Source: Escherichia phage EK8. From it: a DNA stretch of 64,000 bases. The notes below the pieces were generated by a model that saw only the letters and a program-made list of their open reading frames with translations, did not search any database and was not told the origin of the DNA. Positions within the stretch are counted from its first letter, which is position 1. Every line of letters starts with the position of its first letter. This document shows, in pieces, positions 1 through 64,000 of this stretch. The translations under genes were made by a program, and so were the position numbers. The DNA is taken from the sequence record PQ805430.1; one strand, written 5' to 3'.

Positions 1-79
1 AACGCTTACTCGCACTTGAATCCAAATAATATAAGCCTCTTGGGGGGCTTTTCCATTGAGAATAACAACAGGAGCTACT

Positions 80-2089
80 ATGGAATCTCAATTCCGCCAA
101 CCAAAAAAAGTTATTAATGTCGAAGTTAATAAACAGAGTATTGCTCGTAACTTTGGCATTGGTGATAACGAGGTTTGCTACGCGAAAGCTGGGCAACCTC
201 TAGCAGGCTACAAAGCTATCTACGATAAAGCCAGCCAGCGAGCGTATATGCTTCCTGCTGGCTTGACTGGTACTGTTACGTCTTTTTCCACTGCGGGCGT
301 TCTGACGCATTCTGGTGGCACTGTAGACCTCAGTGCTCTGGCAGTAGAACGAGATGAATACTTTGATCTGAACCAGACGTTTACTTCTGGTGCTACGCTC
401 CAGCGTAAGAATGAGACTATTGGCCTCGGTGCTAAACGTTACCGCTGGGATGGGACACTTCCTAAGTCTATACCATCAGGATCCACCCCTACCTCTACGG
501 GTGGTGTAGGCATTGGAGCATGGATTTCTGTCGGCTATGCGTCATTACGGGAAAATCTTGACCAGAATGAATCTGATATTTCAGGACTGAAAACTACCAC
601 AACTAAAATACAGTCCCAGCACGGAAATAATCATCGGTATAAAGTGCTTTTCGAGTTGCCTTTAAAATTCAGCGCTTACGATGCAGTTTCCGTGGCAAAT
701 GGGTACGAATACTTATACGCAACTGGCCACGCTATTGATCATTCACAAAATGAATTGTGGGTTGTTTATCAGGCGTCTGGAGGTGATACGGCAAACTGGT
801 GGGTGGTATACGACCTTTTGACTCTCACCGAAAAAACATTTTTCAGGGCCGGGAAAAGATGGACAAAATGTTTTTCTCTTATTCATTCTGGTGGAGAAAG
901 ATTCATTTATGCCAGAAGTGCTTCTACTGGTTGGTTGGCTAAGTTTAATGTTACATCACTGCCGGCTTCTGGTACTACAATAACTGAAATGACACCTCCC
1001 AGAGATGAGGTGAAATACATTTACGCTTCTGAATTTAACGGGGAACTTCTTGTTCCTTATGACGCCCCAACTACAAATAGTACAGCGTATTCAAATACCT
1101 TTAATATTCTGGATAAAGATACCTGGGAAATTAAAAGAACTATAAGGATGGATACTATTGGGGCTGGCAACGAATACGGAGCAACGCCTTTACTGTATAA
1201 GAATCAGGGTACTGTAATGTGCGCTGACGGTATAGCTATGGCTTACGGCGGATATTATGACAGTGATAATCCAGGGACGGCAAGTAGTGACCTAAGGGTT
1301 GTTCAGGGTGTTGTTATAAAAAACCCTGATGGAGTGAATATTCTTAATGGATTGTTCGACCCAATCGGTGGAATGTCTATTTTAAACGCATTGGGCAGAT
1401 CAGCAAACAGGTTTGAGACGGAAGGTCTTTATTTTGATTCATACACCGGTAGGCTCACTACGCTTTGGCATTATACGGATGCTGCTGATGGTACGTTCCT
1501 GATTGTTGAGGCTTTTTCTGGTGATGTGAACGCTATCGACATGAAGCCAGCAGCCATAGAGTCGAGGCCACGAGTGCCTGACATTATCTCTCTGTGGCGT
1601 AGTGATTTCCAAAAAAACGTACCGTTAGATCCGAGTACAGGGCAGTCACTCCCGGATGTTATTGATATATGCAAGATGATGATTCGTTATGATCTCAGAA
1701 TGGCGGTATGGTATTCATCCAATTTCAGTGATTTGACATTTAATGGGGATACGTTTAATGGGAGCACTACATTTACATCATCCTCATTTGTAACTCTGGA
1801 AAGAGGAACGAATACTACGTTCTACCTCAGAATAAGAAATTCGGGGATGTATCAGGAATGGTTAATTTTAACCCCTGAGGCCACCCCTTCGTATAGCCAG
1901 TTAGGAATGGTGGCTACTCAGTACAGATTTCAGGGAACAAGCACAGGATTTTTCTGTGGCACCGGAAGCCCTGAGGGCGTTGTAACCGCGTCACCAGGTT
2001 CTATTTATTGCAACCGTTCTGGTGGTGCTTCTGGTAGTGTTTATTTTAAAACATCAGGTTCTGGTAATACGGGGTGGGTAGCTAAATGA
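80..2089 (+). CDS. large virion-associated protein, possible tail fiber/tailspike (function tentative)
   Basis: 670-aa ORF from ATG 80 with AGGAG upstream (track start 56 is TTG); Gly/Ser/Thr/Asn-rich composition; stop overlaps next start (ATGA); lies upstream of lysis cassette; no catalytic motif recognised. Confidence 0.4.
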   Translation: MESQFRQPKKVINVEVNKQSIARNFGIGDNEVCYAKAGQPLAGYKAIYDKASQRAYMLPAGLTGTVTSFSTAGVLTHSGGTVDLSALAVERDEYFDLNQTFTSGATLQRKNETIGLGAKRYRWDGTLPKSIPSGSTPTSTGGVGIGAWISVGYASLRENLDQNESDISGLKTTTTKIQSQHGNNHRYKVLFELPLKFSAYDAVSVANGYEYLYATGHAIDHSQNELWVVYQASGGDTANWWVVYDLLTLTEKTFFRAGKRWTKCFSLIHSGGERFIYARSASTGWLAKFNVTSLPASGTTITEMTPPRDEVKYIYASEFNGELLVPYDAPTTNSTAYSNTFNILDKDTWEIKRTIRMDTIGAGNEYGATPLLYKNQGTVMCADGIAMAYGGYYDSDNPGTASSDLRVVQGVVIKNPDGVNILNGLFDPIGGMSILNALGRSANRFETEGLYFDSYTGRLTTLWHYTDAADGTFLIVEAFSGDVNAIDMKPAAIESRPRVPDIISLWRSDFQKNVPLDPSTGQSLPDVIDICKMMIRYDLRMAVWYSSNFSDLTFNGDTFNGSTTFTSSSFVTLERGTNTTFYLRIRNSGMYQEWLILTPEATPSYSQLGMVATQYRFQGTSTGFFCGTGSPEGVVTASPGSIYCNRSGGASGSVYFKTSGSGNTGWVAK

Positions 2090-2289
2090 TTAAAACAACT
2101 GTTTTTCGTGATAAGAATGGAAGCGTAATCAATATTGGCCCATGGAATTACATGGAGATGCCAATGGTGGATGAAGAAAATGGCGAGCTAACGTGGGTAA
2201 TAAATAACCCACTACCGGAAGGGGCAACTTCAAGCGACGAGGACGTCATTCCTGATGGGCATGGGGGATTTATGGCTGTGAACCCCTAA
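2086..2289 (+). CDS. hypothetical acidic protein (67 aa)
   Basis: ATGA stop/start overlap with upstream gene; no motif recognised. Confidence 0.4.
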   Translation: MIKTTVFRDKNGSVINIGPWNYMEMPMVDEENGELTWVINNPLPEGATSSDEDVIPDGHGGFMAVNP

Positions 2290-2412
2290 TAGTCATCCTC
2301 AGCATCTTTTGACGCTGACCACATGATGACAGCAATGAGCACTATGACGGCAGGGATGCCGATTATCAACAGTGCTGTAAACATATGCGATTCCTTTTTA
2401 ATTGGAGGTTTT

Positions 2413-2889
2413 ATGCAACTTACTAATAATGAGCGAGCGTTTCTAAAAATGCTGACTGTTTCTGAAGGAACCAGTACCAGTAAATACACCAAAAATAACG
2501 GTTATGATGTAATCGTTAATGGTATTGGTGGTGAACCGAAGACCTTTACTGACTACAGCAAGCACCCCAATGTGCTGGTCACTGTAAACAACAAAGGTCT
2601 TAAGTCTACCGCTGCTGGGGCATATCAGATTCTTTATAAATACTGGGTTGCCTACAAAAAGCAGCTTGGACTTAAAGGATTCTATCCCGAAGATCAGGAT
2701 GCAATTGCAATGCAATTGATCAAAGAATGTAAGGCCCGTGACGACATTAACGCTGGTCGTATTGAGGCTGCTATCACTAAGTGTCGCTCCCGCTGGGCAT
2801 CTCTGCCTGGTGCAGGCTACGGCCAGTTTGAGCACAAGATGGATACTCTGGTTTCAGCGTATAAAAAAGCTGGGGGTACTGTAGCGTGA
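2413..2889 (+). CDS. endolysin, lambda R-type lytic transglycosylase
   Basis: 158-aa product from ATG 2413 (GGAGG upstream); blocks GYDVIV, KQLGLK, WASLPGAGYGQFEHK, KKAGGTV match lambda R as recalled. Confidence 0.85.
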   Translation: MQLTNNERAFLKMLTVSEGTSTSKYTKNNGYDVIVNGIGGEPKTFTDYSKHPNVLVTVNNKGLKSTAAGAYQILYKYWVAYKKQLGLKGFYPEDQDAIAMQLIKECKARDDINAGRIEAAITKCRSRWASLPGAGYGQFEHKMDTLVSAYKKAGGTVA

Positions 2890-3122
2890 AGCTGCGACTG
2901 GTACAAAACTGGCGATCAGCATGGAAGTGGTACTCAGTCCACATCATGATTGTAATCGTCGCTTTGCCAGAGATCTGGAGCTATTTTCCGCAGGAGTTCA
3001 AAGACTCCCTGCCTCCAGGTGCGTTGAAGTACGCCATGATGTTCCTGGGCGTATCAGCGATTCTGGCTCGCTTGTTCTCTCAGGAGAAGTCCAAAGATGA
3101 TGAACCTGATAAAGACGTATAA
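2886..3122 (+). CDS. putative holin
   Basis: 78 aa, two hydrophobic helices (YSVHIMIVIVALPEIW; ALKYAMMFLGVSAILARLF), charged C-terminus EKSKDDEPDKDV; start overlaps endolysin stop; sits between endolysin and spanins. Confidence 0.5.
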   Translation: MKLRLVQNWRSAWKWYSVHIMIVIVALPEIWSYFPQEFKDSLPPGALKYAMMFLGVSAILARLFSQEKSKDDEPDKDV

Positions 3123-3594
3123 GGTCTATATCGGTTTAGTCCTGGCCCTGGTTATAATAGCCGGGGCTTGTTGGCTAACGTGGACTGTCACGGATTCACG
3201 GTGGCAGTCGAAATATGATTCATTGGAAACACAGTATGCTGATGCTTCCGCAAAGGCCCAGAATGAAGCCAGGGCAAAGGAGTTGGAATATGACCTCAAT
3301 ATCTCTAAAGCCAATGCTGAGGGGGCTAAACGGGAAGCTGAGGCTAATACTGCTGCCGCTGATGCTAATGCTTCTGTTGTCCGGTTGCACCAACGACTCA
3401 ATACGCTACTTGCCAACACCAGCACCGAAACGACCGGCACTGGACTCAAGGGCAGAACCCCCAACGAAACCATCGTTCTGCTTACCAACGTGTTCCAAAA
3501 ATCTGTCGAACGAAATAGACAACTGGCTGAGTTCGCGGATAAAAGCTGGAACGCAGCTAAACAGTGTTATGACAGCTACAATTCGACACGATAA
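3097..3594 (+). CDS. i-spanin (Rz-like)
   Basis: N-terminal TM helix (IGLVLALVIIAGACWL) followed by Ala/Glu/Lys-rich helical periplasmic domain; carries an out-of-frame lipoprotein ORF. Confidence 0.7.
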   Translation: MMNLIKTYKVYIGLVLALVIIAGACWLTWTVTDSRWQSKYDSLETQYADASAKAQNEARAKELEYDLNISKANAEGAKREAEANTAAADANASVVRLHQRLNTLLANTSTETTGTGLKGRTPNETIVLLTNVFQKSVERNRQLAEFADKSWNAAKQCYDSYNSTR

Positions 3595-3616
3595 TTACGC
3601 TAATTATGTTGTTTAA
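3314..3616 (+). CDS. o-spanin (Rz1-like lipoprotein), overlapped with i-spanin gene
   Basis: ATG 3314 gives MLRGLNGKLRLILLPLMLMLLLSG-C: signal peptide with lipobox LSGC; Pro-rich mature part; starts inside Rz-like gene in another frame and ends 22 nt past it. Confidence 0.6.
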   Translation: MLRGLNGKLRLILLPLMLMLLLSGCTNDSIRYLPTPAPKRPALDSRAEPPTKPSFCLPTCSKNLSNEIDNWLSSRIKAGTQLNSVMTATIRHDNYANYVV

Positions 3617-3678
3617 ATTTTAATTAGTATTAAAATAAGACAGAGTTAACTTAACTATCTCTATAGAGGTTTAAATTT

Positions 3679-4134
3679 ATGGCTAATAAAGGTGTTTATA
3701 AAAAACCGGCACCTATCGGTTCTGGTGTAGTAACCACTGATGACGTTATCGCTCAGGGTTACGATTTCGTTTACCTGAAAATGGGCGGTATGCTCAAAGT
3801 TCAGGAAGCAACCGTTGAAGGCGATCTGACTATCAAAGGCGATACTGCCTATGAGCCTCCGGTTCCCCTGAGTCTGTCCACTGACCTGGCTGCAACTAAA
3901 TCTGTTGCTACCGGTGCCCAGTTGACTCTGACCGTTGCTGCTGCAAACGGCTTTGGTGATTACAGCTACCAGTGGTACAAAGACGGTGCTCCGATCTCTG
4001 GCCGTACTGGTGCGTCATTCTCCAAATCTTCTGCGGAAGCTGGCGATGCAGGTGATTATTACTGCGTGGCGACGGATAAGATGGGTGACACTGTTACCTC
4101 TAAAACTTGTAAAGTTACCGTTACTACTGCGTAA
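3679..4134 (+). CDS. Ig-like domain virion protein (possible capsid decoration protein)
   Basis: 151 aa; C-terminal YQWYKDG...GDAGDYYCVATD...KVTV resembles an Ig (I-set/BIG2-like) domain; AGAGG RBS. Confidence 0.55.
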   Translation: MANKGVYKKPAPIGSGVVTTDDVIAQGYDFVYLKMGGMLKVQEATVEGDLTIKGDTAYEPPVPLSLSTDLAATKSVATGAQLTLTVAAANGFGDYSYQWYKDGAPISGRTGASFSKSSAEAGDAGDYYCVATDKMGDTVTSKTCKVTVTTA

Positions 4135-4164
4135 GTGCTTCTACGTTGCTAAATATTGTAGACT

Positions 4165-4188
4165 AGCCCCCATTCGGGGGCTTTTTTA
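4165..4188 (+). terminator. rho-independent terminator closing the plus-strand lysis/structural unit
   Basis: GCCCCC-ATTC-GGGGGC hairpin followed by TTTTTT. Confidence 0.7.
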
Positions 4189-4440
4189 TAACATCTGCAC
4201 CCGGATATCCCGAACGTAGTGGTATCTTAACAGCCTGGCGGCTGTGTCCAGACTCATGAAGGTTCGAAGGCTATCATCGACACTATAGAGATGAAATTCC
4301 TCACCCTTATTGGGTTTACGAAACGCGATGTAATACTCGCTCATCCCGGTCTGTACGATATAGGCTGTCTTAATCTTAAGTCCGGTGATCTCTTTTTCAT
4401 AGATCCGTTTAAATACGGTCATTCTTCCCCCTTGCGGCAA
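4186..4440 (-). CDS. hypothetical protein
   Basis: ORF at distal end of leftward unit; start uncertain. Confidence 0.35.
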   Translation of the reverse strand: MPQGGRMTVFKRIYEKEITGLKIKTAYIVQTGMSEYYIAFRKPNKGEEFHLYSVDDSLRTFMSLDTAARLLRYHYVRDIRVQML

Positions 4441-4646
4441 CGGGAAAAGAATCCCGATTGACCGCCTACTATGTCTACCCTGCGAGCAGGGAGCACAACA
4501 CGGCTGGCCAGACGACCAGCCTTATCTTTCTGACGTTCGGCGTGAAGTGCCGTCCCAGGGGCGTACATGCGCTGCAATTCACGGGAGCATTTCCGGTGGT
4601 TCCCTACAGCTTTGGGCTTACCACAAATCTGACAGTTGAAGGCCAC
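4419..4646 (-). CDS. hypothetical protein with N-terminal CxxC motif
   Basis: MAFNCQICGKPKAVGNHRKC suggests a small zinc-binding module. Confidence 0.35.
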   Translation of the reverse strand: MAFNCQICGKPKAVGNHRKCSRELQRMYAPGTALHAERQKDKAGRLASRVVLPARRVDIVGGQSGFFSRCRKGEE

Positions 4647-4656
4647 GGTTTACTCC

Positions 4657-4842
4657 CTATGCTGCATTCTCCCGGAGGTCTTTGACCGTTCCGTCTACCA
4701 CCCATTCGTAAGGCACCAGCACTACGGCTGAACCTTTACTCACTGGTTTGATGGCGAACATGCTTTTGCATTGCACGATCCCAGATCCAATGATGGCATC
4801 GGTTGTACGCTTGGAGCGTAACTCAAAGTTGTATTCGAACAT
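4657..4842 (-). CDS. hypothetical protein
   Basis: 61-aa ORF directly downstream of dam. Confidence 0.35.
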   Translation of the reverse strand: MFEYNFELRSKRTTDAIIGSGIVQCKSMFAIKPVSKGSAVVLVPYEWVVDGTVKDLRENAA

Positions 4843-4848
4843 GGAGCC

Positions 4849-5655
4849 TCACTTTAATACGGCGATGATGTCGTTTACGGTTTCACGACTATCGGATTTG
4901 GCACTGATTGCCCGGCGAGCAGGTAGCTCAGTGATAGTAAAGCCAGATGACTCGTATAGGTCAATGATTCTTGGTGCCGAACTGTTTGTGATGACAGTCG
5001 GTACACCTTTCTTCCTGGCTTCCAGTGCCATAGTTACTAATCGCTTTTGGTCACCAAAACCGAAAGTCTTACCAGAATAAGTGGTAAAGCCTTTCTTGCC
5101 AGGCAGCGGTTCATACGGAGGATCGCAGAAGATAACATCACCTTCCTGGGCTAATGCCATATGGGTAGCGAAGTCCACGCAGAACGTCTTAGGCCGCAGG
5201 CCAGCGTTAACGTACTCTTCCAGTTCAGCACGCGGGAAGTAAGGCTGAGCCTTCTTGCCCCACGGCACATTGAACAGGCGATCATTGTTGTAACGGCAGA
5301 GGCCGTTAAAGCAGGTACGGTTAATGACCAGGAAGAACGCTGCCTGTGAGTAGGCTGAATAGCCCTCACTGTTCAGGCGATCCTGGACACGGTAATAATT
5401 CTCTTCCGAGTCCACCCACTTACAAAGCTGTTCAGCTTCGTTGATCAGTCGGTGGCCTTGATGGTTGAGGACGTTGTACAGATTGATGAGATCCGGGTTC
5501 ACGTCATTGATGAGGTTCTCTTCAAAACCAGCATTCATGAATACGGAACCGGCCCCAACAAAGGGTTCAATCAGGCGCTTACCTTTGGGAAGGTGGTGCA
5601 GAATTACAGGCAGTTGGCTATGTTTGCCACCCGCCCATTTCAGGAAGGGTTTCAT
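4849..5655 (-). CDS. dam: DNA adenine methyltransferase (Dam family, GATC-type)
   Basis: N-terminal FLKWAGGK...EPFVGAGSVF (AdoMet binding) and catalytic DPPY motif. Confidence 0.9.
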   Translation of the reverse strand: MKPFLKWAGGKHSQLPVILHHLPKGKRLIEPFVGAGSVFMNAGFEENLINDVNPDLINLYNVLNHQGHRLINEAEQLCKWVDSEENYYRVQDRLNSEGYSAYSQAAFFLVINRTCFNGLCRYNNDRLFNVPWGKKAQPYFPRAELEEYVNAGLRPKTFCVDFATHMALAQEGDVIFCDPPYEPLPGKKGFTTYSGKTFGFGDQKRLVTMALEARKKGVPTVITNSSAPRIIDLYESSGFTITELPARRAISAKSDSRETVNDIIAVLK

Positions 5656-5664
5656 AGATACCTC

Positions 5665-5688
5665 AATAAAAAAGCCCCTTACGGGGCT
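5665..5688 (-). terminator. rho-independent terminator (minus strand)
   Basis: AGCCCC-TTAC-GGGGCT hairpin with A-run on plus strand = U-run for minus transcripts. Confidence 0.55.
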
Positions 5689-6011
5689 GGTGGTGGTTTG
5701 GGTTTACCTAACTTTATACTGATGGCCAGTTCGGATAGCTGGAAAAATCTTCCCCCAAAGTGGGCACAAATTGCCACAAAGATGGGCAGGGTAACCCCTT
5801 TGGGCAAAGACTCTTTGTACTCAGGATAGGCTCCAGATGCCAGGTATCCGGCAAGCAGGCACGCAAGAAATTCGCAAAGCACCCACAAAACTGACGGGTC
5901 AGTTTCTCGCATAAATCTACGACCGACAGAGATAAAGCCACTCATCGCAGAGATGATCAGTACCCCAAACAAATCCCAGTATTGCTGATTTGGTTGGTTA
6001 TCTGGTGGCAT
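5679..6011 (-). CDS. hypothetical membrane protein
   Basis: multiple hydrophobic segments; Pro-rich C-terminus; start uncertain. Confidence 0.4.
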   Translation of the reverse strand: MPPDNQPNQQYWDLFGVLIISAMSGFISVGRRFMRETDPSVLWVLCEFLACLLAGYLASGAYPEYKESLPKGVTLPIFVAICAHFGGRFFQLSELAISIKLGKPKPPPAP

Positions 6012-6069
6012 ACCTACTCCAGGGTTAAAGATAGATGCTAAGAATTTTACATATATTTTGAGATAATAC

Positions 6070-6417
6070 CTAACCCTTACTGACGTTATGCTTGTTAGCT
6101 AACGCATTACGTAAACCTTTACTCATCTTAGCGTCATCATGGCCTTTAAATTCAAGATCCATAAAGATAAGATTAAAGCCTTTAACATTTACCTTAAGTT
6201 CACGTAAGTAGATGGGGCTATCTAAGGTTTCTTGATAAAAAGTTAAATCCTGATCATCCAGCTCTAACTTACCCATTACATACTTATCGTAGCCTTCTGC
6301 TATTTTCTGCTTATTGTAGGTAGGCGGGCTGATAGAAACTTGATCTCCTTCATCGCCATTATCACAAAAGAATCTGGCAGTAAGGAAAACACTAAGTTTA
6401 ATTTTTACTTCTGCCAT
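6070..6417 (-). CDS. hypothetical protein
   Basis: start moved to internal ATG 6417 to avoid 95-nt overlap with upstream gene. Confidence 0.4.
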   Translation of the reverse strand: MAEVKIKLSVFLTARFFCDNGDEGDQVSISPPTYNKQKIAEGYDKYVMGKLELDDQDLTFYQETLDSPIYLRELKVNVKGFNLIFMDLEFKGHDDAKMSKGLRNALANKHNVSKG

Positions 6418-6424
6418 ACTGATC

Positions 6425-6892
6425 TCACTTAAACGTGATGTGGTGCGGAATGAACTGCACCGAACGGTTGAACTGGAAACGTTCACAAAGCTGTTTGAGA
6501 GCAGGGAGATCGTCATCAAACATGTGAACTTCTACCGGGCCGGAATAAACCAGAAGGTTATACACCGTGGAGATTTTCCACTCTTTGGTTTTGCGGTTAT
6601 CGTCTGCACTACGCATATGATAACGGGCATCCGGGAAGCCGGAGTTTTTCAGGTAGATATGGGTGTCCTGCATGACGCTTTCGTCGCGGTTCGAGACAAC
6701 ACCAATTTCATAACCGGCACCGGCCATACAAGCGGCAGTGCGGATAAGACTCAGGTTGAGGCGCTCCATACGGAATGCCTTATGCCAACCCAACCAGGCT
6801 GCATTGTTGTTACGGTTTTCGGGGATGAGAGCACTACGAGCACTACTCGTATTGATTGTCCCATCCAGGTCGAACAGTGCCAGCTTACGCAT
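6425..6892 (-). CDS. HAD-superfamily phosphatase (possible nucleotidase)
   Basis: N-terminal LALFDLDGTI = HAD motif I (DxDGT). Confidence 0.6.
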   Translation of the reverse strand: MRKLALFDLDGTINTSSARSALIPENRNNNAAWLGWHKAFRMERLNLSLIRTAACMAGAGYEIGVVSNRDESVMQDTHIYLKNSGFPDARYHMRSADDNRKTKEWKISTVYNLLVYSGPVEVHMFDDDLPALKQLCERFQFNRSVQFIPHHITFK

Positions 6893-6894
6893 AG

Positions 6895-7056
6895 TTAACC
6901 TCTTGGTTTGCCCGCAGGCAGTTTATCGTTCAGGTTGTGCCGGTTGATGTACTCACGGCGTCCTTCGTGTAATTCCTTCACCTTTGCTTCCGCAATGGCG
7001 ATACGCATGTCGTAATTACGCAGCGTGTCTTCGTGATGCTTTTTCATCTCAGACAT
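6895..7056 (-). CDS. hypothetical small protein
   Basis: ATG 7056 with GAGGT RBS; track ORF extends to 7116 via alternative start. Confidence 0.35.
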   Translation of the reverse strand: MSEMKKHHEDTLRNYDMRIAIAEAKVKELHEGRREYINRHNLNDKLPAGKPRG

Positions 7057-7084
7057 AGTGACCTCAATAAAGCCCCCGAAGGGG

Positions 7085-7270
7085 CTAACCGATAAAGTAA
7101 TGTAGGATTTTGGCACCTACACCGAACATAACAGCAGTGGTGACACACGCTGTCAGGATGGCCATGATTACATCGCCAATCGACCATTCATCAAGTGCAT
7201 TGAAGAAAGTGGATACAGCAAAGAACCAGGCTACTGTCCAGTAGATGCCCCACATCATATTTGGATCCAT
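7085..7270 (-). CDS. small membrane protein
   Basis: 61 aa, two hydrophobic helices; immediately downstream of DNA polymerase. Confidence 0.45.
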   Translation of the reverse strand: MDPNMMWGIYWTVAWFFAVSTFFNALDEWSIGDVIMAILTACVTTAVMFGVGAKILHYFIG

Positions 7271-9982
7271 TTATGCTCCTGTCCACGTACCGTGGGCATC
7301 AACGTATTTAACCCAATCCTTCGGCTTCCACTTTGACGTGTCTTCCGCTGGTTTAGGGCATTTATAGGCTCCGGCCTCCGCCCACTTGATTTTGCGACGG
7401 TAGAGCATTTCAGCAGCTACAGCGTCACGGATCTCCTGCTCACTCAGGTTGTTGTCCAGCGTGATAGGCGTAGCCCAGTTCGGCCAATAGAGGTCGAGGT
7501 TGGCGGGCAACGGTACACGAGGGTCAGCAATCTCAGGCAGACCTTTCCAGGCCATTTCTTCGATCAGATGATCATTGGCGAATTTAACCGCTGTAATGTC
7601 TCTGCGAATAAGCAGGTAGATAGCATCGTGGATGAGTGCTACGGGGAGAATGTCATTACGGAAGGGACTTGCCCACACCTTCTGCATAAAAGCGTTTACA
7701 GCTCGGTTGGTGAGCAATCCGTATGACTGACCACTCACTGCGTTGCCGAGGCTCCGGCCTTCGGCCTCTGCCTCGCGCATCGTGCGTGAGCTTCCCATGA
7801 CGGAACGTTTGAGTAATGGTGTACGGATACGGAGGCCAAAGGCTCCGGTGCCATAACCATCCTCGGTTGCTTTCTGGATCTTGCCCTGTACCCACTTGCC
7901 CGATACTTCGTAGAGCTTGTGGAAGTTTTCTTCGATCCGCTGAGCTTCTTCTTTCGAGAAGCCGCAGTTCTTGACCAGGGTAAGCCAGGTGCCCAGATAT
8001 TGCAGAGCAAACGACACGGGCTTGGACTGACCACGCTCAGCTTTAAACTCTTCCTGGATTCGGTTAATCCCCTCAACGGTGTTCGGCAGGTGAGCAAATT
8101 TCTCCGGCCAGTATGCGTAGGTACGCATGGAGTGAGGGTCATACCCGTCCGTAAAGACTTTAATCTTGTTCGGATCCTGGGTGAGCAGAGCATTGATACG
8201 GTCTTCCAGAGCATTGAAGTCAGCCCCGGCAAAGATCCATCCATCGGGTGCCGAGAAGATGTATTTAATCAGCTTACCGAATGTAGAACCGGATGGGAGG
8301 TTTTGCAGGTTAGGATCTGACGAACTCAACCGCCCGGACAACGTACCGCCGAGGTTAAAGCAACCATGCAGATACCAGCGACCGTTACCTTTGTCGAAGC
8401 CAGCTTCAAACGCCGGAATGAACGACGACAAGATTTTGGAAACCTTGTTGTAGTCGATCAGTGCCCGCAGTAGAGCTTTGGCCTCTTCCGTCTTAGCATG
8501 GAACTCCAGCTTATCGATGGTGTCCGATGCAGCCGATGGCTGTTTGGTTTTGGTACGCTCAATCACCGGTAGCTGCATCACATCGTAAAGAAGGATGGCT
8601 ACCTGTTGATTACTGCCTGGGTTGAATTGAATGTGGCTAAAGTGCTCCAGCGGGTGCTGTTTCGTCTTGAGCTTGGCATTCGCAGCAACCATAGTGTTGG
8701 TCTGAATGATCTTCTCAGCCTGCTTCACGAAGCGGGTGCCACGCATTAACTGAATAGCGGCATTGAGGCCAGCCTCCAGCTTCTGTCTGGCTTCCTTGAT
8801 CTTCTCCGGTATCATTGGCATACCGGTAAGTTCGATTTGCAGGATGGTTTTCAACGACGGCAGGAATTGCTCTTTGTACAGCTTAAGCTGCCCATCCCGT
8901 ACCATGATCGGATAATACTTCTCCTTCACGTACATCGTTGACATGGTGTCAATGACGTTGTACTGGAGCAGTTCCGGCAACGGGATCGCCATGATGTTGT
9001 TGATATCGTCTTTGGCCCAGTTCCCGGCGAACTCGTGAGCCAGGGTTTTCAAGCCCAGTTCATTACCCGCAGTGGAGTTGGTAGCCAGATACGCGATGAG
9101 CTTGGTATCGTCGATGTTCTTGGTTAGGACTTCCAGACCTTCCAACAACCCGGCATTATCCAGAGGATCTGCCATATACAGGTTGTAGATGAGCACCTTG
9201 ATATCGTACCCGCCGTGGTGATAAACAACCTTACCGTTGTACGCTTCGAAGAACTTTTTCAGCTTATGGCGGAAGTAAGGATCGAAGATCCTGACGTTCT
9301 CTCCATTCTGCTGTATCAGGTCACAACGCATCCCGATACCACCAGTGGTATCTTTACTGAATGAGATCGTGCCGATACCGGCTTTAAACGGGTGCAGACT
9401 GAAAGTCTCAAGGTCAACTGCGACCTCATCCCACTTCATGATTTCGGCAAATGCCTTATCAATCTCACTGTCCGTTATCGGATAGTAAGCCCATTTCAGA
9501 ATGTCGTTACCCAGTGCCTCATACGTCCCTTTGAGGCTGGAAGCCAGGGTCTTAATGGATAAGTCCAGCTTTTCAGACACTGCCGGGTTATACGTCAGAG
9601 CCTGATAGTTGATGCCCAGGGTTACCTGGATATCTTCGTAGCCGGGGATTGCACACGGGAGCATGTAGCCTAATTGAGCCTCAGCCTTCGTATTCTTGGT
9701 CAAGACCTTGAAGTAGTTGGAGTCGGCACAATACACATGCTTGGTTTGCAGTTTCTTTAATGCTGGGAGTAGCTGTTCGAGGTACTTCTTGATATGCCCG
9801 ACAGGTGCTTTGTTATTGGGCTGATAGTCCAGCGTGAATACCACTAAATTCTCAGCTTTATAACCACTATCTTCCAGGGGATCAACATAGAAACGTTTTA
9901 TCTCAGATGGCTGCAATGCTGCCTCTTTGATAAGGATCGCCGTTTCATACGTTGGCCTGGTGGCATAAATGATGTGTCTCAT
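7271..9982 (-). CDS. DNA polymerase, family A, with 3'-5' exonuclease domain
   Basis: Exo motif VAVDLETFSL; pol motif A DFNALEDR; motif B RGQSKPVSFALQYLG; motif C LIHDAIYLL. Confidence 0.9.
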   Translation of the reverse strand: MRHIIYATRPTYETAILIKEAALQPSEIKRFYVDPLEDSGYKAENLVVFTLDYQPNNKAPVGHIKKYLEQLLPALKKLQTKHVYCADSNYFKVLTKNTKAEAQLGYMLPCAIPGYEDIQVTLGINYQALTYNPAVSEKLDLSIKTLASSLKGTYEALGNDILKWAYYPITDSEIDKAFAEIMKWDEVAVDLETFSLHPFKAGIGTISFSKDTTGGIGMRCDLIQQNGENVRIFDPYFRHKLKKFFEAYNGKVVYHHGGYDIKVLIYNLYMADPLDNAGLLEGLEVLTKNIDDTKLIAYLATNSTAGNELGLKTLAHEFAGNWAKDDINNIMAIPLPELLQYNVIDTMSTMYVKEKYYPIMVRDGQLKLYKEQFLPSLKTILQIELTGMPMIPEKIKEARQKLEAGLNAAIQLMRGTRFVKQAEKIIQTNTMVAANAKLKTKQHPLEHFSHIQFNPGSNQQVAILLYDVMQLPVIERTKTKQPSAASDTIDKLEFHAKTEEAKALLRALIDYNKVSKILSSFIPAFEAGFDKGNGRWYLHGCFNLGGTLSGRLSSSDPNLQNLPSGSTFGKLIKYIFSAPDGWIFAGADFNALEDRINALLTQDPNKIKVFTDGYDPHSMRTYAYWPEKFAHLPNTVEGINRIQEEFKAERGQSKPVSFALQYLGTWLTLVKNCGFSKEEAQRIEENFHKLYEVSGKWVQGKIQKATEDGYGTGAFGLRIRTPLLKRSVMGSSRTMREAEAEGRSLGNAVSGQSYGLLTNRAVNAFMQKVWASPFRNDILPVALIHDAIYLLIRRDITAVKFANDHLIEEMAWKGLPEIADPRVPLPANLDLYWPNWATPITLDNNLSEQEIRDAVAAEMLYRRKIKWAEAGAYKCPKPAEDTSKWKPKDWVKYVDAHGTWTGA

Positions 9983-10011
9983 ACAGAGCGACCTCTCTCG
10001 TCGATAAGCAT

Positions 10012-10038
10012 GAATAAAAAAGCCAGCCCGAAGGCTGG
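10012..10038 (-). terminator. rho-independent terminator (minus strand) after rIIB-like gene
   Basis: GCCAGCC-CGAA-GGCTGGC hairpin with adjacent A-run on plus strand. Confidence 0.6.
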
Positions 10039-10060
10039 CCAGGGTGATGCAGTTTACAGC

Positions 10061-12145
10061 TTACTTCGCCAGGGTTTCAATCATCGCAGCAACTTCGTCG
10101 CTGACGCCGAGTTTAGCCCAGGATTTCTTGGCCGAACGCTTAATAGCCAGTGCGTCACGCGCAATGCTTTCGTTGATGGTGCTGCCTTTCAGCAGAGCTT
10201 CCATCTGAGCTTTCGGTGAACCTGCTTTCGCTGGCTTAGCCTTTTTCTCAGTCAGGCCGTCAAAGTCATCGACTTTTTTAACGGCGACCGGAGGCTTAGC
10301 AGCATCAGCCGCTTCGGTAACAACTTTACCGATATCGTCGGACAGCCCAAGAGCAGTCCAGCTTTTCTTACTGGCTTTCTTAAACAGAGCCAGTTCGAGA
10401 GCTTTATTGCCCGCACCAGTGCTGGTCGTTGCAGACTTAAACTCAGCATACAGACGCTGAGCAGTCTGAGCTTTGGTTTCACGTTTCACGTCGTCACCTT
10501 TCGGTTTAACCGGGGTCAGGTTTTCAACAGAGTTGGCCTTAACCGGTTCCGGTTTCAGATCCGTTGCTTTCACTTCCGGGGAAGCTGGTGCAACCGGTAC
10601 ATGCTTTTCATCGCCAATCGGATCGATGTTGGTGTTACGGATATCACCTTCGACCAATTCGGCTACCGTGGTATCTACGCCGTCCAGATCGGTGATGGTC
10701 AGTTTGGAACCTTTCTGACCGCCAATCTGTACAGTCTGGATTACCGGGATGTGCTTACCGCGCAGGACTGCGTTGAGGATTTCAGCACCACCGTCGATAG
10801 ATGACAGCTTGCCACCACGGTTAACGTGATTGGCCTGCTTATCGTTCAGCAGAGCGACGATGTGATACCCGGCCACACGCATTTTATTGTTGTTGTACTC
10901 TGGCACCGCGATAACGTCTTCCGGGGCTACTTTACCAACAATGGTAAATTCACCAGAGAAGCCGCTCAGGTAGCTGAGTGCAGCAACATGCAGACCGTTG
11001 GAACAGTCCTGACGACGATCCGGGTCAACCAGAGATTCATCCATAAAGACACGGGAACCCACTTTCTGTTTGACGTTACGGGTGTGACAGTCAACCATGA
11101 TGCCCGCATCTTTTTCGGATTTAACACCGGATGCAGTCAGGCGTTTGTAGATCACGATGGAGCCATCGTCAGCAATCGGCAGATCGCCGTGCTTCATGAA
11201 CTTCATCAGGTCTTCAACGCTGAAACGGCGTTTGTGAACCACCGTACCCAGGCGTTCCAGGAATTTCTGGAAGCCAGTGAAGTCTTTCAGATCCGTGGCT
11301 GCTTTAACTTGTGCAGCCAGGTGCTGAGCTTCCGGGATGATGGTACGGCCACCGTTGGTAACCGCCACTACCGTTTCGTCTTCGGTCAGCTTTTCGTGGA
11401 ACTTCGGATCGGATGCAGGTACTGCTTCCTTCTCCAGAATGTCCAGTCGAGCATTGGCCTCAGCGATTTTCTGCTCATTGGTTTGAACCGGAGCAACCGG
11501 AGCCGGAGCATTGGCAGGCTTGTACGTTACCACACCGCCCAGGCGAGCCAGTTCGGTTACGAACAGCTTAACCCGTGCATCGTTAACATCATACGCCACG
11601 AGAACCGGCAGGCTGCTGGATACCAGGTCATGGGCTTCTTTCAGCCCAGCCCCGGCGACAGCACGGATAGCTTTGATAACAGCAACCTTCTGCCCCTGCG
11701 GGTATGCTTCCAGCATCACGTCATAGTTACCCGGAGGGATAACCACGTCGTCGAACTCAGTCTCTACCGACTCGCCGGGGATAACCCCCAGCTTGATCGG
11801 ATTGACATAAGCAGACGGTGCCGGTTGGGTAACCGCAGGCTGCTCAGGTTCATCACTGAACCAGTCAGCAATACGTTTTTTCGCCACTTTGAAGAAGCGA
11901 ACAACACCATTACTGGCTTTCTCTGCTTCATCAAATTCCGGCTGATGGACAACCGGTATAACCGGTGCCAGGGAGACTTCCACTGCACGAGGGGGAACCT
12001 CGGACAGCGGAGCCTTCACCGTTTCCATAATGCGGGTGACACGAGGATCACCCTGCTTTACGGTTACGGTATCACCGTCCTCGGTAAAGAGGACGATGTT
12101 CGCAGAGTCAACTGACACTGCGATCACCACAACTGAATTTTTCAT
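10061..12145 (-). CDS. rIIB: rIIB-like protein with N-terminal extension and C-terminal tandem repeats
   Basis: central DCSNGLHVAALSYL...VIAVPEYNNNKMRVAGYHIV resembles T4 rIIB core as recalled; adjacent to rIIA-like gene with 4-nt overlap; residues ~140-209 resemble ribosomal L7/L12 CTD; two ~35-aa repeats (KKSW..LG.SD) at C-terminus. Confidence 0.6.
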   Translation of the reverse strand: MKNSVVVIAVSVDSANIVLFTEDGDTVTVKQGDPRVTRIMETVKAPLSEVPPRAVEVSLAPVIPVVHQPEFDEAEKASNGVVRFFKVAKKRIADWFSDEPEQPAVTQPAPSAYVNPIKLGVIPGESVETEFDDVVIPPGNYDVMLEAYPQGQKVAVIKAIRAVAGAGLKEAHDLVSSSLPVLVAYDVNDARVKLFVTELARLGGVVTYKPANAPAPVAPVQTNEQKIAEANARLDILEKEAVPASDPKFHEKLTEDETVVAVTNGGRTIIPEAQHLAAQVKAATDLKDFTGFQKFLERLGTVVHKRRFSVEDLMKFMKHGDLPIADDGSIVIYKRLTASGVKSEKDAGIMVDCHTRNVKQKVGSRVFMDESLVDPDRRQDCSNGLHVAALSYLSGFSGEFTIVGKVAPEDVIAVPEYNNNKMRVAGYHIVALLNDKQANHVNRGGKLSSIDGGAEILNAVLRGKHIPVIQTVQIGGQKGSKLTITDLDGVDTTVAELVEGDIRNTNIDPIGDEKHVPVAPASPEVKATDLKPEPVKANSVENLTPVKPKGDDVKRETKAQTAQRLYAEFKSATTSTGAGNKALELALFKKASKKSWTALGLSDDIGKVVTEAADAAKPPVAVKKVDDFDGLTEKKAKPAKAGSPKAQMEALLKGSTINESIARDALAIKRSAKKSWAKLGVSDEVAAMIETLAK

Positions 12146-14580
12146 TTTTTATTTCCGTTTTTCATCGCGATTAAAACGAGGGATCGGAGAGCAGCTTTTC
12201 TCTCCGGGTACATGTCGGCAATCTCACGGACTTGCTCAATCGTTAATTTACGAATCACAATATCCGACTTGATGGCCTTAATTTGCTTGATCCAAGCAAA
12301 CTCGGTCAGGTGCAAGGTTTCAACAACCTTACACTGCTCGTACTCTTCTTCGGTCAAGACCTCATCGGTGTACAGGCGATAGAGGCTGCACTCGTCGATA
12401 GCTTTGATTACAGCTTCCAAATCCTTACGGAATGTTAGCTTCTTCAAGCCAGGGACTTTAATGTCCAGCTTCTCCAGCATACGCAATGTGCCAGATTCTA
12501 TGTTATGGGCAGTGGACAGATCCGATTGACGTTCTTTGGTCAGGTAGGTCTTCATCTCTTTGCTGAGATAAATCTCCAGCATAGGTTTGATGAAATACTG
12601 ATCTACCGGAACCGCACCACGGCGTGCTGCCATGTTACGCTCGATACCGTTACGGACTACCACTGCGTTATCCAGCAGATTGTCATCCAGCATGGATGGC
12701 GTGCAGAAACGGCCCAGCTTATTGTGCTTCACATCGTCGTACTCAACGTAGAACAGCGGAGCGTCGGTATTACCTTTCCACTCTTTAGCTGTCTTGATTT
12801 TCGAACGTGTGAACACCATAACGCCTTTGTCGCCAGTGTCCACCATGTTACGGATGGGCACCAGGCCATTTGCGATTACTGGTTTGGCTTCAGCAAGTTT
12901 TTTACGCTGCTTTTTGTACTTCTCGACCGGATCCCATTCATGATTCAGGGTCAGGTCAACGACAGTCCAGCCAGCGTCAGTGAAGGCTTTGATCGGTGCA
13001 ACCTTTGCATCCTTCTTCATGCCGATGTGGTAAATGTAATAGTTCTTACGGAAGTCAGAGCCATTAAAACCAGGCCACTGCTCGCAGGAATACTCTACTT
13101 CTTTCAGGCGGGTAGTGATGAACACCACACGCTGAGTCAGGCAGTAGAGATTGCTCAGGATTTCCATGTCCTTGTGGTACAGGTGGAAATTCTTTGCGGT
13201 CAGCGAACGATAGCCTTTGAACTGAACCACACGAAGTGATCTCAGATCCAGGTCTTTATGCTCAAAGACTTTGGCTACCGGCTTCCAGATGAACTGGTAA
13301 TGGAAACGACGTAACGCATCGTTGCGGCTGGTATTTTTAGCCACGTTAAGGGCACCCAGCAGGGCACTTTCGATGCTCGGATGAATATTCCGCTCCGCGA
13401 GGAACTTCTTATACGAAGCCAGTTCACAATTTTTGAAGTATTTACGCCAGTGCTCAACGAGATCTTTACCCAGAGGTGAGGTCAGATAACGCTGTTGCAG
13501 ATCGGAAAAGCCACGGATGAAGTGATACCAGTTTTTATCCTGCAAACGGTTGGCATTGACATCCCGCAGTTCCTCGCCAACTTTCATGGCTGTTACCGGA
13601 ATGCTGGCACGGATATCTTTTTCGACACGCTTGGTCAGGTTAACGCAGAGGTCAACGATACCGTTCTCCGTCATCTTCTGGCTTGACAGTGCCTCACGGC
13701 CCGGTGTTAAAGCCAGAGTGTCAGGAGCAGCCTGAACGAGCATACGACGGATGTTCACGATACGCATGAAACGACGGATGGTGTCCAGGGCAGGACGAGT
13801 TGCCGGGGTATCCAGTGCCGGATAAACGACGTTACCATAACGGATAAACACTGCGTGCTCACCCATATAATCGTCATACCAGCGGTTCGAGTCCATGTGA
13901 TAAGAACCTGGCTCGAAGGACATACCCAGTGTTTCCAGACGGCCAGTGGCACCACGGTAATAACCGGATACTTCCAGATCCACTTTCATTTCGCCATGCA
14001 GCGTGATGTAACGGATGTACTGGAGGAACTCGTACTCATCCCCATCTTCGACACGGATACGCACTTCCAGACCGGTTTCAGTGGTCGGAGCGTCCATGAT
14101 TTTGGTAATACCCGGACGGCCACCAGATTCTATTGAGGATTTAGTTATGTTGTATACCGTCTTAGTTCCCTGGTTATACGAGATAACCCGGAAGCTGTCG
14201 GTATACGCGAATGGTGATTTACAGCCCAGGCCAAAGCCACCAGTCACATTGCTGTTGGTCTTTTTGGTGGACGCACCATAGGTGCCGTACACTTCACCCA
14301 TTTTGTCATGGGGAATGCCTGTACCGAAGTCACGGAAGATGAGATCACCTTCTTCGTTGATGGATACTTTAACGGCTGTGTCTTTCAGGCCAGCCTCAAT
14401 ATGGGCATCCCAGGAGTTGCAGAGCGTTTCACGCACTACAGCTAATTTCTGGTTTGAATAGAGGTTGGCTGACAAAATCTGGAAGAACGCCGGATCGTCA
14501 GAGATACCGAAGTTGATGGTCTGGTTGGCACCGCCCAGAGTTGCGGAAGACGCCAGTTGTGTTGAGTCGGCTACCTGCAT
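12142..14580 (-). CDS. rIIA: rIIA-like protein (GHKL-type ATPase fold)
   Basis: FFQILSANLYSNQKLAVVRE, DFGTGIP and GGFGLGCKSPFAYTDSF match T4 rIIA N-terminal GHKL-like motifs as recalled. Confidence 0.75.
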   Translation of the reverse strand: MQVADSTQLASSATLGGANQTINFGISDDPAFFQILSANLYSNQKLAVVRETLCNSWDAHIEAGLKDTAVKVSINEEGDLIFRDFGTGIPHDKMGEVYGTYGASTKKTNSNVTGGFGLGCKSPFAYTDSFRVISYNQGTKTVYNITKSSIESGGRPGITKIMDAPTTETGLEVRIRVEDGDEYEFLQYIRYITLHGEMKVDLEVSGYYRGATGRLETLGMSFEPGSYHMDSNRWYDDYMGEHAVFIRYGNVVYPALDTPATRPALDTIRRFMRIVNIRRMLVQAAPDTLALTPGREALSSQKMTENGIVDLCVNLTKRVEKDIRASIPVTAMKVGEELRDVNANRLQDKNWYHFIRGFSDLQQRYLTSPLGKDLVEHWRKYFKNCELASYKKFLAERNIHPSIESALLGALNVAKNTSRNDALRRFHYQFIWKPVAKVFEHKDLDLRSLRVVQFKGYRSLTAKNFHLYHKDMEILSNLYCLTQRVVFITTRLKEVEYSCEQWPGFNGSDFRKNYYIYHIGMKKDAKVAPIKAFTDAGWTVVDLTLNHEWDPVEKYKKQRKKLAEAKPVIANGLVPIRNMVDTGDKGVMVFTRSKIKTAKEWKGNTDAPLFYVEYDDVKHNKLGRFCTPSMLDDNLLDNAVVVRNGIERNMAARRGAVPVDQYFIKPMLEIYLSKEMKTYLTKERQSDLSTAHNIESGTLRMLEKLDIKVPGLKKLTFRKDLEAVIKAIDECSLYRLYTDEVLTEEEYEQCKVVETLHLTEFAWIKQIKAIKSDIVIRKLTIEQVREIADMYPERKAALRSLVLIAMKNGNKK

Positions 14581-14619
14581 TTGAAATTCCTCAAGTAAGA
14601 TTTAGAAAGGCTTTTAGTA

Positions 14620-14644
14620 AGAAAAAGCCAGATTAAATCTGGCT
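14620..14644 (-). terminator. rho-independent terminator (minus strand)
   Basis: 8-bp stem AGCCAGAT/ATCTGGCT with TAA loop, A-run on plus side. Confidence 0.55.
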
Positions 14645-14651
14645 TATTGGG

Positions 14652-14984
14652 TTAGATTTTTGGCAGCTTACCCGCCATAGCTTGCAGTACAAATACGGCC
14701 ATATCTGATGCACGATCATCAGAAAGGTCAGATAATTGGAATCCCCAGTCTTCATCCCATTCATCAGCAATACGCTGAACTTCGGCCAGACCCGCCTGCA
14801 CCATATCCGGGGTCGGAGTGGTGAACGCTTCTTCTAACTGTTGAATACGCTGAACGAGGGCGAGAGCCAGATTATCTCCAGTAAGGTCGCGCCAAAGGTG
14901 GCCATTACGATGAGCAACGAAATGAGCACCGCAATCGTGAGAGACTTCATATTCGCCTACCTTCACAATGGTTTTGGTTGTCAT
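14652..14984 (-). CDS. hypothetical protein
   Basis: 110-aa ORF in replication gene block. Confidence 0.5.
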   Translation of the reverse strand: MTTKTIVKVGEYEVSHDCGAHFVAHRNGHLWRDLTGDNLALALVQRIQQLEEAFTTPTPDMVQAGLAEVQRIADEWDEDWGFQLSDLSDDRASDMAVFVLQAMAGKLPKI

Positions 14985-15508
14985 ACAAACACTCCTAAAG
15001 TGTTCTTGGTCGCACGCTGGAACAGCATATCCAGGTTATGCGCATGTTTGGTTTTAAACTCGGCTACCTGCTCATCACTGAGAGGCTGGAAGTGTTCCAG
15101 GTCGAGTTCCTCTTTGATGCCAATCTTCCGCATTTGTTCATGCAGAAGGCTCGGCAATAGTTGGTACAGGTGAGTTGCACTTTCACACCGGCCTACGGCA
15201 GCGATCAGTGCAGCATTAACGTAGGCACCTTCCTCATCCAGAATCTTCCGGCGTTTTGCCATCAGTTCGTGCATTTCGGGATACAGGAATTTGGCCAGTG
15301 TCTGGGGGAAACGTACCGGTTGCGATTCGAACCGGAATACTTCACCCCCGAACGTAAACGTTAATAACGGCGACTTTCTCGCTTCCTGGTTTCGCTGGGC
15401 AATCGACATGATCTTCTCATCGAAGTAGTCAATCGCCCCCTGAAACATGTAACGGTGCAATAGCTTCACCACAAGCTGGATATCTTTGGTTGTCAGGTCT
15501 TTGATCAT
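14981..15508 (-). CDS. hypothetical protein
   Basis: 175-aa ORF, overlapping stop/start with neighbours. Confidence 0.5.
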   Translation of the reverse strand: MIKDLTTKDIQLVVKLLHRYMFQGAIDYFDEKIMSIAQRNQEARKSPLLTFTFGGEVFRFESQPVRFPQTLAKFLYPEMHELMAKRRKILDEEGAYVNAALIAAVGRCESATHLYQLLPSLLHEQMRKIGIKEELDLEHFQPLSDEQVAEFKTKHAHNLDMLFQRATKNTLGVFV

Positions 15509-16860
15509 CAGTACAGATCCCCAGTAAGAAATAGCTGCTTACGGGCACGAGTGCAGGCCACATACAGAAGCCGCATACGGATTTCAGTGTCCACACAATA
15601 CCCGATATCAGCCAGGTCAATATAAACACGTCGGAAGGTGGAACCCTGTGACTTGTAGACTGTCTGGGCATAGACCGGGCGTAAGTCTACCCAGGTGTCT
15701 TTCACCTTACGCATCTGGTGCAGATAGGCTTCGGCTGCTTTAGGCTCCGGGGTATTCTCATACTCCCGGTACAGTCGGTTGATGATTTTGGAGATGGCCT
15801 TATGGTCATGTGGCATGAAGAACGTTCGTTCGTTCTCGTTGTTCATGTACACCCAATAGCCAGGCTCTCCATGCTGAACATCCTCTTCGAGGGCACTGAT
15901 ATAAACCAGGCCATCAGTACGGATGCCACCAGTGCCTTTCTTGCCAGCCACGTAGTGGTTGTTGATCGCATAATCCCCGGCCTGAAAGTCACGGCTACCG
16001 GTGATGATTCTGTTCATGCCTTTGTTGTAGGCTTGAACCCGGTTGTTACGAAAGGCCAGGAATTTGCTGGTGCTAAAGATCCAGTCGTCGGACGACATAT
16101 CCGCCAGCATTACCCGGTCGAACTGAGGACGTGGCATCCACACGATGTGTTTCCCGTCGATAGGACAGGGCGGGATACGCCAGTCCTTCGCCAGAATACG
16201 CTTACGCAGTTCCACGCTGAGTTTGAAGATGGGCGTATCAGTATCAAAACGCTCCACGATCTTAAGCTCAGCTTTACGGAAGCCAGATTCGAATGCAGGC
16301 ATCGACTTGGCATCGGCATTCTTCAACTGAGCAGGATCACCAACAAAGATAACTTTCGTATCCTTGCTGATTTTCTTCTTAATCCAGTCGAATAATTCCT
16401 CGTCGATATAGCTCGCCTCATCAATGATGAGGATGCACTTACCGGCCTTGAAATCGTATTTCCGGTCGGCCAGTCTGTCCTTCCTGGGATTGTTGGGATC
16501 CGGTGCCATAGTCAGCCCCAGATAGCTGTGAATAGTTTTCACCTCTGGATTCATGACAGTAATGTCATCACCAGTCACCGACGCATCCAGGCCACGGAGT
16601 TGAATCTCCATAGCCTCACATGCTTTATTGGTGGTGGCGGTGAAATTGATAGGCAGACCGGTTTTACCCTTCAAACCCAGCAGTCGCCGGGTCTTATGGA
16701 AGTCATGAAGGGTACGCACGAAGTGCTTTAGCACGAATGTCTTACCGGTTCCCCCGGCACCCTCCAGAACCATAAACTGTTCTGTGGAGCTACCGAGGAA
16801 CCCGTGCATTATCTGAATGGCCGATTCCTGATCGGCATTAAGTTTTACGTCTTCGGACAT
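15508..16860 (-). CDS. SF1 DNA helicase (RecD/Dda-like)
   Basis: Walker A LEGAGGTGKTF; Walker B LIIDEASYI; C-terminal YVACTRARKQLFL helicase motif. Confidence 0.8.
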   Translation of the reverse strand: MSEDVKLNADQESAIQIMHGFLGSSTEQFMVLEGAGGTGKTFVLKHFVRTLHDFHKTRRLLGLKGKTGLPINFTATTNKACEAMEIQLRGLDASVTGDDITVMNPEVKTIHSYLGLTMAPDPNNPRKDRLADRKYDFKAGKCILIIDEASYIDEELFDWIKKKISKDTKVIFVGDPAQLKNADAKSMPAFESGFRKAELKIVERFDTDTPIFKLSVELRKRILAKDWRIPPCPIDGKHIVWMPRPQFDRVMLADMSSDDWIFSTSKFLAFRNNRVQAYNKGMNRIITGSRDFQAGDYAINNHYVAGKKGTGGIRTDGLVYISALEEDVQHGEPGYWVYMNNENERTFFMPHDHKAISKIINRLYREYENTPEPKAAEAYLHQMRKVKDTWVDLRPVYAQTVYKSQGSTFRRVYIDLADIGYCVDTEIRMRLLYVACTRARKQLFLTGDLY

Positions 16861-16877
16861 GATTACCTCTTAGAGGA

Positions 16878-18047
16878 TCAATCGTCCTCCGGCATTTTAA
16901 AGTGTACAACCTGACCGAATGGCGGTGTGAAACCTGGGTTACCATAGACTGCCCAGATCACCGGTTTACGGGGGTTAGGAATGTTGTGCAGATTGTGGAT
17001 GTAACCATCCGTCAATACAACCAGCCAGCGGGACTGATCGGCAGCGTAGGATTCCATCAACTCGTCGATGACCGTACCACCACCGCCCTTCATCTCAATG
17101 TTCAGGAGAGCCTTGAGACTACGGACACGGTTTTTGCTACGCAGCACATGGTCAAACTGCATCACCTCGATATAGTCCGGGTTGAAGCCCTTCAATACGT
17201 GGTGAGTTTCACTGACGAAGAAGTTGAAGATCTTATCGGTTATTGATCCTGATGTATCCCAGCCGAAAGCACCTGGGCCTAAGCCAGGGGAATATTGACT
17301 CGGCAGATAGATACCCATCGGGTGATAACGACGGTTCGGACGCATCCAGTTGAAATCGCCTTTGGTCATGGCGAAAAACAGACGACGAAGCACACGCTGC
17401 CAGGGAATGGCAGGCTTAAGAATGCTGTCAATCAGTCGCTGTAAGTCTGGGCCAATATCGCTGGGCATTTTGCCAGCCATCTCAGCCATCGCCTTACCAC
17501 GCATGACAAGCTCTTGCACCTTCTGCTTAATTTCCTGTCTGGTTTCGGTCTGGTGAGGCCCGTTAGGTTCACGCAGATCCTTCATCGGCATACCGCCAAA
17601 CATATTGTCCGGGGTAGAGCCTTTACCATTCTCTTCCTCTTCATCCTGTAGCAGGCGATACACCTGCATAGTGGAGAGGTTACGGAAATCTTCACGCAGT
17701 AGACCACCCTTCGGCATTTTCAGGCCGACACGGGTGAGGATTAAGTTGATCACGTAATCCGCAGCTTTGTTCCAGAGGTCAGGATCCATACCCTGAGCAC
17801 GTTCAGTGCAGTGCTCCAGTGCGATATGCAGACCTTCATGGGCGACGATGAACTCACGCTCATCAGGGGTGAGGGATTTGAAAAATTCCTCGTTGTAGTA
17901 ACAGTTCAGCCCGTCCGTAAAGGCCGTGGCTTCTGTATTGTTAATGCTGTGCTTACAGCCCAGGATGATGTGAGTGAAGAACACCATCTCATCTTTTGTA
18001 AGTAGGCCGATCTTGGCCTTGCTCATAATTTTTTGGAAGTCCATCAC
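16878..18047 (-). CDS. vWA-domain protein with N-terminal HExxH motif (CobT-like)
   Basis: HEGLH within AHEGLHIALEH; MIDAS-like DTSGS; near AAA ATPase genes. Confidence 0.65.
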   Translation of the reverse strand: MMDFQKIMSKAKIGLLTKDEMVFFTHIILGCKHSINNTEATAFTDGLNCYYNEEFFKSLTPDEREFIVAHEGLHIALEHCTERAQGMDPDLWNKAADYVINLILTRVGLKMPKGGLLREDFRNLSTMQVYRLLQDEEEENGKGSTPDNMFGGMPMKDLREPNGPHQTETRQEIKQKVQELVMRGKAMAEMAGKMPSDIGPDLQRLIDSILKPAIPWQRVLRRLFFAMTKGDFNWMRPNRRYHPMGIYLPSQYSPGLGPGAFGWDTSGSITDKIFNFFVSETHHVLKGFNPDYIEVMQFDHVLRSKNRVRSLKALLNIEMKGGGGTVIDELMESYAADQSRWLVVLTDGYIHNLHNIPNPRKPVIWAVYGNPGFTPPFGQVVHFKMPEDD

Positions 18048-18588
18048 TGTTACCTTTCAGTAAGATCATGGTTTTAATTTCGAATGCCCGATCATTTATC
18101 AGCGACCAATCGAGTTGACGCAGATAATCGTCGAGCAGATATAGTTCACTTTTAATACCCTCATGGGTATCAACCACCATCCACTTATGTACCATGAACT
18201 CACTTTCGTCAGACCAGTAGTACATATCGCAATGCGCACGCATTGTTCTTGATGACTGTGGGTTGAATTTCTCCGTACTGATATTGATTATGCAGTGCGG
18301 AATGTAGGCTTGCCCCAGCAGCTTAGAAGGCGACGGGCTGGATGGTTTAATAAACCGGGAAAAGAGACAGAGAGGATTACGCTGGAATGACCACACGAGT
18401 GGCAACTGCATATCCTCTTGGATGGGTAGTATGATCCTCTGTGCCTCTTCTAAACGAGAATCGGGGACTACCACAAATATTTCTTCTGCCTTTTCGAATT
18501 GGGAAGCCCAGCTTTGTTCGTACTGTTCTTTCCATTCACGCCCGGAGGCCAGACGGGGCTGATCGTTTAGCCACGGATACTTGCTCAT
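17989..18588 (-). CDS. hypothetical protein
   Basis: 199-aa ORF between vWA and AAA genes. Confidence 0.5.
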   Translation of the reverse strand: MSKYPWLNDQPRLASGREWKEQYEQSWASQFEKAEEIFVVVPDSRLEEAQRIILPIQEDMQLPLVWSFQRNPLCLFSRFIKPSSPSPSKLLGQAYIPHCIINISTEKFNPQSSRTMRAHCDMYYWSDESEFMVHKWMVVDTHEGIKSELYLLDDYLRQLDWSLINDRAFEIKTMILLKGNSDGLPKNYEQGQDRPTYKR

Positions 18589-18603
18589 GATAGTCCCCTT
18601 TAC

Positions 18604-19236
18604 TTAGCCGACGATAGAACGGTCTTCTTTGCCGTGGCGTTTCACAATTTCAACGGCCATGTAATACGGCATTGCAGTGATGTTCAGGCTTTCCACTACA
18701 GCGGTTTTTCCGCCGTGCAGAATAGCGAACACATTAGGATTGTTACGGCTTTGGTAAACATCCACCGGGCCGGACATACCGTCCATACGAGTGATCTGCA
18801 CAAAACGCAGTTTGTTGGTCGGTTGTTTTGCTTCCGGCTTACCGAACATCGCGTTACATGCTTCGCAGTCGGTACGGCCACAATGCTTTTCAGGGATAGC
18901 CGCATCACGCAGAGCAGAGAACAGATAGCTCAGAGCGTCGATAGCATCATCCTGGCTTTGTGGATCAAAGATTTCGGGATCTTTATACTCCGGGTTCGGG
19001 CCAGCCGGTTCAGCCTGTTGATACGCAGTCTGGTCTTCGCCGGGTTTAGCCGGGTCAACAGCCACTTCGGGCATTACACCGACTTCCAGTGCAGCACCGG
19101 CAGCGACAACAGCCTCCTCTACGAGGTTACGCAGATTGGCTCGTTGATCCTGGCGAGCACGAGTGATTGCCAGTTCAATTGCCAGTTCTTGCAGGCTTTG
19201 TGGTAAAGAATTAAAGGTACGGATGGTATTAGACAT
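18604..19236 (-). CDS. hypothetical protein
   Basis: 210-aa ORF; CGRTDCEAC Cys cluster. Confidence 0.5.
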   Translation of the reverse strand: MSNTIRTFNSLPQSLQELAIELAITRARQDQRANLRNLVEEAVVAAGAALEVGVMPEVAVDPAKPGEDQTAYQQAEPAGPNPEYKDPEIFDPQSQDDAIDALSYLFSALRDAAIPEKHCGRTDCEACNAMFGKPEAKQPTNKLRFVQITRMDGMSGPVDVYQSRNNPNVFAILHGGKTAVVESLNITAMPYYMAVEIVKRHGKEDRSIVG

Positions 19237-19277
19237 TGACTGTCTCCAGTTAAAGTGGGGCCGAAGCCCCAGGGGGA

Positions 19278-20318
19278 TTAATGCCAGAGTTCTTTGCTGT
19301 TACGAGCGATCCAGTCCTTCATCGCTTCATGCTGGATGAGTGAATCGTCACGCGCCATGATGTGACGGAATGCGATTACCTGGTACTCCATCAGCATACG
19401 CTCGATGTACGGCACCAGTTTATCGATGTTGTCCTTATTGGCGTGCTGAGCCATTGAACCGGCTACAGCGTAAACCAGCGACGGATTATCATCGCTTTCC
19501 GGGCAACGGGCTTTCAGCGGGTCTGCCAGAATGTCAGCCAGCTTCGGCACCTGGTCGAAGATTTTACAGAATGCAATAAATTCAGCACCTACACCAGATG
19601 AGATACAGCCAGCCACCAGCGGCAGGTCAGCATCAGTTACCGGTTCGCCACGGATCAGCTTATCCAGGAACATCCAGGTACGCGGAGCAGCGAAGGTCAG
19701 GTCGTCGTGGTCAGGCTTGAAGTGATGCACATAGTCCGGTTTGAACTCCAGAAACGCAGCGATACGATAATCGATATTCTGCGTCAGGGCATACTTCATG
19801 AAGCAATCCAGGTTGGTATACACCTGGAAGTTGATCATACGAGACTGCAACGGAGTTGGTAACGGGTTAACGATGGCACCATCGTCTTCCATGTTACCGG
19901 CAGCGGCCAGGAGTGCATGGGAGTGCAGCTTACGCTGGCCTACCATTTTATCCAGGATCAGCTTGAATGCAGCAGCCTGTACGGACGGAGCCGCAGACGG
20001 CAGTTCATCCAGGAATACCAGCCAGCCTTTGTAGCCTTCGGGGATAGAATCCCCTTCGACCGGGAATACGTCGAACGGTACATACTCCGCAATGTTGCGG
20101 GCACCGGACGTGTTGAAGTATGGCAGACCGTTCATGTCAGCAGGGTCATACGTGCTCAGACGCACGTCAATGACCTTGAGGCTGAACTTTTCTGCGATGG
20201 TGCGAATGATATCGGATTTACCGATGGCAGGTGATCCATGCAGCATAGGCACCAGACGTTTTTTGAGCACACGTTCTACGAACGGGATGGAGTGATCCAG
20301 ACGGACTTGGGTTGTCAT
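19278..20318 (-). CDS. AAA+ ATPase (MoxR/CobS-like)
   Basis: Walker A LHGSPAIGKSD; Walker B LVFLDELP. Confidence 0.7.
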   Translation of the reverse strand: MTTQVRLDHSIPFVERVLKKRLVPMLHGSPAIGKSDIIRTIAEKFSLKVIDVRLSTYDPADMNGLPYFNTSGARNIAEYVPFDVFPVEGDSIPEGYKGWLVFLDELPSAAPSVQAAAFKLILDKMVGQRKLHSHALLAAAGNMEDDGAIVNPLPTPLQSRMINFQVYTNLDCFMKYALTQNIDYRIAAFLEFKPDYVHHFKPDHDDLTFAAPRTWMFLDKLIRGEPVTDADLPLVAGCISSGVGAEFIAFCKIFDQVPKLADILADPLKARCPESDDNPSLVYAVAGSMAQHANKDNIDKLVPYIERMLMEYQVIAFRHIMARDDSLIQHEAMKDWIARNSKELWH

Positions 20319-20320
20319 AA

Positions 20321-21088
20321 CTATACCTGTAAGAAGTAACGGTGAATGAGTTGATTCACAACACGGACGCCAATAGCATTCGTCTTGTAGACCATTTTAA
20401 GTTGGGCCTGCACTTCGTTGATGACCTTCTTCTTGTACTGGCTTAAGTTCTTGCCAGTACCGAACGCCTTAATGTACTCGTCCAGTAAACGAGACTCCGG
20501 CACCAGGTCGAGAAGGGATTGCAGGGACGGTCGGATGGTACTGAAATGCAGTGCCACACGTCCTAAAAATTCTGTACGCACACCCAGTTCACGCATACGG
20601 TCGTGGGTGAGGTTAGCTTCGCCATTGAAAGCACCAGCGAACACGAATAATACGTGCTCAACGGAGACTTTCTCGTACTTGCCATAGTCACCAAAGACAC
20701 TGGCGGTACTGCTTTCCAGCATGGTGAGGAACTCGTTCTGGACACCGGCCAGAGCTTCGTGAGTCTCACCGCCTACGCCATTGGTAAACAGCTTATCGAA
20801 CTCGTCTACGAAGATTACGATGCCGTTTACCCCGACCATTCCCCGGAGGGGAGCCAGGGCTTTGGATAACGAGTTACCCGATACACCTTCTTTGGTTAAA
20901 CCAGCAGCGTTGACTTCCAGCATCTGAATTTCACGCTCTTTGGCGAGAGTCGAGATCAGGTGAGATTTACCAGATCCTGATTCACCCGACAGGATGAAGT
21001 GAGGGCGGATCGCACCTTTAGATTTAGTGTAAGCATCAAAGACGCGGCCTAATACGCCCGCAACTTCTTCTTGTTCTGGGAGAATCAT
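20321..21088 (-). CDS. P-loop ATPase (AAA-like)
   Basis: Walker A SGESGSGKSHL; Walker B IVIFVDEFDKL. Confidence 0.65.
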   Translation of the reverse strand: MILPEQEEVAGVLGRVFDAYTKSKGAIRPHFILSGESGSGKSHLISTLAKEREIQMLEVNAAGLTKEGVSGNSLSKALAPLRGMVGVNGIVIFVDEFDKLFTNGVGGETHEALAGVQNEFLTMLESSTASVFGDYGKYEKVSVEHVLFVFAGAFNGEANLTHDRMRELGVRTEFLGRVALHFSTIRPSLQSLLDLVPESRLLDEYIKAFGTGKNLSQYKKKVINEVQAQLKMVYKTNAIGVRVVNQLIHRYFLQV

Positions 21089-21159
21089 AGATACCTCGAA
21101 TTAGGTTCAGGTGCCTACTCACGGTCGGCAGGGACTTTCATATTTCAGCACCAGAGGGA

Positions 21160-21552
21160 TTAACGACAGTCGAACGCAATACCGAATTGCTTCTGGCCTT
21201 CGTAGCGGAATACGCCATAGAAGCCCGCATACTGGCCTGTGCCTTTGCTGAACAGCAGACCAATGTTGTTGTAGCCCTGTATACCAGAAGGCTTCTGGAT
21301 GATGAGCTGAGGCGACACCATTGCTACTTTGCCTTTCGCGTTAATCACGGTGAATCGGTCACCCTGATCACGGATGAAGGAGATGGCCAACGGCTGATCC
21401 GGTTTACCCGTTTCAGTGCGAACAGCCTGACACCAGAGATCAGTAGCCGGGGCGGAGGCAACCGCCGTAACCTGCGTAGCAGGTGTAGGCTGGTTGACGA
21501 CGCACCCAGCAAGAGAAAAAACAGCGACAGCAACGAGAATAAGTTTTTTCAT
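21160..21552 (-). CDS. lipoprotein
   Basis: MKKLILVAVAVFSLAG-C signal peptide with lipobox LAGC; second Cys at C-terminus. Confidence 0.7.
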   Translation of the reverse strand: MKKLILVAVAVFSLAGCVVNQPTPATQVTAVASAPATDLWCQAVRTETGKPDQPLAISFIRDQGDRFTVINAKGKVAMVSPQLIIQKPSGIQGYNNIGLLFSKGTGQYAGFYGVFRYEGQKQFGIAFDCR

Positions 21553-21723
21553 TTCTTAACTTCCGGTACGAATTGCATTACACAATTCTGGTTTCGAGGT
21601 ATGTTGAGTTCGCACTCATCACGTTTTTGTGTAAGTTCACTAGTTACTGTCCAATAGGTCAGCAAACCCATAAGAAATGCTCCCAACACTAAACCAATAA
21701 CAAATTCCGGTTTATGATTCATC
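21552..21723 (-). CDS. small membrane protein (57 aa), coupled to lipoprotein gene
   Basis: hand-translated MNHKPEFVIGLVLGAFLMGLLTYW...; TGA overlaps lipoprotein ATG (ATGA); not in ORF track (<60 aa). Confidence 0.35.
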
Positions 21724-22044
21724 TTTGATGCCCCTTAAACCAGGGATTGAGTTAAGCCGGGAGATGTATTCACCGATGTAAAACAACTCATTAATTTCAT
21801 CTTGCGTACAAATTAATTTATTGCCTGCATCAGTGATGATTTCCCAGGTTGGTATGAATACTAAAGCCGGGATACCATTGCCTTCACGCAGAACGAACGC
21901 ATTACCGCAACGGCGACCATCTTTAGTGAAAAGCTGGCGACCAACCTCTACTACGCCATCAGGCTTATAAGCAGTGGCCCATTCGGGTAAAACTTCACGT
22001 TTGAATTGCTCATTTTGATCTTCAAAGTAATCTTCAAAGCTCAT
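21712..22044 (-). CDS. hypothetical protein
   Basis: 110-aa ORF. Confidence 0.5.
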   Translation of the reverse strand: MSFEDYFEDQNEQFKREVLPEWATAYKPDGVVEVGRQLFTKDGRRCGNAFVLREGNGIPALVFIPTWEIITDAGNKLICTQDEINELFYIGEYISRLNSIPGLRGIKDES

Positions 22045-22403
22045 ACCTGCTCCTTCTTGGCACGCTGCATTCGTTTACAATTCTCTTTCTGGCTTACCAG
22101 TTCGAGGTGTTCCGGATTACAGCAGAGACGGTTACGGCATTTATGATCCACCTGCTTATTGCCGGGGATGTAGCCGAAGTAATGGGTAGCCATGACGATG
22201 TGAGTAGCACACGTCTGGCTGTTAATACTGATACGGCCATAACCTCCACCACGTCCTTCGCCCGAAGTGGGGCCAGTCCAGATATGACAAGGGGATACGA
22301 CACCGTTAACGCGATAACCGCAGTCACGGATATCCACCCGCTTCATGATACGGTCGCAGATTTCCTGACGACGATCAGGATGGGGATGTTTTTTCGTGAT
22401 CAC
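22041..22403 (-). CDS. HNH endonuclease
   Basis: Cys/His-rich core QVDHKCRNRLCCNPEHLELVSQKEN. Confidence 0.8.
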   Translation of the reverse strand: MITKKHPHPDRRQEICDRIMKRVDIRDCGYRVNGVVSPCHIWTGPTSGEGRGGGYGRISINSQTCATHIVMATHYFGYIPGNKQVDHKCRNRLCCNPEHLELVSQKENCKRMQRAKKEQV

Positions 22404-22654
22404 TTTGAATCCAGAAATAGTAGGGCTTGCTCCAGATATAACCGAAGGTCAAGCAGTTCGTCATGATAGAGGAAGAGGCTATGAAACTTGTCGTGATACA
22501 TACTGCGCCCATGTTCAGTAGTCGAGTAATACTCTTCATGTAGTTCCAGTTTGTACCTGGAATCCTTCCTCCTGGTTTCTTTGGTGATTGTTACCGTCAC
22601 CGTACCATTGGTATGACGACGTTCGATCACTTGGGTCATACTGTCCATAAACAC
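22400..22654 (-). CDS. hypothetical protein
   Basis: 84-aa ORF, ATGA overlap with HNH gene. Confidence 0.45.
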   Translation of the reverse strand: MFMDSMTQVIERRHTNGTVTVTITKETRRKDSRYKLELHEEYYSTTEHGRSMYHDKFHSLFLYHDELLDLRLYLEQALLFLDSK

Positions 22655-22711
22655 TCCTGACTGTCTTACTCCCGAAGTGGGGAGATCGACTCATTGAGTG
22701 CCCGGAGGGCA

Positions 22712-22969
22712 CTACTCTTCGGGTTCAGCAATTTCCACTGAGAAGCCCTGCTGGGCTAACAGTGTGGCTACTTCACCGGTTTCGAGATAACGGGTAGGCT
22801 CGCAGTTCATGGTACGGCCTGCGGGCAGGTAGATGGTTTTGCCCACTTCTTTGATGAGGGTGTTGTGATACATCATCACCAGAGAGTGAACAGTGTTCTC
22901 ATCGTAGGGATACAGATGAGCTTTGATTTCGCTCAGGGCTTCGTCCAGGTTATTCGCTGTCCTGAACAT
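22712..22969 (-). CDS. hypothetical protein
   Basis: start placed at internal ATG to limit overlap; track ORF extends to 23026. Confidence 0.4.
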   Translation of the reverse strand: MFRTANNLDEALSEIKAHLYPYDENTVHSLVMMYHNTLIKEVGKTIYLPAGRTMNCEPTRYLETGEVATLLAQQGFSVEIAEPEE

Positions 22970-23543
22970 CGGCACCGGAGCCAGAGGGATCTTTGAAAGC
23001 ATTTGCATATACCTTAGCTGCAACACGACGCATTAAGGCAATGGCCTGTTCCTGCGTCATATCTTCCAGTTGTGAGTCGATATCCAGAGCACGTTCAAGC
23101 TGCTCAGGGGCGTAGATTTCTTTGTCGTGGAGAATGTCCAGCATTGCATGGCCAGACTTCTTCACATACTGGCTTAGGTAGCCCCAGAAAGCCGGTGTAG
23201 GCTGTCCTGACGGCGTAAAGAAGCCAGACAATACACGAGCTTCCAGACCAGCATAATCCGCATCGGATAATGTTTTATGGGCTTTAGCCAGTTGACAATT
23301 AGATTCTTTAAACAGGTCTTCTTGCAGACGTAAACCCATCTCCAGGGGAGTTTCCTGTTTACGTTTAGGGGCTAATAATTCATCGTACAGTTTGTCAATA
23401 GAAGTCTGGCCTTCATATGCCATCTGAACTTTGACAGCACGTACTGTAGCGACACGGAGGCCATACATGTTGGCTACCTGATACTCGCTGTACTGCAACA
23501 AAGCACGGCGAACCTTGTTTTCCATATCTTTGGTAAGTTGCAT
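22950..23543 (-). CDS. hypothetical protein, possible HTH DNA-binding regulator
   Basis: first gene after a 516-nt noncoding region; N-terminal ALLQYSEYQVANMYGLRVATVRA is helix-turn-helix-like. Confidence 0.45.
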   Translation of the reverse strand: MQLTKDMENKVRRALLQYSEYQVANMYGLRVATVRAVKVQMAYEGQTSIDKLYDELLAPKRKQETPLEMGLRLQEDLFKESNCQLAKAHKTLSDADYAGLEARVLSGFFTPSGQPTPAFWGYLSQYVKKSGHAMLDILHDKEIYAPEQLERALDIDSQLEDMTQEQAIALMRRVAAKVYANAFKDPSGSGADVQDSE

Positions 23544-23695
23544 TTTAATCTCCAGGGTTAAATTTAAGCCTATAGATAACCTGATTTGGTATATAGGATC
23601 GTTTAGTCAGACTGTCTCAAATGACTGTCTTCAACATATAGGTTTAAAACTTACGACACATACTATGTAAGGTCTAAAACTGTATGCTCAAAACT

Positions 23696-23720
23696 AAAAA
23701 CCCCTCACAAGGAGGGGTTT
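23696..23720 (-). terminator. hairpin terminator, potentially bidirectional
   Basis: AAAAA-CCCCTC-ACAAG-GAGGGG-TTT. Confidence 0.5.
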
Positions 23721-23964
23721 CTATTGCCATGTTTATCGTTGATTACAGGATCTGGAATCCTGCGCGTCTCAACCCTAGTGGGTCAGTCGCCGATTTCACT
23801 TTTACGACCAGAGGATCGTCTGTATGAACTACATCTGATACATGGCGGTACAGATGCAGCAACGATAAGATAAACCAGATTAGCATCAGGTATCCTCATC
23901 GTAAGGTGAATCACACTATGTAATTCACATTGGATTATATAACCATAATACAATGTAAACTAAG

Positions 23965-23995
23965 AAAAAGTAGGACACCCTAAGATGGGGTGTCC
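23965..23995 (-). terminator. rho-independent terminator (minus strand)
   Basis: 8-bp stem GGACACCC/GGGTGTCC, A-run on plus side. Confidence 0.55.
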
Positions 23996-24059
23996 TTTCA
24001 GAAAGTAAAAACTAAGTTATGCAGACGCAGAGCGTCATTCATTAAACGCACGGAGTGCG

Positions 24060-24305
24060 TCATTTAAGTTTAAAACGGAGCTTCTGGGTTCCACCCTGTT
24101 CATCGAATACGGACTGCACTTCCACTACACCCTCGTGATCCAGTACCAGTACCTTGTCAGCTTTATTGGTGAACTCACCCTCGATTTCAATGACCTTCAA
24201 GCCTAACAGCTTCTTGGTTTTGAACTCGTTCAGCTTATCTTCGGTGGTATAGATGACTCTGGTTTGTTGTGTAATATGTTGATAACCGCGAAATGGGTCG
24301 GCCAT
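24060..24305 (-). CDS. hypothetical protein
   Basis: 81-aa ORF. Confidence 0.5.
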   Translation of the reverse strand: MADPFRGYQHITQQTRVIYTTEDKLNEFKTKKLLGLKVIEIEGEFTNKADKVLVLDHEGVVEVQSVFDEQGGTQKLRFKLK

Positions 24306-24577
24306 TATTCCTCCAGGTATAGACGGATCAGCTTGTCCTCCCCGTCTTCGTAGACACTGACGCCAACCACGCCGAATACTGGCAGATTGATACGCATCCA
24401 GCCTTTCTCCAGCAGATCAGGAGTAATGCGGAACTCGGTCGGGTTAACTCCGGCCAGCATACTGGCCTTGACCGTCGAAACGAGAGAGGCGGGAACATTC
24501 AACCGGGCGACAGGCTTACCCGGTTGTGGCAGAGATTGCAGCAATTTCATAGTTACCTCGATTTGAAGGTGATGCAC
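24305..24577 (-). CDS. hypothetical protein
   Basis: 90-aa ORF. Confidence 0.5.
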   Translation of the reverse strand: MHHLQIEVTMKLLQSLPQPGKPVARLNVPASLVSTVKASMLAGVNPTEFRITPDLLEKGWMRINLPVFGVVGVSVYEDGEDKLIRLYLEE

Positions 24578-24798
24578 TTAAACGAGCCATAAACACTCTC
24601 ATACTGGATTGAGTCAGTATCTATGGGCATTAGTATGCAAGGGAATGTACGGTTAACCTCATCGATCCAGGCATTGGGTACGAGTACCTCATGATCCTTT
24701 ATACCGATGAGCATTTCAGTTCTGAGTTCATCCATGATATCGCCCGGCAACCGGACTTCTACCCTGGGATCTGAACCATTGGATATGAAGACAGCCAT
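24553..24798 (-). CDS. hypothetical protein
   Basis: 81-aa ORF. Confidence 0.5.
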   Translation of the reverse strand: MAVFISNGSDPRVEVRLPGDIMDELRTEMLIGIKDHEVLVPNAWIDEVNRTFPCILMPIDTDSIQYESVYGSFKCITFKSR

Positions 24799-24806
24799 AG
24801 GATCTC

Positions 24807-24953
24807 TTATCGTTTATACCAGTCTTTGATTTTGCAAGTAGTACAAACTGAGAATAGTTTTATGTATTGATTCGCTGTACCACCAAATTTTCTTGCACGT
24901 TCCTCAGCAGAAGGAACAAGTACAATTTCTTTATTACACTTCGAACATTTCAT
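24807..24953 (-). CDS. small Cys4 zinc-ribbon protein (48 aa)
   Basis: hand-translated MKCSKCNKEIVLVP...CTTCKIKDWYKR; CxxC...CxxC; GGAG RBS 8 nt upstream; not in ORF track (<60 aa). Confidence 0.45.
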   Translation of the reverse strand: MKCSKCNKEIVLVPSAEERARKFGGTANQYIKLFSVCTTCKIKDWYKR

Positions 24954-24971
24954 AGGATCTCCAAATGAAAT

Positions 24972-24992
24972 AGCCACCCCGAAGGGGTGGCT
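24972..24992 (-). terminator. hairpin terminator (minus strand)
   Basis: 9-bp stem AGCCACCCC/GGGGTGGCT with GAA loop immediately after upstream stop. Confidence 0.5.
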
Positions 24993-24997
24993 GGTGG

Positions 24998-25195
24998 TTA
25001 TTTCGGATACTTCGGGTCATTTTCTTTAAGCCAGATAACATGGCGATTGAAGGTATTAACCAGACGGTTGTATTCACCACCTGTGGCGACATTAATCATA
25101 TCAATGCCACATTCGAAGCTGCATGTTAGATTAGCAATCTGGATACTGGTCTTTCTGGCTTGTCGCTTATGCCACCAGATTTTAAGAAAGAGCAT
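24998..25195 (-). CDS. hypothetical small protein
   Basis: 65 aa from internal ATG 25195, 11 nt after RNAP II large subunit stop. Confidence 0.4.
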   Translation of the reverse strand: MLFLKIWWHKRQARKTSIQIANLTCSFECGIDMINVATGGEYNRLVNTFNRHVIWLKENDPKYPK

Positions 25196-26456
25196 AGTTT
25201 GAGTTCCTGATCTTATCGCCCAGGTCGTTGCTGAGCTTCTCGTAGACACCATCGGTGGTCTGATATAACTGGTTCATGAGCATAGCCAGCATGTCGCTAT
25301 CAGCGAAGTCAGCCATGATCTCTTTGTACCAGTAACGGGTGATATCGCAGTTGTTTGCATGGCAACCAAACGCATCATGCACCGTGATAATCGGGAACGG
25401 TTTGTACGTCAGCATGTCATCAGTGATAGACAGCAGCTTGGTAACAATCCACTCCGGCAGGCACATAACGTTGCTCCAGGTCAGCAGTGGCAGGATGGAC
25501 AGGTCAGCGATGTGAGCCTTTTCCATCAAAGCCAGAGCTTCAACCAGTTCAGCATGTACAGGCAGACGGTTAGCACCGTTGGCATACATGATTTGAGCAT
25601 TGGCCAGCATCTCATTCGCAGGGTGAACGATAGCCGGATCGTAGTTACAGCGACGTTCCATCCCACGCAGGAGATAGGCGTCACAACCGTGAATGGTATT
25701 GGCAACGTTGGCACGGCCACGCTCAGTACCTTCGTTCACCTTGTATTGCAGCGTGAACGTAGCGTGGTCGAGTTCGTCTACTTCAATCCTGGTTTCCTTC
25801 GACTCCATGACTTTCATCACGGCTACGAAGCCATCCGGGAACACCAGAGTGTGATCCAGTGCGAACGGACGCCAGGACTCCAGCAGTTCATCCATTAACT
25901 GGAATGCACCCGGAGCGATGATCATCGCAGCGTTGTAGAACACGTCCAGCATTTCACCTTCACCGAATACACGCTTTGGTACGGCCTTAGAGCCATAGCC
26001 AGAGGTCATCACGGCTTGTTTCACGTCCTTACGTGGAACAGTGATGGTAGCGTGACCGGTTTCCAGCAGGAGTTTATTCATCTCTGCTGTGGTGTTGCTG
26101 TACGCATCCATACGGGAGCGAGGGTCAATCATGCCAGTGTTGTAGGCACCAGAGATGCAGCCCGTGAGGGCTGACATAATCTGGATACCAGAGCAGCAGG
26201 CATCGAAGTGAACGATATGCCCAACAGGGATACCACGGCGAGCACGGTCAATGACCATTGCAGCCTTACGGAACAGGGCAGGTTCTTCTGCCTGATCCGC
26301 GATAGCTTCGAGGTTGTTGATGTTGTTCTGGATGAACTCGATACGAGTATCGAACAGTTCTTTATCCATACCAAAGTGGTTGGCAGCATCTATACAGAGG
26401 TATTCCCAGCCAGTGAACGTCTGGAACCCGGAACCGAAATTGATAGTCTTTTGCAT
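25182..26456 (-). CDS. phage RNA polymerase II, catalytic C-terminal subunit (T7-like single-subunit RNAP, split)
   Basis: motif A FDACCSGIQIMSAL; motif B RKDVKQAVMTSGYGSK; motif C VHDAFGC, all T7 RNAP-like. Confidence 0.85.
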   Translation of the reverse strand: MQKTINFGSGFQTFTGWEYLCIDAANHFGMDKELFDTRIEFIQNNINNLEAIADQAEEPALFRKAAMVIDRARRGIPVGHIVHFDACCSGIQIMSALTGCISGAYNTGMIDPRSRMDAYSNTTAEMNKLLLETGHATITVPRKDVKQAVMTSGYGSKAVPKRVFGEGEMLDVFYNAAMIIAPGAFQLMDELLESWRPFALDHTLVFPDGFVAVMKVMESKETRIEVDELDHATFTLQYKVNEGTERGRANVANTIHGCDAYLLRGMERRCNYDPAIVHPANEMLANAQIMYANGANRLPVHAELVEALALMEKAHIADLSILPLLTWSNVMCLPEWIVTKLLSITDDMLTYKPFPIITVHDAFGCHANNCDITRYWYKEIMADFADSDMLAMLMNQLYQTTDGVYEKLSNDLGDKIRNSNYALS

Positions 26457-26466
26457 AAGTTAATCC

Positions 26467-27468
26467 TCATTTTCTGAATTTATCAGGTACACCAATTACC
26501 GGCTCTTGATCGGCCAGGTTAATCATTGCTTTTTTGAAGCTGGTGCCCTGTGGGGTGATATGGTAGCCACAAGCGTACATGCGCCCGCGTTTGTCTACCT
26601 TGTTGCTGATATAGAACCGGTTACCCTGGTTCACCATCAGGCTGTAGAAGTAGTAGGACTGCTCCTTATAGGATGCCCAGTTCTCCTTCTGTTTGCGGAT
26701 CATATCCGCTATCTGCCAGTCACTGAGATCCTCATCAGACTCAATGCTATCCAGATCGTGAGTTGGTTCTTCCTCCACTGAGCATAGGAACTCAACGTCC
26801 AGGGACAGAGGAACACGATTGCGTGAATTAAGTACATCAAGGCAGATGTTTCCGTCATGATGGTTGAACCCTCCACCCAGAATGAGGCTATCGCTCTTGT
26901 GGGTATAGTAGGCAGTTGAACGGTTATTCGTGAGCTTACGAGGCTCACAAACCAGTGGTGGTAAATAGCATGAATATTCAATGAAGTTGCTTAATTCTTC
27001 ACTGAACTGAATGTTACTGATTATCTGGATTGGGCTGTTACGGTGATGCTTGTTCAGGTCGAACACGTCGGTTGTAGCGAGTACAGCCAGCACCTCAGCG
27101 ATGGTCTGCACGCTATCACGTTTGTCATCGAAGCCCAGACGGGAAGCCAGTTGACCGATGGCATTGACCAGAGGCGTTTCAGCCTGGAAGTAGGTCACAC
27201 CAACGAAGATCTCTTTGACGAGATTCTCCAGGTCAAGCTGGGCTAAGTGATGCAGCCGGACAGCTTTGCTGTCGTAATACTGCTCACTCATCCACTGCTT
27301 CAATAACTCAACGCCCTGCTCCACTTCTGGCAGCAGGTTCTCGGTGCCCTCAAATAACTCCTTACGGATGTATCCGTCGATATGACGGCGATTGAACTGA
27401 CGTTCGTTTACGAGTTGTAACTCTTTTGGTGGCAACCACTTATGTTCCATAATTCCCTCTAATCTCAA
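26467..27468 (-). CDS. phage RNA polymerase II, N-terminal subunit (T7-like RNAP, split)
   Basis: DKRGRMYACGY matches T7 RNAP DWRGRVYA region; directly upstream of catalytic subunit with 10-nt gap. Confidence 0.8.
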   Translation of the reverse strand: MRLEGIMEHKWLPPKELQLVNERQFNRRHIDGYIRKELFEGTENLLPEVEQGVELLKQWMSEQYYDSKAVRLHHLAQLDLENLVKEIFVGVTYFQAETPLVNAIGQLASRLGFDDKRDSVQTIAEVLAVLATTDVFDLNKHHRNSPIQIISNIQFSEELSNFIEYSCYLPPLVCEPRKLTNNRSTAYYTHKSDSLILGGGFNHHDGNICLDVLNSRNRVPLSLDVEFLCSVEEEPTHDLDSIESDEDLSDWQIADMIRKQKENWASYKEQSYYFYSLMVNQGNRFYISNKVDKRGRMYACGYHITPQGTSFKKAMINLADQEPVIGVPDKFRK

Positions 27469-27501
27469 ATAAAGAGGCCAACCCTAAGGTTGGCCGATTG
27501 G

Positions 27502-27801
27502 TTACGCGAGTTCGAACTTTGCACCTTCCGGCGTGGCTTCGCCATACGACAGGACGATGCGGGATGCCAGCGCTTTCAGTTGTTTCTCAACGTCAGCCTC
27601 AGACTTACAGTCTTTCAGCATGTCGATGATCATCCCTTCCAGGGGATGAGACTCACGCAGGCCAATACCCTGACCACCCAGACGTTTCAGACCTTGTTTG
27701 GTCATCACGCCGATGTTCAGATAGCCAGCGATTTTGTTGCGGTTAGCATCAGCAGCAGGAGCGGAGTTGTTAGAACCAGAAGAACGACGATTGAAAGCCA
27801 T
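27502..27801 (-). CDS. hypothetical protein, possible RNAP II accessory/DNA-binding factor
   Basis: 99 aa, basic Gly-rich N-terminus; directly upstream of RNAP II genes; GAGGT RBS. Confidence 0.4.
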   Translation of the reverse strand: MAFNRRSSGSNNSAPAADANRNKIAGYLNIGVMTKQGLKRLGGQGIGLRESHPLEGMIIDMLKDCKSEADVEKQLKALASRIVLSYGEATPEGAKFELA

Positions 27802-27864
27802 GATATATACCTCGAAGAATGAGTAGATGAATGATATTTAAAGGATTGGGGGGTTTTCCCCTCT

Positions 27865-27879
27865 GAGGCGCTATGCGCC
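27865..27879 (-). promoter_or_regulatory. candidate hairpin promoter (GC stem, TAT loop)
   Basis: AGGCGC-TAT-GCGCCT, ~65 nt upstream of 27801 start. Confidence 0.3.
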
Positions 27880-27881
27880 TT

Positions 27882-28163
27882 CTAACAGATGATGAGGCAG
27901 CTAACAGCGTCCCTCCAGGCTGCATAGAGCACCGGATTGCTGTTGACCTCATCATTGTATTGGGACAGGTCTTCGAACGCTTCACGACCCAGGTGGGCAG
28001 CAGCAATCTCGACCTGAATTTCCAGCGATATGTCTTCCATCACAAGCTGTGACAGACCTTTACGAAACAGGAACAATGCCAGAGCACGCATCTCCCCGTC
28101 TTTCCATGCACGGGAAGCCCAACGAAGGTTGGTTTGAGCGTGGTCAATATTCATATTTGGCAT
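27882..28163 (-). CDS. hypothetical early protein
   Basis: 93-aa ORF. Confidence 0.45.
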   Translation of the reverse strand: MPNMNIDHAQTNLRWASRAWKDGEMRALALFLFRKGLSQLVMEDISLEIQVEIAAAHLGREAFEDLSQYNDEVNSNPVLYAAWRDAVSCLIIC

Positions 28164-28230
28164 ACAGATAGTCCTTAAGGGTGAGCGAGGATCCCAGCAG
28201 CCCTGGAATCCCCGGTAGTTATTCTGTTCG

Positions 28231-28245
28231 ACGCGCTATGCGCGT
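28231..28245 (-). promoter_or_regulatory. candidate hairpin promoter (GC stem, TAT loop)
   Basis: ACGCGC-TAT-GCGCGT, ~70 nt upstream of 28163 start. Confidence 0.3.
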
Positions 28246-28529
28246 TTTCCTTCCAGAGTGACGTAGGACATTTCAACCGTGATAGTGGAGTAGACACCCA
28301 GCAAACACTTTGTGGCTATGGCATAACGCTCATCCCTACGCAGGGTAAATGCGTAGTAAACGTTATCCTGTTTGAACTGGTAGCTCTCGTTGATATCCAG
28401 CTTCGAGGGTGTATAGGCATAGATGCTCACATCAGCTAACACCACGCCTTCAATGGCATCGGTTATCTGGTTTATATCCCAGTCGATCACTGCGGTTAAG
28501 TCTTTGGATTTATACGTATGCTCGGCCAT
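28236..28529 (-). CDS. hypothetical early protein
   Basis: 97-aa ORF. Confidence 0.45.
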   Translation of the reverse strand: MAEHTYKSKDLTAVIDWDINQITDAIEGVVLADVSIYAYTPSKLDINESYQFKQDNVYYAFTLRRDERYAIATKCLLGVYSTITVEMSYVTLEGKRA

Positions 28530-28843
28530 TACATGCCCTTAATAGTTGCCTCCACCATTGTTACCTCTGGCTTCTTGAGCATGTGATGCGTCACGTAGAC
28601 AGCCAGGATGACAAACTTGTTGTCGATACCCGGTATGGTAACGATGGTCTGAATGGTTCCACCCAGGTTATTCGGGCCTAAACTGACGTTGGCCAGGTTA
28701 ACCGGGAAGGTGTCCTTGTACACGAATTTGGGGCTTATCAGCCGCATTGTACGAAGATGATCATACTGCTCAGCACTCAGCCAGCCTATGGCTTCACCAT
28801 CGTTTACCTTACGGATTTCGTACTCACGTACCTTAGTAGTCAC
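28529..28843 (-). CDS. hypothetical early protein
   Basis: 104-aa ORF, overlapping start/stop with neighbours. Confidence 0.45.
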   Translation of the reverse strand: MTTKVREYEIRKVNDGEAIGWLSAEQYDHLRTMRLISPKFVYKDTFPVNLANVSLGPNNLGGTIQTIVTIPGIDNKFVILAVYVTHHMLKKPEVTMVEATIKGM

Positions 28844-29205
28844 TCGGCTTCTCCTGTAAGTTTCAGCGGTGGTTTATATTTCAGAAACCAGCGTGAGATG
28901 ATACGGCGATTAACCTGTGGAATTAACTCACCACGGTCTACAGCACGTCCACGCCAGTCTTCCGGGCAGTCCATAAATATGGGCTTAGGCGGATCGCCTC
29001 CGTCATACCAGTACACGATGGACGGTAGTTCGAACACCGTATCGGGAGTTATCAACGTAGTGGTACGCATGGCATCAAACTCTTCCTGAGTTATCTTGGC
29101 CTCAACGATGAGGCTAATACCATTCGGGCTTCGTTGTAATATATCCCGTAAGTAAATTGATTTTGACATTAAAAGGGTATCTCCTTGGTGAAGTTGAATA
29201 CCCAC
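28840..29205 (-). CDS. hypothetical early protein
   Basis: 121-aa ORF. Confidence 0.45.
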   Translation of the reverse strand: MGIQLHQGDTLLMSKSIYLRDILQRSPNGISLIVEAKITQEEFDAMRTTTLITPDTVFELPSIVYWYDGGDPPKPIFMDCPEDWRGRAVDRGELIPQVNRRIISRWFLKYKPPLKLTGEAE

Positions 29206-29462
29206 GTCATCGGTTGAATAACATCTTCGATACGTTCGTATTCTTCACTGGTTAAAGTATCAGGACGACCTTCGAGATATAAATCTTCGGTCACATTCAG
29301 ATAGCTGGATACACCAAAGTCAGATTTGAATGTATCTACCACTTTACGGTATACAGCGCCTTCACCTAATAAGGTTAAAGCAGTACGTATAGCATCTACT
29401 TCATTCTGGCTTAACTGACATACCACACGAGAGAACCCTCTAGATCTTAGTTCGTATCCCAT
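29169..29462 (-). CDS. hypothetical early protein
   Basis: 97-aa ORF. Confidence 0.4.
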   Translation of the reverse strand: MGYELRSRGFSRVVCQLSQNEVDAIRTALTLLGEGAVYRKVVDTFKSDFGVSSYLNVTEDLYLEGRPDTLTSEEYERIEDVIQPMTWVFNFTKEIPF

Positions 29463-29785
29463 GGTGTATTAAACCTCGCTATTAGTTGACCGTTCTTTTC
29501 AAAGTACAGGAAATTAATACGGACTGAATCCAGATATAGAAGGCTGCTATTACCGGACACTAATAAATGCGGTACAGCCAGTTCTTCTTTTTTAAAAATA
29601 GGCACATCCAGGATGCAGTCCTCCACACCTAATAAGTGTTGAGTACGCATGTTTAATATCAGATCATCATTAATCTCGAAATAACGATGACCATTATCAT
29701 TAACGCTGGTGGCACGACAATAACGTTTCATGCACCCTCCACTCGAACAAAGTGATACATTTCCTGCACCGAAGGTGTAGGCCAT
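29447..29785 (-). CDS. hypothetical early protein
   Basis: 112-aa ORF. Confidence 0.4.
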   Translation of the reverse strand: MAYTFGAGNVSLCSSGGCMKRYCRATSVNDNGHRYFEINDDLILNMRTQHLLGVEDCILDVPIFKKEELAVPHLLVSGNSSLLYLDSVRINFLYFEKNGQLIARFNTPWDTN

Positions 29786-30039
29786 TCGAACTGGGAATTA
29801 GAGCATGGCTCTAATGTAATACGTAATTCAGTACCAGGTATCTGATATTGCATATATACGTTGGTCTGGATTAAGTGAATTTGTTCGGGTTTTAATATCG
29901 TCAATGAATCACGATAATTTATCATTCGATTGCCCAACAAATAGTTGGTACGAATAACCCCAATATCCTCTTCACTTAATTTACGTGAGATCAGATAACC
30001 ATGCTGTATGGCAGCAAGTATTATCTCGTTCACTTGCAC
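29728..30039 (-). CDS. hypothetical early protein
   Basis: 103-aa ORF. Confidence 0.4.
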   Translation of the reverse strand: MQVNEIILAAIQHGYLISRKLSEEDIGVIRTNYLLGNRMINYRDSLTILKPEQIHLIQTNVYMQYQIPGTELRITLEPCSNSQFEWPTPSVQEMYHFVRVEGA

Positions 30040-30689
30040 TCCTTATAACAGTAGGCAACGATTTCAACATCGACCTCTTTACGCCGGGCAACCATATCTT
30101 CATGCTCTTGAATACGAGCACGACCATACGGTGACAGCCAGTCATCAGGATCAGCTTTAGCGTAACGGGCTTCGATACAGCCACGACGCCACTTGATCAA
30201 ATAGCGATGAGCAGCCAGATATGACTTGAAGAACTGAGCACGATAAACGCACTCTTCATCAAACTCTCTGGCTTCATCACCCATTACACGGTTGGAGATA
30301 AACTTATCGGTAAGGAACTTACCGGTGCCAACCTCACGCAGGAAATACATGGTCTTGAATTGGGTATCACCCCCACGATATTCATGCAGTCGCAACATCG
30401 TGATTTCCATATCCTCACGTTGACGTGTGGGTACAGGAATAGGTTTACCCGGATAAGTCCAGTAATAGCTGTGGTATTCATCGCCATCCCAGTCTTCTTC
30501 ACGAGGGATCTGACCTTGCAGCCAGATGGTGAGATAGATTTTGGCATGGCGTAATTCCGGGAATACACGCGGATATGCTAACCGTGGATCAATGGGTTCA
30601 ACCCATGAACCACCACGCATACGACTGGACTTGGGTTTAGGCAGAAACTCCTTACGTCGTTTAATGGCATACACATGCTGAGTTAACAT
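30030..30689 (-). CDS. hypothetical early protein (219 aa)
   Basis: largest ORF in early block; Trp/Tyr/Arg-rich. Confidence 0.5.
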   Translation of the reverse strand: MLTQHVYAIKRRKEFLPKPKSSRMRGGSWVEPIDPRLAYPRVFPELRHAKIYLTIWLQGQIPREEDWDGDEYHSYYWTYPGKPIPVPTRQREDMEITMLRLHEYRGGDTQFKTMYFLREVGTGKFLTDKFISNRVMGDEAREFDEECVYRAQFFKSYLAAHRYLIKWRRGCIEARYAKADPDDWLSPYGRARIQEHEDMVARRKEVDVEIVAYCYKECK

Positions 30690-30928
30690 TAACGAAACCT
30701 CATTTGTGTTACAGGTTCAATGTGGAATTGCCAGTGGTTATTACCCAGGTATTCCACGGAATAGTAATTACCCATATGGTGGGTTTTATCCTTACCCATA
30801 TGGTTAATACTTACAGCCGGTGCATCAATGACATTAATACCCAGTAGTTTGAATATACGCATTTGATCCATCATGGCTTTAGTTAGCCAGATGCCTTTAC
30901 CGGTCTTACTACATCTGAGCTTTTGCAT
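30689..30928 (-). CDS. hypothetical early protein
   Basis: 79-aa ORF. Confidence 0.4.
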   Translation of the reverse strand: MQKLRCSKTGKGIWLTKAMMDQMRIFKLLGINVIDAPAVSINHMGKDKTHHMGNYYSVEYLGNNHWQFHIEPVTQMRFR

Positions 30929-31199
30929 AGGCTTCCTCTACTAATAAACGTAGAGCGTGCATAGCCTGATTACAGGTTTCACCCTCTTTGGTGATGTGGA
31001 TAATGTCAGCCGGTGTACCGTCTTCCAGGGTTTTACCAATATCCGCATACAGAATGTAATTACCACGGCCATCGGATTCCATAGACAGCTTTACGTCTTT
31101 CTCTTTGAAATAACGCTCATCATCTTCGTCGATAGCGTTAATTTCTGTATTGGTTCGATTACCGAAAGGACGGGTATAGATTAAGCAATTAATTGGCAT
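30909..31199 (-). CDS. hypothetical early protein
   Basis: 96-aa ORF. Confidence 0.4.
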   Translation of the reverse strand: MPINCLIYTRPFGNRTNTEINAIDEDDERYFKEKDVKLSMESDGRGNYILYADIGKTLEDGTPADIIHITKEGETCNQAMHALRLLVEEAYAKAQM

Positions 31200-31321
31200 A
31201 AGATTTACCTTTTAACCATGCAGCTTTATAGATATCCCATAAGTCTATCTCAATAGCTTTAGGGCCATAATTAGCAGTGAGCCACATTCTGTAATCACTG
31301 CGGCATTGAATGAGTTCTTGT

Positions 31322-31570
31322 TCAGTCACGGAATAATTGCTCCATATCGGTTAACAATTCGTATTTAAGGCTGACCTGCACTTCCATTGGAATGGGTTGA
31401 GGTGTCACGCCTAACATAAGCTGGGTTCGATGCTGACTTATAAAGTCCTCATCAATAATTTTGGTAATGAGTTGAGTTATATCTAACTCCACTTCACCAT
31501 CTTTAAGGTAATACCTTAAGATAATTGGTTTAAGTTTACTCATACGATTAGTCCAGGACGGGAAACTCAT
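31322..31570 (-). CDS. hypothetical early protein
   Basis: 82-aa ORF. Confidence 0.4.
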   Translation of the reverse strand: MSFPSWTNRMSKLKPIILRYYLKDGEVELDITQLITKIIDEDFISQHRTQLMLGVTPQPIPMEVQVSLKYELLTDMEQLFRD

Positions 31571-31590
31571 AAATATGGCCGGAGGCCATA

Positions 31591-31618
31591 AAAAATAAGA
31601 TAAGCCCCGAAGGGCTTA
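31591..31618 (-). terminator. rho-independent terminator (minus strand)
   Basis: TAAGCCC-CGAA-GGGCTTA hairpin with A-run on plus side. Confidence 0.55.
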
Positions 31619-31622
31619 TTTA

Positions 31623-31793
31623 GATTTAAACAAAGATATGGGATAACCAATCATAAATATCACAAAGCCCATTACGAGAATGAAGGCAGTGAATACCAGT
31701 TCAGCAATAAGCATGGCAATGGCAAACACAAACGGCAGCAGGCCAGTGAAGTAAAGTACGACCATTACGATCAGGAATGTGATCATTCAAATG
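31623..31793 (-). CDS. small membrane protein (~56 aa)
   Basis: hand-translated MITFLIVMVVLYFTGLLPFVFAIAMLIAELVF...; not in ORF track; coordinates approximate. Confidence 0.3.
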
Positions 31794-32175
31794 TTACCTT
31801 TTTCCAATACTGCATATTGATATAACCACCCTTACGAATATGTTTATCGATACGGTTAAGCGTATGCTCCACCTGAGCTTTAAGTTCTGGCTTGCAGCCG
31901 TCACGGTACTCAGCGGAATGCGCGAGGTAATAATCCTCGCCATAGATCGTTATCTCGATCCGATTGATGTAATACTGCTGTCCCAGGTGCGTCTGCATCA
32001 GACGACGAGCAATACGAGGGAATGTCAATGCGCGAGCATGTTCACGCTCTAAACGCATTTCGAAGCCCGCAGCACGGGCTTTAACGATTTCGTCATGTAC
32101 CATTAAATGTGATTGCATAATATGTCCCCAGTCCCGAAGCGATGATGAACAACCATACAGCGAGAATAATGGCAA
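31783..32175 (-). CDS. hypothetical early protein
   Basis: 130-aa ORF. Confidence 0.45.
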   Translation of the reverse strand: MPLFSLYGCSSSLRDWGHIMQSHLMVHDEIVKARAAGFEMRLEREHARALTFPRIARRLMQTHLGQQYYINRIEITIYGEDYYLAHSAEYRDGCKPELKAQVEHTLNRIDKHIRKGGYINMQYWKKVTFE

Positions 32176-32383
32176 TAATGCCTATCTCCAGTGCATGGTT
32201 AGGTTTGGTTCCGAACATGCGAGCACGTTCTTCCTCATGCCGAATACCCCAATAGAGCATCGGCACAACGATGATAGTGAACAACGCAAAGCCTAAGAGG
32301 TAACCCATACTTAGTCCTCGTACTGATTCATGCTTACCAGACGGACAGCAGCGAAGGTTGCTACTACGGATACAGCAGCCCAT
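32093..32383 (-). CDS. small membrane protein
   Basis: 96 aa with two hydrophobic helices. Confidence 0.45.
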   Translation of the reverse strand: MGCCIRSSNLRCCPSGKHESVRGLSMGYLLGFALFTIIVVPMLYWGIRHEEERARMFGTKPNHALEIGIIAIILAVWLFIIASGLGTYYAITFNGT

Positions 32384-32443
32384 ACGAGCAGACCGGTTAA
32401 AATAGTCATAATTAATACCTCTGGTTTAAATGGAATCACCCGA

Positions 32444-32456
32444 CTCGCTATGCGAG
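32444..32456 (-). promoter_or_regulatory. candidate hairpin promoter (GC stem, TAT loop)
   Basis: CTCGC-TAT-GCGAG in intergenic gap, ~35-60 nt upstream of next gene start. Confidence 0.3.
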
Positions 32457-32471
32457 CCAGGTTTTGATTAT

Positions 32472-33026
32472 TTATGCACGGATGACAAGTTGCATGTCTG
32501 GTACAGTCAAAGCAGCGTTCGTGTCCTGCACGTAGACTGCGTTATGTGGGTCACCCTCTTCCAGTGTCTTCTGTAACTTTTGACGACCACCATACGCATA
32601 TCCCTGGGCCATATAGAACAGAGTACCATCAGGTAGGTCACCAAACCGCTCCACACGCGGTAAATCGCTTGCACCTACATCAACTACAGGCAGATTGAGT
32701 TCAGTCGCTCTGTGAGCGATACAGGCGCTTTTAGAGGGATTGACCATCTCGCTACGCTCAATGGTCGCTTCGCTGCACTTCATGCAATTACAAGCATCAC
32801 CACATACAGATAAGTCAGTAAGTGGTTTGATTGGACGACAGAACTCAATAACATCTGACCAGCCATCTACAGGCTCATTATCACCGTGGAACAGTGTGAT
32901 GTAGTGGAAGTCAGATTCACGCTGTCCTAACAGCCATGCGTATACAGATGCTTTATCTTCAAACTCTTTCTCTGTCGAGTGAGTTGCATCAAAGGTCAGA
33001 TAGTCCAGTACGAATAACGTAGTCAT
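32472..33026 (-). CDS. first early protein (Cys-rich)
   Basis: ATG 33026 with GGAG RBS (track start 33095 alternative); CGDACNCMKCSE Cys cluster; first gene of leftward unit. Confidence 0.5.
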   Translation of the reverse strand: MTTLFVLDYLTFDATHSTEKEFEDKASVYAWLLGQRESDFHYITLFHGDNEPVDGWSDVIEFCRPIKPLTDLSVCGDACNCMKCSEATIERSEMVNPSKSACIAHRATELNLPVVDVGASDLPRVERFGDLPDGTLFYMAQGYAYGGRQKLQKTLEEGDPHNAVYVQDTNAALTVPDMQLVIRA

Positions 33027-33122
33027 AGTATGTCTCCAATAAGTTAAGTGTATTACTTCACTTAAAGTGCTATGCACTACTACCGGTCGTAACACTACGG
33101 TACTACGTACCTACGTGTTACT

Positions 33123-33174
33123 GACTAACCAATACTTCGTACTACGCTTCGCTACGTACTCGTATTGGTTAGTC
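33123..33174. repeat. perfect 13-bp inverted repeat flanking a 26-nt TACG-rich core
   Basis: GACTAACCAATAC (33123-33135) and GTATTGGTTAGTC (33162-33174); spacer TTCGTACTACGCTTCGCTACGTACTC. Confidence 0.6.
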
Positions 33175-33202
33175 TTACATCCCTAGTTATGTATACACAT
33201 AC

Positions 33203-33384
33203 TAATAGTAAGGTTATTAGATATAAGGTAGATATGAGTTATAGATATAGGATAGGTATAGGTATAGAGATAGTAGTTGATAGGGTATAGGTAGAGATAA
33301 GTGATATAGATATAGATAAAGTAGTAGTAAGAGTAAGTAGTAACAAAGTAGTAAGTAAGTAGAGATAGTAGTAACAGGTAGATA
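33203..33384. repeat. strand-asymmetric low-complexity tract almost devoid of C on the plus strand
   Basis: ~180 nt of GTA/TAG/GATA-type units with only two C residues by manual count. Confidence 0.6.
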
Positions 33385-33461
33385 CTAAACATAAGTAAGT
33401 AGTGTTTTACTCAGTAAATACATCCTAATCTCTGTCAACCTTTTCCACTAATATAAATTTC

Positions 33462-33476
33462 CGATAAGGGTTATCG
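33462..33476 (-). promoter_or_regulatory. hairpin with 3-nt purine loop (candidate promoter/regulatory element)
   Basis: CGATAA-GGG-TTATCG upstream of leftward early unit. Confidence 0.25.
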
Positions 33477-33610
33477 ATAAAAGTGGTATAGGAAACTTAC
33501 TGTATGATTTCTGACCGTCATACCTAGCGCGAGTAAAAGCTGTAAAGTTTTGGTAACTTATAGCGCGCCTTACTGTCTCAGTGGTGAGTTGTGTAATGTG
33601 TAATTGTGTA

Positions 33611-33641
33611 GAAAAGAAATAGCCTACTCCGAAGAGTAGGC
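33611..33641 (-). terminator. rho-independent terminator (minus strand)
   Basis: 8-bp stem GCCTACTC/GAGTAGGC, CGAA loop, A-run on plus side. Confidence 0.6.
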
Positions 33642-33648
33642 ATTGATG

Positions 33649-33903
33649 TTATGCAGTAGCAGTAGCTGATGCAGCCAGAGCTTTGACTTGGTTATCAAGC
33701 TCAGACTTAGCTGCGTTGTAAATCATCTGGTCTTTGATTTCGATGAGTTCACCGAAGCGTTTAGCTTTGTTCTCTGCTACCTTAGCCAGCTCATCACCAG
33801 CAGTAGCCAGACGATTGACTGCGGTTGCAGTTGTGGTGACAGTGGATACGGTTGCAACTACAGCACCAGTGAGAGCAGCGAACAGACCTTGTGGTTGGGA
33901 CAT
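33649..33903 (-). CDS. hypothetical protein (84 aa, Ala/Thr-rich)
   Basis: stand-alone ORF with its own terminator inside the switch region. Confidence 0.45.
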   Translation of the reverse strand: MSQPQGLFAALTGAVVATVSTVTTTATAVNRLATAGDELAKVAENKAKRFGELIEIKDQMIYNAAKSELDNQVKALAASATATA

Positions 33904-34217
33904 GAGTAATACTCCATAGCTATTGGATTAATGTAAGGGATGAAGGCATCTCACCTTCAAGACTCTGAAGCCTCCCACATCGCAGAGCTACGATTGTGGG
34001 TGCATACATGTGATTAATCTCAAGCAGACAATGTATGAAAACACTGAATGAGATGGATACGTATATCCATATGATGGCCTATGGCCTGAATTGTGTAAGG
34101 CGTAGTAAGAATCCTTTTTCAGCCAGCACTATGGAGGGGGTATCCACCCAAAGCTACAGCCAGAGTAGTAAGTTGAGCACTCGTACCTAAATTAAAAAAT
34201 TTTATAAAAGTTTTCCC

Positions 34218-34418
34218 TTAAACTTTTTTATCTCTATCCAGCGGAGCTATCCTGTTTACCCACCCTTCAAACTTATCCCTGAGTTTATCCATACCGTTCC
34301 AAATACTTTCAAAGATATAAGCAAGCACTAACGCTATACCACCCACCAACCATATCACTAACCAAACTGGCAGCAGAGAGATACGGATAGCCTTGCTCTT
34401 GGTACTCATGCGATACAT
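34218..34418 (-). CDS. small membrane protein
   Basis: 66 aa; hydrophobic LLPVWLVIWLVGGIALVLAYIF. Confidence 0.4.
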   Translation of the reverse strand: MYRMSTKSKAIRISLLPVWLVIWLVGGIALVLAYIFESIWNGMDKLRDKFEGWVNRIAPLDRDKKV

Positions 34419-34506
34419 AAAATTTTCCTCATAAAATTTTTAAAAATTGCCCAACCTTTCGACCCTATTTATACTCTGGCTTAGAACCTATAGGGAGACT
34501 ATATCA

Positions 34507-35193
34507 ATGGCATTGCTCGATTTAAATACACTCAAAGCTGCGTTGCCTGACAACATCCGTAAGACTATCACTGATGAAGTGTTGAATGGGATTAACGCTG
34601 CTGTGGCTGACCCCCAGTTTTACGAGTATTACCGTAACAACCTGTTGAGCTATGGCCATGTGCTGAAAGAAGGGAAGTTTACGGTTAAGCAGTACAGTGC
34701 AGCAGTCCGGTATGTGTCGTATAAGCTGATGGGCTTAACGAACCAGGAAGCGTGGATGAAGACCTTCCCGGACAAGTATGCGTACTTCGCTCAGAAGGGC
34801 ACCAGTGCAAAAGACATTTCAAGTTACGTCCATGCGTACCATAATACTAAACTGGTAAACCTGGTAATGGAGCAGTCGCTTGTTCCTGTGCATGTGGTAG
34901 GCCGTGACCTGTTCTGGAAAGCTCTCAACGTTCAGGCTGAGTTAATGGTCAGTGCTACCAGTGAAAAGGTACGCAGCGATGCTGCGAACAGCGTACTGAA
35001 CACGTTGCGCCCGCCTGAGACTAAGAAGATGGAACTGGATATCAACCACAAGGACGATGGTACGCTGGAGGCGTTGCGTGCTGCTACGCAGGCTCTGGTA
35101 GACCAGCAATCGAATGCGATTGCTAGTGGGACAGTAACAGCAGGGCAGGTGGCCGCGTACCGTGTCATTGAAGCGGAGAAACTCGATGAGTAA
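34507..35193 (+). CDS. hypothetical protein, possible terminase small subunit (position only)
   Basis: ATG 34507 with GGGAG RBS (track start 34447 is TTG); first gene of rightward late unit, upstream of terminase large subunit. Confidence 0.35.
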   Translation: MALLDLNTLKAALPDNIRKTITDEVLNGINAAVADPQFYEYYRNNLLSYGHVLKEGKFTVKQYSAAVRYVSYKLMGLTNQEAWMKTFPDKYAYFAQKGTSAKDISSYVHAYHNTKLVNLVMEQSLVPVHVVGRDLFWKALNVQAELMVSATSEKVRSDAANSVLNTLRPPETKKMELDINHKDDGTLEALRAATQALVDQQSNAIASGTVTAGQVAAYRVIEAEKLDE

Positions 35194-35356
35194 GCCAGAA
35201 CTGATAGTGACACTGTTTGGGATAGGTGCGTTTTTACTGGGTGCATTCATGGCCTGGCTTAAGCGTTGTCGGCATTCATATTACTTTGTACGCACGGCCA
35301 CTGATGGAAAAAAGGTGCTGTGCTGTGCGAAATGCGGGAAGGTTAAAGTCCAATGA
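35186..35356 (+). CDS. small membrane/Cys-motif protein (56 aa)
   Basis: TM helix LIVTLFGIGAFLLGAFMAWL then CCAKCGK; overlapping start/stop with both neighbours. Confidence 0.35.
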   Translation: MSKPELIVTLFGIGAFLLGAFMAWLKRCRHSYYFVRTATDGKKVLCCAKCGKVKVQ

Positions 35357-35496
35357 TTACCTTATGGCCCGATTTCAAAGATCAATCCCTGGCTTTCAAC
35401 GAAGAAGAAGGTAAGTGGGAATTTAATAGCCGCCTCTACAGACGTAGGGGCCAGGCCGAAAAAGCAGCCTGGAAAGCATGGAATAAGATGCGATGA
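35353..35496 (+). CDS. small hypothetical protein (47 aa)
   Basis: hand-translated MITLWPDFKDQSLAFNEEEGKWEF...; stop overlaps terminase ATG (ATGA). Confidence 0.3.
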   Translation: MITLWPDFKDQSLAFNEEEGKWEFNSRLYRRRGQAEKAAWKAWNKMR

Positions 35497-37106
35497 AAGA
35501 CCTGGTAATGGGAGAACAGATCACCGCCCGCACCGTGGATAGCTGGTTGGCAGACGTTGACTATAACGACGATCCGACTTACCAGCCGTCCCGGTTCGCG
35601 CTGGAATTTGTGCTGTTCATCAAGATGGTGAACGGCGGGCAGGGGGAGGAAAACAAATCCCCCGTCCTGCACTACAAAATGTTGGATCAGGTTGTGTCCG
35701 GCGATACCCGTATCGCCAACATGATTCACCGTGGTGCCGCTAAGACGACCATCATGGGTGAATACCTGTTCCTGTATATCGGCGTTTATGGGGAGATCCC
35801 CGGCTTCGGTAAAATTGAACTGGCCTTGTACGTGTCGGACTCCATCGATAACGGCGTGAAGAACATGCGTAAGAACCTGGAGTTCCGCTATGAGAACAGC
35901 CCGTTCTTGCAGCAGTACATCCCGGTAGCGAAGTTCACTGATATCCGCTGGGAGTTCCAGAACGTCGATGGTAATAAGTTCGTGGTCAAGGGCTACGGTG
36001 CGAAGACCGGCGTTCGTGGTACGAAAGAAATGGGTAAACGTCCCCGTCTGGCGGTACTCGATGACCTGGTTTCGGATGAGGACGCACGTTCTCCGACTGT
36101 TATCGCGGCCATCGAAGATACCATCTACAAGGCAGTGGAATACGCCCTCCACCCTGAACGTAACATGATGATCTGGTCGGGTACGCCGTTTAACGCATCC
36201 GATCCACTGTACAAAGCAGTCGAGTCCGGTGCCTGGTCGGTTAACGTCTACCCGGTGTGCGAGCGTTTCCCCTGCACGAAAGAAGATTTCCGGGGTAGCT
36301 GGCCTGACCGTTTCCCGTATGAGTACGTCAAACGCCAGTACGATAAGGCGTTACAGGCCGGAATGATTTCGATGTTTAACCAGGAGCTTATGCTTCGCAT
36401 TATGTCCGACGAGGATCGCCTGATCGCAGATGGTGATATTCGTTGGTACAAAATCGACCTGGTTAAAAATAACCCGACCAACTTCAACTTCTACATCACC
36501 ACTGACTTTGCGACCGGCGAGAAGCAGGCGAATGACTTCTCGGTTATCTCCGTGTGGGCTTATAACAACAACGGTGACTGGTTCTGGGTAGACGGGATCT
36601 GTAAACGACAGGATATGGCCAAGAACATTGATGACCTCTTCCGGCTCAATGCAAAATACAGGCCAATCTCCGTGGGTGTTGAAGTCTCCGGGCAACAGCA
36701 GGGCTTTATCTCAATCATCCAGGAGCGTATGGGCCGAACCAACAACTGGTTCACTCTGGCTTCAAACGAGAACTCAAACCAGCCTGGTATCAGGCCGAAT
36801 ACGAACAAGCTGCAACGCTTTAACGTAGTCGTGCCCTGGTTTAAGGCCGGTAAGATGTATTTCCCGATTGAGCACAAACATGAAGCCCCGCTCATGGAAA
36901 TGATGGATGAACTTAAGCTGGCCTCAGTCGGAGGGTTTAAGTCCAAGCACGATGACGCCGTTGATACCATCTCCATGCTCGCCAGCATGAAACCGTTCAA
37001 GCCGAGCGAAGAAAGCACGCAGACAACCTGGGAGGATGGTAATATTTGGGATCAGAAAGTTGATGATGGTTGGGGCGATAGTGGCCTTAACTCCTACCTA
37101 CCGTGA
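35493..37106 (+). CDS. terminase large subunit
   Basis: Walker A-like HRGAAKTT; Walker B LAVLDDLVSDE; nuclease-domain block ITTDFATGEKQANDFSVISVWAY. Confidence 0.85.
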   Translation: MKDLVMGEQITARTVDSWLADVDYNDDPTYQPSRFALEFVLFIKMVNGGQGEENKSPVLHYKMLDQVVSGDTRIANMIHRGAAKTTIMGEYLFLYIGVYGEIPGFGKIELALYVSDSIDNGVKNMRKNLEFRYENSPFLQQYIPVAKFTDIRWEFQNVDGNKFVVKGYGAKTGVRGTKEMGKRPRLAVLDDLVSDEDARSPTVIAAIEDTIYKAVEYALHPERNMMIWSGTPFNASDPLYKAVESGAWSVNVYPVCERFPCTKEDFRGSWPDRFPYEYVKRQYDKALQAGMISMFNQELMLRIMSDEDRLIADGDIRWYKIDLVKNNPTNFNFYITTDFATGEKQANDFSVISVWAYNNNGDWFWVDGICKRQDMAKNIDDLFRLNAKYRPISVGVEVSGQQQGFISIIQERMGRTNNWFTLASNENSNQPGIRPNTNKLQRFNVVVPWFKAGKMYFPIEHKHEAPLMEMMDELKLASVGGFKSKHDDAVDTISMLASMKPFKPSEESTQTTWEDGNIWDQKVDDGWGDSGLNSYLP

Positions 37107-37114
37107 GGTGAGGC

Positions 37115-38023
37115 ATGAAATTAAGACTGTCCGACGTATTGGATAACCTTCTGGTCGGAGAGTTCGCACAAACAGGCTGGGCACAAGATGGTGAGTTTTC
37201 CGTAGCGACGGTGAACAAGATTATCATCCTGCTCAATGCTGCATTGGGCGATATCTCTTCTCGGTTCTGGATTAAGAGGAAAGAAGTCTTCCTCCAGACC
37301 TGCCGGGGCCAGACGCTGTACGTGATCGATAACTCGGTCGCAAGTGCCCAGATGAAATTGCAGGGTGGCAACTGTAATTTAACCACCAGCACTGGTGAAG
37401 TCTGGGAAGATGATCTCCAGCAGATCTATGAAGTCTATGACTGCAACGGGAATGAGATGCCTCTCGCGCACGACGTAGGTTCGCCGCACGCCAGTGCAAG
37501 GCGAACCTGCAAGTGCGGGGCACCGATTAGCCCGGAAGAACTGGATGAGATGTGTTACAAATGCCGTAACGCCCGGTTCAGTAAAACCGTGGATAAACCA
37601 GGTACGATTGTTACCCGGCACCATCCGTTTGGTGTACCGAACATTCGTCCGGGCGACTCGTGCTCTATCCAGCTTGCAGCGTATAACACGATCCGTGTAC
37701 CGGATAACCTGACTCCGCAGAAACTGCGTGTCGTGTACCGGGCAACGGCGAAGCGTGTTAAGAAAATTGAAAACAACGGTGTCCCATATGACCCAACTCG
37801 AATTTTTATTGATGTGCCTTACGAGTATCTCCAGGCGATTCTTTTTTATATTGCTTCTCGTAAGTTCAACTCTAATAAATCCGGGGTACAGGGTGGGATG
37901 CACGAAGGGAACAACTACTACCAAAAATACATTGCAGCCTGTACACTACTGCAAGACCAGGGAGCCGGTGTCGAACCGGTAGGGAACTCAGGAAGTAAGT
38001 TCGAACAGAACGGATTTGTATAA
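37115..38023 (+). CDS. hypothetical virion/packaging-associated protein
   Basis: 302 aa; CKCGAPISPEELDEMCYKCRN Cys motif; start 9 nt after terminase stop. Confidence 0.45.
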   Translation: MKLRLSDVLDNLLVGEFAQTGWAQDGEFSVATVNKIIILLNAALGDISSRFWIKRKEVFLQTCRGQTLYVIDNSVASAQMKLQGGNCNLTTSTGEVWEDDLQQIYEVYDCNGNEMPLAHDVGSPHASARRTCKCGAPISPEELDEMCYKCRNARFSKTVDKPGTIVTRHHPFGVPNIRPGDSCSIQLAAYNTIRVPDNLTPQKLRVVYRATAKRVKKIENNGVPYDPTRIFIDVPYEYLQAILFYIASRKFNSNKSGVQGGMHEGNNYYQKYIAACTLLQDQGAGVEPVGNSGSKFEQNGFV

Positions 38024-38045
38024 TAAAAAGCCCCTCATTGAGGGG
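38014..38045. terminator. bidirectional terminator between convergent genes
   Basis: AAAAA-GCCCCTC-ATT-GAGGGGC-TTAATTATTT. Confidence 0.6.
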
Positions 38046-38054
38046 CTTAATTAT

Positions 38055-38501
38055 TTAAATGCTACAGGCACCGCTTTCACACTTGTTGTTCTCAGCAAAC
38101 TCAGCCAGTGCAGCTTTGGTCTGAATTTCTTCAAACAGACGCTGTTTCAGGCGATAACCTTCCACCAGCCAGATCTTCTCAATGGCGTTTTCACGGGCAA
38201 CATCGCAGCCAATGGAGAAGTTAAAGTTCTCCGGGCTGGCGCAGGCAGAATGACCAATCACGGTGAAGCCGTTTTCCAGAGTCAGTACGCAGATGGTCAC
38301 CAGCTTATGGGACTCCAGCGTTTCCTGGGTGGTATCCGGGGAATCACTGTTCTGGTTTGCACCGGAGATACCTTCGGCAGCGGTGAAGAAGACTTCGGAT
38401 TTAATCAGGGACTTGATGTAATCCGGGGTAAGACGCGGAGCTTTATCGGCACCAGCAGCAACAATTTTCTGTTCGAGATCAGACATTGGGTTTCTCTTCA
38501 T
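38055..38501 (-). CDS. hypothetical protein (island gene)
   Basis: 148-aa ORF on reverse strand inside late module; alternative start 38486. Confidence 0.45.
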   Translation of the reverse strand: MKRNPMSDLEQKIVAAGADKAPRLTPDYIKSLIKSEVFFTAAEGISGANQNSDSPDTTQETLESHKLVTICVLTLENGFTVIGHSACASPENFNFSIGCDVARENAIEKIWLVEGYRLKQRLFEEIQTKAALAEFAENNKCESGACSI

Positions 38502-38596
38502 AGAGTGGTTTCATGGAATAGCCGAACATGACTGCATTGTCATACTCGACACTGTTGGCAAATACCAGGTACTTCTTGCCACGGCGATCCGTGACT

Positions 38597-38782
38597 TCAT
38601 AAGCATAAGGTATCGGCATAATTTGTACCTTTTCTTACCCGTGAGAGTATACGTCTGCACATGGATTTAGTGATCGGGGAGCTATGCTCAAAGAACATTA
38701 GCTTATTACACATTGTTACCACAGCGAGACAGAATACTCCCTGCTCATCTGGTTTAGTCCGGTAATAACGTTTAATTTTCAT
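38597..38782 (-). CDS. hypothetical small protein (61 aa)
   Basis: start moved to internal ATG 38782 (AAGGA RBS) because the longer track ORF runs through a terminator hairpin. Confidence 0.35.
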   Translation of the reverse strand: MKIKRYYRTKPDEQGVFCLAVVTMCNKLMFFEHSSPITKSMCRRILSRVRKGTNYADTLCL

Positions 38783-38795
38783 AGGTATCCTTAAT

Positions 38796-38820
38796 GGAAA
38801 AAGCCCCTCCAAAGAGGGGC
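38796..38820 (-). terminator. rho-independent terminator (minus strand)
   Basis: GCCCCTC-CAAA-GAGGGGC hairpin with A-run on plus side. Confidence 0.55.
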
Positions 38821-38920
38821 TATTCCAGGCTTGCAGGTGCATAGGCGCTTTTATATTCCCTATGCGGATAACCTTGTCGGGTATTTCCAACCATTACGCA
38901 CCAGGCGTAACGACGGGAAC

Positions 38921-39166
38921 TTATAAGCCAGCCTTGATAACTTCCAACTGGCTTTTCATCATCACCCAGAATACGGCTGGTATCTTCTCGTAACCGAGGT
39001 TTATAAACATGTCACGTATCTGAATGTTATGAATACGTTTGGCTATAAGCAGACTACAACATCTGAGCTTATCGTCAACGGGTTCGTTATACTTTTTTGC
39101 CATAGCAATACAGAGATCTACCGTATCCACGGCATCAAGAAACTCATCAATAGGATCGGGGAACAT
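38921..39166 (-). CDS. hypothetical protein
   Basis: 81-aa ORF upstream of tRNA pair. Confidence 0.45.
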   Translation of the reverse strand: MFPDPIDEFLDAVDTVDLCIAMAKKYNEPVDDKLRCCSLLIAKRIHNIQIRDMFINLGYEKIPAVFWVMMKSQLEVIKAGL

Positions 39167-39198
39167 GATTGTTACTCTGGTTTAGGGAGGGTATGAAT

Positions 39199-39274
39199 TG
39201 GATGGGGTATCTGGATTCGAACCAGAGAATGCCGATATCAAAGACCGGTGCCGTAACCACTTGGCTATACCCCA
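39199..39274 (-). tRNA. tRNA-Gln (anticodon UUG)
   Basis: hand-folded cloverleaf: acceptor TGGGGTA/TACCCCA, anticodon loop CTTTGAT, T-arm CTGGTTCGAATCCAG, encoded CCA; close to E. coli tRNA-Gln as recalled. Confidence 0.8.
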
Positions 39275-39279
39275 GAAGG

Positions 39280-39355
39280 TGGCGATGGGATGGAGATTCG
39301 AACTCCAATGTCGCGGATTAACAGTCCGGTGCTTTACCGAGTTAGCTATCCCATC
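39280..39355 (-). tRNA. tRNA-Asn (anticodon GUU)
   Basis: hand-folded: acceptor GATGGGA/TCCCATC, anticodon loop CTGTTAA, T-arm TGGAGTTCGAATCTCCA, discriminator G and encoded CCA; 5-nt spacer to tRNA-Gln. Confidence 0.8.
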
Positions 39356-39464
39356 TTATTAATTAAGACACTCTGTTACCTGCCGATCCATGTGGCTGCA
39401 TGGAATGATAACACACTGAGATTAGGGTATGAGCCTGTTCAATGTTGAGTGTCCTAATTAATAA
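39356..39464. repeat. 18-bp inverted repeat (17/18) enclosing a 73-nt spacer, abutting tRNA-Asn
   Basis: TTATTAATTAAGACACTC (39356-39373) vs complement GAGTGTCCTAATTAATAA (39447-39464). Confidence 0.5.
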
Positions 39465-39745
39465 GCCCCCTGTAAAGCCGGGGGGGCAACTCCGAGTTCG
39501 GTAATCTGGTTCTGGTTCCAGAGCACTCCAGGTATTAAGCCTTTGTGCAGGGACGGGTCACTGCCCGTATTATCAAATCGTATTCCCAAAGTAGAACATG
39601 GTTCTTAGTCGCTGGCGTCACCGGTGCTTCTAAGCATCAACACACTCGTAAGTATGTTCAGGTTTAAAAGCTCCCCCATCGCTGAGGGAGAAAATTGATA
39701 ATGCAGGTGGTGTAAGTTAAGTATTACCGCACCCGCAGCCAGATA

Positions 39746-40294
39746 TCAAGCCTGGTTTGGAAGAAGTTGAGAAAAATCTGGTTCGGTGAAAGTCACCATG
39801 TTTTTCAGGAACTTCCCTTCCGGGTAGAATTTACCGTTCAGTTTGATATCACGCTTAACCTTAATGCACATAGTCGGGTAGTTACCGTGCAGATACAGGT
39901 CGTCAGGCTGGAAGCCCAGATCATAGTAATAAGCCAGGGCTTTAATCTTGTCGCCTTCGCTGCTAATGAACTTAGACATGTTAGATTCATGCACCAGGTC
40001 ATAGCAGGAGTTACCATCGAAACCAGCCACATGAGCTACTCCGTCGTTAACGGTGGTCAGGTCACCCTGTGCATCCAGGATACCGGGCATATCGATACTG
40101 GTTTCATCCGTATCGCCATTCAGATCCCAGACTACCTTCATACCAGGGTGTGCAGCTTCGACCATTTCGATAGCTTCCTCTAAACAAAGCATTGCCTGTT
40201 TACGGATAGCCTTAACGTTAGGGTTGTTCAGATCGCCTTTCGCGTTACCAAATGCTAAATTAAGTGCAGTAACTTTTTCGAAAGTAGTTTTCAT
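39746..40294 (-). CDS. possible MazG/HisE-like nucleotide pyrophosphohydrolase
   Basis: 182 aa; helical Glu-rich LCLEEAIEMVEA resembles EExxE metal-binding motif. Confidence 0.4.
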   Translation of the reverse strand: MKTTFEKVTALNLAFGNAKGDLNNPNVKAIRKQAMLCLEEAIEMVEAAHPGMKVVWDLNGDTDETSIDMPGILDAQGDLTTVNDGVAHVAGFDGNSCYDLVHESNMSKFISSEGDKIKALAYYYDLGFQPDDLYLHGNYPTMCIKVKRDIKLNGKFYPEGKFLKNMVTFTEPDFSQLLPNQA

Positions 40295-40359
40295 GAAAGG
40301 TTTCCTTTCTCTTTAAATTGACAATAATGGGTGAAATTATTCACCAGAGCAGAGGACAT

Positions 40360-42597
40360 ATGACTGACCTTGCCCCCGATGACGTACAGATTGCTGCTGG
40401 GGTAGAGGTGCCTAAGCTGACCGACTGGTCGCGTGAACCGACGCTTTCCATTTTCAAACAGGACTTGCAGAGTTGCGAATCCTCGCACCAGGCTCAGATG
40501 AGCAAGGTCGAAGAATGGAATGACTATCGGAATGCGACCGGTAAAGCGGCACCGAAAACCACTAAAGGGCAATCCAAAGTTCAGCCTAAACTTATTCGTA
40601 AGCAGGCTGAGTGGCGGTATGCTGCATTATCGGAGCCGTTCTTAGCAAGCCCAGATCTGTTTAAAGTCTCCCCGATTACCTGGGAAGATAAGAAGGGGGC
40701 TGTTCAGAACGAACTCCTGTTGAACATGCAGTTTACTAACAAGATGAACCGTGTTGCTTTTATCGATGAGTACGTTCGTGCTGCTGTCGATGAGGGCACC
40801 GTTGTGCTGCGTACTGGTTGGGACTTCGAAGAGGTTGAAGAAACCGTCGAAGAACCTATTTACCAGGGTATGGTTGATCCTCGCATGAGCGATATCTATC
40901 AGCAGATGCAGCAACTGGAAATGGAAAACCCAGTCCAACTGCTCAGTCTTGACCAATCACTGCAAGACGGATATGCCCAGTTCAAACAGACTGGCTTACC
41001 AATCCGTTTAATTCAAACCGGCGTGCGTATGGTTAAAAAGATGCGCACCGTCAAAAATCAGCCAACTCTGGAAGTATGTCGGTTGGCAAACCTCTATATT
41101 GATCCTTCATGTAATGGTGATATTAAAAAGGCCAACTTTGTAGTTTATGCCTTCGAAACCTCCATCGCGGAATTGAAGGCAGAGGGCCGTTACCGAAACC
41201 TGGAGAAACTCAATGTCTCATCTGAATCGCCTTTATCGGCTGCTAACTTCACCCCGAATGCTGCCCCCGATTTCCAGCCAGCAGGTAAATCCCGTAAGAG
41301 AATTGTTGCTTACGAGTATTGGGGATATTGGGATATTGACGGTAGCGGTCGTCTTACTGCAATTGTCGGCACATGGGTAGGTGATACCCTCATCCGTCTG
41401 GAAGAGAACCCTTTCCCTGACGGTGAACTTCCATTCACTATCGTGCAATACCTGCCGGTGCGTAAGGCCGTATACGGTGAACCCGATGGCGAACTCCTGA
41501 AAGATAACCAGGATATCGCTGGTGCTGTAACCCGTGGGATGATTGACCTGCTCGGCAAATCGGCTAACTCGCAGACTGGCTTCGCCAAGTCTCTGCTCGA
41601 TAGCCTCAACAAGAAACGTTACCAGCAGGGACTCGACTATGAGTTTAACCCTGGGGTATCACCGGAAAATGGTATCTATAGCCACAAGTACCCGGAGATT
41701 CCGGTATCTGCTCAGTACATGCTGAGCCTGATGAATACCGAAGCCGAATCCATGACAGGTGTTAAAGCGTTTGCCAATACCGGTCTGGACGGTGACTCCC
41801 TGGGTGGTACTGCTACGGCAGTCCGTGGGGCACTGGATGCAGCATCCAAACGTGAGATGGGTATCCTCCGTCGTTTATCCACTGGCTTAGTGGAAGTGGC
41901 CCGTAAGGTCATTGCCATGAATGCTGTATGGCTGGACGAGGAAGAGGTAGTCCGTGTTACCGAAGATGAGTTTATCCCGGTACGTCGTGACGATCTGAAA
42001 GGTGAGTTTGACCTCAAGGTCACTATCTCCACCGCAGAAGCCGATGAGCAACAAGCTCAGGATCTGGCATTCATGCTCCAGACTCTGGGTAACAATATCG
42101 ACTTCGGTATGACTCAGATGATCCTCGGTGAGATTGCCCGTCTGCGTAAGATGCCTGATCTGCAACACAAGATCATGTCCTTCCAGCCGCAGCCTGATCC
42201 GATGCAGCAAGCTATCCAGCAAGCTCAGCTTGAACTGCTGCAAGCTCAGATTGAACTTACCCGTGCTCAGGCTCTCGAAGCTGGTACTAAAGGTTCTCTC
42301 AACCAGAGCAAGGTTCCTGTTGAACAGGCTCGTGCTAACCACATTCAATCCAGTGCGGATAAAAACAATCTGGATTTCCTCCAGGAACAGAATGGGGTTA
42401 AACACCAGCAACAACTGGAACTTACCCGGACGAAAACTGATGAGCAAATGGCACTCGCTGAGTTGCAAAGTAACCATCAATCCACGTTGGCTAAGCTCAC
42501 CCATAACTTAAATCTGTTGCAGGAACATGCGAAGGCTGGCTTAAACAGACAGACTCAACGTATGAATAACGCTGGACGAAGCCCAGCAACTGCGTAA
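40360..42597 (+). CDS. portal protein
   Basis: 745 aa from ATG 40360 (GAGG RBS); Gln-rich coiled-coil C-terminus; two genes upstream of major capsid gene as in N4. Confidence 0.6.
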   Translation: MTDLAPDDVQIAAGVEVPKLTDWSREPTLSIFKQDLQSCESSHQAQMSKVEEWNDYRNATGKAAPKTTKGQSKVQPKLIRKQAEWRYAALSEPFLASPDLFKVSPITWEDKKGAVQNELLLNMQFTNKMNRVAFIDEYVRAAVDEGTVVLRTGWDFEEVEETVEEPIYQGMVDPRMSDIYQQMQQLEMENPVQLLSLDQSLQDGYAQFKQTGLPIRLIQTGVRMVKKMRTVKNQPTLEVCRLANLYIDPSCNGDIKKANFVVYAFETSIAELKAEGRYRNLEKLNVSSESPLSAANFTPNAAPDFQPAGKSRKRIVAYEYWGYWDIDGSGRLTAIVGTWVGDTLIRLEENPFPDGELPFTIVQYLPVRKAVYGEPDGELLKDNQDIAGAVTRGMIDLLGKSANSQTGFAKSLLDSLNKKRYQQGLDYEFNPGVSPENGIYSHKYPEIPVSAQYMLSLMNTEAESMTGVKAFANTGLDGDSLGGTATAVRGALDAASKREMGILRRLSTGLVEVARKVIAMNAVWLDEEEVVRVTEDEFIPVRRDDLKGEFDLKVTISTAEADEQQAQDLAFMLQTLGNNIDFGMTQMILGEIARLRKMPDLQHKIMSFQPQPDPMQQAIQQAQLELLQAQIELTRAQALEAGTKGSLNQSKVPVEQARANHIQSSADKNNLDFLQEQNGVKHQQQLELTRTKTDEQMALAELQSNHQSTLAKLTHNLNLLQEHAKAGLNRQTQRMNNAGRSPATA

Positions 42598-42663
42598 AAC
42601 TATAGGCAGGTTGGATAATTTATTGTATTGTCCACCTGCCTTAACTCTATATGAGGTTACCGT

Positions 42664-42984
42664 ATGTCTTTAGAAACCGAACTCGAAAGCCAGATTAGCC
42701 GTGATACAAAAGTCATGGAGAAAGGTAAAGCGTTACGACGACTCCTTAATAGCTCCGACTTTAAATCCGTAATCATTAACGGCTTCCTTCGTGAATATGC
42801 GCTCCACCTGGTTTACCAGCGTGCGGAATCCACGGAAGATGGGGATAAAGTTTCTCGTAAGATCGATGCAGTAGCCGAATTTAAAGCGTACATCGATAAA
42901 GTATTATTGGACGCTGCAACCGCAGAGAAGACAGTTGGCGAAGCCAGCGAAGCACTTCTCTCTATTCGAAATAACGAGGAATAA
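42664..42984 (+). CDS. hypothetical head-assembly protein
   Basis: 106-aa ORF between portal and scaffold-like genes. Confidence 0.45.
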   Translation: MSLETELESQISRDTKVMEKGKALRRLLNSSDFKSVIINGFLREYALHLVYQRAESTEDGDKVSRKIDAVAEFKAYIDKVLLDAATAEKTVGEASEALLSIRNNEE

Positions 42985-42986
42985 GC

Positions 42987-44171
42987 ATGAGTGGAAACGC
43001 CGAGCAACTAGGTCAGGACGTTGACGTATTCGCAATGTCGGATGACGAATTAAGCCGGTTGGATATCTCTCAATACCTGGGTGGTGCAGAACCGTCCCCG
43101 AAAGAAGATCCCCAACCTGAACAAACTACCGTTACCGAACCGGAACCGGAAACTCCGAACCCGGATGATAACGGTGAAGTTGTAGAGACAGGTGAGGGCG
43201 ACCCAAAACCGGGTGACGATGCTGAAGCACCTAAACCGGGTGAAGGCGAAGATGAGCCGAAGCCGGAGGCGGAGCCGGAAGGCAAGGCGAAATCTGAGCC
43301 GGATGCTGATCCTAAAAAGCCTGATCCTTCATCTCAGAATGTACCGGATTACAAAGCGTTTTATGAGCAACTCACCAAACCCTTTAAAGCCAATGGGCGT
43401 GACCTGACTCTCTCCAGCCCGGAAGAGATGATTACGCTTATGCAGATGGGCGCGAACTACAACGCGAAGATGGCTGCTCTGAAACCCAACCGTCGCTTTA
43501 TGAAGATGCTTGAGCAGAACGAACTGCTGGACGAAGGTAAGCTCGGTTTCCTTATCGACCTGAGCAAGCGTGATCCTAAAGCAATCGCCAAGCTGGTGAA
43601 GGACAGCGGATTTAATTTCGACGAGTATGATCCTGATGCCGAAGTGGACTATCAGTCCAAGCACACTGCACCTCCGGTTGAACAGATCGACCTCGAAGAT
43701 GTTGTTACTGAACTCGGCCAGCAACCTGGTTTCGCAGATATGCTGAACGTGGTTACTACTGGCTGGGATGCTGCAAGCCAGGAAATCGTTGGTAAGAACC
43801 CGCAGATTCTGCGTGTCCTCCAGCAACAAAAAGCCCTGGGCCACTTTGACCTGATCCAGGCAGAAGTAGATCGCTCCGCATTGTTAGGTAAAGCCAATGG
43901 CATGACCACGCTTCAACTGTACTCTGCTGCTGAGCAAAAACTGATGCAGGAAGGTAAGCTGGGTGTTGCACCGCAACCTCAACCTACCCCTGCTCAGCAA
44001 GCTGCACCGGTAGTAACTGCTCCGGCTAAGAAGGACAATACTGCTGCTAAAAAAGCTGCTGCTGCACCGAAGCAAACCGTACAGGGCAAAACCTCTGCAC
44101 CGGTAAGTGATAATTTATTTTCACTTTCTGATGAAGAGTTTGCTAAGATTGACCCAACTAAATTTAAGTAA
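42987..44171 (+). CDS. scaffolding-like protein
   Basis: 394 aa; acidic Pro/Glu-rich low-complexity N-terminus, helical remainder; immediately upstream of major capsid gene. Confidence 0.45.
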   Translation: MSGNAEQLGQDVDVFAMSDDELSRLDISQYLGGAEPSPKEDPQPEQTTVTEPEPETPNPDDNGEVVETGEGDPKPGDDAEAPKPGEGEDEPKPEAEPEGKAKSEPDADPKKPDPSSQNVPDYKAFYEQLTKPFKANGRDLTLSSPEEMITLMQMGANYNAKMAALKPNRRFMKMLEQNELLDEGKLGFLIDLSKRDPKAIAKLVKDSGFNFDEYDPDAEVDYQSKHTAPPVEQIDLEDVVTELGQQPGFADMLNVVTTGWDAASQEIVGKNPQILRVLQQQKALGHFDLIQAEVDRSALLGKANGMTTLQLYSAAEQKLMQEGKLGVAPQPQPTPAQQAAPVVTAPAKKDNTAAKKAAAAPKQTVQGKTSAPVSDNLFSLSDEEFAKIDPTKFK

Positions 44172-44185
44172 GAGGCTGACTATTT

Positions 44186-45358
44186 ATGGTTATGCAATAT
44201 AAAGACCCCGCTAATGGGCGTGAGTCCAGTGTTGGCCCGCAGATTATCACTGCGTACTACCAGCGCCAGGCTTTGACCGAACTGCGTAAAGAGCAGTTCT
44301 TCACCCAGTTGGCTAACGCTCAATCTATTCCGTCGAACTACGGTAAGAAAATTAAGCGTTTCCACTACATGCCGATCCTCGACGAACGCAATATTAACGA
44401 CGAAGGTATCGACGCAACCGGTGCGAAAATCGTTAACGGTAACCTGTACGGCTCCAGCAAAGATATCGGCTCTGTGCCGAACAAGCTGCCGGTACTGGGC
44501 GAAAACGGTGGTCGTGTTAACCGCGTTGGTGTTACCCGTCTGGAACTGGAAGGCACCTTTGAGAAGTTCGGCTTCTTCACTGAGTACACCCGTGACTCTC
44601 TGAACTTCGACACTGATGCTGACCTGTTGATGCACATCAACCGCGAACTGCTGACTGCCGCGAACCAGATCACCGAAGATGCCCTGGGCATCGACCTGAT
44701 CAACAACGCCGGTACAATCCGTTATGCGGGCGAAGCAACCCAGCGTAGTGAAATCGGCCAGGGTGACGTGGTTACCTACGTTGACCTGATGCGTCTGTCT
44801 ATCGACCTCGATAACAACCGCACTCCGAAACACACCACGATCCTGACTGGTACTCGTAACATCGATACCAAAGTCGTTCCGGCTGCACGTTATGCGTACA
44901 TCGGTTCCGAACTGATCCCAACCCTTCGCGCGATGACTGACCTGCATGGTAATCCGGCGTTTATTTCTGCCGAGCATTACGCTGCTGGTACTACCCTGGC
45001 GACCGGTGAAGTTGGCCAGATCGACCAGTTCCGTTTCATCGTTAACCCGAACATGTTCAAGTGGGAAGGTGCCGGTGCGACTCTGGAATCTGGCGATGAC
45101 GCTGTGTACTACAACAACGGCGAGAACTATGACGTGTTCCCGATTCTGGTTGTTGGTGACGAGTCCTTTGCGACCATCACTTTCCAGACTTCCGGTAACT
45201 CCGTTAAGTTTGAAATCAACCACAAGAAACCGGGCGAAAACCTCGACCGTCTTGACCCGTATGGCGAAACTGGCTTCATCTCTATTCGCTGGTTCTACGG
45301 CTTCATGGCACTGCGTCCTGAGCGTATCGCACTGGTTCAAACTGCTGCCAAGATGTAA
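44186..45358 (+). CDS. major capsid protein
   Basis: 390 aa; AAGAGG RBS; high-expression-type codon usage; followed by strongest terminator in window. Confidence 0.65.
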   Translation: MVMQYKDPANGRESSVGPQIITAYYQRQALTELRKEQFFTQLANAQSIPSNYGKKIKRFHYMPILDERNINDEGIDATGAKIVNGNLYGSSKDIGSVPNKLPVLGENGGRVNRVGVTRLELEGTFEKFGFFTEYTRDSLNFDTDADLLMHINRELLTAANQITEDALGIDLINNAGTIRYAGEATQRSEIGQGDVVTYVDLMRLSIDLDNNRTPKHTTILTGTRNIDTKVVPAARYAYIGSELIPTLRAMTDLHGNPAFISAEHYAAGTTLATGEVGQIDQFRFIVNPNMFKWEGAGATLESGDDAVYYNNGENYDVFPILVVGDESFATITFQTSGNSVKFEINHKKPGENLDRLDPYGETGFISIRWFYGFMALRPERIALVQTAAKM

Positions 45359-45391
45359 TTCTGGCTTCGGCTTGTGAGATGAGCTAAAGTA

Positions 45392-45422
45392 AGACCGGGG
45401 ATAATACCCCGGTCTTTTTTTA
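45392..45422 (+). terminator. rho-independent terminator after major capsid gene
   Basis: 9-bp stem AGACCGGGG/CCCCGGTCT, loop ATAATA, then TTTTTTT. Confidence 0.8.
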
Positions 45423-45446
45423 TTTAATCAATGAGGTATTTACTTT

Positions 45447-46022
45447 ATGTCACAGTTTGATGAAACCACCGACCAGGGCGAGATCCCGGAACAAGATGAA
45501 CGTGCAGCCCTTGAAGCCCGTGCTAAAGTGCTGAACATTTCCTATCACACCAATATTTCTACCGAGAAGCTGCGTGAACGTGTTAACGCTGCAATCTCCG
45601 GTACTCGTGAACAAGACTCCGAACGTCCGGCAAAAGATGAGTCTGACGTTGCACGTCGTAGCCGACTGAAAAAGAAAGCCAGTCGCCTGATTCGTGTACG
45701 TATCCACTGTAATGACCCGGCTAAAAAAGACTGGCCCGGTGAGTATATTACCGTGGGCAATAACGCGGTTGGTACGTATCGTAAGTACGTTCCGTACAAC
45801 CAGGACGAACCTTTCCACCTGCCGGAAATCATCGTCAATGCTCTGCGTGAAAAGCGCGTTCAGGTGTTTGCCACCAAGAAAAGCAAGAACGGTATTCCGG
45901 TACGTGAATCCAAATCCATCGCTGCTTACGCTATCGAAGTCGTTCAGCCTCTGACCGAAGAAGAACTGACTCAGTTGGCGAACTCCCAGATGGCCCGTAA
46001 CGCTTTAAGCGATAACGTTTAA
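45447..46022 (+). CDS. virion protein (hypothetical)
   Basis: 191-aa ORF in capsid-to-vRNAP block. Confidence 0.5.
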   Translation: MSQFDETTDQGEIPEQDERAALEARAKVLNISYHTNISTEKLRERVNAAISGTREQDSERPAKDESDVARRSRLKKKASRLIRVRIHCNDPAKKDWPGEYITVGNNAVGTYRKYVPYNQDEPFHLPEIIVNALREKRVQVFATKKSKNGIPVRESKSIAAYAIEVVQPLTEEELTQLANSQMARNALSDNV

Positions 46023-46033
46023 GGTAATCGACA

Positions 46034-46801
46034 ATGGCAGAGATTATTACCCCACCAGACGTAACTAGTGATCCGCTAAACATCACGGATCTGACGTTAA
46101 AGACACTGGATGGTACTGGTGTTCTGGATCAGATGCTGGCTACGATGCGTGTGCATTTAGGTGAGCAGTTTGAAAAGGAACGAATCCAGGGTACTGAGTA
46201 TGCTGAGGTTTACCTCGGTGCATTCCAGTCAACGTTGGCTGCTGCCATTCAGTTCCTTCTGGCACGTCGTAAGTTGGGACTTGACCTTAAGCTACAGGAA
46301 GCACAAATCAGTCTGACCACTGCTCAGGAAGAACAGATTCGGGCTGAGATGCAGAAGATCCCTTATGAGATCCAGGCGCTCCAGAAACAACTTGAACTGG
46401 CTGATAAGCAGATTGCCCAGGCTGATAAGCAACTGGAACTGACCGAAGCTCAGATTCAGGTTCAACTGAAACAGCTCGACCTGATGGCTGAACAGCTCGA
46501 ACAGGCTAAAGCCCAGACTGCCTACTATGAGCAACGCACCATTACGGAGAAAGCTCAGACCTCGGCTGGTGTGGCTGCAACTGGTTCTGTTATTGGTACT
46601 CAGGTTGCACTGATGAATAAACAGGCTGATGGTTACGACCGTAACGCTGAACAGCAAGCTGCTCAGATTATCACTAACACCTGGAACGTTCGTCGTCAGA
46701 CTGATGAAGATACGTCTGCCAACACCACCAACAAACTGGATGATGCCTCTGTCGGGGCGGTTATTTCTAAACTGGCCGCAGGTATAAACGTGGTTCTGTA
46801 A
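46034..46801 (+). CDS. virion protein with coiled-coil (hypothetical)
   Basis: 255 aa; heptad-like Q/L/E repeats. Confidence 0.5.
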   Translation: MAEIITPPDVTSDPLNITDLTLKTLDGTGVLDQMLATMRVHLGEQFEKERIQGTEYAEVYLGAFQSTLAAAIQFLLARRKLGLDLKLQEAQISLTTAQEEQIRAEMQKIPYEIQALQKQLELADKQIAQADKQLELTEAQIQVQLKQLDLMAEQLEQAKAQTAYYEQRTITEKAQTSAGVAATGSVIGTQVALMNKQADGYDRNAEQQAAQIITNTWNVRRQTDEDTSANTTNKLDDASVGAVISKLAAGINVVL

Positions 46802-46827
46802 TCACTCTGGTTTAAAGGTATACTCAA

Positions 46828-46848
46828 GGGAGCTTCGGCTCCCTTTTC
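46828..46848 (+). terminator. rho-independent terminator
   Basis: GGGAGC-TTCG-GCTCCC followed by TTTTC. Confidence 0.6.
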
Positions 46849-46863
46849 ATTGTGAGGTTCCCG

Positions 46864-49638
46864 ATGGGATTATTCGGCAGTAAGAAAAAGACCTACCGTG
46901 ACCTGTCGTATTCCCGGCTTATCGAAGATGACTATCTGCCGGATGTTATCGGCCAGGCCATTACCACCTATGTACTTGACGAAGACAACACGTCCAGCCT
47001 TGCTGACCTGATGATTGAGTATGGGTGGAAAAGTAACGCAGTTAAATGGAATGCTGCTTATCGCTGGGCAAGTAAACCAGGTAAGTATGCTTATGGCGTG
47101 CCATCGGCATCCATCGTAAACCAGACGGATTTTACCGGGGCTGCATCCCTCAATGAGGTATTGGAGTCACTGACCGGGCAGACCAATCTGAATTACATCT
47201 ACAGCAAATTCGGCTCCATCAACATGCGTCATGCCATGTGGCAGTTGCTGATTAGCCAGTATTCCTATAACCCAACTACCAACCAGCTTAACGGGCTGAA
47301 TGCTTCGTTGGGGGCTACGGCATATCTGTACTCAGCCAAATCATTCTTCAATGCACAAGTCTGGTTACTGGCAGATCCGTTTACTCTGGAACACTGGGGC
47401 TTCTCCCCGGAATCCGGTGCAACGCAGAACCGTGCTCAGAACCTGGCCGCTGCTGATGTGCCCGATGGTACTGCCATTGGCCAAGAGAACTATACCCGTG
47501 TGGAATACACCTTCCGCTTCACTGGTTTGACCAAGACTGACGTTGTGACGACCACGGAAGTAGAGACTACCGTTCGTACACCGAATGAATCTGGTGGCTA
47601 CGACAATGAGACTACGACCACCAGCAGTGATTCTACAACCTCGACGACGGATAATAACGGGCAGACTCTGCCTCCAGCATCCAACATCATAAGCCAGGAT
47701 AAGACAGTAACGGATACCACTACCAATACTGAAACTGACGATCCTACCACCACCACGACTACTGACCCGGATACCGGCGTCATTACCATTGTGAAGACTA
47801 CCGTTAGCCGTAAGACTACGGTTACGACTTCCAGCAATGATGTGGTGGCATTTTTCAATATGGGCTTCGGCCAGTACGATTATTCTTCTGATCTGTTCGT
47901 CGATACCACAACGGTACTGGACGACAACGATATGAATAACTATGACCCGAATGCTGTACTGGATCCGTCCGGGGAAAGTGTGGGTGGGGATGATGACTAT
48001 TTCCAGGTGCTGTATACCTATGCCGTGGGTGATACTACACACATCGGTTATTTCACCTATCAGTATGGTTCCGGTAACTATCCAGACCTGGATGGCATCT
48101 CTGATACTACAGTAACGGATTTTGGTAAGTCATACCCTCGAATGTATTTCCGACTGAATGGCAACAAGTTATCCGATTCACGTTATGTGGATACGGCTGC
48201 TTATAAGACCTCCATCAAGTTCGGCAAGAAACTTGATATGGACTGGCTTGAGATCTTGGGCAAGATTTATGACAGTCTCAGTTCTTTGAAAAAAATTCGT
48301 GACGTACTGATGATCCAGTGTGTTCCGGCCAATACCAGTAACAAACTGGAGCAGGAATATCTGTTCCGTTATTTCAAAACGCTATATGGCATCCGACCTG
48401 TTATAACCGATTCGAATATCGGTACAACGACCGTAATGGGTGACGGTGGGGGTAGTTCTACCCGTCCAACCACTGATTACGATACGTATGCTGCTCATGC
48501 CGGTACGACTATGAAGTCCACTGATGGGACGATTAACGTCTACAACTCAATGGATGCTATCGGCTGGCGAAGCATTACAGGAACGATTGGCCCGGTCGGT
48601 TCAGTGGCCTCCGGGCGGGGTACTGGTACTAAGCTCGTAATTTACAAGCGTACTACCAGTGACGACCGAGGTAAGACCTCAACCCAGACGACATATGGCA
48701 CGGCAAACACCAGCTACCACTACTACCGTATGCAGGTTTCTGCCACGGTATACGAGGAAGTCCGGGTGTATGAGTTAAGTCATAAAGTCGATGTAGGTGG
48801 TAAAGGGGTAGGGCGATCCGGTGACAGTGATGAACTGATGGTTCCACTGGATTACGCCTTCCGTAAAGAGTTCTCCCCACATGAGCGTGAAACCCTCTAT
48901 GCACGGGCAACCCACATTCTGATCTGTACGGAATACACGGTTAAAACCAAATGGTATCAATCGGGTATTTTCAAAGCAGTAGTTGTGGTGATTGCTGTTG
49001 TGCTGTCCTGGTGGACAGGAGGTGCGTCTCTTACGCTCATCGGTGCGGTTACTGCTGCTGCTACAGCGATAGGGGCTATGATAGTTATGTCCCTGCTCAG
49101 CAAATATGTGTTCAGTAAGCTGGGTGGGGTATTTGCTATTATCGCTACCGTGGTAGCTATAGCTGTTGCTATATACACTGGTTATCTATATCTGACTAGC
49201 ACAACAGGGCCGTTCAGTGTTACAGCCACTCAAATGATGCAGGTAAGTAATGTTGCATTCCAAGCGGCTCAGTCTGCTCAGCAAGGTGCTATCGCCAAAG
49301 AAATGCAGAAAATTGCTACGCTGGAAGAAGAGATCGCCGATAAGCAAGAAGCGTTGAAAGTAGCCCAGAAGGAACTAACTAATCCTTACAATACCATCGA
49401 AGATGGTGTGTTTCTTAAAGCGCTTCAAGGTTACGCTTACCTGGGAGAGAAACCGCAGGAATACTATGCTCGTACCCTAAATACTAACATTGGTGCTGAA
49501 ACAAATAACCTGGTTGAAATGTATTACAGCCAATCTATCCAGCTTCCTTCGGATGTGGCTATTAACCAGCTTATACTGCAAAATATACAAAGACCGTTCG
49601 AACTCTTCAATGAGTTAAGCAATCTTATTAACCAATAG
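46864..49638 (+). CDS. large virion protein, Thr-rich with C-terminal TM helices (possible ejection protein)
   Basis: 924 aa from ATG 46864 (track start 46852 is GTG); long Thr/Ser-rich tract; hydrophobic VVVIAVVLSWW / LTLIGAVTAAATAIGAMIVM / VFAIIATVVAIAVAIY near C-terminus. Confidence 0.55.
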   Translation: MGLFGSKKKTYRDLSYSRLIEDDYLPDVIGQAITTYVLDEDNTSSLADLMIEYGWKSNAVKWNAAYRWASKPGKYAYGVPSASIVNQTDFTGAASLNEVLESLTGQTNLNYIYSKFGSINMRHAMWQLLISQYSYNPTTNQLNGLNASLGATAYLYSAKSFFNAQVWLLADPFTLEHWGFSPESGATQNRAQNLAAADVPDGTAIGQENYTRVEYTFRFTGLTKTDVVTTTEVETTVRTPNESGGYDNETTTTSSDSTTSTTDNNGQTLPPASNIISQDKTVTDTTTNTETDDPTTTTTTDPDTGVITIVKTTVSRKTTVTTSSNDVVAFFNMGFGQYDYSSDLFVDTTTVLDDNDMNNYDPNAVLDPSGESVGGDDDYFQVLYTYAVGDTTHIGYFTYQYGSGNYPDLDGISDTTVTDFGKSYPRMYFRLNGNKLSDSRYVDTAAYKTSIKFGKKLDMDWLEILGKIYDSLSSLKKIRDVLMIQCVPANTSNKLEQEYLFRYFKTLYGIRPVITDSNIGTTTVMGDGGGSSTRPTTDYDTYAAHAGTTMKSTDGTINVYNSMDAIGWRSITGTIGPVGSVASGRGTGTKLVIYKRTTSDDRGKTSTQTTYGTANTSYHYYRMQVSATVYEEVRVYELSHKVDVGGKGVGRSGDSDELMVPLDYAFRKEFSPHERETLYARATHILICTEYTVKTKWYQSGIFKAVVVVIAVVLSWWTGGASLTLIGAVTAAATAIGAMIVMSLLSKYVFSKLGGVFAIIATVVAIAVAIYTGYLYLTSTTGPFSVTATQMMQVSNVAFQAAQSAQQGAIAKEMQKIATLEEEIADKQEALKVAQKELTNPYNTIEDGVFLKALQGYAYLGEKPQEYYARTLNTNIGAETNNLVEMYYSQSIQLPSDVAINQLILQNIQRPFELFNELSNLINQ

Positions 49639-49646
49639 GAGGATTC

Positions 49647-50060
49647 ATGGGTGAATTAACTTCTCTCATCCAGAACCTGTTTGGTGGGGGTACTCAGGCA
49701 GACACGGTGCCTATTACTCCTAATATGGCAGGGGCAAGTATCAGCTCTAATGCCTCACCGAATGCGTTCAATACCCCGACTATTACTGACACCCTCAGTA
49801 ATGGTATGTCTGGTTTGCAGATCGGCCAGCTTGGACTGGGTGCTGCTAATGGCCTGCTCAATGGTTATCTTGGTTTCCAGAACCTCAGACTTGCTAAAAG
49901 CCAGGCACGTCAAGCTCAACAGAACTGGGATAAACAGTGGTCTGCCAATGTGAAGAACACTAATGCTGCGCTGTCTGACCGACAGGCTGCTCGTGTCGCT
50001 TCTAACCCTAATGCGTATGAGTCCGTGGACTCCTACATGAAAAAATACGGGATCAGCTAA
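49647..50060 (+). CDS. virion protein (hypothetical)
   Basis: 137 aa, Gly/Asn/Leu-rich. Confidence 0.5.
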   Translation: MGELTSLIQNLFGGGTQADTVPITPNMAGASISSNASPNAFNTPTITDTLSNGMSGLQIGQLGLGAANGLLNGYLGFQNLRLAKSQARQAQQNWDKQWSANVKNTNAALSDRQAARVASNPNAYESVDSYMKKYGIS

Positions 50061-51223
50061 TGGCAACTATTCGGACACAACAACTGGCTCCGGTAAACTT
50101 CGGTGATTCCAATCAACTCCTGCGGGTTGCACAACAGCTCATTCAGCAGGGTGCTGGTGGCCTCGTCGATACCTTCGGACAGTTACGTCAGAATGTTGTG
50201 GATCGAAACACTGCTAATGCGGTTAACCTGCTTACTGGTGCTCAGTCAACCGATGAGTTGGCTCAGCGTCAGGGGCAGGTTGCCCAGATTCTCCAGGCTG
50301 CAAATGGGGATATCAACAACGAAGCAGTGCAACGAGCGCAACTGACCATGCCGGATACACTGTTAGGCCGTCAGCTTAACACCAACCGGATTACGGAGTT
50401 CAACCAACAACAACATGACCAGCCTCTGTTAAACCAGGCTATGGCTCTGTACGCTGCTGGCGATAAAGCCGGTGCTCAGCAAATTCTGTCTGGTGTTCAG
50501 GGTGATGCTTCCAAAGCATTGACCTTTGGTGCCAGCCGGGAAGACGCTGCTGCTCAGCGTAGTCTGCAAGAACGTCAGCTTGGTATTCAGGCTGCTGGTT
50601 TGGCATTACGTCGTCAGGCCGCTGCACAACGTGCTGCTGCTGCGGGGAATAGCAGTAAACAGTTACAGGGGATGCTTAATAAGATCCTCGGTATCACTGG
50701 TGATGCGAATATCGCTTCTACCGAAGCTGCGGTCAAAGAAGAGAACGCTCGTTTGAAGGATGCGGAGAGTAACAACCCTCTGCTGAATCCGAACAACGAC
50801 TCTACTGCGGCTGCTGCTAAGATCACCAATGACAACCGGTCTGTATTGACCAGTTTGCTTCCTAACTCCTGGCGTAGTGACCGGGGCGGTCGTCTTTTAG
50901 GACTCATTGATCAACTGGATCCTGATAAGAAGCTCACCGAAAAAGAACGCACCAACATGCTTAAGGGCATGAACGATGTGTTTGAGAACGCGAACCTTAA
51001 CGAAGATCCAGATAAAGCTGCTTTAGACTGGGGTAAAAAAGCTCTGGATAACTTAGGTAAAGTTCGTACCCAGCGATTGCAAAATACTCAATCTCAGATT
51101 GATCAGAAGAAGGCTACCCGACTCGCTCAAATGCAGGTATTATTACAAAGCATGTTAGCGAACGGTAATGGTCAACTCGACCCAATGGCCCTTCAACTGC
51201 TCAATCAAGATTATGAGGAATAG
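50060..51223 (+). CDS. virion protein (hypothetical), Gln/Ala-rich
   Basis: 387 aa; immediately upstream of vRNAP gene. Confidence 0.5.
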   Translation: MATIRTQQLAPVNFGDSNQLLRVAQQLIQQGAGGLVDTFGQLRQNVVDRNTANAVNLLTGAQSTDELAQRQGQVAQILQAANGDINNEAVQRAQLTMPDTLLGRQLNTNRITEFNQQQHDQPLLNQAMALYAAGDKAGAQQILSGVQGDASKALTFGASREDAAAQRSLQERQLGIQAAGLALRRQAAAQRAAAAGNSSKQLQGMLNKILGITGDANIASTEAAVKEENARLKDAESNNPLLNPNNDSTAAAAKITNDNRSVLTSLLPNSWRSDRGGRLLGLIDQLDPDKKLTEKERTNMLKGMNDVFENANLNEDPDKAALDWGKKALDNLGKVRTQRLQNTQSQIDQKKATRLAQMQVLLQSMLANGNGQLDPMALQLLNQDYEE

Positions 51224-51225
51224 CA

Positions 51226-54200
51226 ATGGCAGACTCTCTGTTGTCCCAGGCTCTTAATGCTTTAAGCAACGGCGAGTTCACCAATCCTACCGAAGCTGTT
51301 TCCGTTCCGCAGGCTGCTCCCCAGCAGCCTGTCTCCAAAGATTCTCAAGTCCTTGACGCCACCCAACGTATTAATACTGGCTTTGCTGCTAAGGGCATCT
51401 ATCCGTCTATCTCTGGTGAAATCGAACGTTTAAATCAGCAAAAAGCAGGACGTGAACAAGTCGTTCAAGCATACGAAGAAGATATGCAACGTCTGGTTCC
51501 AACCAACGCTTTAGAGTCTGGTTCCCCGGTAATTCGCACCGGTGCCCAGATTACCAACGCAATGGCTGGTTTCGGCAGTTCAATTGCACGTATCGCTCTC
51601 CAGGTGAAAAACCTTAACAATCTCGGTGCTGTAGCTGCCGGGATGGACGGTGCCACCGATGAAGAAAAACTCGCCTTTAACCGTGAAGCCACTCAACGTG
51701 GTGCTGAGGCTGCTGCACTGGTAGGCAATAATGCCCGTCGTGTTCAGGATATCCTCGGCGGTGTTCCGGGTGCGTCTGCTAAGGCGATTGCCGAAGCATC
51801 TGAAATCCCGAATCAGCTTAAGGCTTACCCTTCTGATACCAACCTGCTTGACCGTGAGATTCCTCGTGGTGCAGCAAAAATTCCTTCTGCAACTCAGGAC
51901 GATTCTCTTCTGGGTTCGGTAGGTCAATACTTCAATAACCTGAATGATCGACTTGTCGGATCGGTAAATGGCATGACTGGTGAAGACCAGACCGGCCAGA
52001 CTGAATCTGTACGTGACCGACTGCAACGTGCTCAGACTGCCCTTACCCAAACTCAGAAATCCCTGGGTAACACTGCACAAGGCGTCGATAACGAATGGGG
52101 AACGGACTCCTGGGTTAACCGTGAACAAACTCAACGTATGGCTCAGCAACTGGAAGAAGAGAATAAAGATCTCTCCATCCCTGGTGCTATTGCTAACACT
52201 GTTGGGGAATATCTGGCTAACCCTTCACTGGTTATCCAATCTGCCGCAGAGTCCTTACCTTACGCACTTGGTCGTGTCGGTATCATTGCCGGTACTACCG
52301 GTCAGGCGGTACAAAACCAGACTGATGGTTACCGTGGTCAGGCAGATGGACAGCTTCCTACTGATGAGCAAATCAGTGATGTAACCCGACTCAATGCGTT
52401 GCATTCTGGTTTGAACTTTGTGGAGAACGTAGTCAATGCACGCGCTCTTACCGGTCTTAGCAATGCTGCTATCACTGCTCCACTTCGCCGTGGTGGTGAA
52501 GCACTGGCTGATACTGCCCTCGGACGAGCGATTACCAACGCTGTCGCTCGGAATGGCGTATCTCGTGCTGCTCTGGCAGCAGGGCGAGCAATTACTCCCG
52601 AACCTGTTAGGGAACTTGGCCTGACTATGGCCATTAACGGTCTGACCGAAGCTGCACAAAATCAGATCGAAACTCGCAACCTGCTCGGTGATGATCGCTG
52701 GGATACCGAAGGCAACATCAATGCTGGTGTGCTTGGTGCCCTGTCTGCTGGTGTAATGACTGGCCCATCTACTCTGGCGGCTGGTGCCGGTGCCGTAGGT
52801 GAGCGTATTGCCCGTGCTGCTCAGGAACGTCGTGACGCTGCTAACCCACAAGCTGCCGAAGCTCGTCGTGCTGCACAAGACGCTGCTAAGCCGTTTGAAG
52901 ATCTGACCAACCCGGAACATGCGGATTACAACCCGCAGGCTGCTATTCGCCAACAGACCAACGTGTTTGCTGATGAATCAACTACTCCTGAAGTACGTCA
53001 GGCTGCTATCGACCGTGCTCAGTCCGTCCGTGATTCTGCCGAACAGAACCTGGCTTCGGTTACTGATGAAGTACGCCAAATCCAGAAAGATATGGCTACC
53101 CGTCAGGAAATCGAACGTCGTCTGGAAGATATCCAGACCAACCCGGATTCTGAGTACAAAGGTAGCGAAGCTCAACTGACCACTATCCGTGACCAGATTG
53201 ATGAGCGTATGCCGGATGAAGCTGCTCAACAGGATCTGGTTTCCCGCTTCCAGGCTGCAAACGAAAACGTTGAACGTGTGCGTAGTGCCTACGATCAGTT
53301 TGAGAATGCTGCTGGTCTGCGTGAACGTCAGGCTCCAGAAGAAGCTCAGGCTCAGATGGATACTGCTACCAATCCTGATGCAACTCAGGAACAGGTTGAT
53401 ACGGCTGCTGACCATGTGGTTACGCACCCTATGCAGTACACCCCGGAACAACTCCGTACTCTGGCCGATGATACGACCAACCGTTTCAGCGACACTCAGC
53501 GTGAAGCGATTCGTAAACTGGCTGATGCCCGTGTTGCCCAGAACAACCTGAAAGATGATCTGCGTGTAAACCAGGATATTATGCAGGGTGGTAAGGGCTA
53601 CCGTTCCCTGGGTGAATACACCTCTGCTTATGCTGCTGCTATCCGTTCCGGTGATAAGACTATGGCTACCAACCTGCGTGAGCAGTTAGGTCGCTTCCAG
53701 GCTTCTCATGAACAGAAAGCTGCCGTTGCTCAGCAAATGATGGACTCTGGTAACTACGGCCAGCTTATCCGTCAGAACAGTCAGTGGGTGGCTAACGAAG
53801 GTAAGAAACTTCGTGGTAAAGATAAGACCCGTAACGGTGCTCTGGATATTCATTCTGGCTCCGGTCGTCTGGTTGCTCGTCTTCAAGAAGAAGCCGAAGC
53901 AATCCGTGCAACTTCCGCTGCCCTGGATGCAATGTCTCAGGCTCGTCCGGCTGCTCCCGCTACCGCTCCGCAGCCGTCCTCCCCTGCACCAGCGAACGAC
54001 GCAACCACAACGGTGGAGGCGAAGCCGGAACCGGCAGTGGTGGAGTCGGAAGCGACTGTTACCAAATCATCCCTCTCTCACTATGCCAATGACGGCGTAC
54101 TGACTCAGGATGCTGATGGTGATATGGCTCTGCGTCTGGATCAGTTCTCTCCGGCTGAACAACAGTTCCTGCGTGACAACAATATGGTTGATGCTCAGAA

Positions 54201-57200
54201 CATGGTTAAAGCTGCTTTCTTACGCCGTGCTGAACCGCGTAAAGATGACGCCCATAAACCACGTACTCTGAACCAGCAAGACCGCATTGCCCCGGCAGAA
54301 CAACAGACTCAGCAAGAGCAGGTACAGGCTCAGGATACCAATGAGAATGACCCTACTCCGGCCAGCACTGTAGAAACCGACACCAACGTAACTACCGATC
54401 AGACTACGGCAACGAAGACTGACGAGAACACGAAGGCAGACGGTGCTACCCGTGTCCTACGTCCAGAAGGTAAATCTCTGGAGACTGCCCGTACCGAAGA
54501 ACGAGCTAAGCCATTCTCAGAACAGAACCTTGTTCTCACTGGTTTCGTTCAGCGTGTCCGTGAAGGTTTCGTTAACCCACTGGTTACCGTTGAAAACTTC
54601 ATGTCCAGCGTTATGGATAAAGCTGACTGGTCTGGTCGCTTCACCGAAGTGAACCGTTACCTTGCTCAGCCGATGAACGCTGCCCAGAAGAATCTGGTCG
54701 GTATGTTCACCAAATTCCATAAAGCAGTGGAAGGTGATATCGATCCTGCTATTAAACAGAAGATCGGTAAAACCCGTGGTGGTCTGGATCGCTCTGCTTA
54801 TAACTACCAGGATTTTGTCCAGTTTCTTACCACTGACGGTAAACTGGATGAAAACACGAAGACGGCCCTGACCGCCTCTATGTTCACCTGGCTTGCAGAG
54901 AACGGTAACAAGCTCATCGCCACTCGTGACGATATGGCTGGCCTGTTCCATATGGATAAAGGTGAAGTACCGGTAGAGATCCATAATCGCTTCTCTGAGA
55001 TCGGTTCTTCTCAGCGTGCTGTTATCCAGTCCCTTGGCCAACGTGCTTACCAGATGCTGGGCTTCAAGGTACTGAAAGACGTTGACCCTAACCGTGCTGG
55101 ACGTATGCAGCAAGCTCTCGGCATGTACGCAATGCACGTTATGATGAAACGTGGCTACCTGGAGCAGACAACTATGACTGCTCGTGAGTACGCCGACGTT
55201 ATCACTACTGGTTTGGATCCTGAAGCTGCTCAGGCTAAACGTGCAGAGTTTGCTCGTGACTTCCTGAATGGTGAGTCCATCGATAAAGCGAAAGAGACAT
55301 TCAACTTTGTTCGTGTACCACGTAAAGAAGTAAACGGTAAACTCGTACCGGCAGATAACATTGCCCGTATCGTTGAAGCCAACAAAGGGACTTCCGGGGT
55401 TATGAGCAAGCTGTTTAGCTTTGACTCATCCCAGACTTTCCCGTTGACTAAGAAGCCAGGTAAATTCATTCAGAATACCGTAGGTGACTTTGGTCAGCAG
55501 GTTCCTTCTGAATTGGCAGAACGTCTGACTAAAGCCCAGCAACAACCGTACCGGATCAATGAGTCCCTGGTTAACGCCATGAACACGATCCGCAATGTGG
55601 ATGAAGCTGCATTGCTGCACATGATGGGTGTTCGTACTGAGACAGAAACTCCGTTCATGCACGCTCGTGACCGTATCGGGCAGCAGGCCAAAAACGACGA
55701 TATCATTCGTGCTCTGGCTAATGCTGATGAGGTAATGGGTACTCTGGATTCCATCGACCAGCAGATCTATATGCCGCTGGCAGTATGGAGTAACAACCGT
55801 GTCGGCGTAGCGTCCAACATGCTCAACCCGCAGGGGAACAAAGTTCACCGTGCAATGGTAGGCATGGAAGCACACCGTGTTGATATCCCGGTAAACCAGG
55901 CACCAATCGACGCCAACGGTAACATCACTGAGTACGGCCAGTTCTTACTGACTGTGGCTCAGGGTATGGAAGAGGCGCCGATCAAGAAACCAGGCACTAC
56001 TGATAAGATGCCTACGGTTGATAAAGTGACTGGTGGTACTTATCTGCAAGGTATGCAGGAATACCTGAAAAGTGACAGCGTTCGTGCTGGCATTAAAGCC
56101 ATGCAGAATATCGTTGAGGGTAACTCCACTCCGCGTGATATCGAAACCGTTAAGCAAACCGTTGCCGAATTTGGCATGGGGCCACACTCCTTCCAGTCAC
56201 TCCATGCACTGGCTCTGGTTAACCAGGCTCGTGAACAGGGTGCTGAAAAAGTGCAGGTTGCTATCGGTGGCGAATCAGATGGTGTCACCAACGGGCCGAT
56301 CCTTACCAATGTGCTCTATGGTACGGCAGACACTGACCTTCTCGCTCGTGGTGGCCTTTACACTGCTGACGCTGGTGTTACCAACGTACCGCAGTACCGC
56401 GAACAAGGTGGGCAGGACTACTACCAGTTATTGGGGACAGCTCAGAAGGAAGCATGGGATGCCATGTATCCTCCGACGACTGGCCGGGTAACGGATCAGA
56501 ACCAGAAGTTCCGTCGTGCAATTGATTACTTATCTCCTGGTTTCGGCTCTCGTTCGAAAGCCAAAGTACAGGCTACCCCATTCAACTACGGTTCCGGTAT
56601 GGACTCGCTCAAGCGAGCAAGTGCCAGAGACACCATTGATAGTGTCTACGGTCATATCACTGATATTGCCGAAGCCTATAGCCGTTCCAAAGTTGAGGGT
56701 GATTTTGCTCGCCATAAACTGGAGAAAGCAATCGAGATCGTACTGGCCCAGGGCAAGACGCTAGGGATTAAAGTTCCCGCATTTTCCGGCCTGGGTAAAA
56801 CGGAATCACTGTTAACCACCGAATTGCCACGTCCAATTGTGGACGCGATTATGCAGATCGATATGGCTATCCGTGGTGAAGCATCCGAGACTGCGATTGA
56901 GCGTGTTGCTGCTCACTACATCAAAACCCGTGACACTAACACTGCGATTACTAATGCAGCGTTTGAAGTGGGCAAAGTTGTACGTGACCGTGCAGAGGCT
57001 CTGGCTCTGGAACAGGCAGTTAAAGACGGGCAAGTAGGTTCCATCAACGATATCGCCGTAGAAGGCTTATCGACTGATGCAAAAGCTAACCTGTCTGAAC
57101 AACTGCGTGAAGCCAGTGCTATCGTCCCTACCGCTACCGGATCCCTTTCCAAAAATAAACTGGAATCAGGTTACGTGGCTGCTAAGGTCGGTACTACCTT

Positions 57201-60200
57201 CAAAACCAATGACCCAACCACCGAGGTATATGCCTCGTTCCGTGAGGGTGCTAACCCTACTGGTACTGGCTTAACCAACACCAAACCGACGACCTTTAAG
57301 GACGTAAGATCTGGCGCTCAGGTTAAAGAACAGATCGCTCCGGGTGTGTCTACAAGTGCATTGGTTGTGCAGGGTACTGATGCTGCAATCTCAACTCGTG
57401 TTATCGCTGAGCGTCCGGCTCAGAACTTCCATGATGCGAACCTGTTCGCTATTACGGATATGATTGAAGGTGCCAAAGCGCAGAACAAAGCCATGTGGGA
57501 TACAGTGGTCGGTTATGACTCTCAGTTAGCGAATACCGAAGCATTAATCCGCACCCTAGAAGGTGTTACCCAACAAGACGGATTAACGTCACTGGATTGG
57601 ATTAATATTGCCGGGTCTTTGCAACAACTGGCTTTCAAGGCTGAACTAATTGGATCCCCTAAAGAGTCCGTATCGGCGGTAGCCGTACTTGGACGGGTAG
57701 TCGGTGATGCTTATAACCGTGAGATTGCCAAGCTCAACACACTCAACGAAGTTGAGTATGTAAACCAGTATGGTTATGAGGGTGGTGAATACCAGGTTAC
57801 TGCTGCCGACCGTAAAGCTCTGGCTGACAAAATTGACTCTCTACGCATATCACGGGATAAAGCGGTTGATAAGGCAATGACTCTTGGCGGTGAACTAAAT
57901 ACCCTGCTACAGCAAGGTACAACCACATCCAAGCGTAAAGCCGATGCTGTTAATGCTGCTCAACGCCGTCAGGCTATTGAACAAGCTGCTGCTGATAGCG
58001 TACCGGTTACCCGTGATGCCAAAGGCAAGAACGCTCTTGAGCGTTTCCTGACTGAAAGCAAAGACGGCACCGTTAATGCTAAAGACCTGATGAACTTTAC
58101 CGTTAAGTCCCTGGCTTCCGGTCGTACTGATGGTTCAGCACTGCAAAGCCGTATGCGTACCACTTACAGCGAACTTGCTAAAGTGCTCGCAGCGACTCTG
58201 CCGGAAAACCTGACCGTTAATATCCTGTCTGCTCAACATAATCCAAAAGGGGTTATGGGTGCTGAGCAGAACGTTAACTCACGAGCATGGTTTTATAGTG
58301 ACGGTAAGGTAAACCAGATCAACATCAAGATGGATGGCCCGGAAGCACCGGGGCTGGAAGTTGTGCTGCATGAAATGCTTCACGCTGCCACTGCCCGTGC
58401 TCTGGATGCTGCTCGCCGTGATCCTAAAGCTAACCCGGCTCTGACCGAAATCGTTGGCCGACTGGAATCACTGCGTAGCGAGATCGAACAGTCCGTACAG
58501 AGTATGCCTCAGTTTGCACCGGCAGTCCGTAACGTGGACGAGTTAATCTCGTGGGGTATGACTAATCCGGCATTTCAGCAACATCTTGATGGTTTGCAGT
58601 CCTCCATGTACCCACGTCAACGCGAAGGTGTACGTGGTCGTCTGGGTTCCATGTTTAAACAGTTTGCCAACACTGTGCTGCGTGCGGTCTACGCCTTTAC
58701 TGGTCGTAAGCCTTCCGCTAAACAGATGACGGCAATGGAAGCCCTAATTCTGGATACTGCTGACGTACTCCAGACTGCCACGGTTAATCCGGGCAATGCT
58801 GGTAACGTTAATCTGGCAATGGCCTCATCTACCCGTGCAGCACAAACTGCCGGACAGTACACCCATCGCCAGATATTCGATGCTCTGTCGTCCTCGACTG
58901 CTGGTAAGCGGAACACTTCTGCCTTTACCGGAAATCTGGGTAAGATCATCGAAAATGTATCGGATAAACTGTTTAGTCAAATTGGTGGTGATCACCTGAC
59001 CAACCTTCCGGCAGGTCACGGTTATACACCGGGCCAGGTATGGGCGAATGCTCTTACCGGGGGCAAGGCACCGTTCACTACCAAAGCATTGGCTGCTGGT
59101 TTCCACATGACTGACCAGGAAGCATTCGCTATCGAGTCCATTGAGACTGCGGTTGCTGCTGCTCTGGATTCTGGTTTCGGTACTGCTGTGAACCGTGAGA
59201 TCCGTAAATCCTGGGAAGCTGCCCGTAAGCAGGTAACCCCGGAACAGTTCCATAACGGTAACTGGAATACGGCTACCCCGGCAGAGAAAGCTGCTGCACA
59301 AGCAAAGTGGGATCACCTGTTCAAACTGGAAGCCAGCCAGAACGGTAAGAACCGCTACCTCGCACAGTTTGTGGCAATGACTCTGGGTCATGAAGAAACC
59401 AGTAAACTGATGGGCTTCACCAATGAAGTTGCCGATGCTAACGCTCCGGTCACTCCGTTCGAGAAAGCTGCTGCCTTCTTTAACCATTCGGTTAACTGGG
59501 CATCGGGTTACCTGACTCGCACCAACAATGGCCAACTGGTAAACCAGAAGGCTCAGGCACTGGCTCAACAGTTGATTGAAATCGACTTGAAGAACCGTGA
59601 CAAATCCGTTGATGCACTTGAGAAAGCGTTTATCTACGTCAGCGATCTGGGTGAGAAAGCTGGTAATAAAATCTGGGATGCTGCTCATGCAACTGCTGAT
59701 GCGAAACTGATTCGTGAGAACCCTCTCGGTATCGTTCGTATGGCCGGGTCTATTACCCGTCTGGCTGCTAAGCGTAATCTGGATGTGCTGAGCGATACCA
59801 TTCGTCAGGTACGTGATATGAATAACCCGAATACCGCTGATGGTTGGGCTGCTCAAATCCTGTCTGATATCGCTAACCCGGATAAAGTACGTAGTGCGTT
59901 CGAATCGCTGCAACGACACACGAACCTCATTGAACAACGTCGCCGTAATTTCGCAGAAATTACTCGTGGCAACGTGATGGGAGCGTTCGAAAATAACGGT
60001 GAGTATCTGACCAACGAAGATAAAACTGCGTTGTCTTATACCCTGCTGCGAACCGAAGCACACTCACTGCTCAATACCCGCTCCCTGGATGACGTTCAGC
60101 AACTGGTTTCCAGCAAAGCTAAACGTAATGCAGAGATTCGTAATCTGGAGCAAATCGTATTGGCAGATCCGAATGGTAATGATATGGTTATCCGCGCTAA

Positions 60201-62316
60201 AGCACTCGGCTATTATATGGTGACTGGGAAACCAACTGATGTAGGTTTAGCTAAGAATGCACAAGCCATTGCTTCTGGAGCTGGTACTCACTACGTCACG
60301 ACTGGTTTAGCAGACCGCAATGGTGCCCTGACAGAGGCAATAGATCAACTGGCTACTCTGTACGCCATAGACTACTCAAAACCAGAGCATTTATCGGCTA
60401 CTGCTGCCGTCATGAAACGTGAGATGGCTAACCCTTACAATGGCATTAAAGCGTTGCTGAATGTGCATAAAGTGCTGGCCGAGGACGCAGCCTCTACCCT
60501 GTTCCAGGATAACGAGATCTCCCGGATTAAAGGCTACGTTCCAGAGGTAACCAACCCTTATCGTGATGTGAAGATTGTTGAAGAGGGTGACCGTGCTCAA
60601 CGTTCAGAGCTTGAGGCAATGGGGTATCAGTTTGTAGGCATGGTGCCGACTGATCCGACTATCCCAAGCATGGGCAAGAAAGCAATGTACGCCACTAAGG
60701 ACAACGGCTCTCAACGTTACGTGTCTGGTGCTGTGAGCTTAACCAGCAATCAACGTAAAGGTTCGTCGGCTATCCGTAACCAGAACTACCGCAAAGGGCA
60801 AGGCCCGACTGTGGCCGATGGCAGCAAAGCTGTGTATGCCGCTGCTCGTCGCCGTGCTCAAATGAGTTATAAAGACTTTGACCCTACTCAGGTTAAAGAT
60901 ACTTATATGATTCCGGTGTTCGGAACTGATGGCCGTATTATGGACTTCCAGTACGAGATGAATGCCACTAACCGTGACACTCTGCTGGATCGTAACAATG
61001 ACTTTGCACACCTGCTGGGTCAGTACGCAGGGCAGAACTTCGATAAGCTGCATAGCCCGACTCAGAACCGAGTCATTATGGAAGCTTTACACGAAGACTA
61101 CCGATCCAACTACGCTGCCAATCCAGAGCGTTACGTTGCAATTGGGCCACAAGTTGCTGATGCCCGCTCCAGAGAAATCTGGGCTATGCTGCCGCAACAG
61201 ACCCGTTACGACGCTGAATCAATCTGGGGTGCAGGCGAACCTATGCAGGTACGCAGTGATCTGGTCAACCTCGTGTTCGGTTTCCGTAAGCTGACAGTGG
61301 CGAATGCCTTTGATAAGGATGCCCAGGATCGCAATATGGCCGAGTCTTTAGCGACCTCCGTTTTCAACACTCTGGGCCTCCTGACCAATTCCAACGGGAA
61401 AGTCATGGCTGCTCAGACTGAACGTGGTGTTCAAGGGGGTGTTGAACTACTGAAAGATATTATCGTGATCCGTAACGTCACCACTTTGATGCGCAACCTA
61501 GTGGGTAATGCAGCATTGCTGAAAGCCTATGGCGTGTCTCCGACTGATATTGTGAAGGACACCAAGACTGCTTTACAGGCTGGTTTGAGCTACCGCAAAA
61601 ACACTGCACTGCTGCTGAAATACCAACAGCAACAACGTGCAGGTATCGGTAACTACGAACAGCTTGAGCAGAAGATCATTCAACTGGAAGACCAGCTTGC
61701 TCGTAACCCGATCAAGGACTTCATCGAAGCCGGTACTATGCCGAGCATAGTTGATGATGTAGATACTTCTGATACTGCGTATACTTTTACGTCAGGCTTA
61801 CAGCAGAAGATCTCTGGTGTGACTGATAAAATCCCGGCATCTGTACGGACGGCGGCTAAGTGGGCGTTTGTGACTAAAGACACACCGCTTTACAAATTCC
61901 TGTCCAATACCGCTCAGTTCGGTGACTTTACGTCGAAATATGTGCTGTACAAATACAGTATGAATAAGGCGGATACTAAACTGAACCACGCAGAAGCGGT
62001 ACAGCGTGCAACCGATGCGTTCGTTAACTACGACCTGCCGACTTCGCCAGAGTTGCAGTATATGAACGACATGGGTTTGTTCATGTTTACGAAGTATCGT
62101 CTGCGGATCCAGCGTGCAATGCTGACCCTGATGAAGGAACGTCCGGGCACTGCACTGGCTCAATCCGTACTGGTGTCGCGCTTTACCGATGCACCTCCGG
62201 CACTGGAGCCTAACTTAATTACTGGTTTGGGTAATCCGTTCTCATCCGGCGTATTGCAGTTGCCGAATGCACTGACCCAGCCGATGCCGATTAAGTTAAT
62301 CCTCGGATCGCTGTAA
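51226..62316 (+). CDS. virion-encapsidated RNA polymerase (N4 vRNAP-like giant protein)
   Basis: uninterrupted 3696-aa ORF; size and position at end of late structural unit match N4 gp50; catalytic motifs not mapped by eye. Confidence 0.8.
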   Translation: MADSLLSQALNALSNGEFTNPTEAVSVPQAAPQQPVSKDSQVLDATQRINTGFAAKGIYPSISGEIERLNQQKAGREQVVQAYEEDMQRLVPTNALESGSPVIRTGAQITNAMAGFGSSIARIALQVKNLNNLGAVAAGMDGATDEEKLAFNREATQRGAEAAALVGNNARRVQDILGGVPGASAKAIAEASEIPNQLKAYPSDTNLLDREIPRGAAKIPSATQDDSLLGSVGQYFNNLNDRLVGSVNGMTGEDQTGQTESVRDRLQRAQTALTQTQKSLGNTAQGVDNEWGTDSWVNREQTQRMAQQLEEENKDLSIPGAIANTVGEYLANPSLVIQSAAESLPYALGRVGIIAGTTGQAVQNQTDGYRGQADGQLPTDEQISDVTRLNALHSGLNFVENVVNARALTGLSNAAITAPLRRGGEALADTALGRAITNAVARNGVSRAALAAGRAITPEPVRELGLTMAINGLTEAAQNQIETRNLLGDDRWDTEGNINAGVLGALSAGVMTGPSTLAAGAGAVGERIARAAQERRDAANPQAAEARRAAQDAAKPFEDLTNPEHADYNPQAAIRQQTNVFADESTTPEVRQAAIDRAQSVRDSAEQNLASVTDEVRQIQKDMATRQEIERRLEDIQTNPDSEYKGSEAQLTTIRDQIDERMPDEAAQQDLVSRFQAANENVERVRSAYDQFENAAGLRERQAPEEAQAQMDTATNPDATQEQVDTAADHVVTHPMQYTPEQLRTLADDTTNRFSDTQREAIRKLADARVAQNNLKDDLRVNQDIMQGGKGYRSLGEYTSAYAAAIRSGDKTMATNLREQLGRFQASHEQKAAVAQQMMDSGNYGQLIRQNSQWVANEGKKLRGKDKTRNGALDIHSGSGRLVARLQEEAEAIRATSAALDAMSQARPAAPATAPQPSSPAPANDATTTVEAKPEPAVVESEATVTKSSLSHYANDGVLTQDADGDMALRLDQFSPAEQQFLRDNNMVDAQNMVKAAFLRRAEPRKDDAHKPRTLNQQDRIAPAEQQTQQEQVQAQDTNENDPTPASTVETDTNVTTDQTTATKTDENTKADGATRVLRPEGKSLETARTEERAKPFSEQNLVLTGFVQRVREGFVNPLVTVENFMSSVMDKADWSGRFTEVNRYLAQPMNAAQKNLVGMFTKFHKAVEGDIDPAIKQKIGKTRGGLDRSAYNYQDFVQFLTTDGKLDENTKTALTASMFTWLAENGNKLIATRDDMAGLFHMDKGEVPVEIHNRFSEIGSSQRAVIQSLGQRAYQMLGFKVLKDVDPNRAGRMQQALGMYAMHVMMKRGYLEQTTMTAREYADVITTGLDPEAAQAKRAEFARDFLNGESIDKAKETFNFVRVPRKEVNGKLVPADNIARIVEANKGTSGVMSKLFSFDSSQTFPLTKKPGKFIQNTVGDFGQQVPSELAERLTKAQQQPYRINESLVNAMNTIRNVDEAALLHMMGVRTETETPFMHARDRIGQQAKNDDIIRALANADEVMGTLDSIDQQIYMPLAVWSNNRVGVASNMLNPQGNKVHRAMVGMEAHRVDIPVNQAPIDANGNITEYGQFLLTVAQGMEEAPIKKPGTTDKMPTVDKVTGGTYLQGMQEYLKSDSVRAGIKAMQNIVEGNSTPRDIETVKQTVAEFGMGPHSFQSLHALALVNQAREQGAEKVQVAIGGESDGVTNGPILTNVLYGTADTDLLARGGLYTADAGVTNVPQYREQGGQDYYQLLGTAQKEAWDAMYPPTTGRVTDQNQKFRRAIDYLSPGFGSRSKAKVQATPFNYGSGMDSLKRASARDTIDSVYGHITDIAEAYSRSKVEGDFARHKLEKAIEIVLAQGKTLGIKVPAFSGLGKTESLLTTELPRPIVDAIMQIDMAIRGEASETAIERVAAHYIKTRDTNTAITNAAFEVGKVVRDRAEALALEQAVKDGQVGSINDIAVEGLSTDAKANLSEQLREASAIVPTATGSLSKNKLESGYVAAKVGTTFKTNDPTTEVYASFREGANPTGTGLTNTKPTTFKDVRSGAQVKEQIAPGVSTSALVVQGTDAAISTRVIAERPAQNFHDANLFAITDMIEGAKAQNKAMWDTVVGYDSQLANTEALIRTLEGVTQQDGLTSLDWINIAGSLQQLAFKAELIGSPKESVSAVAVLGRVVGDAYNREIAKLNTLNEVEYVNQYGYEGGEYQVTAADRKALADKIDSLRISRDKAVDKAMTLGGELNTLLQQGTTTSKRKADAVNAAQRRQAIEQAAADSVPVTRDAKGKNALERFLTESKDGTVNAKDLMNFTVKSLASGRTDGSALQSRMRTTYSELAKVLAATLPENLTVNILSAQHNPKGVMGAEQNVNSRAWFYSDGKVNQINIKMDGPEAPGLEVVLHEMLHAATARALDAARRDPKANPALTEIVGRLESLRSEIEQSVQSMPQFAPAVRNVDELISWGMTNPAFQQHLDGLQSSMYPRQREGVRGRLGSMFKQFANTVLRAVYAFTGRKPSAKQMTAMEALILDTADVLQTATVNPGNAGNVNLAMASSTRAAQTAGQYTHRQIFDALSSSTAGKRNTSAFTGNLGKIIENVSDKLFSQIGGDHLTNLPAGHGYTPGQVWANALTGGKAPFTTKALAAGFHMTDQEAFAIESIETAVAAALDSGFGTAVNREIRKSWEAARKQVTPEQFHNGNWNTATPAEKAAAQAKWDHLFKLEASQNGKNRYLAQFVAMTLGHEETSKLMGFTNEVADANAPVTPFEKAAAFFNHSVNWASGYLTRTNNGQLVNQKAQALAQQLIEIDLKNRDKSVDALEKAFIYVSDLGEKAGNKIWDAAHATADAKLIRENPLGIVRMAGSITRLAAKRNLDVLSDTIRQVRDMNNPNTADGWAAQILSDIANPDKVRSAFESLQRHTNLIEQRRRNFAEITRGNVMGAFENNGEYLTNEDKTALSYTLLRTEAHSLLNTRSLDDVQQLVSSKAKRNAEIRNLEQIVLADPNGNDMVIRAKALGYYMVTGKPTDVGLAKNAQAIASGAGTHYVTTGLADRNGALTEAIDQLATLYAIDYSKPEHLSATAAVMKREMANPYNGIKALLNVHKVLAEDAASTLFQDNEISRIKGYVPEVTNPYRDVKIVEEGDRAQRSELEAMGYQFVGMVPTDPTIPSMGKKAMYATKDNGSQRYVSGAVSLTSNQRKGSSAIRNQNYRKGQGPTVADGSKAVYAAARRRAQMSYKDFDPTQVKDTYMIPVFGTDGRIMDFQYEMNATNRDTLLDRNNDFAHLLGQYAGQNFDKLHSPTQNRVIMEALHEDYRSNYAANPERYVAIGPQVADARSREIWAMLPQQTRYDAESIWGAGEPMQVRSDLVNLVFGFRKLTVANAFDKDAQDRNMAESLATSVFNTLGLLTNSNGKVMAAQTERGVQGGVELLKDIIVIRNVTTLMRNLVGNAALLKAYGVSPTDIVKDTKTALQAGLSYRKNTALLLKYQQQQRAGIGNYEQLEQKIIQLEDQLARNPIKDFIEAGTMPSIVDDVDTSDTAYTFTSGLQQKISGVTDKIPASVRTAAKWAFVTKDTPLYKFLSNTAQFGDFTSKYVLYKYSMNKADTKLNHAEAVQRATDAFVNYDLPTSPELQYMNDMGLFMFTKYRLRIQRAMLTLMKERPGTALAQSVLVSRFTDAPPALEPNLITGLGNPFSSGVLQLPNALTQPMPIKLILGSL

Positions 62317-62323
62317 AAAATAA

Positions 62324-62349
62324 AGCCTCCCTATTCGGGAGGCTTTTTA
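62324..62349. terminator. bidirectional terminator after vRNAP gene
   Basis: AGCCTCCC-TATTC-GGGAGGCT followed by TTTTT, A-run upstream. Confidence 0.7.
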
Positions 62350-62510
62350 CTTTCATGGTGCTCTTTCAATGCAGCCACGATAAAAGCGGCAACGATAATG
62401 ACTGCCGCTAAAAGTCCAACCCCATACAGGATGAACTTAAATACCATGAGCGCACCTATCAGAGCCAGGGCACCAAAGATGCCCAATATCCAGTAGATGA
62501 CACTGAGCAT
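62337..62510 (-). CDS. small membrane protein (~57 aa)
   Basis: hand-translated MLSVIYWILGIFGALALIGALMVFKFILYGVGLLAAVIIVAAFIVAAL...; stop inside terminator hairpin; not in ORF track. Confidence 0.3.
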
Positions 62511-62519
62511 CTATGCTCC

Positions 62520-63281
62520 TTAATCAAACAGATCCAACACTGCATCACCGCCAGCCGGTTTTACAAAACCTTCCTCAGTGGAGGTGACAGGTTTACCTGC
62601 ATCCTGAGTCGGAGCCGGGTCAGAAAACAGATCGAGGCTGTCTTCCGATACCTCCGTCTGCTGTTCACCGCCGAACGGATTGGATGCTGCCGTAGTGCTT
62701 TCAGCTTCGCCTTCATCTGCGAACAGATTTTCCGTCTGAGTTTCCACCGACTGCTCGGCTACGCTGCCTGACTGAGTATCAGCGAACAGATCAGTTGCTG
62801 CTTCTGTTCCTGCTCCTGCTGCCGCCGCAACCGTACTCGCTGCCGTCGTCGCTTTATCTGATCCCGTTTCAGGTTTGGTTTCCAGAACTGTTTCGGTTTC
62901 CGTACCTTTGGTTTCAGGCTGCTGCGCGTCCTGGCTTTCGCCTGCGGCTTCGCCAGACGCTTGCTGTGGTTGCTGAGTTTCTGCTGCTTGTTTAGCTTTC
63001 GCTTCATCGGCTGCAATTTCCTCTTTGGTGCGACGTTTACGACGCTTACGCGGAGTTGCAGGTTCAGCTTCACCAGTCGGTTTAGCTTCGCTTTCAGCTA
63101 CCGGATCAGTGTCGTCATCGTCGAAAGTGCCCTGGGGAACTTCCTCACCGACGCCAGCTACCGCTTTGATTTCGCCACCAATCGGGCCGATGTGAATTTC
63201 AACCGGTGCCAGGCCAGTTTCGGATTTCAGACCTAACAGTACCAGACGTAGAATGTCGTCGGTATTCAAAATGATTTGCAT
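62520..63281 (-). CDS. acidic, largely disordered protein with repeated D-L-F motifs
   Basis: 253 aa; ~45-aa N-terminal module, then Asp/Glu/Thr/Ala-rich low-complexity tail with TDLFAD, ENLFAD, LDLFSD, VLDLFD; basic RKRRKRR patch. Confidence 0.5.
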   Translation of the reverse strand: MQIILNTDDILRLVLLGLKSETGLAPVEIHIGPIGGEIKAVAGVGEEVPQGTFDDDDTDPVAESEAKPTGEAEPATPRKRRKRRTKEEIAADEAKAKQAAETQQPQQASGEAAGESQDAQQPETKGTETETVLETKPETGSDKATTAASTVAAAAGAGTEAATDLFADTQSGSVAEQSVETQTENLFADEGEAESTTAASNPFGGEQQTEVSEDSLDLFSDPAPTQDAGKPVTSTEEGFVKPAGGDAVLDLFD

Positions 63282-63286
63282 CTGGA

Positions 63287-63850
63287 TTATTCCTTCTTGG
63301 CTACCATAGCCATAGTTTTAAAGAGATCGGTTTCCATCGCTGCGTAGATCGCTGCAATGGCATCAGCCATGTGTTCAGCGAGGCTTGCATTCACCTCGCC
63401 CCGGTGCATAGGCCACGGTGCCTCCGGGTGCTTAGCCATTGCCCAAGCAATTGCCTGGGCTTTGGTTGCTTCCCTGGTGCCGGTAATTACCATTCTGGTT
63501 TCGATAGCGTTAACTTCGATCAGAGGTACGCGGGTATTTGAAGCCAGACTGAGTATACCGATACAAACGCCATACCCGGCCATAGCACGGGCAGATTGAC
63601 TACCATGAGGGACTTCGGCTGCGATGAGGTCACTTACCCTCATCCTGTCGATAAAGCCCTTAGAGAGCTGTTTAGCGCGGTTTAAATCGATAGCACTCTG
63701 CCGAGTTTGTTTACCCTTTGGAGTTACCGGTCGGATAACGTCCAGCCGTTCAATGATCAGCTTAGACGTTTCCGGGTTGTACAGACCTTCGGCAATGCCC
63801 CAGTTACTAAATGAGGGGTCACACCCCAGGATCCGTAAACCTTTAGGCAT
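63287..63850 (-). CDS. RuvC-like Holliday junction resolvase
   Basis: ATG 63850 (AAGGTGA RBS; track start 63877 alternative); LRILGCDPSFSNWG resembles RuvC N-terminal catalytic-Asp motif; C-terminal EHMADAIAAIYAA resembles RuvC acidic helix. Confidence 0.55.
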   Translation of the reverse strand: MPKGLRILGCDPSFSNWGIAEGLYNPETSKLIIERLDVIRPVTPKGKQTRQSAIDLNRAKQLSKGFIDRMRVSDLIAAEVPHGSQSARAMAGYGVCIGILSLASNTRVPLIEVNAIETRMVITGTREATKAQAIAWAMAKHPEAPWPMHRGEVNASLAEHMADAIAAIYAAMETDLFKTMAMVAKKE

Positions 63851-64000
63851 CGGTATCACCTTCAACCGCTTGCTCAATTTCCTGCTCTACGAACTGGAAC
63901 GGCAGCGTTTTGAAGATGGCACCGGCTACCTGCACACCGGCGATGAACGCATCACGCTCATTAGGTGTCAGCACTTTTTCCTTCCCACGGATGGTGGCTT
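63843..64000 (-). CDS. hypothetical protein, 5'-truncated at window edge
   Basis: open frame running off window end; stop overlaps resolvase start region. Confidence 0.4.
   Translation of the reverse strand, partial: ATIRGKEKVLTPNERDAFIAGVQVAGAIFKTLPFQFVEQEIEQAVEGDTDA

Follow-up and report, generated by a model that had tools for sequence, protein, structure and literature searches.

The 64,000-nucleotide stretch of Escherichia phage EK8 analysed here (sequence record PQ805430.1; hereafter the window) raises the question of whether a T7-type RNA polymerase (RNAP) is encoded as two adjacent genes or as one gene that has been broken, and of what the small gene just upstream contributes to it. 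The window is that of an N4-like phage encoding a 3,696-aa virion RNAP, and its DNA is approximately 83% identical to that of the Pectobacterium CB1-like phages and of Kosakonia phage Kc283 (genus Cbunavirus), in which the RNAP1/RNAP2 gene pair is already annotated. This confirms EK8 as a Cbunavirus-like phage with a species-level genome distinct from those of its relatives. Within it the locus very probably encodes the machinery with which an N4-like phage of the Cbunavirus group transcribes its middle genes, a reading that no observation contradicted. The polymerases have the following features.

25182..26456, minus strand: RNAP2, the large catalytic subunit of RNAPII (424 aa, ATG start), comprising palm and fingers, motifs A, B and C and a C-terminal YALS foot; from the ORF and homology
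26467..27450, minus strand: RNAP1, the small subunit of RNAPII (327 aa), comprising a truncated N-terminal domain, the thumb and the DxxGR block (D286, R290); from the ORF, an ATG with GAGGG, and homology
26457..26469, minus strand: RNAP1/RNAP2 junction, with the TGA stop (26469..26467), a 10-nt spacer and a GAGGA Shine-Dalgarno sequence (26468..26464); from the sequence and three-frame translation
51226..62316, plus strand: virion RNAP (3,696 aa), the enzyme that typifies N4-like phages; from the ORF list and phrog_2206 (2,581 bits, residues 84-3692)

The preliminary description of this locus had proposed a T7-type RNAP encoded as two consecutive genes in the N4 RNAP II arrangement, extending from 25182 to 27468 with a gap of 10 nt between the genes. 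Both minus-strand ORFs were found with their own start signals, in different frames and separated by exactly 10 nt (26457..26466). The extent was right at 25182 but not at its other end. The maximal ORF of RNAP1 begins at a TTG at 27468, but the true start is almost certainly the ATG at 27450, since it has GAGGG at 5 nt on its upstream side and gives a protein of 327 aa that matches the annotated 327-aa Kc283 protein end to end in a gapless full-length alignment (91% identity), such that the start of the small subunit is now fixed at 27450. At the junction the GAGGA Shine-Dalgarno sequence of RNAP2 overlaps the TGA stop of RNAP1, and three-frame translation revealed an in-frame TAA two codons ahead of the RNAP2 ATG. 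RNAP1 and RNAP2 would be made as separate polypeptides, and the overlap of the RNAP1 stop with the Shine-Dalgarno sequence makes coupled translation probable. The GAAATGAGGATTAACTTATG junction of EK8 is also found in Kc283, and in phages Horatius and phiA41 it sits at the 3′ end of an inserted endonuclease gene.

Alignment to the known polymerases places both proteins with the N4 enzyme. RNAP1 is 31% identical to N4 gp15 (E=1e-29) and matches chain A of the N4 structure (PDB 6DT7_A, E=1.6e-24), while RNAP2 is 33% identical to gp16 across its full length (E=1e-63) and matches 6DT7_B (E=1.8e-55), with mitochondrial and T7 RNAPs as the next matches. RNAP1 matches phrog_2166 (E=3e-117) and RNAP2 matches phrog_2051. 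RNAP2 matched the Pfam RNA_pol family (PF00940) at E=1.8e-19 (70.3 bits, cutoff 22), over the N-terminal 145 residues only; RNAP1 had no Pfam match. Judged by these sequence comparisons, the relation of RNAP1 and RNAP2 to gp15, gp16 and the 6DT7 chains is one of homology and not of chance.

The two subunits are collinear with T7 RNAP, the DxxGR block being followed by motifs A, B and C, and all catalytic residues are kept. The small gene carries DKRGR, in which D286 and R290 align to T7 D421 and R425, and the large gene carries the three motifs, a distribution that had been described correctly from the outset. In RNAP2, D85 of motif A (FDACCSGIQ) aligns to T7 D537, R142, K146, Y154 and G155 of motif B to R627, K631, Y639 and G640, H256 to H784, and H360-D361 of motif C to H811 and D812. 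The break between the EK8 subunits falls at T7 residue ~452, while that between gp15 and gp16 falls at 453/454, so that the parallel with N4 RNAP II drawn earlier holds for the site of the break as well as for the genome, which is N4-like and encodes a virion RNAP of 3,696 aa. By sequence identity, the EK8 subunits are nonetheless closer to those of LUZ7 and the CB1-like phages than to those of N4, since identity to LUZ7 reaches 42% and 41%, including the RNAP1 N-terminal domain, against 31% and 33% for N4.

The gene upstream of the polymerase pair had been proposed as a candidate accessory factor.

27502..27801, minus strand: Drc-family RNAPII cofactor, predicted to bind ssDNA (99 aa, pI 9.2); from the ORF, profiles, the predicted fold and Y27/R40, equivalent to Drc Y23/R37

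The ORF is real and, on profile and fold evidence, its product belongs to the family of Drc, the ssDNA-binding RNAPII cofactor of LUZ7. The 99-aa protein matches phrog_6271 (E=1.3e-34), as does LUZ7 Drc itself (gp14, E=5.2e-37), and its family profile matches the Drc structure 6QLC_A (E=4.8e-4, query 3-90 against chain 8-99). The link between the EK8 and LUZ7 proteins rests on profiles and predicted fold, since pairwise BLASTP between the two gave no match; Foldseek also missed 6QLC. The Drc fold is predicted to be kept, with a disordered N-terminus, beta1-beta2-alpha1-alpha2 and a swapped beta3. Y27 (GYLN) and R40 (KRLG) do not vary within the family and are aligned with AY23LN and VR37L of Drc, in which Y23 is the ssDNA-binding tyrosine and R37 a conserved arginine, both on the beta-sheet (PMC7145618). 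The C-terminal phosphate-binding R90 and R95 of Drc are not conserved, the EK8 tail GEATPEGAKFELA having no arginine and only K95, and this is a difference from Drc rather than grounds for exclusion because these residues are not described as family-wide. Both proteins are of 99 aa with similar pI (9.20 in EK8 and 9.16 in LUZ7), and the placing of Drc among the early genes, upstream of those for RNAPII, is syntenic across Cbunavirus, Efbeekayvirus, phage SABI and LUZ7. Separately, a paralogous family of small ORFs flanking RNAPII was considered but not adopted, as only a short motif and one BLAST pair (E=0.002) speak for it.

The annotation of phrog_6271 as ‘toxin’ in the host-takeover category, and the use of the same name for homologs in RefSeq, LUZ7 gp14 included, would suit a protein whose main action is against the host, as a toxin or takeover factor, with no role in RNAPII function. 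This is improbable, as the LUZ7 protein that carries the label is Drc itself, shown biochemically to bind both ssDNA and RNAPII (PMC7145618), such that ‘toxin’ is a name for the same Drc family; the predicted Drc fold and the ssDNA-binding tyrosine and arginine are moreover retained in EK8, and toxicity on over-expression would fit an abundant DNA-coating protein. Assignment to Drc corrects a misleading label on this gene.

A second reading, in which EK8 RNAPII works as in N4 with AT-rich promoters and the cofactors gp1 and gp2, the 99-aa protein being a highly diverged gp2 and not Drc, has very little chance of being correct. In its favour, the 99-aa ORF ranked first among the 1,070 ORFs of the window with a gp2 HMM, albeit at E=1, and in the first two strands the Drc-like and gp2 families show a weak local profile similarity by hhalign (P=7e-4), with none of 240 column shuffles reaching the score. 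As a candidate gp2 (Pfam PF26984, phrog_4099) the protein was rejected, with no Pfam match and a BLASTP match of just 17 residues at E=0.06; when the 64-kb window was searched by tblastn with N4 gp1-gp17, gp15 and gp16 alone were recovered, with no gp1 or gp2 homolog.

Drc and gp2 are reportedly unrelated proteins that converged on one role. The profile similarity hints that the Drc family, the EK8 protein included, and the gp2 family are instead very distant homologs, a proposal that is tentative and on balance doubtful. If they are homologous, the shared ancestral core may be an N-terminal ssDNA-binding beta-hairpin (K-A-x-x-[YFW]-L-N-[IV]-G ... G-I-x-L), in which Drc Y23 may correspond to the invariant tryptophan of gp2. 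The RNAPII cofactor would then have descended along with the split polymerase instead of being gained independently in different N4-like clades, which would simplify the evolution of the dependence of split T7-like polymerases on SSB cofactors. This weak similarity is the sole thread at the locus with some research value.

That a sequencing or assembly error has cut a single T7-like RNAP gene into the two polymerase ORFs, or that they are a recent pseudogene, can be dismissed, for although the gap is only 10 nt, T7-like phages encode the same region as a single chain and a junction-spanning probe gave a single in-frame piece in the ~40-kb Autographiviridae, one fused ORF would require both the loss of a stop codon and a frame shift, RNAP2 is read in a frame with a TAA, a Shine-Dalgarno sequence and an ATG of its own, the identical junction occurs in Kc283, all N4-like relatives examined split at the same residue, a 220-aa AP2/HNH gene separates the halves in Horatius and phiA41 and ORFs of 64, 105 and 107 aa do so in P184, Vibrio phage D491 and LUZ7, respectively, and the crystal structure of N4 RNAPII (6DT7) contains two chains. 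An error at the junction is thus ruled out by its anatomy and by the split in all N4-like relatives examined, and the reading of two genuine subunit genes stands. Variant break positions, hinted at by PHROG profile lengths and by tblastn matches that came as a single piece in phages of ~78 kb, were also considered and rejected; D491 has the usual break with the 105-aa ORF between the halves, its single-piece match being a low-scoring extension.

Candidate signals for the transcription of these genes lie on either side of the Drc gene and elsewhere in the early region.

27476..27495, minus strand: terminator-like hairpin GGCCAACC-TTAG-GGTTGGCC and then TCTTTATTT, in the Drc-RNAP1 intergenic region; from a terminator scan and the sequence, with a putative function
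27867..27879, minus strand: candidate early promoter hairpin for the virion RNAP, GGCGC-ATA-GCGCC, 66 nt upstream of the Drc ATG; from hairpin enumeration and the sequence, with a putative function
28232..28244 and 32444..32456: sister hairpins of the candidate early promoter; from hairpin enumeration

In the early promoters of N4 and LUZ7 a stem of 5 bp carries a loop of 3 nt, from the centre of which a G lies 13-14 nt downstream (PMC9163698, PMC6027278). The geometry of the candidate hairpin agrees with these promoters, the assignment being by pattern only, and the early region holds three hairpins of this geometry as well as terminator hairpins. Sigma-70-like sites are depleted in the early region, which has 11 of them where 24.5 +/- 5.2 were expected.

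If EK8 follows N4 and LUZ7, its early genes, Drc, RNAP1 and RNAP2 among them, would be transcribed from DNA-hairpin promoters by the injected virion RNAP. Drc, a small, basic and presumably dimeric ssDNA-binding protein encoded upstream of RNAP1 and RNAP2, would be made in excess by virtue of its own hairpin promoter and of a terminator ahead of the polymerase genes; in LUZ7, Drc is the most abundant early transcript (PMC9163698). RNAP1 and RNAP2 should assemble into a heterodimeric T7-like RNAPII that, on the published behaviour of the N4 (PMC4496689) and LUZ7 (PMC7145618) enzymes, would alone be unable to use double-stranded DNA. As in LUZ7, Drc would then bind locally single-stranded promoter DNA and, through contact with RNAPII, bring the polymerase to the middle promoters.

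T7 RNAP is one chain of 883 aa that requires no cofactor (PMC4496689), whereas EK8 RNAPII comprises 751 aa in two chains. The two enzymes have in common the catalytic core with the invariant D537, R627, K631, Y639, H784 and D812 (T7 numbering) and the C-terminal foot, while in EK8 the N-terminal promoter-binding domain is much reduced and an extra insertion of ~55 residues precedes motif C. The two-gene organisation, the break point relative to T7 RNAP, the distribution of motifs and a giant virion RNAP are all common to EK8 and N4. N4 RNAPII is a gp15-gp16 heterodimer active on ssDNA only and recruited by SSB (PMC4496689). EK8 differs from N4 in an RNAP1 that is 58 aa longer, with the first ~112 residues unaligned to N4, in a spacer of 10 nt between the subunit genes in place of 47 nt, and in having Drc instead of gp1 and gp2, for which no homolog was found in the window.

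The RNAPII of LUZ7 (gp20/gp22) is likewise split, has the long RNAP1 N-terminal domain and aligns to the EK8 subunits over their full length at the identities given above, and the LUZ7 and EK8 Drc proteins are ~26% identical in structural alignment (gp14, PDB 6QLC). In LUZ7, Drc and RNAP1 are separated by five genes and the two polymerase genes by one. RNAPII with Drc is a structurally characterised hallmark of N4-like phages (Schitoviridae), and the two-subunit RNAPII and Drc of EK8 are ordinary, already described for such phages and not new, with little import beyond correct annotation; a heterodimeric RNAP has been published for the CB1-like phages (PMC6027278), in which Drc homologs also occur (PMC7145618). 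It is to these phages that EK8 is most readily compared. Horatius and phiA41 carry an AP2/HNH endonuclease gene between RNAP1 and RNAP2, and both of these phages and Kc283 carry a gene of ~140 aa between Drc and RNAP1, neither of which is present in EK8. In the CB1-like phages and Kc283 the order of Drc, RNAP1 and RNAP2 and the junction sequence are as in EK8, with protein identities between EK8 and Kc283 of 91% for RNAP1, 87% for RNAP2 and ~90% for Drc.

The preliminary description had a T7-like RNA polymerase encoded by two consecutive genes 10 nt apart, and both ORFs were found with this gap on the minus strand:

25182..26456, minus strand, RNAP2 (large catalytic subunit), 424 aa, ATG start
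26467..27450, minus strand, RNAP1 (small subunit), 327 aa from the likely start at ATG 27450; maximal ORF from TTG 27468

While the small ORF itself stands, its start at 27468 probably does not, ATG 27450 being likelier because it is preceded by GAGGG and yields a gapless 327-aa alignment with the annotated protein (327 aa) of Kosakonia phage Kc283. The junction reads ...AAA TGA ggattaactt ATG... with a spacer of exactly 10 nt. The two genes do not share a reading frame. The RNAP1 stop codon lies partly within a GAGGA Shine-Dalgarno sequence, and the RNAP2 frame has a TAA two codons ahead of its ATG.

RNAP1 is 31% identical to N4 gp15 (E=1e-29), also matching chain A of PDB 6DT7, with RNAP2 33% identical to N4 gp16 over its full length (E=1e-63). 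The structure-database matches of RNAP2 were 6DT7 chain B followed by mitochondrial and T7 RNAPs, and Pfam RNA_pol was detected in it. In alignment to T7 RNAP, RNAP1 reaches residue ~452 and RNAP2 begins at ~456; a four-way alignment placed the break, common to the window and N4, at T7 452-454, with all catalytic residues kept:

RNAP1: DxxGR D286 and R290
RNAP2: motif A D85; motif B R142/K146/Y154/G155; H256; motif C H360-D361; C-terminal foot

Compared with T7 RNAP (883 aa), the window subunits total 751 aa with a smaller N-terminal domain, and both N4 and the window have an insertion ahead of motif C. The gp15/gp16 homology and the identical place of the break in the alignment with T7 RNAP and N4 bear out the proposed N4 RNAPII arrangement.

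The reading in which the two ORFs are one RNAP gene broken by a sequencing error is excluded by the anatomy of the junction, checked for a frameshift or error, and by the relatives. Fusion would require both that the stop codon be lost and that the frame change, while Kc283 carries the identical junction sequence and N4 RNAPII was crystallised as two chains. A probe spanning the junction matched N4-like genomes in two pieces but T7-like genomes in a single in-frame piece, and in several N4-like relatives whole genes sit between RNAP1 and RNAP2. The split thus represents two genuine genes. In Pectobacterium phages Horatius and phiA41 the intervening gene encodes a 220-aa AP2/HNH-type endonuclease:

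3818-4480 of the Horatius locus (L002), AP2/HNH endonuclease gene
2985-3647 of the phiA41 locus (L003), AP2/HNH endonuclease gene
26457-26475 of the window, site matching this insertion

The conserved junction (...FRK-TGA-GGATTAACTT-ATG) now lies at the 3' end of the inserted gene, indicating that the insertion landed inside the last RNAP1 codons, and RNAP1 of both phages gained a new C-terminus with it. Other, unrelated small ORFs occupy the site in LUZ7 (107 aa), Vibrio phage D491 (105 aa) and P184 (64 aa). Extra genes seem to have been inserted repeatedly at this subunit boundary.

The region matches N4-like Cbunavirus phages (Kosakonia Kc283; Pectobacterium CB1, CB3, CB4, Horatius, Possum, Nepra and phiA41) with nucleotide identities of 80-83%, and within the structural region a 24.6-kb segment is ~83% identical across ~95% of its length. 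These matches, together with a virion RNA polymerase gene of 3,696 aa (phrog_2206, 2,581 bits), identify the window as a Cbunavirus-like phage of a species not yet described. Cbunavirus relatives annotate the same gene pair as RNAP1/RNAP2 or as RNA polymerase small and large subunits. In Klebsiella phage K17alpha62 (OY979417.1), Drc-like (see below) and RNAPII matches lie under opposite-strand features named 'virion structural protein' and 'virion RNA polymerase', flagged pseudo/partial; the annotation coordinates appear displaced relative to the sequence. Transcription diverges at window ~33100-34450, with early genes leftward (minus) and structural genes and the virion RNAP rightward (plus). 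In linear N4-like genomes these two sides form opposite ends of the molecule, which places joined termini inside the window; the assembly is circularised or concatemeric, with the terminal repeat presumably collapsed.

The 99-aa gene upstream (27502..27801, minus strand), put forward as a candidate accessory factor, belongs on sequence evidence to the family of Drc (LUZ7 gp14), an ssDNA-binding RNA polymerase cofactor (Boon et al., PMC7145618). No Pfam domain was detected in a Pfam scan, and neither BLASTP of the protein nor tblastn against the window detected similarity to the N4 cofactors gp2 or gp1. The protein falls in phrog_6271 with LUZ7 gp14, and a profile of 28 family sequences matches the Drc crystal structure 6QLC (E=4.8e-4) over nearly its full length. 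Y27 and R40 are invariant across the family and align with Drc Y23 and R37; the Y23A change nearly abolished binding of Drc to short ssDNA oligonucleotides (PMC7145618). Both proteins are 99 aa long with similar pI (LUZ7 Drc 9.16, window 9.20; N4 gp2 5.20). Conservation does not extend to the C-terminal Drc residues R90 and R95. All relatives examined have this gene upstream of their RNAPII genes, and Drc homologs had already been assigned to CB1-like phages via psiBLAST (Boon et al., PMC7145618). A "toxin" label (host-takeover category) has been propagated in PHROG 6271 and RefSeq Drc homologs, LUZ7 gp14 included; it is misleading for a characterised ssDNA-binding RNAPII cofactor. In metagenomes many Drc-like members (P0204, P0205, P0206, P0208, P0209 and others) are ~170-200 aa with two tandem Drc domains, and would amount to covalent 'dimers', Drc being a homodimer in its crystal structure.

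By analogy with the N4 and LUZ7 literature (PMC4496689, PMC7145618, PMC9163698), the injected virion RNAP would transcribe early genes from DNA-hairpin promoters, RNAP1 and RNAP2 would assemble into RNAPII, and Drc would bind single-stranded promoter DNA, bringing RNAPII to middle promoters. Three candidate early promoter hairpins (SSCGC-ATA-GCGSS then TC) were found:

32444-32456, minus strand, candidate virion-RNAP promoter
28232-28244, minus strand, candidate virion-RNAP promoter
27867-27879, minus strand, candidate virion-RNAP promoter, 66 nt upstream of the Drc ATG

All three are perfect, with 5-bp stems, 3-nt loops and a G at 13-14 nt downstream of the loop centre, on the early-gene strand; by rough arithmetic about 0.2 would be expected by chance in the 12.5-kb region. 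Three early promoters are likewise predicted in CB1-like phages. The early region has fewer sigma-70-like sites than expected. Only 33 nt (window 27469-27501) separate Drc from RNAP1, with a terminator-like hairpin (terminator scan) that would promote a surplus of Drc transcript, which has been seen in LUZ7 (PMC9163698). In Kc283, Horatius and phiA41 this interval holds a ~140-aa gene, and in Efbeekayvirus phages and SABI one to four genes, pointing to gene loss or gain in particular lineages.

Nine consecutive small ORFs (80-120 aa) flank the RNAPII/Drc genes (window 24060-24798 and 28236-30039, minus strand), sharing the motif hydrophobic-x2-hydrophobic-hydrophobic-x2-hydrophobic-[RK]-T-x2-L-hydrophobic-G. 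They otherwise resemble one another very little (one BLAST pair, E=0.002), and of four scanned against PHROG three matched different PHROGs of unknown function and the fourth had no match. They may constitute a very diverged early-gene paralog family.

The Drc and gp2 cofactor families have been described as unrelated. Profile-profile comparison (hhalign) of the Drc-like family with the family of N4 gp2 (PF26984; gp2 at 685-1071 of the N4 locus, L004) aligned the same ~40-50 residues each time (P=2e-3, then 7e-4), the stretch K-A-x-x-[YW]-L-N-I-G ... G-I-x-L over the first two beta-strands. This local similarity is weak yet exceeds chance. The score of 26.7 was reached by none of 240 column-shuffled controls (mean 11.8, maximum 23.6; reversed control 16.6), and HMM cross-searches gave E of 1e-4 to 1e-3 within small family sets. 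Wider profiles did not improve the score, and a low-confidence predicted gp2 structure did not retrieve Drc; homology of the two families is possible but unproven.

The two-gene RNAPII is real and was correctly interpreted, a textbook N4-like feature reported before for the Cbunavirus clade rather than a new one. The RNAPII subunits of LUZ7 are closer to the window's than those of N4, with 42% (RNAP1) and 41% (RNAP2) identity and RNAP1 aligned from residue 1, whereas alignment with N4 leaves the first ~112 residues of window RNAP1 unmatched. This difference fits the published suggestion that a longer RNAP1 N-terminal domain accompanies a different cofactor (PMC7145618).

Follow-up and report, generated by a model that had tools for sequence, protein, structure and literature searches.

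A known system of early promoters read by a virion RNA polymerase (vRNAP) is that of phage N4. Its early promoters are P1, P2 and P3 (Glucksmann 1992; Davydova 2007; Gleghorn 2008; PMC4496689), and GC-GRA-GC hairpins are found at positions 96, 565 and 4554 of its genome. The N4 vRNAP requires -10G and -12A, which form a sheared G:A pair, and -10G is contacted by K114 and D901 (PMC4496689). In N4 biology a promoter is needed within the first ~500 bp entering the cell. In N4, gp1/gp2 are used in place of Drc. Among lineages with Drc, the nearest one characterised by experiment is LUZ7, whose early promoter start sites were mapped by ONT-cappable-seq (PMC9163698).

Hairpin promoters have also been listed for Cbunavirus relatives, where the annotation reads 'stem loop typically associated with N4 early promoters' (PMC6027278, GenBank). 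The GenBank records of CB1 and CB4 (KY514264, KY549659) annotate as promoters the orthologues of the hairpins designated here sites D, C and A, whereas Table S4 of Buttimer et al. 2018 (PMC6027278) lists site E, a GGTAC-TAC-GTACC hairpin and site C. The two sources thus pick different hairpin sets, and neither gives a common rule. The promoter reading is therefore not new for four of the five sites described below, which are already putative N4-type promoters in relatives; site B is annotated in no relative. All Cbunavirus hairpin promoters, including those reported here, are predictions. Since the same signals were predicted earlier in the closest published relatives, the present finding is sound but ordinary.

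Hairpins near the inferred left end of the EK8 genome

The window analysed here is the whole stretch of 64,000 nucleotides from Escherichia phage EK8 (PQ805430.1). It represents a new Cbunavirus-like phage of the Schitoviridae, with ~83% identity to CB1, CB4, Nepra and Possum, and is a species distinct from the ~83% identical CB1, CB3, CB4 and Possum. The inferred physical left genome end lies at about 34170. Five hairpins with the invariant loop C-TAT-G were found on the template strand, all no more than 6.3 kb from this end and upstream of leftward early genes (see the table). These hairpins are likely to be early promoters, predicted to be read by the RNA polymerase packaged in the virion.

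Coordinates of the hairpins, terminators and genes discussed in the text.
Feature	Position	Strand	Remarks
Site E hairpin, GGCC-TAT-GGCC	34076..34086	+	centre 34081; in terminal repeat; predicted start G at 34068/34067
Gene downstream of site E	33649-33903	-	84-aa membrane protein; predicted to be driven by site E
Intrinsic terminator, GCCUACUC-UUCG-GAGUAGGC + U-run	33622..33641	-	ends the site E transcription unit
Site D hairpin, AGTGC-TAT-GCACT	33066..33078	+	centre 33072; predicted start G at 33059
Site C hairpin, CTCGC-TAT-GCGAG	32444..32456	+	centre 32450; predicted start G at 32437
Further terminators of the same class	31600-31619, 27476-27495, 24972-24992		
C-GGA-G hairpins	31574-31590, 24046-24060, 22697-22713	+	
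Site B hairpin, ACGCGC-TAT-GCGCGT	28231..28245	+	centre 28238; predicted start G at 28224
Site A hairpin, AGGCGC-TAT-GCGCCT	27866..27880	+	centre 27873; predicted start G at 27860/27859
Small stem-loop, GGGG-AAAA-CCCC	27850..27861	-	predicted 5' end of Drc mRNA
Drc-family ssDNA-binding RNAPII cofactor gene	27502..27801	-	99 aa; directly downstream of site A
RNAPII subunit genes	26467-27468 and 25182-26456	-	phrog_2166 (E 6e-118), phrog_2051 (E 4e-151)
Virion RNA polymerase gene	51226..62316	+	3696 aa; enzyme proposed to read the hairpins

An earlier note on this DNA had described three of these hairpins, sites A, B and C. All three are present on the plus strand, although site A begins one nucleotide later than the 27865-27879 then given, and two further copies of the same type (sites D and E) had been missed. 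Its placement of the hairpins 35-70 nt upstream of leftward starts was borne out: site A is 65 nt upstream of the minus-strand start of the Drc-family gene at 27801 (72 nt from centre to ATG), site B is 68 nt upstream of the minus-strand ATG at 28163, and site C is 35 nt upstream of the minus-strand ATG of a small membrane-protein ORF at 32409. Site D lies 40 nt upstream of the ATG at 33026 (46 nt from the centre), where the first early gene outside the repeat begins. The distance of site E from the inferred left end is 90 nt, as compared to 96 nt for the first hairpin in N4 and about 86 nt in LUZ7, and this hairpin is a candidate first vRNAP promoter. Every copy is intergenic and on the same strand; the hairpin of site B overlaps ORF 28236-28529 only at its stop codon, and site A comes 2 nt after a stop codon.

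The five sites fold as template-strand hairpins with energies of -3.3 to -7.4 kcal/mol (DNA parameters), with a 3-nt loop, a closing C:G pair and a perfect stem of 4-6 bp, or up to 7 bp in relatives. Some natural copies have weak stems, site E of the window having only 4 bp. As had been claimed, the plus strand is the template for these genes and carries a purine-centred loop, with A at every loop centre.

The earlier note had proposed a motif scan. Hairpins with a GC-TAT-GC core, a stem of at least 5 bp and a 3-nt loop were observed four times against 0.043 expected (reached in 0/300 dinucleotide shuffles), with none on the opposite strand and none in the late region of the window. With the stem requirement lowered to at least 4 bp, C-TAT-G hairpins numbered 8 as compared to 0.96 expected, a count that none of 500 shuffles reached. 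The loop is asymmetric, and its orientation relative to the downstream gene is the same at all five sites (5 vs 0). A scan of the complete CB4 genome found TAT hairpins at 89, 912, 1810, 6491 and 6855, in the first 6.9 kb; beyond this region there were a terminal-repeat copy at 76062 and one chance-level 4-bp match at 31274. Sigma-70-like sites were fewer than expected in positions 24000-34500 of the window (10 vs 20.8).

Conservation, covariation and comparison with mapped promoters

Orthologous hairpins were found in seven relatives, in which the loop is kept and the stems covary. The C-TAT-G sequence is invariant across 37 orthologous or paralogous copies. Among these copies 86.5% of stem cells are paired, with double changes at six of the seven pairs, and compensatory cells number 24 as compared to 6.5 in shuffles (0/500 shuffles reach 24). 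Such compensatory changes were seen between genomes only 70-80% identical. The hairpins of CB1, CB3, CB4 and Possum that are orthologous to sites E, D, C and A have the same TAT loop, strand and downstream genes as those of the window, but some stems are altered by compensatory substitutions. In the case of site A, the stem ACGGCC/GGCCGT of Nepra, Possum and CB1 represents three compensatory pairs, whereas the L022 stem has a G.G mismatch. Site C orthologues have the stem CGTGC/GCACG, which represents two compensatory pairs, and the CB4 orthologue of site E is TGGCC-TAT-GGCCA, centred at position 89. The site B hairpin is present in all eight genomes compared; its stem is compensated in SABI (AACGTGC/GCACGTT) and reduced in CB4 to a 4-bp GCGC core with an adjoining T.G.

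Sequence conservation extends downstream of the hairpins. A conserved TG(G/A) motif is found at the spacing of mapped LUZ7 starts, with G at +13 or +14 from the loop centre in 19 of 19 distinct site/flank combinations and T at +12 in 27 of 29 distinct copies; sites A and B of the window do not have the +12 T of their relatives. At +11 in the window, the RNA-like base is G for sites C and D, and it is A for sites A, B and E. The small GGGG-AAAA-CCCC stem-loop downstream of site A also covaries, with GGGC...GCCC in relatives.

These features resemble LUZ7 early promoters, which are template-strand hairpins of at least 4 bp with 3-nt loops and closing C:G pairs (C-GTA-G, C-GAA-G), and which have GG at +13/14, with transcription starting at a G 13-14 nt away from the hairpin centre. 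The strongest LUZ7 early promoters are located just upstream of Drc, and site A likewise precedes a Drc homologue. However, LUZ7 loops are GTA, with a pyrimidine centre, or GAA rather than TAT, its Drc promoters are tandem and 32-33 nt apart as compared to 365 nt between sites A and B, and the identity of its vRNAP core to that of the window is only about 25%.

The likeness to N4 consists of the 3-nt loop with a central purine on the template strand (N4 stems are 5-7 bp), a closing C:G pair and a left-end location ahead of the first genes and of the RNAPII genes. The N4 purine at -11, the loop centre, is A in all copies of the window and its relatives, and -9C is invariant; -8 is G at sites A-D and C at site E and at site A of Nepra, Possum and CB1. 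In place of the N4 -10G and -12A, T is found at both positions in 37/37 copies, and the N4 start, C(+1) on the template, lies 11 nt from the centre whereas the conserved G lies at 13-14. The N4 rule of a purine-centred loop, invoked in the earlier note, holds here but transfers only partly, since -10G is T and LUZ7 itself uses GTA.

Polymerase genes, terminators and alternative readings

The window vRNAP has ~86% amino acid identity to annotated Cbunavirus vRNAPs, and its catalytic motif DGVTNGP aligns with N4 D559. Its pairwise identity to N4 is 24% over 154 aa only, and it shows no recognisable conservation of the N4 recognition residues K114, R119, W129, D901 and R904. When 11 vRNAP cores were aligned with MAFFT, members outside the N4 clade had gaps or substitutions at the N4 recognition columns, a region where the alignment is unreliable. 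The N4 rules thus cannot certify the window hairpins. The product of the gene downstream of site A is a full-length match to phrog_6271 (E 1.3e-34), a family that includes LUZ7 gp14/Drc (E 5e-37), and a YLN motif is conserved in the Drc-family alignment; the Kc283 orthologue is annotated as a ssDNA-binding RNAPII cofactor. The two RNAPII subunit genes belong to the early genes and have to be expressed by the virion polymerase.

Terminators in the window are of another kind, as had been noted before: they have stems of 8-9 bp, loops that are mostly UUCG (also UUAG and UUC) and a following U-run. The C-TAT-G hairpins do not fit the intrinsic terminator pattern of a GC-rich stem with a U-run directly after it, and the true terminators are a separate class. 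A U-run is absent at sites A, B, D and E, and site C, the only hairpin with one, has a weak run (GAUUCCAUUU). A second conserved class of hairpins on the same strand has the N4-type loop C-GGA-G and GC-rich stems of 6-7 bp.

This second class raises the possibility that the polymerases are swapped, with the TAT hairpins serving RNAPII and Drc as middle promoters and the C-GGA-G hairpins serving the virion polymerase. The GGA loop with its closing C:G pair is identical to the N4 P2/P3 loop. LUZ7 middle promoters are also hairpins (PMC9163698), so hairpin shape alone cannot identify the polymerase, and the assignment of the TAT and GGA classes is argued from position only. We nevertheless regard the swap as improbable. 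From the genome end, the first GGA hairpin is 2.6 kb away but a TAT hairpin only 90 nt, much as for N4 P1 and the first hairpin of LUZ7; RNAPII activity depends on prior synthesis of Drc and RNAPII, and it is a TAT hairpin that immediately precedes Drc. Moreover, LUZ7 middle promoters as published (a stem of at least 6 bp, a 3-4 nt loop, GC-rich) resemble the window C-GGA-G class and differ from the TAT hairpins in loop and position. In LUZ7, hairpins of sequence GCGTTC-GGA-GAACGC follow directly on the RNAPII genes (8246, 9530) and are presumably the mapped middle promoters of that phage (PMC9163698). A role in RNA, in which C-AUA-G stem-loops in read-through transcripts would partition the early operon as 3'-end stabilisers, RNase processing sites or weak terminators, is also unlikely. 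Sites C, B and A do lie in a region transcribed from upstream, with site B on a stop codon and site A just after one, and at site C the RNA-like strand could fold into a stem of 11 bp that includes two G.U pairs and has a weak U-tail, a terminator-like structure flagged by the terminator scan; a dual role of site C as promoter and RNA element is compatible with these data. However, nothing upstream of site E is available for transcription in the infecting linear genome, and sites other than C are set apart from genuine terminators. The sole core-stem wobble, T.G at CB4 site B, is on the DNA template strand and would correspond to a C.A mismatch in the RNA, and the invariant loop and the downstream TG(G/A) motif fit an initiation signal.

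Palindromes are typical of dimer binding and the core GCTATGC recurs, as might be expected of duplex binding sites for a phage or host repressor, nucleoid, replication or packaging protein rather than of extruded hairpins. This reading is very unlikely: stem sequences vary freely between sites and phages while pairing is kept, which indicates structure rather than a sequence-specific duplex site, and only the 5 nt of C-TAT-G are invariant, in an asymmetric loop of constant orientation. Chance inverted repeats or inherited functionless sequence are hardly credible. Short GC palindromes are common, and an 11-mer search with one mismatch allowed gave 2 matches against 0.99 expected, which by itself is not significant; but shuffles did not reach the observed counts, the copies are intergenic and on one strand, and compensatory changes are found across relatives. 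Together with the CB4 whole-genome scan, these results effectively refute the chance reading, and a chance origin of the hairpins is excluded. In a scan of the whole window with Rfam 15 at the gathering threshold, two tRNAs were the only matches, and the hairpins matched no known structured RNA family.

Predicted course of early transcription

Every available computational test agrees with the reading as virion-RNAP promoters, which stays a prediction. The proposal made in the earlier note is thereby supported by the vRNAP gene, the strand and position bias, the covariation, the N4/LUZ7-like positions, the TG(G/A) motif at LUZ7 spacing and the scarcity of host-type promoters in this region. 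By analogy with N4 and LUZ7, cell entry would begin with the left genome end, and negative supercoiling would extrude the inverted repeats. The polymerase would then bind the hairpin of the plus (template) strand via its loop and closing C:G pair and would initiate leftward transcription at the G located 13-14 nt away from the loop centre. Site E would launch transcription-coupled genome entry, and the first host-takeover genes would be expressed from sites D and C. Transcription from sites B and A would yield the Drc cofactor and, where a weak terminator is read through, the two RNAPII subunits, which would then switch on middle transcription.

Genome end and early gene order

The window DNA is about 78-84% identical to Cbunavirus (Schitoviridae) phages of Pectobacterium and Kosakonia (CB1, CB3, CB4, phiA41, Nepra, Possum and Kc283). 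Because the phage collection contained no record closer than this, the EK8 window is, by DNA identity, a new species of the known genus Cbunavirus. From about 34 kb to about 5 kb, the window carries leftward genes on the minus strand. Base 1 of CB1 and CB4 aligns to position 34170, so the assembly passes through the physical genome end, and we infer that the early region begins at about 34170 and is read leftward. A terminal repeat of about 650 bp (about 33520-34170) is present once. Since the end is crossed and the repeat is single, the source assembly was either circularly permuted or collapsed.

The genes for the virion RNA polymerase (vRNAP), the phage-made two-subunit polymerase (RNAPII) and the ssDNA-binding RNAPII cofactor Drc are listed below with the hairpins. 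BLASTP gave no alignment between the Drc-like ORF and LUZ7 gp14; their kinship was established via a common PHROG profile and multiple alignment.

Hairpins and polymerase-related genes of the EK8 window
Feature	Position	Strand	Sequence	Description
Site E	34076-34086	+	GGCC-TAT-GGCC	within terminal repeat
Site D	33066-33078	+	AGTGC-TAT-GCACT	before first non-repeat gene
Site C	32444-32456	+	CTCGC-TAT-GCGAG	35 nt upstream of minus-strand start codon
Site B	28231-28245	+	ACGCGC-TAT-GCGCGT	68 nt upstream of minus-strand start codon
Site A	27866-27880	+	AGGCGC-TAT-GCGCCT	65 nt upstream of minus-strand start codon
GGA-class hairpin	31574-31590	+ (template)	C-GGA-G loop	6-7 bp GC-rich stem; conserved, stem covaries
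GGA-class hairpin	24046-24060	+ (template)	C-GGA-G loop	6-7 bp GC-rich stem; conserved, stem covaries
GGA-class hairpin	22697-22713	+ (template)	C-GGA-G loop	6-7 bp GC-rich stem; conserved, stem covaries
Drc-family ORF	27502-27801	-		99 aa; full-length PHROG family in common with LUZ7 gp14 (RNAPII cofactor Drc)
RNAPII subunit gene	26467-27468	-		phrog_2166
RNAPII subunit gene	25182-26456	-		phrog_2051
vRNAP ORF	51226-62316	+		3696 aa; core about 86% protein identity to annotated Cbunavirus virion RNA polymerases

Template-strand C-TAT-G hairpins

An earlier note had proposed three TAT-loop hairpins as candidate vRNAP promoters. All three exist in the window; the coordinates held for sites B and C, whereas those of site A had been placed one base off. 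The start codons below sites A, B and C have Shine-Dalgarno sequences. Site D was found by a whole-window scan for perfect hairpins with 3-nt loops, and site E was revealed by comparison with relatives. The observation is confirmed, and the three sites are extended to five.

Hairpins with a GC-TAT-GC core and stems of 5 bp or more were observed four times as compared to 0.043 expected, a count reached in none of 300 dinucleotide-preserving shuffles, and the opposite strand of the window carries no such hairpin. When only the closing C:G was required and stems of at least 4 bp were allowed, eight were observed as compared to 0.96 expected (0/500 shuffles); three of these (28788, 37437 and 38684) are 4-bp, chance-level matches within coding sequence. 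The earlier note had counted a similar motif density in late coding regions as evidence against its reading, but the 30-kb late region has no copies of at least 5 bp. By itself the 11-mer GCGCTATGCGC had no significance; the signal resides in structure and loop, not in this 11-mer. In the complete 76.6-kb genome of CB4 the motif lies at 89, 912, 1810, 6491 and 6855, with a right-hand repeat copy at 76062 and one further 4-bp match at 31274.

Orthologous hairpins occur at all corresponding sites in CB4, phiA41, Kc283, Nepra, Possum and CB1, and also in the more distant Enterobacter phage vB_Ecl_SABI and SABI-type IMG/VR contigs. An exact-pattern scan of IMG/VR for site C and its flanks matched a single contig, a phiA41 duplicate. 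Aligning 37 copies showed no variation in the five bases C-TAT-G, whereas the stems varied: AGGCGC, ACGGCC and AACGCGC at site A, CTCGC and CGTGC at site C, and AGTGC, ATAGTGC and TACGC at site D. Paired cells make up 86.5% of this alignment, both sides have changed in six of seven pairs, and compensatory cells number 24 as compared to 6.5 in shuffles (0/500), although paralogous and orthologous copies are mixed and these counts are non-independent events. The covariation signal was lost when the partner was shifted by one to three columns. At the level of sequence, this pattern is the mark of selection on structure, combined with sequence specificity in the loop.

Weakened stems are found in natural copies, namely CB4 site B and site A of an IMG/VR contig, so stem length can fall to 4 bp, as it does in LUZ7. 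The stem of window site A is perfect, but a 9-nt deletion removes the canonical TGTG start motif and leaves GGGG at +12 to +15. The IMG/VR contig (IMGVR_UViG_3300038674_000113, 1400-1440 compared to window 27850-27885) is 96% identical to the window and differs at site A, where it has a SABI-type 3' arm and start region (GCGCGTT ATGTGCAATT); its stem has a G.G mismatch, yet the TGTG motif is restored. On comparison of the two sequences, this looks like local recombination at a promoter.

Known RNA families were rejected as the identity of the TAT hairpins, as an Rfam search of the whole window returned two tRNAs and nothing else. The two genes adjoin each other on the minus strand of the late region (39202-39274 and 39283-39355) and score equally in Rfam; the corresponding place in relatives is occupied by tRNA-Asn and tRNA-Gln.

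Near site D, a 33-nt imperfect palindrome (33089-33121; GTAACAC-TAC-GGTAC-TAC-GTACC-TAC-GTGTTAC) is centred 33 nt upstream of the site D centre; in CB4 its outer arms read GTATACC/GGTATAC, a covarying change. Enterobacter phages SABI and SonariX match the surrounding block 33076-33126 at 94% identity, with unalignable flanks. The palindrome core is listed as a promoter in Table S4 of Buttimer et al. 2018 (PMC6027278), yet lacks G at +13/14. Between the terminal repeat and site D, the plus strand has a 141-nt run without C (33203-33343) composed of degenerate TAGATA and AGTA repeats; elsewhere in the window, no run lacking one base exceeds 44 nt. A similar tract lies at the same place in Klebsiella phage P19-618.

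Predicted start sites, position and proposed polymerase assignment

Counted from the loop centre along the RNA-like strand, 27 of 29 distinct copies carry T at +12 and 23 carry G at +13; G is present at +13 or +14 in all 19 distinct site/flank combinations. In LUZ7, Drc is driven by tandem early promoters spaced by 33 nt, from which transcription begins at a G 13-14 nt away from the hairpin centre (PMC9163698). LUZ7 hairpins were located here by scan, at 86, 797, 3669 and 3701, and then matched to that published verbal description; the last two are 32 nt apart, immediately upstream of Drc. GG falls at +13/+14 in three of the four and at +12/+13 in the fourth (3669), and the N4 equivalent is at +11/+12. 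By analogy with LUZ7, the predicted 5' ends for sites E to A would be 34068/67, 33059, 32437, 28224 and 27860/59. The minus-strand RNA has a small stem-loop, GGGG-AAAA-CCCC (27850-27861), where the Drc mRNA is predicted to start, and relatives keep a stem there with other sequence (GGGC...GCCC). This stem-loop may stabilise the 5' end of the Drc mRNA; the Drc transcript is the most abundant in LUZ7 (PMC9163698).

The first hairpin lies at a similar distance from the left end in N4 (96 nt), LUZ7 (86 nt), CB4 (89 nt) and the window (90 nt). N4 promoters were recovered at 96, 565 and 4554, preceding gp1, gp2 and the RNAPII genes. Roughly 500 bp of N4 DNA enter the cell first, after which vRNAP transcription must pull in the remainder (PMC4496689). 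Site E is the sole all-GC hairpin with a 3-nt loop in the first 500 bp of the window genome and should start transcription-coupled genome entry. Site A would drive the Drc gene, and likewise the strongest early promoters of LUZ7 precede Drc. Host sigma-70 promoters were rejected as drivers of the early genes, as sigma-70-like sites are depleted in 24000-34500 (10 compared to 20.8 expected).

A second class of hairpins, with C-GGA-G loops, lies on the same strand. The first of these directly follows a terminator and lies 4 nt before an ATG. Stems are wholly replaced by compensating sequences in relatives (ACGCAC versus CTGGCC; TATGGCC versus AATGCAC), and all CB4 copies of at least 5 bp lie within the first 14 kb on one strand. 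The type is also found in LUZ7 (at least 6 bp, directly after the RNAPII genes) and in P19-618. These are probably RNAPII/Drc middle promoters. C-TAT-G would then be read by injected vRNAP and C-GGA-G by phage-made RNAPII/Drc, and the two codes would be distinguished mainly by the 3-nt loop.

The earlier reading of the TAT hairpins as vRNAP early promoters is supported by their conservation, position, orientation and downstream motif, and we consider this prediction likely to be correct. A swap of polymerases, with the TAT class serving RNAPII and the GGA class vRNAP, would accord with GGA being N4's own loop; however, no GGA hairpin lies closer than 2.6 kb to the genome end and the LUZ7 hairpins after the RNAPII genes fit the published description of middle promoters (PMC9163698), making the swap quite improbable. 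Function at the RNA level might apply to the internal sites, above all site C, where the RNA-like strand can fold into a stem of 11 bp, two of them G.U pairs, with a weak U-tail, but it is very unlikely to account for the class, leaving site E, the strict orientation and the downstream motif unexplained. A duplex protein-binding site is also unlikely, as pairing is retained whereas invariance is limited to 5 nt.

Loop variation among N4-like phages

N4 vRNAP requires -11 A/G, -10G, -8G and +1C and makes contacts via K114, R119, W129, D901 and R904, with the loop G and A forming a sheared pair (PMC4496689). The TAT hairpins share A at -11 and C at -9, but differ in having T at both -10 and -12, in a -8 that is not always G and in a conserved start two to three bases further off. 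These mismatches place them in a broad Schitoviridae vRNAP hairpin class, outside the N4 consensus. The window vRNAP aligned to that of N4 by BLASTP over 154 aa only, around the catalytic motif (24% identity), and phmmer against the PDB gave no match. In a MAFFT alignment of 11 vRNAP cores the catalytic motif was aligned and the recognition elements were not, their columns being gapped or substituted. The N4 contact residues thus appear not to be recognisably conserved and could not be mapped because the polymerase core is too diverged.

LUZ7 is the nearest experimentally supported model, though its loop differs again. In the hairpin that precedes the Drc homologue, LUZ7 has a GTA loop, Cbunavirus and SABI-type phages have TAT, and the P19-618 group has TGT. 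P19-618, a more distant, Drc-encoding phage, has hairpins at 10177, 11810 and about 14290: the 8-bp hairpin CATTGCCC-TGT-GGGCAATG occurs twice, one copy preceding Drc, and this stem recurs with a CGTG loop before the first non-repeat gene; the places before Drc and before the first non-repeat gene are those of sites A and D. All have TG at +12/+13. Lineages therefore differ in the early-promoter loop, which appears to have drifted between them: G-R-A in N4, G-T-A in LUZ7, T-A-T in Cbunavirus and in the Enterobacter SABI group, and T-G-T in the P19-618 group. The sheared G:A pair gives N4 hairpins unusual stability and SSB resistance. T-R-T loops are unable to form it, so hairpin extrusion and recognition would need another structural solution, possibly a T.T pair presenting the central purine. 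The combination of two loop-distinguished promoter codes, lineage drift of the loop and a non-N4 solution for T-R-T loops is offered tentatively, and is doubtful as a whole.

Three potential hairpin promoters analogous to those of N4 were described for CB1, CB3 and CB4 (Buttimer et al. 2018, PMC6027278), a statement repeated in the Possum paper. Table S4 of that study lists orthologues of sites E and C and a GGTAC-TAC-GTACC hairpin (PMC6027278); the CB1 and CB4 GenBank records instead annotate orthologues of sites D, C and A. Published predictions thus already cover four of the five sites; site B is unannotated. No source on the relatives' promoters states a common C-TAT-G rule, and no transcriptome for Cbunavirus was found in the literature. 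The unifying rule, site B, the lineage loop series and the coexisting second hairpin class are mildly new.

These results provide a usable early-transcription map for EK8, with five candidate promoters and predicted starts. They also tidy an inconsistent literature in which the CB1/CB3/CB4 paper and the GenBank records choose different hairpins: under a single rule (C-TAT-G on the template strand, stem of at least 4 bp, G at +13/14) every one of these is recovered, along with one unannotated site. Orthogonal hairpin promoters could have some use in synthetic biology. The current understanding of N4-like phages stays intact, and the series GRA/GTA/TAT/TGT is a natural set for the re-tuning of DNA-hairpin recognition by a single-subunit polymerase.

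What the first reader, a model, noticed from the sequence alone, without database searches (positions are those of the whole stretch)
33090..33175. Perfect 13-bp inverted repeat with TACG-rich core immediately upstream of the first early gene
GACTAACCAATAC (33123-33135) and its exact complement (33162-33174) flank a 26-nt core; the preceding 30 nt carry further TACGTA-type palindromic units. It lies ~100-150 nt upstream of the first early gene and is the most symmetric element in the window. Candidate roles: early promoter/operator, replication origin, or terminus-proximal recognition site.
Basis: seen in the sequence. Interest (0 to 1): 0.55.

Follow-up and report, generated by a model that had tools for sequence, protein, structure and literature searches.

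The report
Extra hairpin beside phage early promoter
The perfect 13-bp inverted repeat is real, but it is a 58-bp insertion found only in this N4-like phage: a second, diverged copy of a conserved DNA hairpin next to the first early promoter, not the promoter or a conserved control site.

Summary
GACTAACCAATAC (33123-33135) and its exact complement (33162-33174) flank a 26-nt core. It is the longest perfect short-range inverted repeat in the window, and about 7% of random 64-kb sequences contain one as good.

The window is a circularly permuted Cbunavirus-like (N4-like) phage genome. Its early genes run leftward on the minus strand.

The repeat ("E") is absent from about two dozen relatives, including the nearest one. 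It is a 58-bp lineage-specific indel.

The N4-type early promoter hairpin is elsewhere, at 33066-33078 (AGTGC-TAT-GCACT).

The "TACGTA-rich" 30 nt next to E form a different, conserved 33-nt hairpin, "H" (33089-33121). Its outer stem covaries.

E is a diverged paralogue of H. It has the same strand orientation and shares 8-mers found nowhere else on that strand. Its stem segments are separated by the same pyrimidine mismatch loops. Its apex module is found in another lineage's H.

On the minus strand every family member is capped by a C-GNA-G or GCG(N)NAGC mini-hairpin; in E the cap is GCGAAGC. Known sites with this cap are N4 vRNAP promoters and primase priming sites.

Most likely the family is a single-strand or cruciform DNA signal, and E is an accessory, dispensable copy. 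Its function is inferred, not shown.

The parts
33123..33135 (.). Left arm of hairpin E (GACTAACCAATAC)
33136..33161 (.). 26-nt core of E. On the + strand it reads TTC-GTAC-TAC-GC-TTC-GC-TAC-GTAC-TC, which gives inner stems GTAC/GTAC and GC/GC separated by TAC/TAC and TTC/TC mismatch loops.
   Evidence: The 8-mers GTACTACG and CTACGTAC occur on the + strand only here and in H.
33146..33152 (-). Apex of E. It is GCTTCGC on the + strand and GCGAAGC on the - strand, the mini-hairpin heptamer identical to the template-strand heptamer of the coliphage N4 P1 promoter.
   Evidence: PMC13037366; PMC4496689
33162..33174 (.). Right arm of E (GTATTGGTTAGTC)
33175..33180 (.). TTACAT tail. Together with the 52-nt hairpin it makes up the 58-bp indel that is absent from relatives. 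The boundary is ambiguous by 1 nt.
   Evidence: alignment A1; comparison with L008
33089..33121 (.). Conserved hairpin H: GTAACAC-TAC-GGTAC-TAC-GTACC-TAC-GTGTTAC. The 7-bp outer stem covaries. The inner 5-bp stem and the TAC loops are conserved.
   Evidence: (5 of 7 outer pairs changed on both sides, 98% paired)
33066..33078 (+). Predicted vRNAP early promoter hairpin P1 (AGTGC-TAT-GCACT on the template strand). The predicted start is near 33061, with transcription running leftward.
   Evidence: (GenBank CB4 promoter annotation on the homologous hairpin); stems covary in relatives
32475..33026 (-). First early gene after the terminal repeat (184 aa, no Pfam match)
33203..33343 (+). Context: a C-free, 11-nt/6-nt periodic repeat array between the hairpins and the predicted terminal-repeat boundary

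Best explanation
The 13-bp inverted repeat is the outer stem of a 52-nt segmented DNA hairpin, 'E'. E arrived in this phage lineage as a 58-bp insertion directly next to a conserved 33-nt hairpin, 'H'.

E is a diverged second copy of H. Both consist of Watson-Crick stem segments interrupted by mismatch loops. The loops carry the same pyrimidine words (TAC, TC, TTC) on both arms of the + strand, and the apex reads C-T(N)NC-G.

The same hairpins on the minus strand carry tandem GA/GTA/GAA mismatches and a C-GNA-G cap. In E the cap is GCGAAGC, the very stable DNA mini-hairpin.

Shown here:
- The family acts as a single-stranded or cruciform DNA structure, not as a double-stranded protein-binding palindrome or a coding sequence.
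- E is neither the early promoter nor conserved.

Inferred:
- The family is a supercoil-extruded hairpin signal at the first-injected genome end, of the kind on which an RNA-synthesising enzyme (virion RNA polymerase or a primase) starts.
- Its more stable face is on the strand opposite the early-gene template.
- E is an accessory, dispensable extra copy of that signal.
For: E is lineage-specific:
- It is absent at the homologous site in CB1, CB3/CB4, Kc283, SABI, Possum, Nepra, phiA41 and about 15 metagenomic relatives, while the flanks align.
- None of the 10 contigs returned (of 18 on record) that encode the identical terminal-repeat protein carries it.
- There is no match to E in the phage records by BLAST, nor in the viral or genome contigs by exact-pattern scan.

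E is related to H:
- GTACTACG and CTACGTAC each occur twice on the + strand of the 64-kb window, once in H and once in E.
- A covariance model built only from H variants ranks E as its best non-self hit in the whole window, on the same strand (14.8 bits).
- E's apex CTACGCTTCGCTACG equals the H apex of contig L047 (CTACGCTTACGCTACG) apart from 1 nt.
- CTACGTACTCG is shared with the H of L021.

H is a real structure:
- It has four outer-stem versions, all paired. Five of 7 pairs change on both sides, none on one side only, and 0 of 500 shuffles reach the observed score.
- In L018/L042 the inner arms are swapped but the TAC loops are kept.
- Every relative except the P0018 group and N4 has exactly one significant hit, always in the same orientation.

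Strand asymmetry:
- In all 13 family hairpins the minus strand folds more stably.
- 84% of the unpaired + strand bases are pyrimidines.
- All minus-strand apices fit C-GNA-G or C-GNNA-G.

Known uses of that cap are N4 vRNAP promoters and primase priming sites (PMC4496689; PMC13037366; N4 sequence).

Other lineage-specific hairpins of the same design sit nearby in CB3/CB4 and in contig L016.
Against: - No transcript, binding or replication data exist for this phage, so the function is inference.
- The 13-nt perfect arms alone are only marginally non-random (6.7% of simulations).
- The covariance-model hit on E is not significant window-wide (E 0.27).
- The similarity of E to H could partly reflect convergent GTAC/TAC composition.
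- E fails N4 promoter rules on either strand. Its apex stem is 2 bp, there is no C at +1, and the central loop base on the early-gene template strand is a pyrimidine.
- The relatives sampled (cultured isolates among them) lack E, which shows it is not needed.
- The indel boundaries are ambiguous. The right arm may be homologous to native sequence in SABI-like phages, so 'insertion of a whole hairpin' versus 'local inverted duplication' is unresolved.
Confidence: 0.6

Rival explanations
1. E is a functionless by-product: a palindrome created by replication template switching or by recombination between co-infecting phages that carry different H variants. It is tolerated in a non-coding leader and is neutral.
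For: - It is present in one lineage only.
- This leader is an indel and mosaic hot spot. There are different first genes after P1, a 21-nt insert in Nepra, and 42- and 50-nt hairpin inserts in CB4 and L016.
- E's right arm resembles native sequence of SABI-like phages.
Against: - Three independent lineage-specific inserts all obey the same detailed design: a GAC...GTC stem, pyrimidine mismatch loops on the + strand, and a C-GNA-G cap on the - strand.
- That pattern argues for selection on the structure or a directed copying process, not for random palindromes.
- A perfect 13-bp stem shows no decay.
Confidence: 0.3
2. H, and possibly E, are additional virion-RNA-polymerase early promoters in tandem with P1, driving leftward early transcription. 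This is how Buttimer et al. listed the H inner hairpin (promoter Porf1_2).
For: - The H inner hairpin GGTAC-TAC-GTACC has a 5-bp stem, a 3-nt loop and a central purine on the early-gene template strand.
- It is listed as a putative promoter in PMC6027278 Table S4.
- LUZ7 has two strong early start sites 33 nt apart (PMC9163698), and the loop centres of P1 and H are 33 nt apart (33072 and 33105).
Against: - Four hairpins of ≥5 bp in the early region share GC-TAT-GC, and a 4-bp GGCC-TAT-GGCC hairpin lies in the terminal repeat. H has a different loop and closing context.
- The H stem sequence flips in L018/L042.
- No conserved C lies 11 nt from the loop centre.
- The covarying 7-bp outer stem is unnecessary for a promoter.
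- The P1-H spacing is 21 nt in L018/L020 and about 210 nt in L044.
- E's apex has a 2-bp stem and a central T on that strand.
Confidence: 0.15
3. The hairpins, together with the adjacent C-free repeat array, are part of the machinery that makes genome ends. They would be a cruciform or nicking site and a terminase recognition array next to the terminal-repeat boundary, as proposed for the repeat arrays and hairpin intermediate at T7 concatemer junctions.
For: - They are single copy per genome.
- They lie 230-330 nt inside the predicted terminal-repeat boundary, next to an 11-nt periodic array that is conserved in all relatives.
Against: - The position of the hairpin relative to the boundary varies between relatives.
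- The P0018 group keeps the array but has no H.
- The terminal-repeat limits in relatives are read-depth estimates only (PMC6027278).
- The T7 analogy is from my own recall and was not tested.
Confidence: 0.1
4. E is a miniature mobile element (MITE-, REP- or IS200-end-like) that transposed into the leader.
For: - It shows presence/absence polymorphism.
- It has terminal inverted repeats.
- There is a possible short duplication (TTACT ... TTACAT).
- The CB4 insert has a GTAG 5' of the hairpin on the minus strand, as REP elements do.
Against: - It is single copy in the window and in every genome examined.
- There are no copies in phage, viral-contig or bacterial-genome collections.
- The duplication is imperfect.
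- The GTAG is not conserved in the window or L016 elements.
- No transposase is nearby.
Confidence: 0.05
5. E works as RNA (an RNase III site, terminator or leader structure), or as a duplex operator for a dimeric repressor.
For: It is a long stem with internal loops, upstream of an operon.
Against: - It lies upstream of P1 and downstream of a strong terminator (33641-33622).
- There is no T-run after the stem on either strand.
- There is no Rfam match.
- Family stems never use G-U-type one-sided changes.
- GNA triloops are DNA-specific stabilisers.
- Half-site sequences change freely while pairing is kept, and the mismatch loops break dyad symmetry in a strand-specific way. That is not expected for a dimer-bound duplex.
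Confidence: 0.05

Closest known systems
Coliphage N4 virion-RNA-polymerase early promoter hairpins (P1, P2, P3)
   Same: - Both are small DNA hairpins at the first-injected genome end that function in single-stranded or extruded form.
- Both have a C-GNA-G cap with a sheared G-A pair. E's minus-strand apex GCGAAGC is identical to the N4 P1 template-strand heptamer (PMC4496689).
   Different: - In E and H the GNA cap is on the strand that is not the template for the early genes.
- E's apex stem is 2 bp, not 5-7 bp.
- There is no C at +1.
- E has extra long outer stems with mismatch loops.
- E is not conserved.
- This phage's own promoter class uses TAT loops.
GCGNAGC / GCGNNAGC mini-hairpins at single-strand priming sites (G4, St-1 and alpha3 complementary-strand origins; RSF1010 ssiA bound by RepB' primase)
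   Same: - The cap motif is identical: E has GCGAAGC, the CB4 insert has GCGTAGC, and the L047 H has GCGTAAGC on the minus strand.
- In both cases the cap sits on a larger hairpin in a non-coding region (PMC13037366).
   Different: - Those sites are on ssDNA phage or plasmid strands with demonstrated priming.
- Here the genome is double-stranded and no priming is shown.
- There is no sequence similarity beyond the cap.
Putative hairpin promoter 'Porf1_2' of Pectobacterium phages CB1/CB3/CB4 (Buttimer et al. 2018)
   Same: It is the inner hairpin of H (GGTAC-TAC-GTACC), the conserved neighbour and paralogue of E.
   Different: - The published note covers only the 13-nt inner hairpin, as a promoter prediction.
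- The covarying outer stem, the family of variants and the extra copies (E, the CB4 insert, the L016 insert) are not described there.
Short repeat arrays and the hairpin intermediate next to the T7 terminal repeat (from my own knowledge of Dunn & Studier 1983 and Chung & Hinkle 1990; not checked here)
   Same: Both have a short-period repeat array directly inside a direct terminal repeat, with a nearby palindrome.
   Different: The phage family is different, there is no sequence similarity, and the role is untested.
Bacterial REP/BIME palindromes and MITEs
   Same: Both are 40-60-nt imperfect palindromes with compensated stems and presence/absence polymorphism.
   Different: E is single copy, confined to one locus of one phage group, has no associated transposase, and has no host copies.

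Membership tests
N4-type vRNAP early promoter | Hairpin with a 5-7 bp uninterrupted stem and a 3-nt loop | tested here: not met
   E's apex stem is GC/GC (2 bp) followed by a 3x3 mismatch. P1 (33066-33078) and the H inner stem do meet this feature.
N4-type vRNAP early promoter | Purine at the loop centre (-11) on the template strand of the genes it serves | tested here: not met
   The early genes use the + strand as template, and E's loop there is TTC (central T). On the opposite strand the loop is GAA (central A), but that strand would direct transcription away from the early genes.
N4-type vRNAP early promoter | C at +1 on the template, 11 nt from the loop centre, and G at -8 | tested here: not met
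   With the minus strand as template, -8 is G but +1 falls on A (33160). With the + strand as template, the loop itself fails. P1 and P2 have C at that distance (sequence).
N4-type vRNAP early promoter | Conserved among related phages, with compensated stems | tested here: not met
   E is absent from all relatives.
N4-type vRNAP early promoter | Transcription initiation by vRNAP in vivo or in vitro | not testable with these tools
   No transcript data are available.
H-family segmented hairpin (defined here) | Watson-Crick stem segments separated by mismatch loops carrying the same pyrimidine words on both arms of the + strand | tested here: met
   E reads 13 bp / TTC-TC / GTAC / TAC-TAC / GC. 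The 10 H variants and the 2 other inserts have the same design.
H-family segmented hairpin (defined here) | Apex C-T(N)NC-G on the + strand, which is C-G(N)NA-G on the - strand | tested here: met
   E has GC-TTC-GC / GCGAAGC. All 13 family members fit.
H-family segmented hairpin (defined here) | Located between the terminal repeat and the first post-repeat promoter, in the same orientation | tested here: met
H-family segmented hairpin (defined here) | Detectable by a structure-and-sequence model built from H alone | tested here: inconclusive
   E is the best non-self hit in the window and is on the correct strand, but it scores 14.8 bits, E 0.27 window-wide.
Intrinsic (rho-independent) terminator | GC-rich stem followed by a T/U run | tested here: not met
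   There is no T-run after the stem on either strand. The scan reports only the 33622-33641 terminator.
MITE / REP-like mobile palindrome | Multiple dispersed copies; target-site duplication | tested here: not met
   E is single copy and has no copies in the collections. The flanks TTACT/TTACAT are only an imperfect repeat.
Any Rfam RNA family | Covariance-model match | tested here: not met
   There was no match up to E = 1 in 32400-34600.
Replication origin / single-strand initiation signal | Site-specific start of primer or DNA synthesis | not testable with these tools
   Only the cap motif and the neighbouring repeat array resemble known origins.

The most novel reading that the evidence does not exclude
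The H-family hairpins, E included, would be strand-specific initiation signals on the strand opposite the early-gene template. The virion RNA polymerase or a primase would start on the GNA-capped minus-strand hairpin and synthesise a C-free, purine-rich RNA rightward across the 141-nt array towards the left genome end. That RNA would form a stable primer or R-loop acting as the phage's replication origin. This would link the reported need for vRNAP in N4 DNA replication (my recollection of Guinta et al. 1986; not checked here) to a concrete cis element. Extra copies such as E would tune origin strength.
Probability: 0.12. Interest if true: 0.7.

Novelty: new variant of a known kind. Interest (0 to 1): 0.35.

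Why it matters
For annotation:
- The eye-catching perfect repeat should not be labelled a promoter, operator or origin. It is a non-conserved extra hairpin.
- The real promoter hairpin (33066-33078) and the conserved hairpin H (33089-33121) are its neighbours.

For biology:
- The result separates two hairpin classes in Cbunavirus-like phages. TAT-loop hairpins are the promoters. The second class is fast-evolving, structure-conserved and GNA-capped, with one or two copies per genome at the first-injected end.
- That second class was previously listed as just another putative promoter.
- It is a concrete, testable candidate for a cis element in the poorly understood replication or end-processing of N4-like phages.
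- It also illustrates how DNA hairpin modules are shuffled and duplicated between phage lineages.

Tried and rejected
- BLAST of the 58-bp element against 50,697 phage records found no match.
- Exact scans of viral contigs for the core and for the arms found nothing.
- A degenerate core pattern in viral contigs gave one hit, a chance match inside a high-GC integrase-like ORF.
- An exact core scan of 185,579 bacterial and archaeal genomes found nothing. This rejects a host-derived or multi-copy mobile element.
- Searches for other copies of the arms, of GACTA...TAGTC hairpins or of the inner H hairpin in the window found none above chance.
- BLAST of the CB4 and L016 inserts showed the CB4 insert only in CB3/CB4. 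The L016 insert, which comes from a metagenomic contig, has no match in the phage records. The other hits are chance level.
- The Rfam scan was empty.
- The sigma-70 promoter and terminator scans found nothing at E.
- Pfam on the flanking genes gave no hits.
- A look-up of the exact first-gene protein, meant to find sister genomes, found nothing on record.
- MAFFT misaligned L018 and L047 because of the 8-nt periodicity of H, so they were left out of the covariation count.
- I first took the GGTAC-TAC-GTACC hairpin for the promoter. I revised this after seeing the TAT-loop class and the GenBank CB4 annotation.
- Coding potential of 33165-33392 was dismissed. The ORFs there lie in the low-complexity array and are broken by non-triplet indels in relatives.

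Full report
**What is in the sequence**

The window reads GACTAACCAATAC at 33123-33135 and GTATTGGTTAGTC at 33162-33174. These are exact reverse complements separated by 26 nt.

My scan found no other perfect inverted repeat of 12 nt or more with a loop of 3-60 nt in the 64 kb. In 300 first-order Markov simulations, 6.7% contained at least one perfect 13-nt repeat of that kind. The repeat is real, but length alone is only marginally beyond chance.

A less perfect but longer repeat exists at 39355-39373/39447-39465, with 18 of 19 positions complementary. 'Most symmetric element' therefore holds only for perfect repeats.

**Genomic setting**

The region matches Cbunavirus phages of the family Schitoviridae (N4-like): Pectobacterium CB1/CB3/CB4, phiA41, Nepra and Possum, Kosakonia Kc283 and Enterobacter SABI.

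In CB1 the homologous DNA is the left genome end. It runs, in order:
- a 647-bp direct terminal repeat containing a small membrane-protein gene;
- a non-coding leader;
- the early genes.

The window is a circularly permuted assembly:
- The CB1 record start corresponds to about 34170.
- The repeat-borne gene is 33649-33903 on the minus strand.
- Its terminator is at 33641-33622.
- The predicted inner repeat boundary is near 33400-33410.
- The early genes run leftward on the minus strand from 33026.

**Where the promoter is**

GenBank CB4 annotates as 'N4 early promoter stem-loop' the hairpin that in the window is AGTGC-TAT-GCACT at 33066-33078. A second such hairpin, CTCGC-TAT-GCGAG, lies at 32444-32456.

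I scanned the window for all hairpins with stems of at least 5 bp and 3-nt loops. It found exactly four GC-TAT-GC hairpins. All are on the + strand, which is the early-gene template, and all are in the early region, centred at 27873, 28238, 32450 and 33072. A 4-bp version lies in the terminal repeat at 34076-34086.

- All four hairpins have a central purine and a C-G closing pair.
- In P1 and P2 a C also lies 11 nt from the loop centre.
- These are the N4 rules summarised in PMC4496689.
- Their stems covary between relatives: AGTGC, AGAGC, TACGC and TGTCC.

The promoter is therefore 45 nt left of the finding's repeat, not in it.

**The conserved neighbour, H**

The 'TACGTA-rich' 30 nt before the repeat form a 33-nt hairpin at 33089-33121: GTAACAC-TAC-GGTAC-TAC-GTACC-TAC-GTGTTAC. 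It is present in nearly all relatives.

The outer stem occurs as four versions:
- GTAACAC/GTGTTAC
- GTATACC/GGTATAC
- GTACATC/GATGTAC
- GTGTAC/GTACAC

On a five-sequence alignment, 5 of 7 outer pairs change on both sides and none on one side only. 98% of cells pair, and no shuffle out of 500 reaches the observed score.

In L018 and L042 the inner arms are swapped (GTACC-TAC-GGTAC) while the TAC loops stay on the same strand.

More distant relatives carry longer or shorter versions with the same design:
- L021 and L027, with apex GTGTGTAC-TAC-GTACACAC;
- L041, with apex GTAC-TGC-GTAC;
- L047, with apex GC-TTAC-GC;
- L044, a 64-nt version about 210 nt from the promoter.

A covariance model of H finds exactly one significant hit per relative, always in the same orientation. 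It finds none in the P0018 group or in coliphage N4.

Buttimer et al. listed the inner H hairpin as a putative promoter (PMC6027278 Table S4). They did not describe the outer stem or the family.

**The finding's repeat, E, is a lineage-specific indel**

In the ten-way alignment the window has 58 extra bases, 33123-33180. These are the 52-nt hairpin plus TTACAT. They sit exactly between H and the sequence TCCCT that follows H in every other phage.

The nearest relative, IMG/VR contig 3300038674_000113, has the same H variant and the same first gene. It is 87% and 79% identical over the 300 nt on either side, yet it lacks the insert.

None of the other relatives carries it. These include the 10 contigs returned, of 18 on record, that encode the identical terminal-repeat protein. 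No copy was found in phage records, viral contigs or bacterial genomes.

**E is a diverged copy of H**

On the + strand the core reads TTC-GTAC-TAC-GC-TTC-GC-TAC-GTAC-TC. This gives paired GTAC/GTAC and GC/GC segments separated by TAC/TAC and TTC/TC mismatch loops, the same design as H.

- The 8-mers GTACTACG and CTACGTAC each occur only twice on the + strand of the whole window, once in H and once in E.
- CTACG occurs five times on the + strand within 33095-33156, the only such cluster in the window.
- The H-only covariance model ranks E (33129-33168, + strand) as its best non-self hit in 128 kb of searched sequence. The score, 14.8 bits with E 0.27, is not significant window-wide.
- E's apex CTACGCTTCGCTACG equals the H apex of L047 apart from one base.
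- CTACGTACTCG is shared with the H of L021.

Two other lineages have their own extra hairpins of the same design, about 100 nt further into the leader:
- CB3/CB4: GACTACCT-A-TAC-TC-GC-TAC-GC-TC-GTA-AGGTAGTC;
- metagenomic contig L016: GACATAC-TC-CCTTAC-TC-AC-TAC-GT-TC-GTAAGG-TTC-GTATGTC.

**What the design implies**

Three observations point to a single-stranded or cruciform DNA structure:
- Stems change freely but stay Watson-Crick on both strands.
- There are no G-U-type one-sided changes.
- The mismatch loops carry the same words on both arms of one strand, which breaks dyad symmetry.

This does not fit a duplex site for a dimeric protein or an RNA element.

Across 13 family hairpins:
- 84% of the unpaired + strand bases are pyrimidines;
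- the minus strand is always the more stable fold;
- the minus-strand apex is always C-GNA-G or C-GNNA-G.

E has GCGAAGC, the CB4 insert has GCGTAGC and L047 has GCGTAAGC. These are the 'mini-hairpin' motifs reviewed in PMC13037366. That review places them at primase priming sites of ssDNA phages, at RSF1010 ssiA and at N4 early promoters.

In N4 itself, GCGAAGC (P1) and GCGGAGC (P2) lie on the template strand. In this phage the cap lies on the strand that is not the template of the early genes. If anything starts on it, synthesis would run rightward into the C-free array and towards the genome end. That step is inference only.

**Tests of E against known families**

- As an N4-type promoter, E fails. 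Its apex stem is 2 bp, it has no C at +1, its central loop base on the early-gene template is a pyrimidine, and it is not conserved.
- It has no T-run, so it is not an intrinsic terminator.
- It has no Rfam match.
- It is single copy, with no host copies and only an imperfect flanking repeat, so it is not a MITE- or REP-like element.

**Verdict**

The repeat is an accessory, dispensable, lineage-specific extra copy of a conserved hairpin family. The family itself is the more interesting object. The C-free, 11-nt periodic array next to it (33203-33343) also deserves attention.

Function is not shown. I rate four readings of function. The first three concern the family; the fourth concerns E itself:
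- a hairpin initiation or structural signal with E as a spare copy: most likely;
- a tandem early promoter, for H: plausible;
- end processing: plausible;
- a neutral palindrome, for E itself: a serious rival.

Noticed in passing
window 33203-33343 (array about 33195-33400): A 141-nt run without a single C on the + strand, by far the longest single-base-free run in the window (the next is 44 nt). It is made of GGTATAG/TAGATA-type units with periods 6 and 11. It is conserved as a C-free array in all relatives, including those that lack hairpin H, and it abuts the predicted terminal-repeat boundary. It could be iterons, a terminase site or a bending array.
   Followed up: partly
window 27866-27880, 28231-28245, 32444-32456, 33066-33078; also 34076-34086: Four GC-TAT-GC hairpins (5-6 bp stems), all on the + strand and all in the early region, plus a 4-bp GGCC-TAT-GGCC hairpin in the terminal repeat. 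They are the likely virion-RNA-polymerase promoter set of this phage. The loop is TAT rather than the GRA of coliphage N4.
   Followed up: partly
window 39355-39373 / 39447-39465: A 19-nt inverted repeat (18 of 19 Watson-Crick, fully paired with one G-T on the minus strand) encloses 73 nt. It lies directly 5' of tRNA-Asn (39280-39355, minus strand) and tRNA-Gln (39199-39274, minus strand). It may be a structured leader or a degenerate tRNA-like element.
   Followed up: partly
loci L018, L020, L021, L042 (relatives), homologous to window 33066-33121: In these phages the outermost stem of H (GCTATGC...GCATAGC) uses the loop and 3' arm of the P1 promoter hairpin. The promoter hairpin and the full H hairpin are therefore mutually exclusive folds of the same strand.
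   Followed up: no
L005 (CB4) 1652-1693 and L016 14750-14799: Independent lineage-specific hairpin inserts of the same design as the finding, placed inside the C-free array. The CB4 insert is shared only with CB3.
   Followed up: yes
window 33622-33641: An 8-bp GC-rich stem with a UUCG loop and a U-run on the minus strand. It is the terminator of the terminal-repeat gene and insulates the leader from upstream transcription.
   Followed up: partly
window about 33400-34170: The window is circularly permuted through a collapsed direct terminal repeat. The homologue of the CB1 record start is at about 34170. The terminase side continues on the + strand to the right.
   Followed up: partly
window 33510-33580: A block inside the terminal repeat (TGACCGTCATACCTAGCGCGAGTAAA...TAGCGCGCCTTACTGTC) is almost invariant across all relatives, although it is non-coding.
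   Followed up: no
L003 (Enterobacter phage SABI) 539-558: GGACTAC-TACTAC-GTAGTCC lies inside an early CDS and scores 22.6 bits with the H model. It may be a chance match or an H-like hairpin in coding sequence.
   Followed up: no
relatives' loci: Different first genes follow the same promoter-hairpin leader in close relatives (proteins of 71, 109, 129, 184 and 195 aa). The leader is a mosaic recombination boundary.
   Followed up: no
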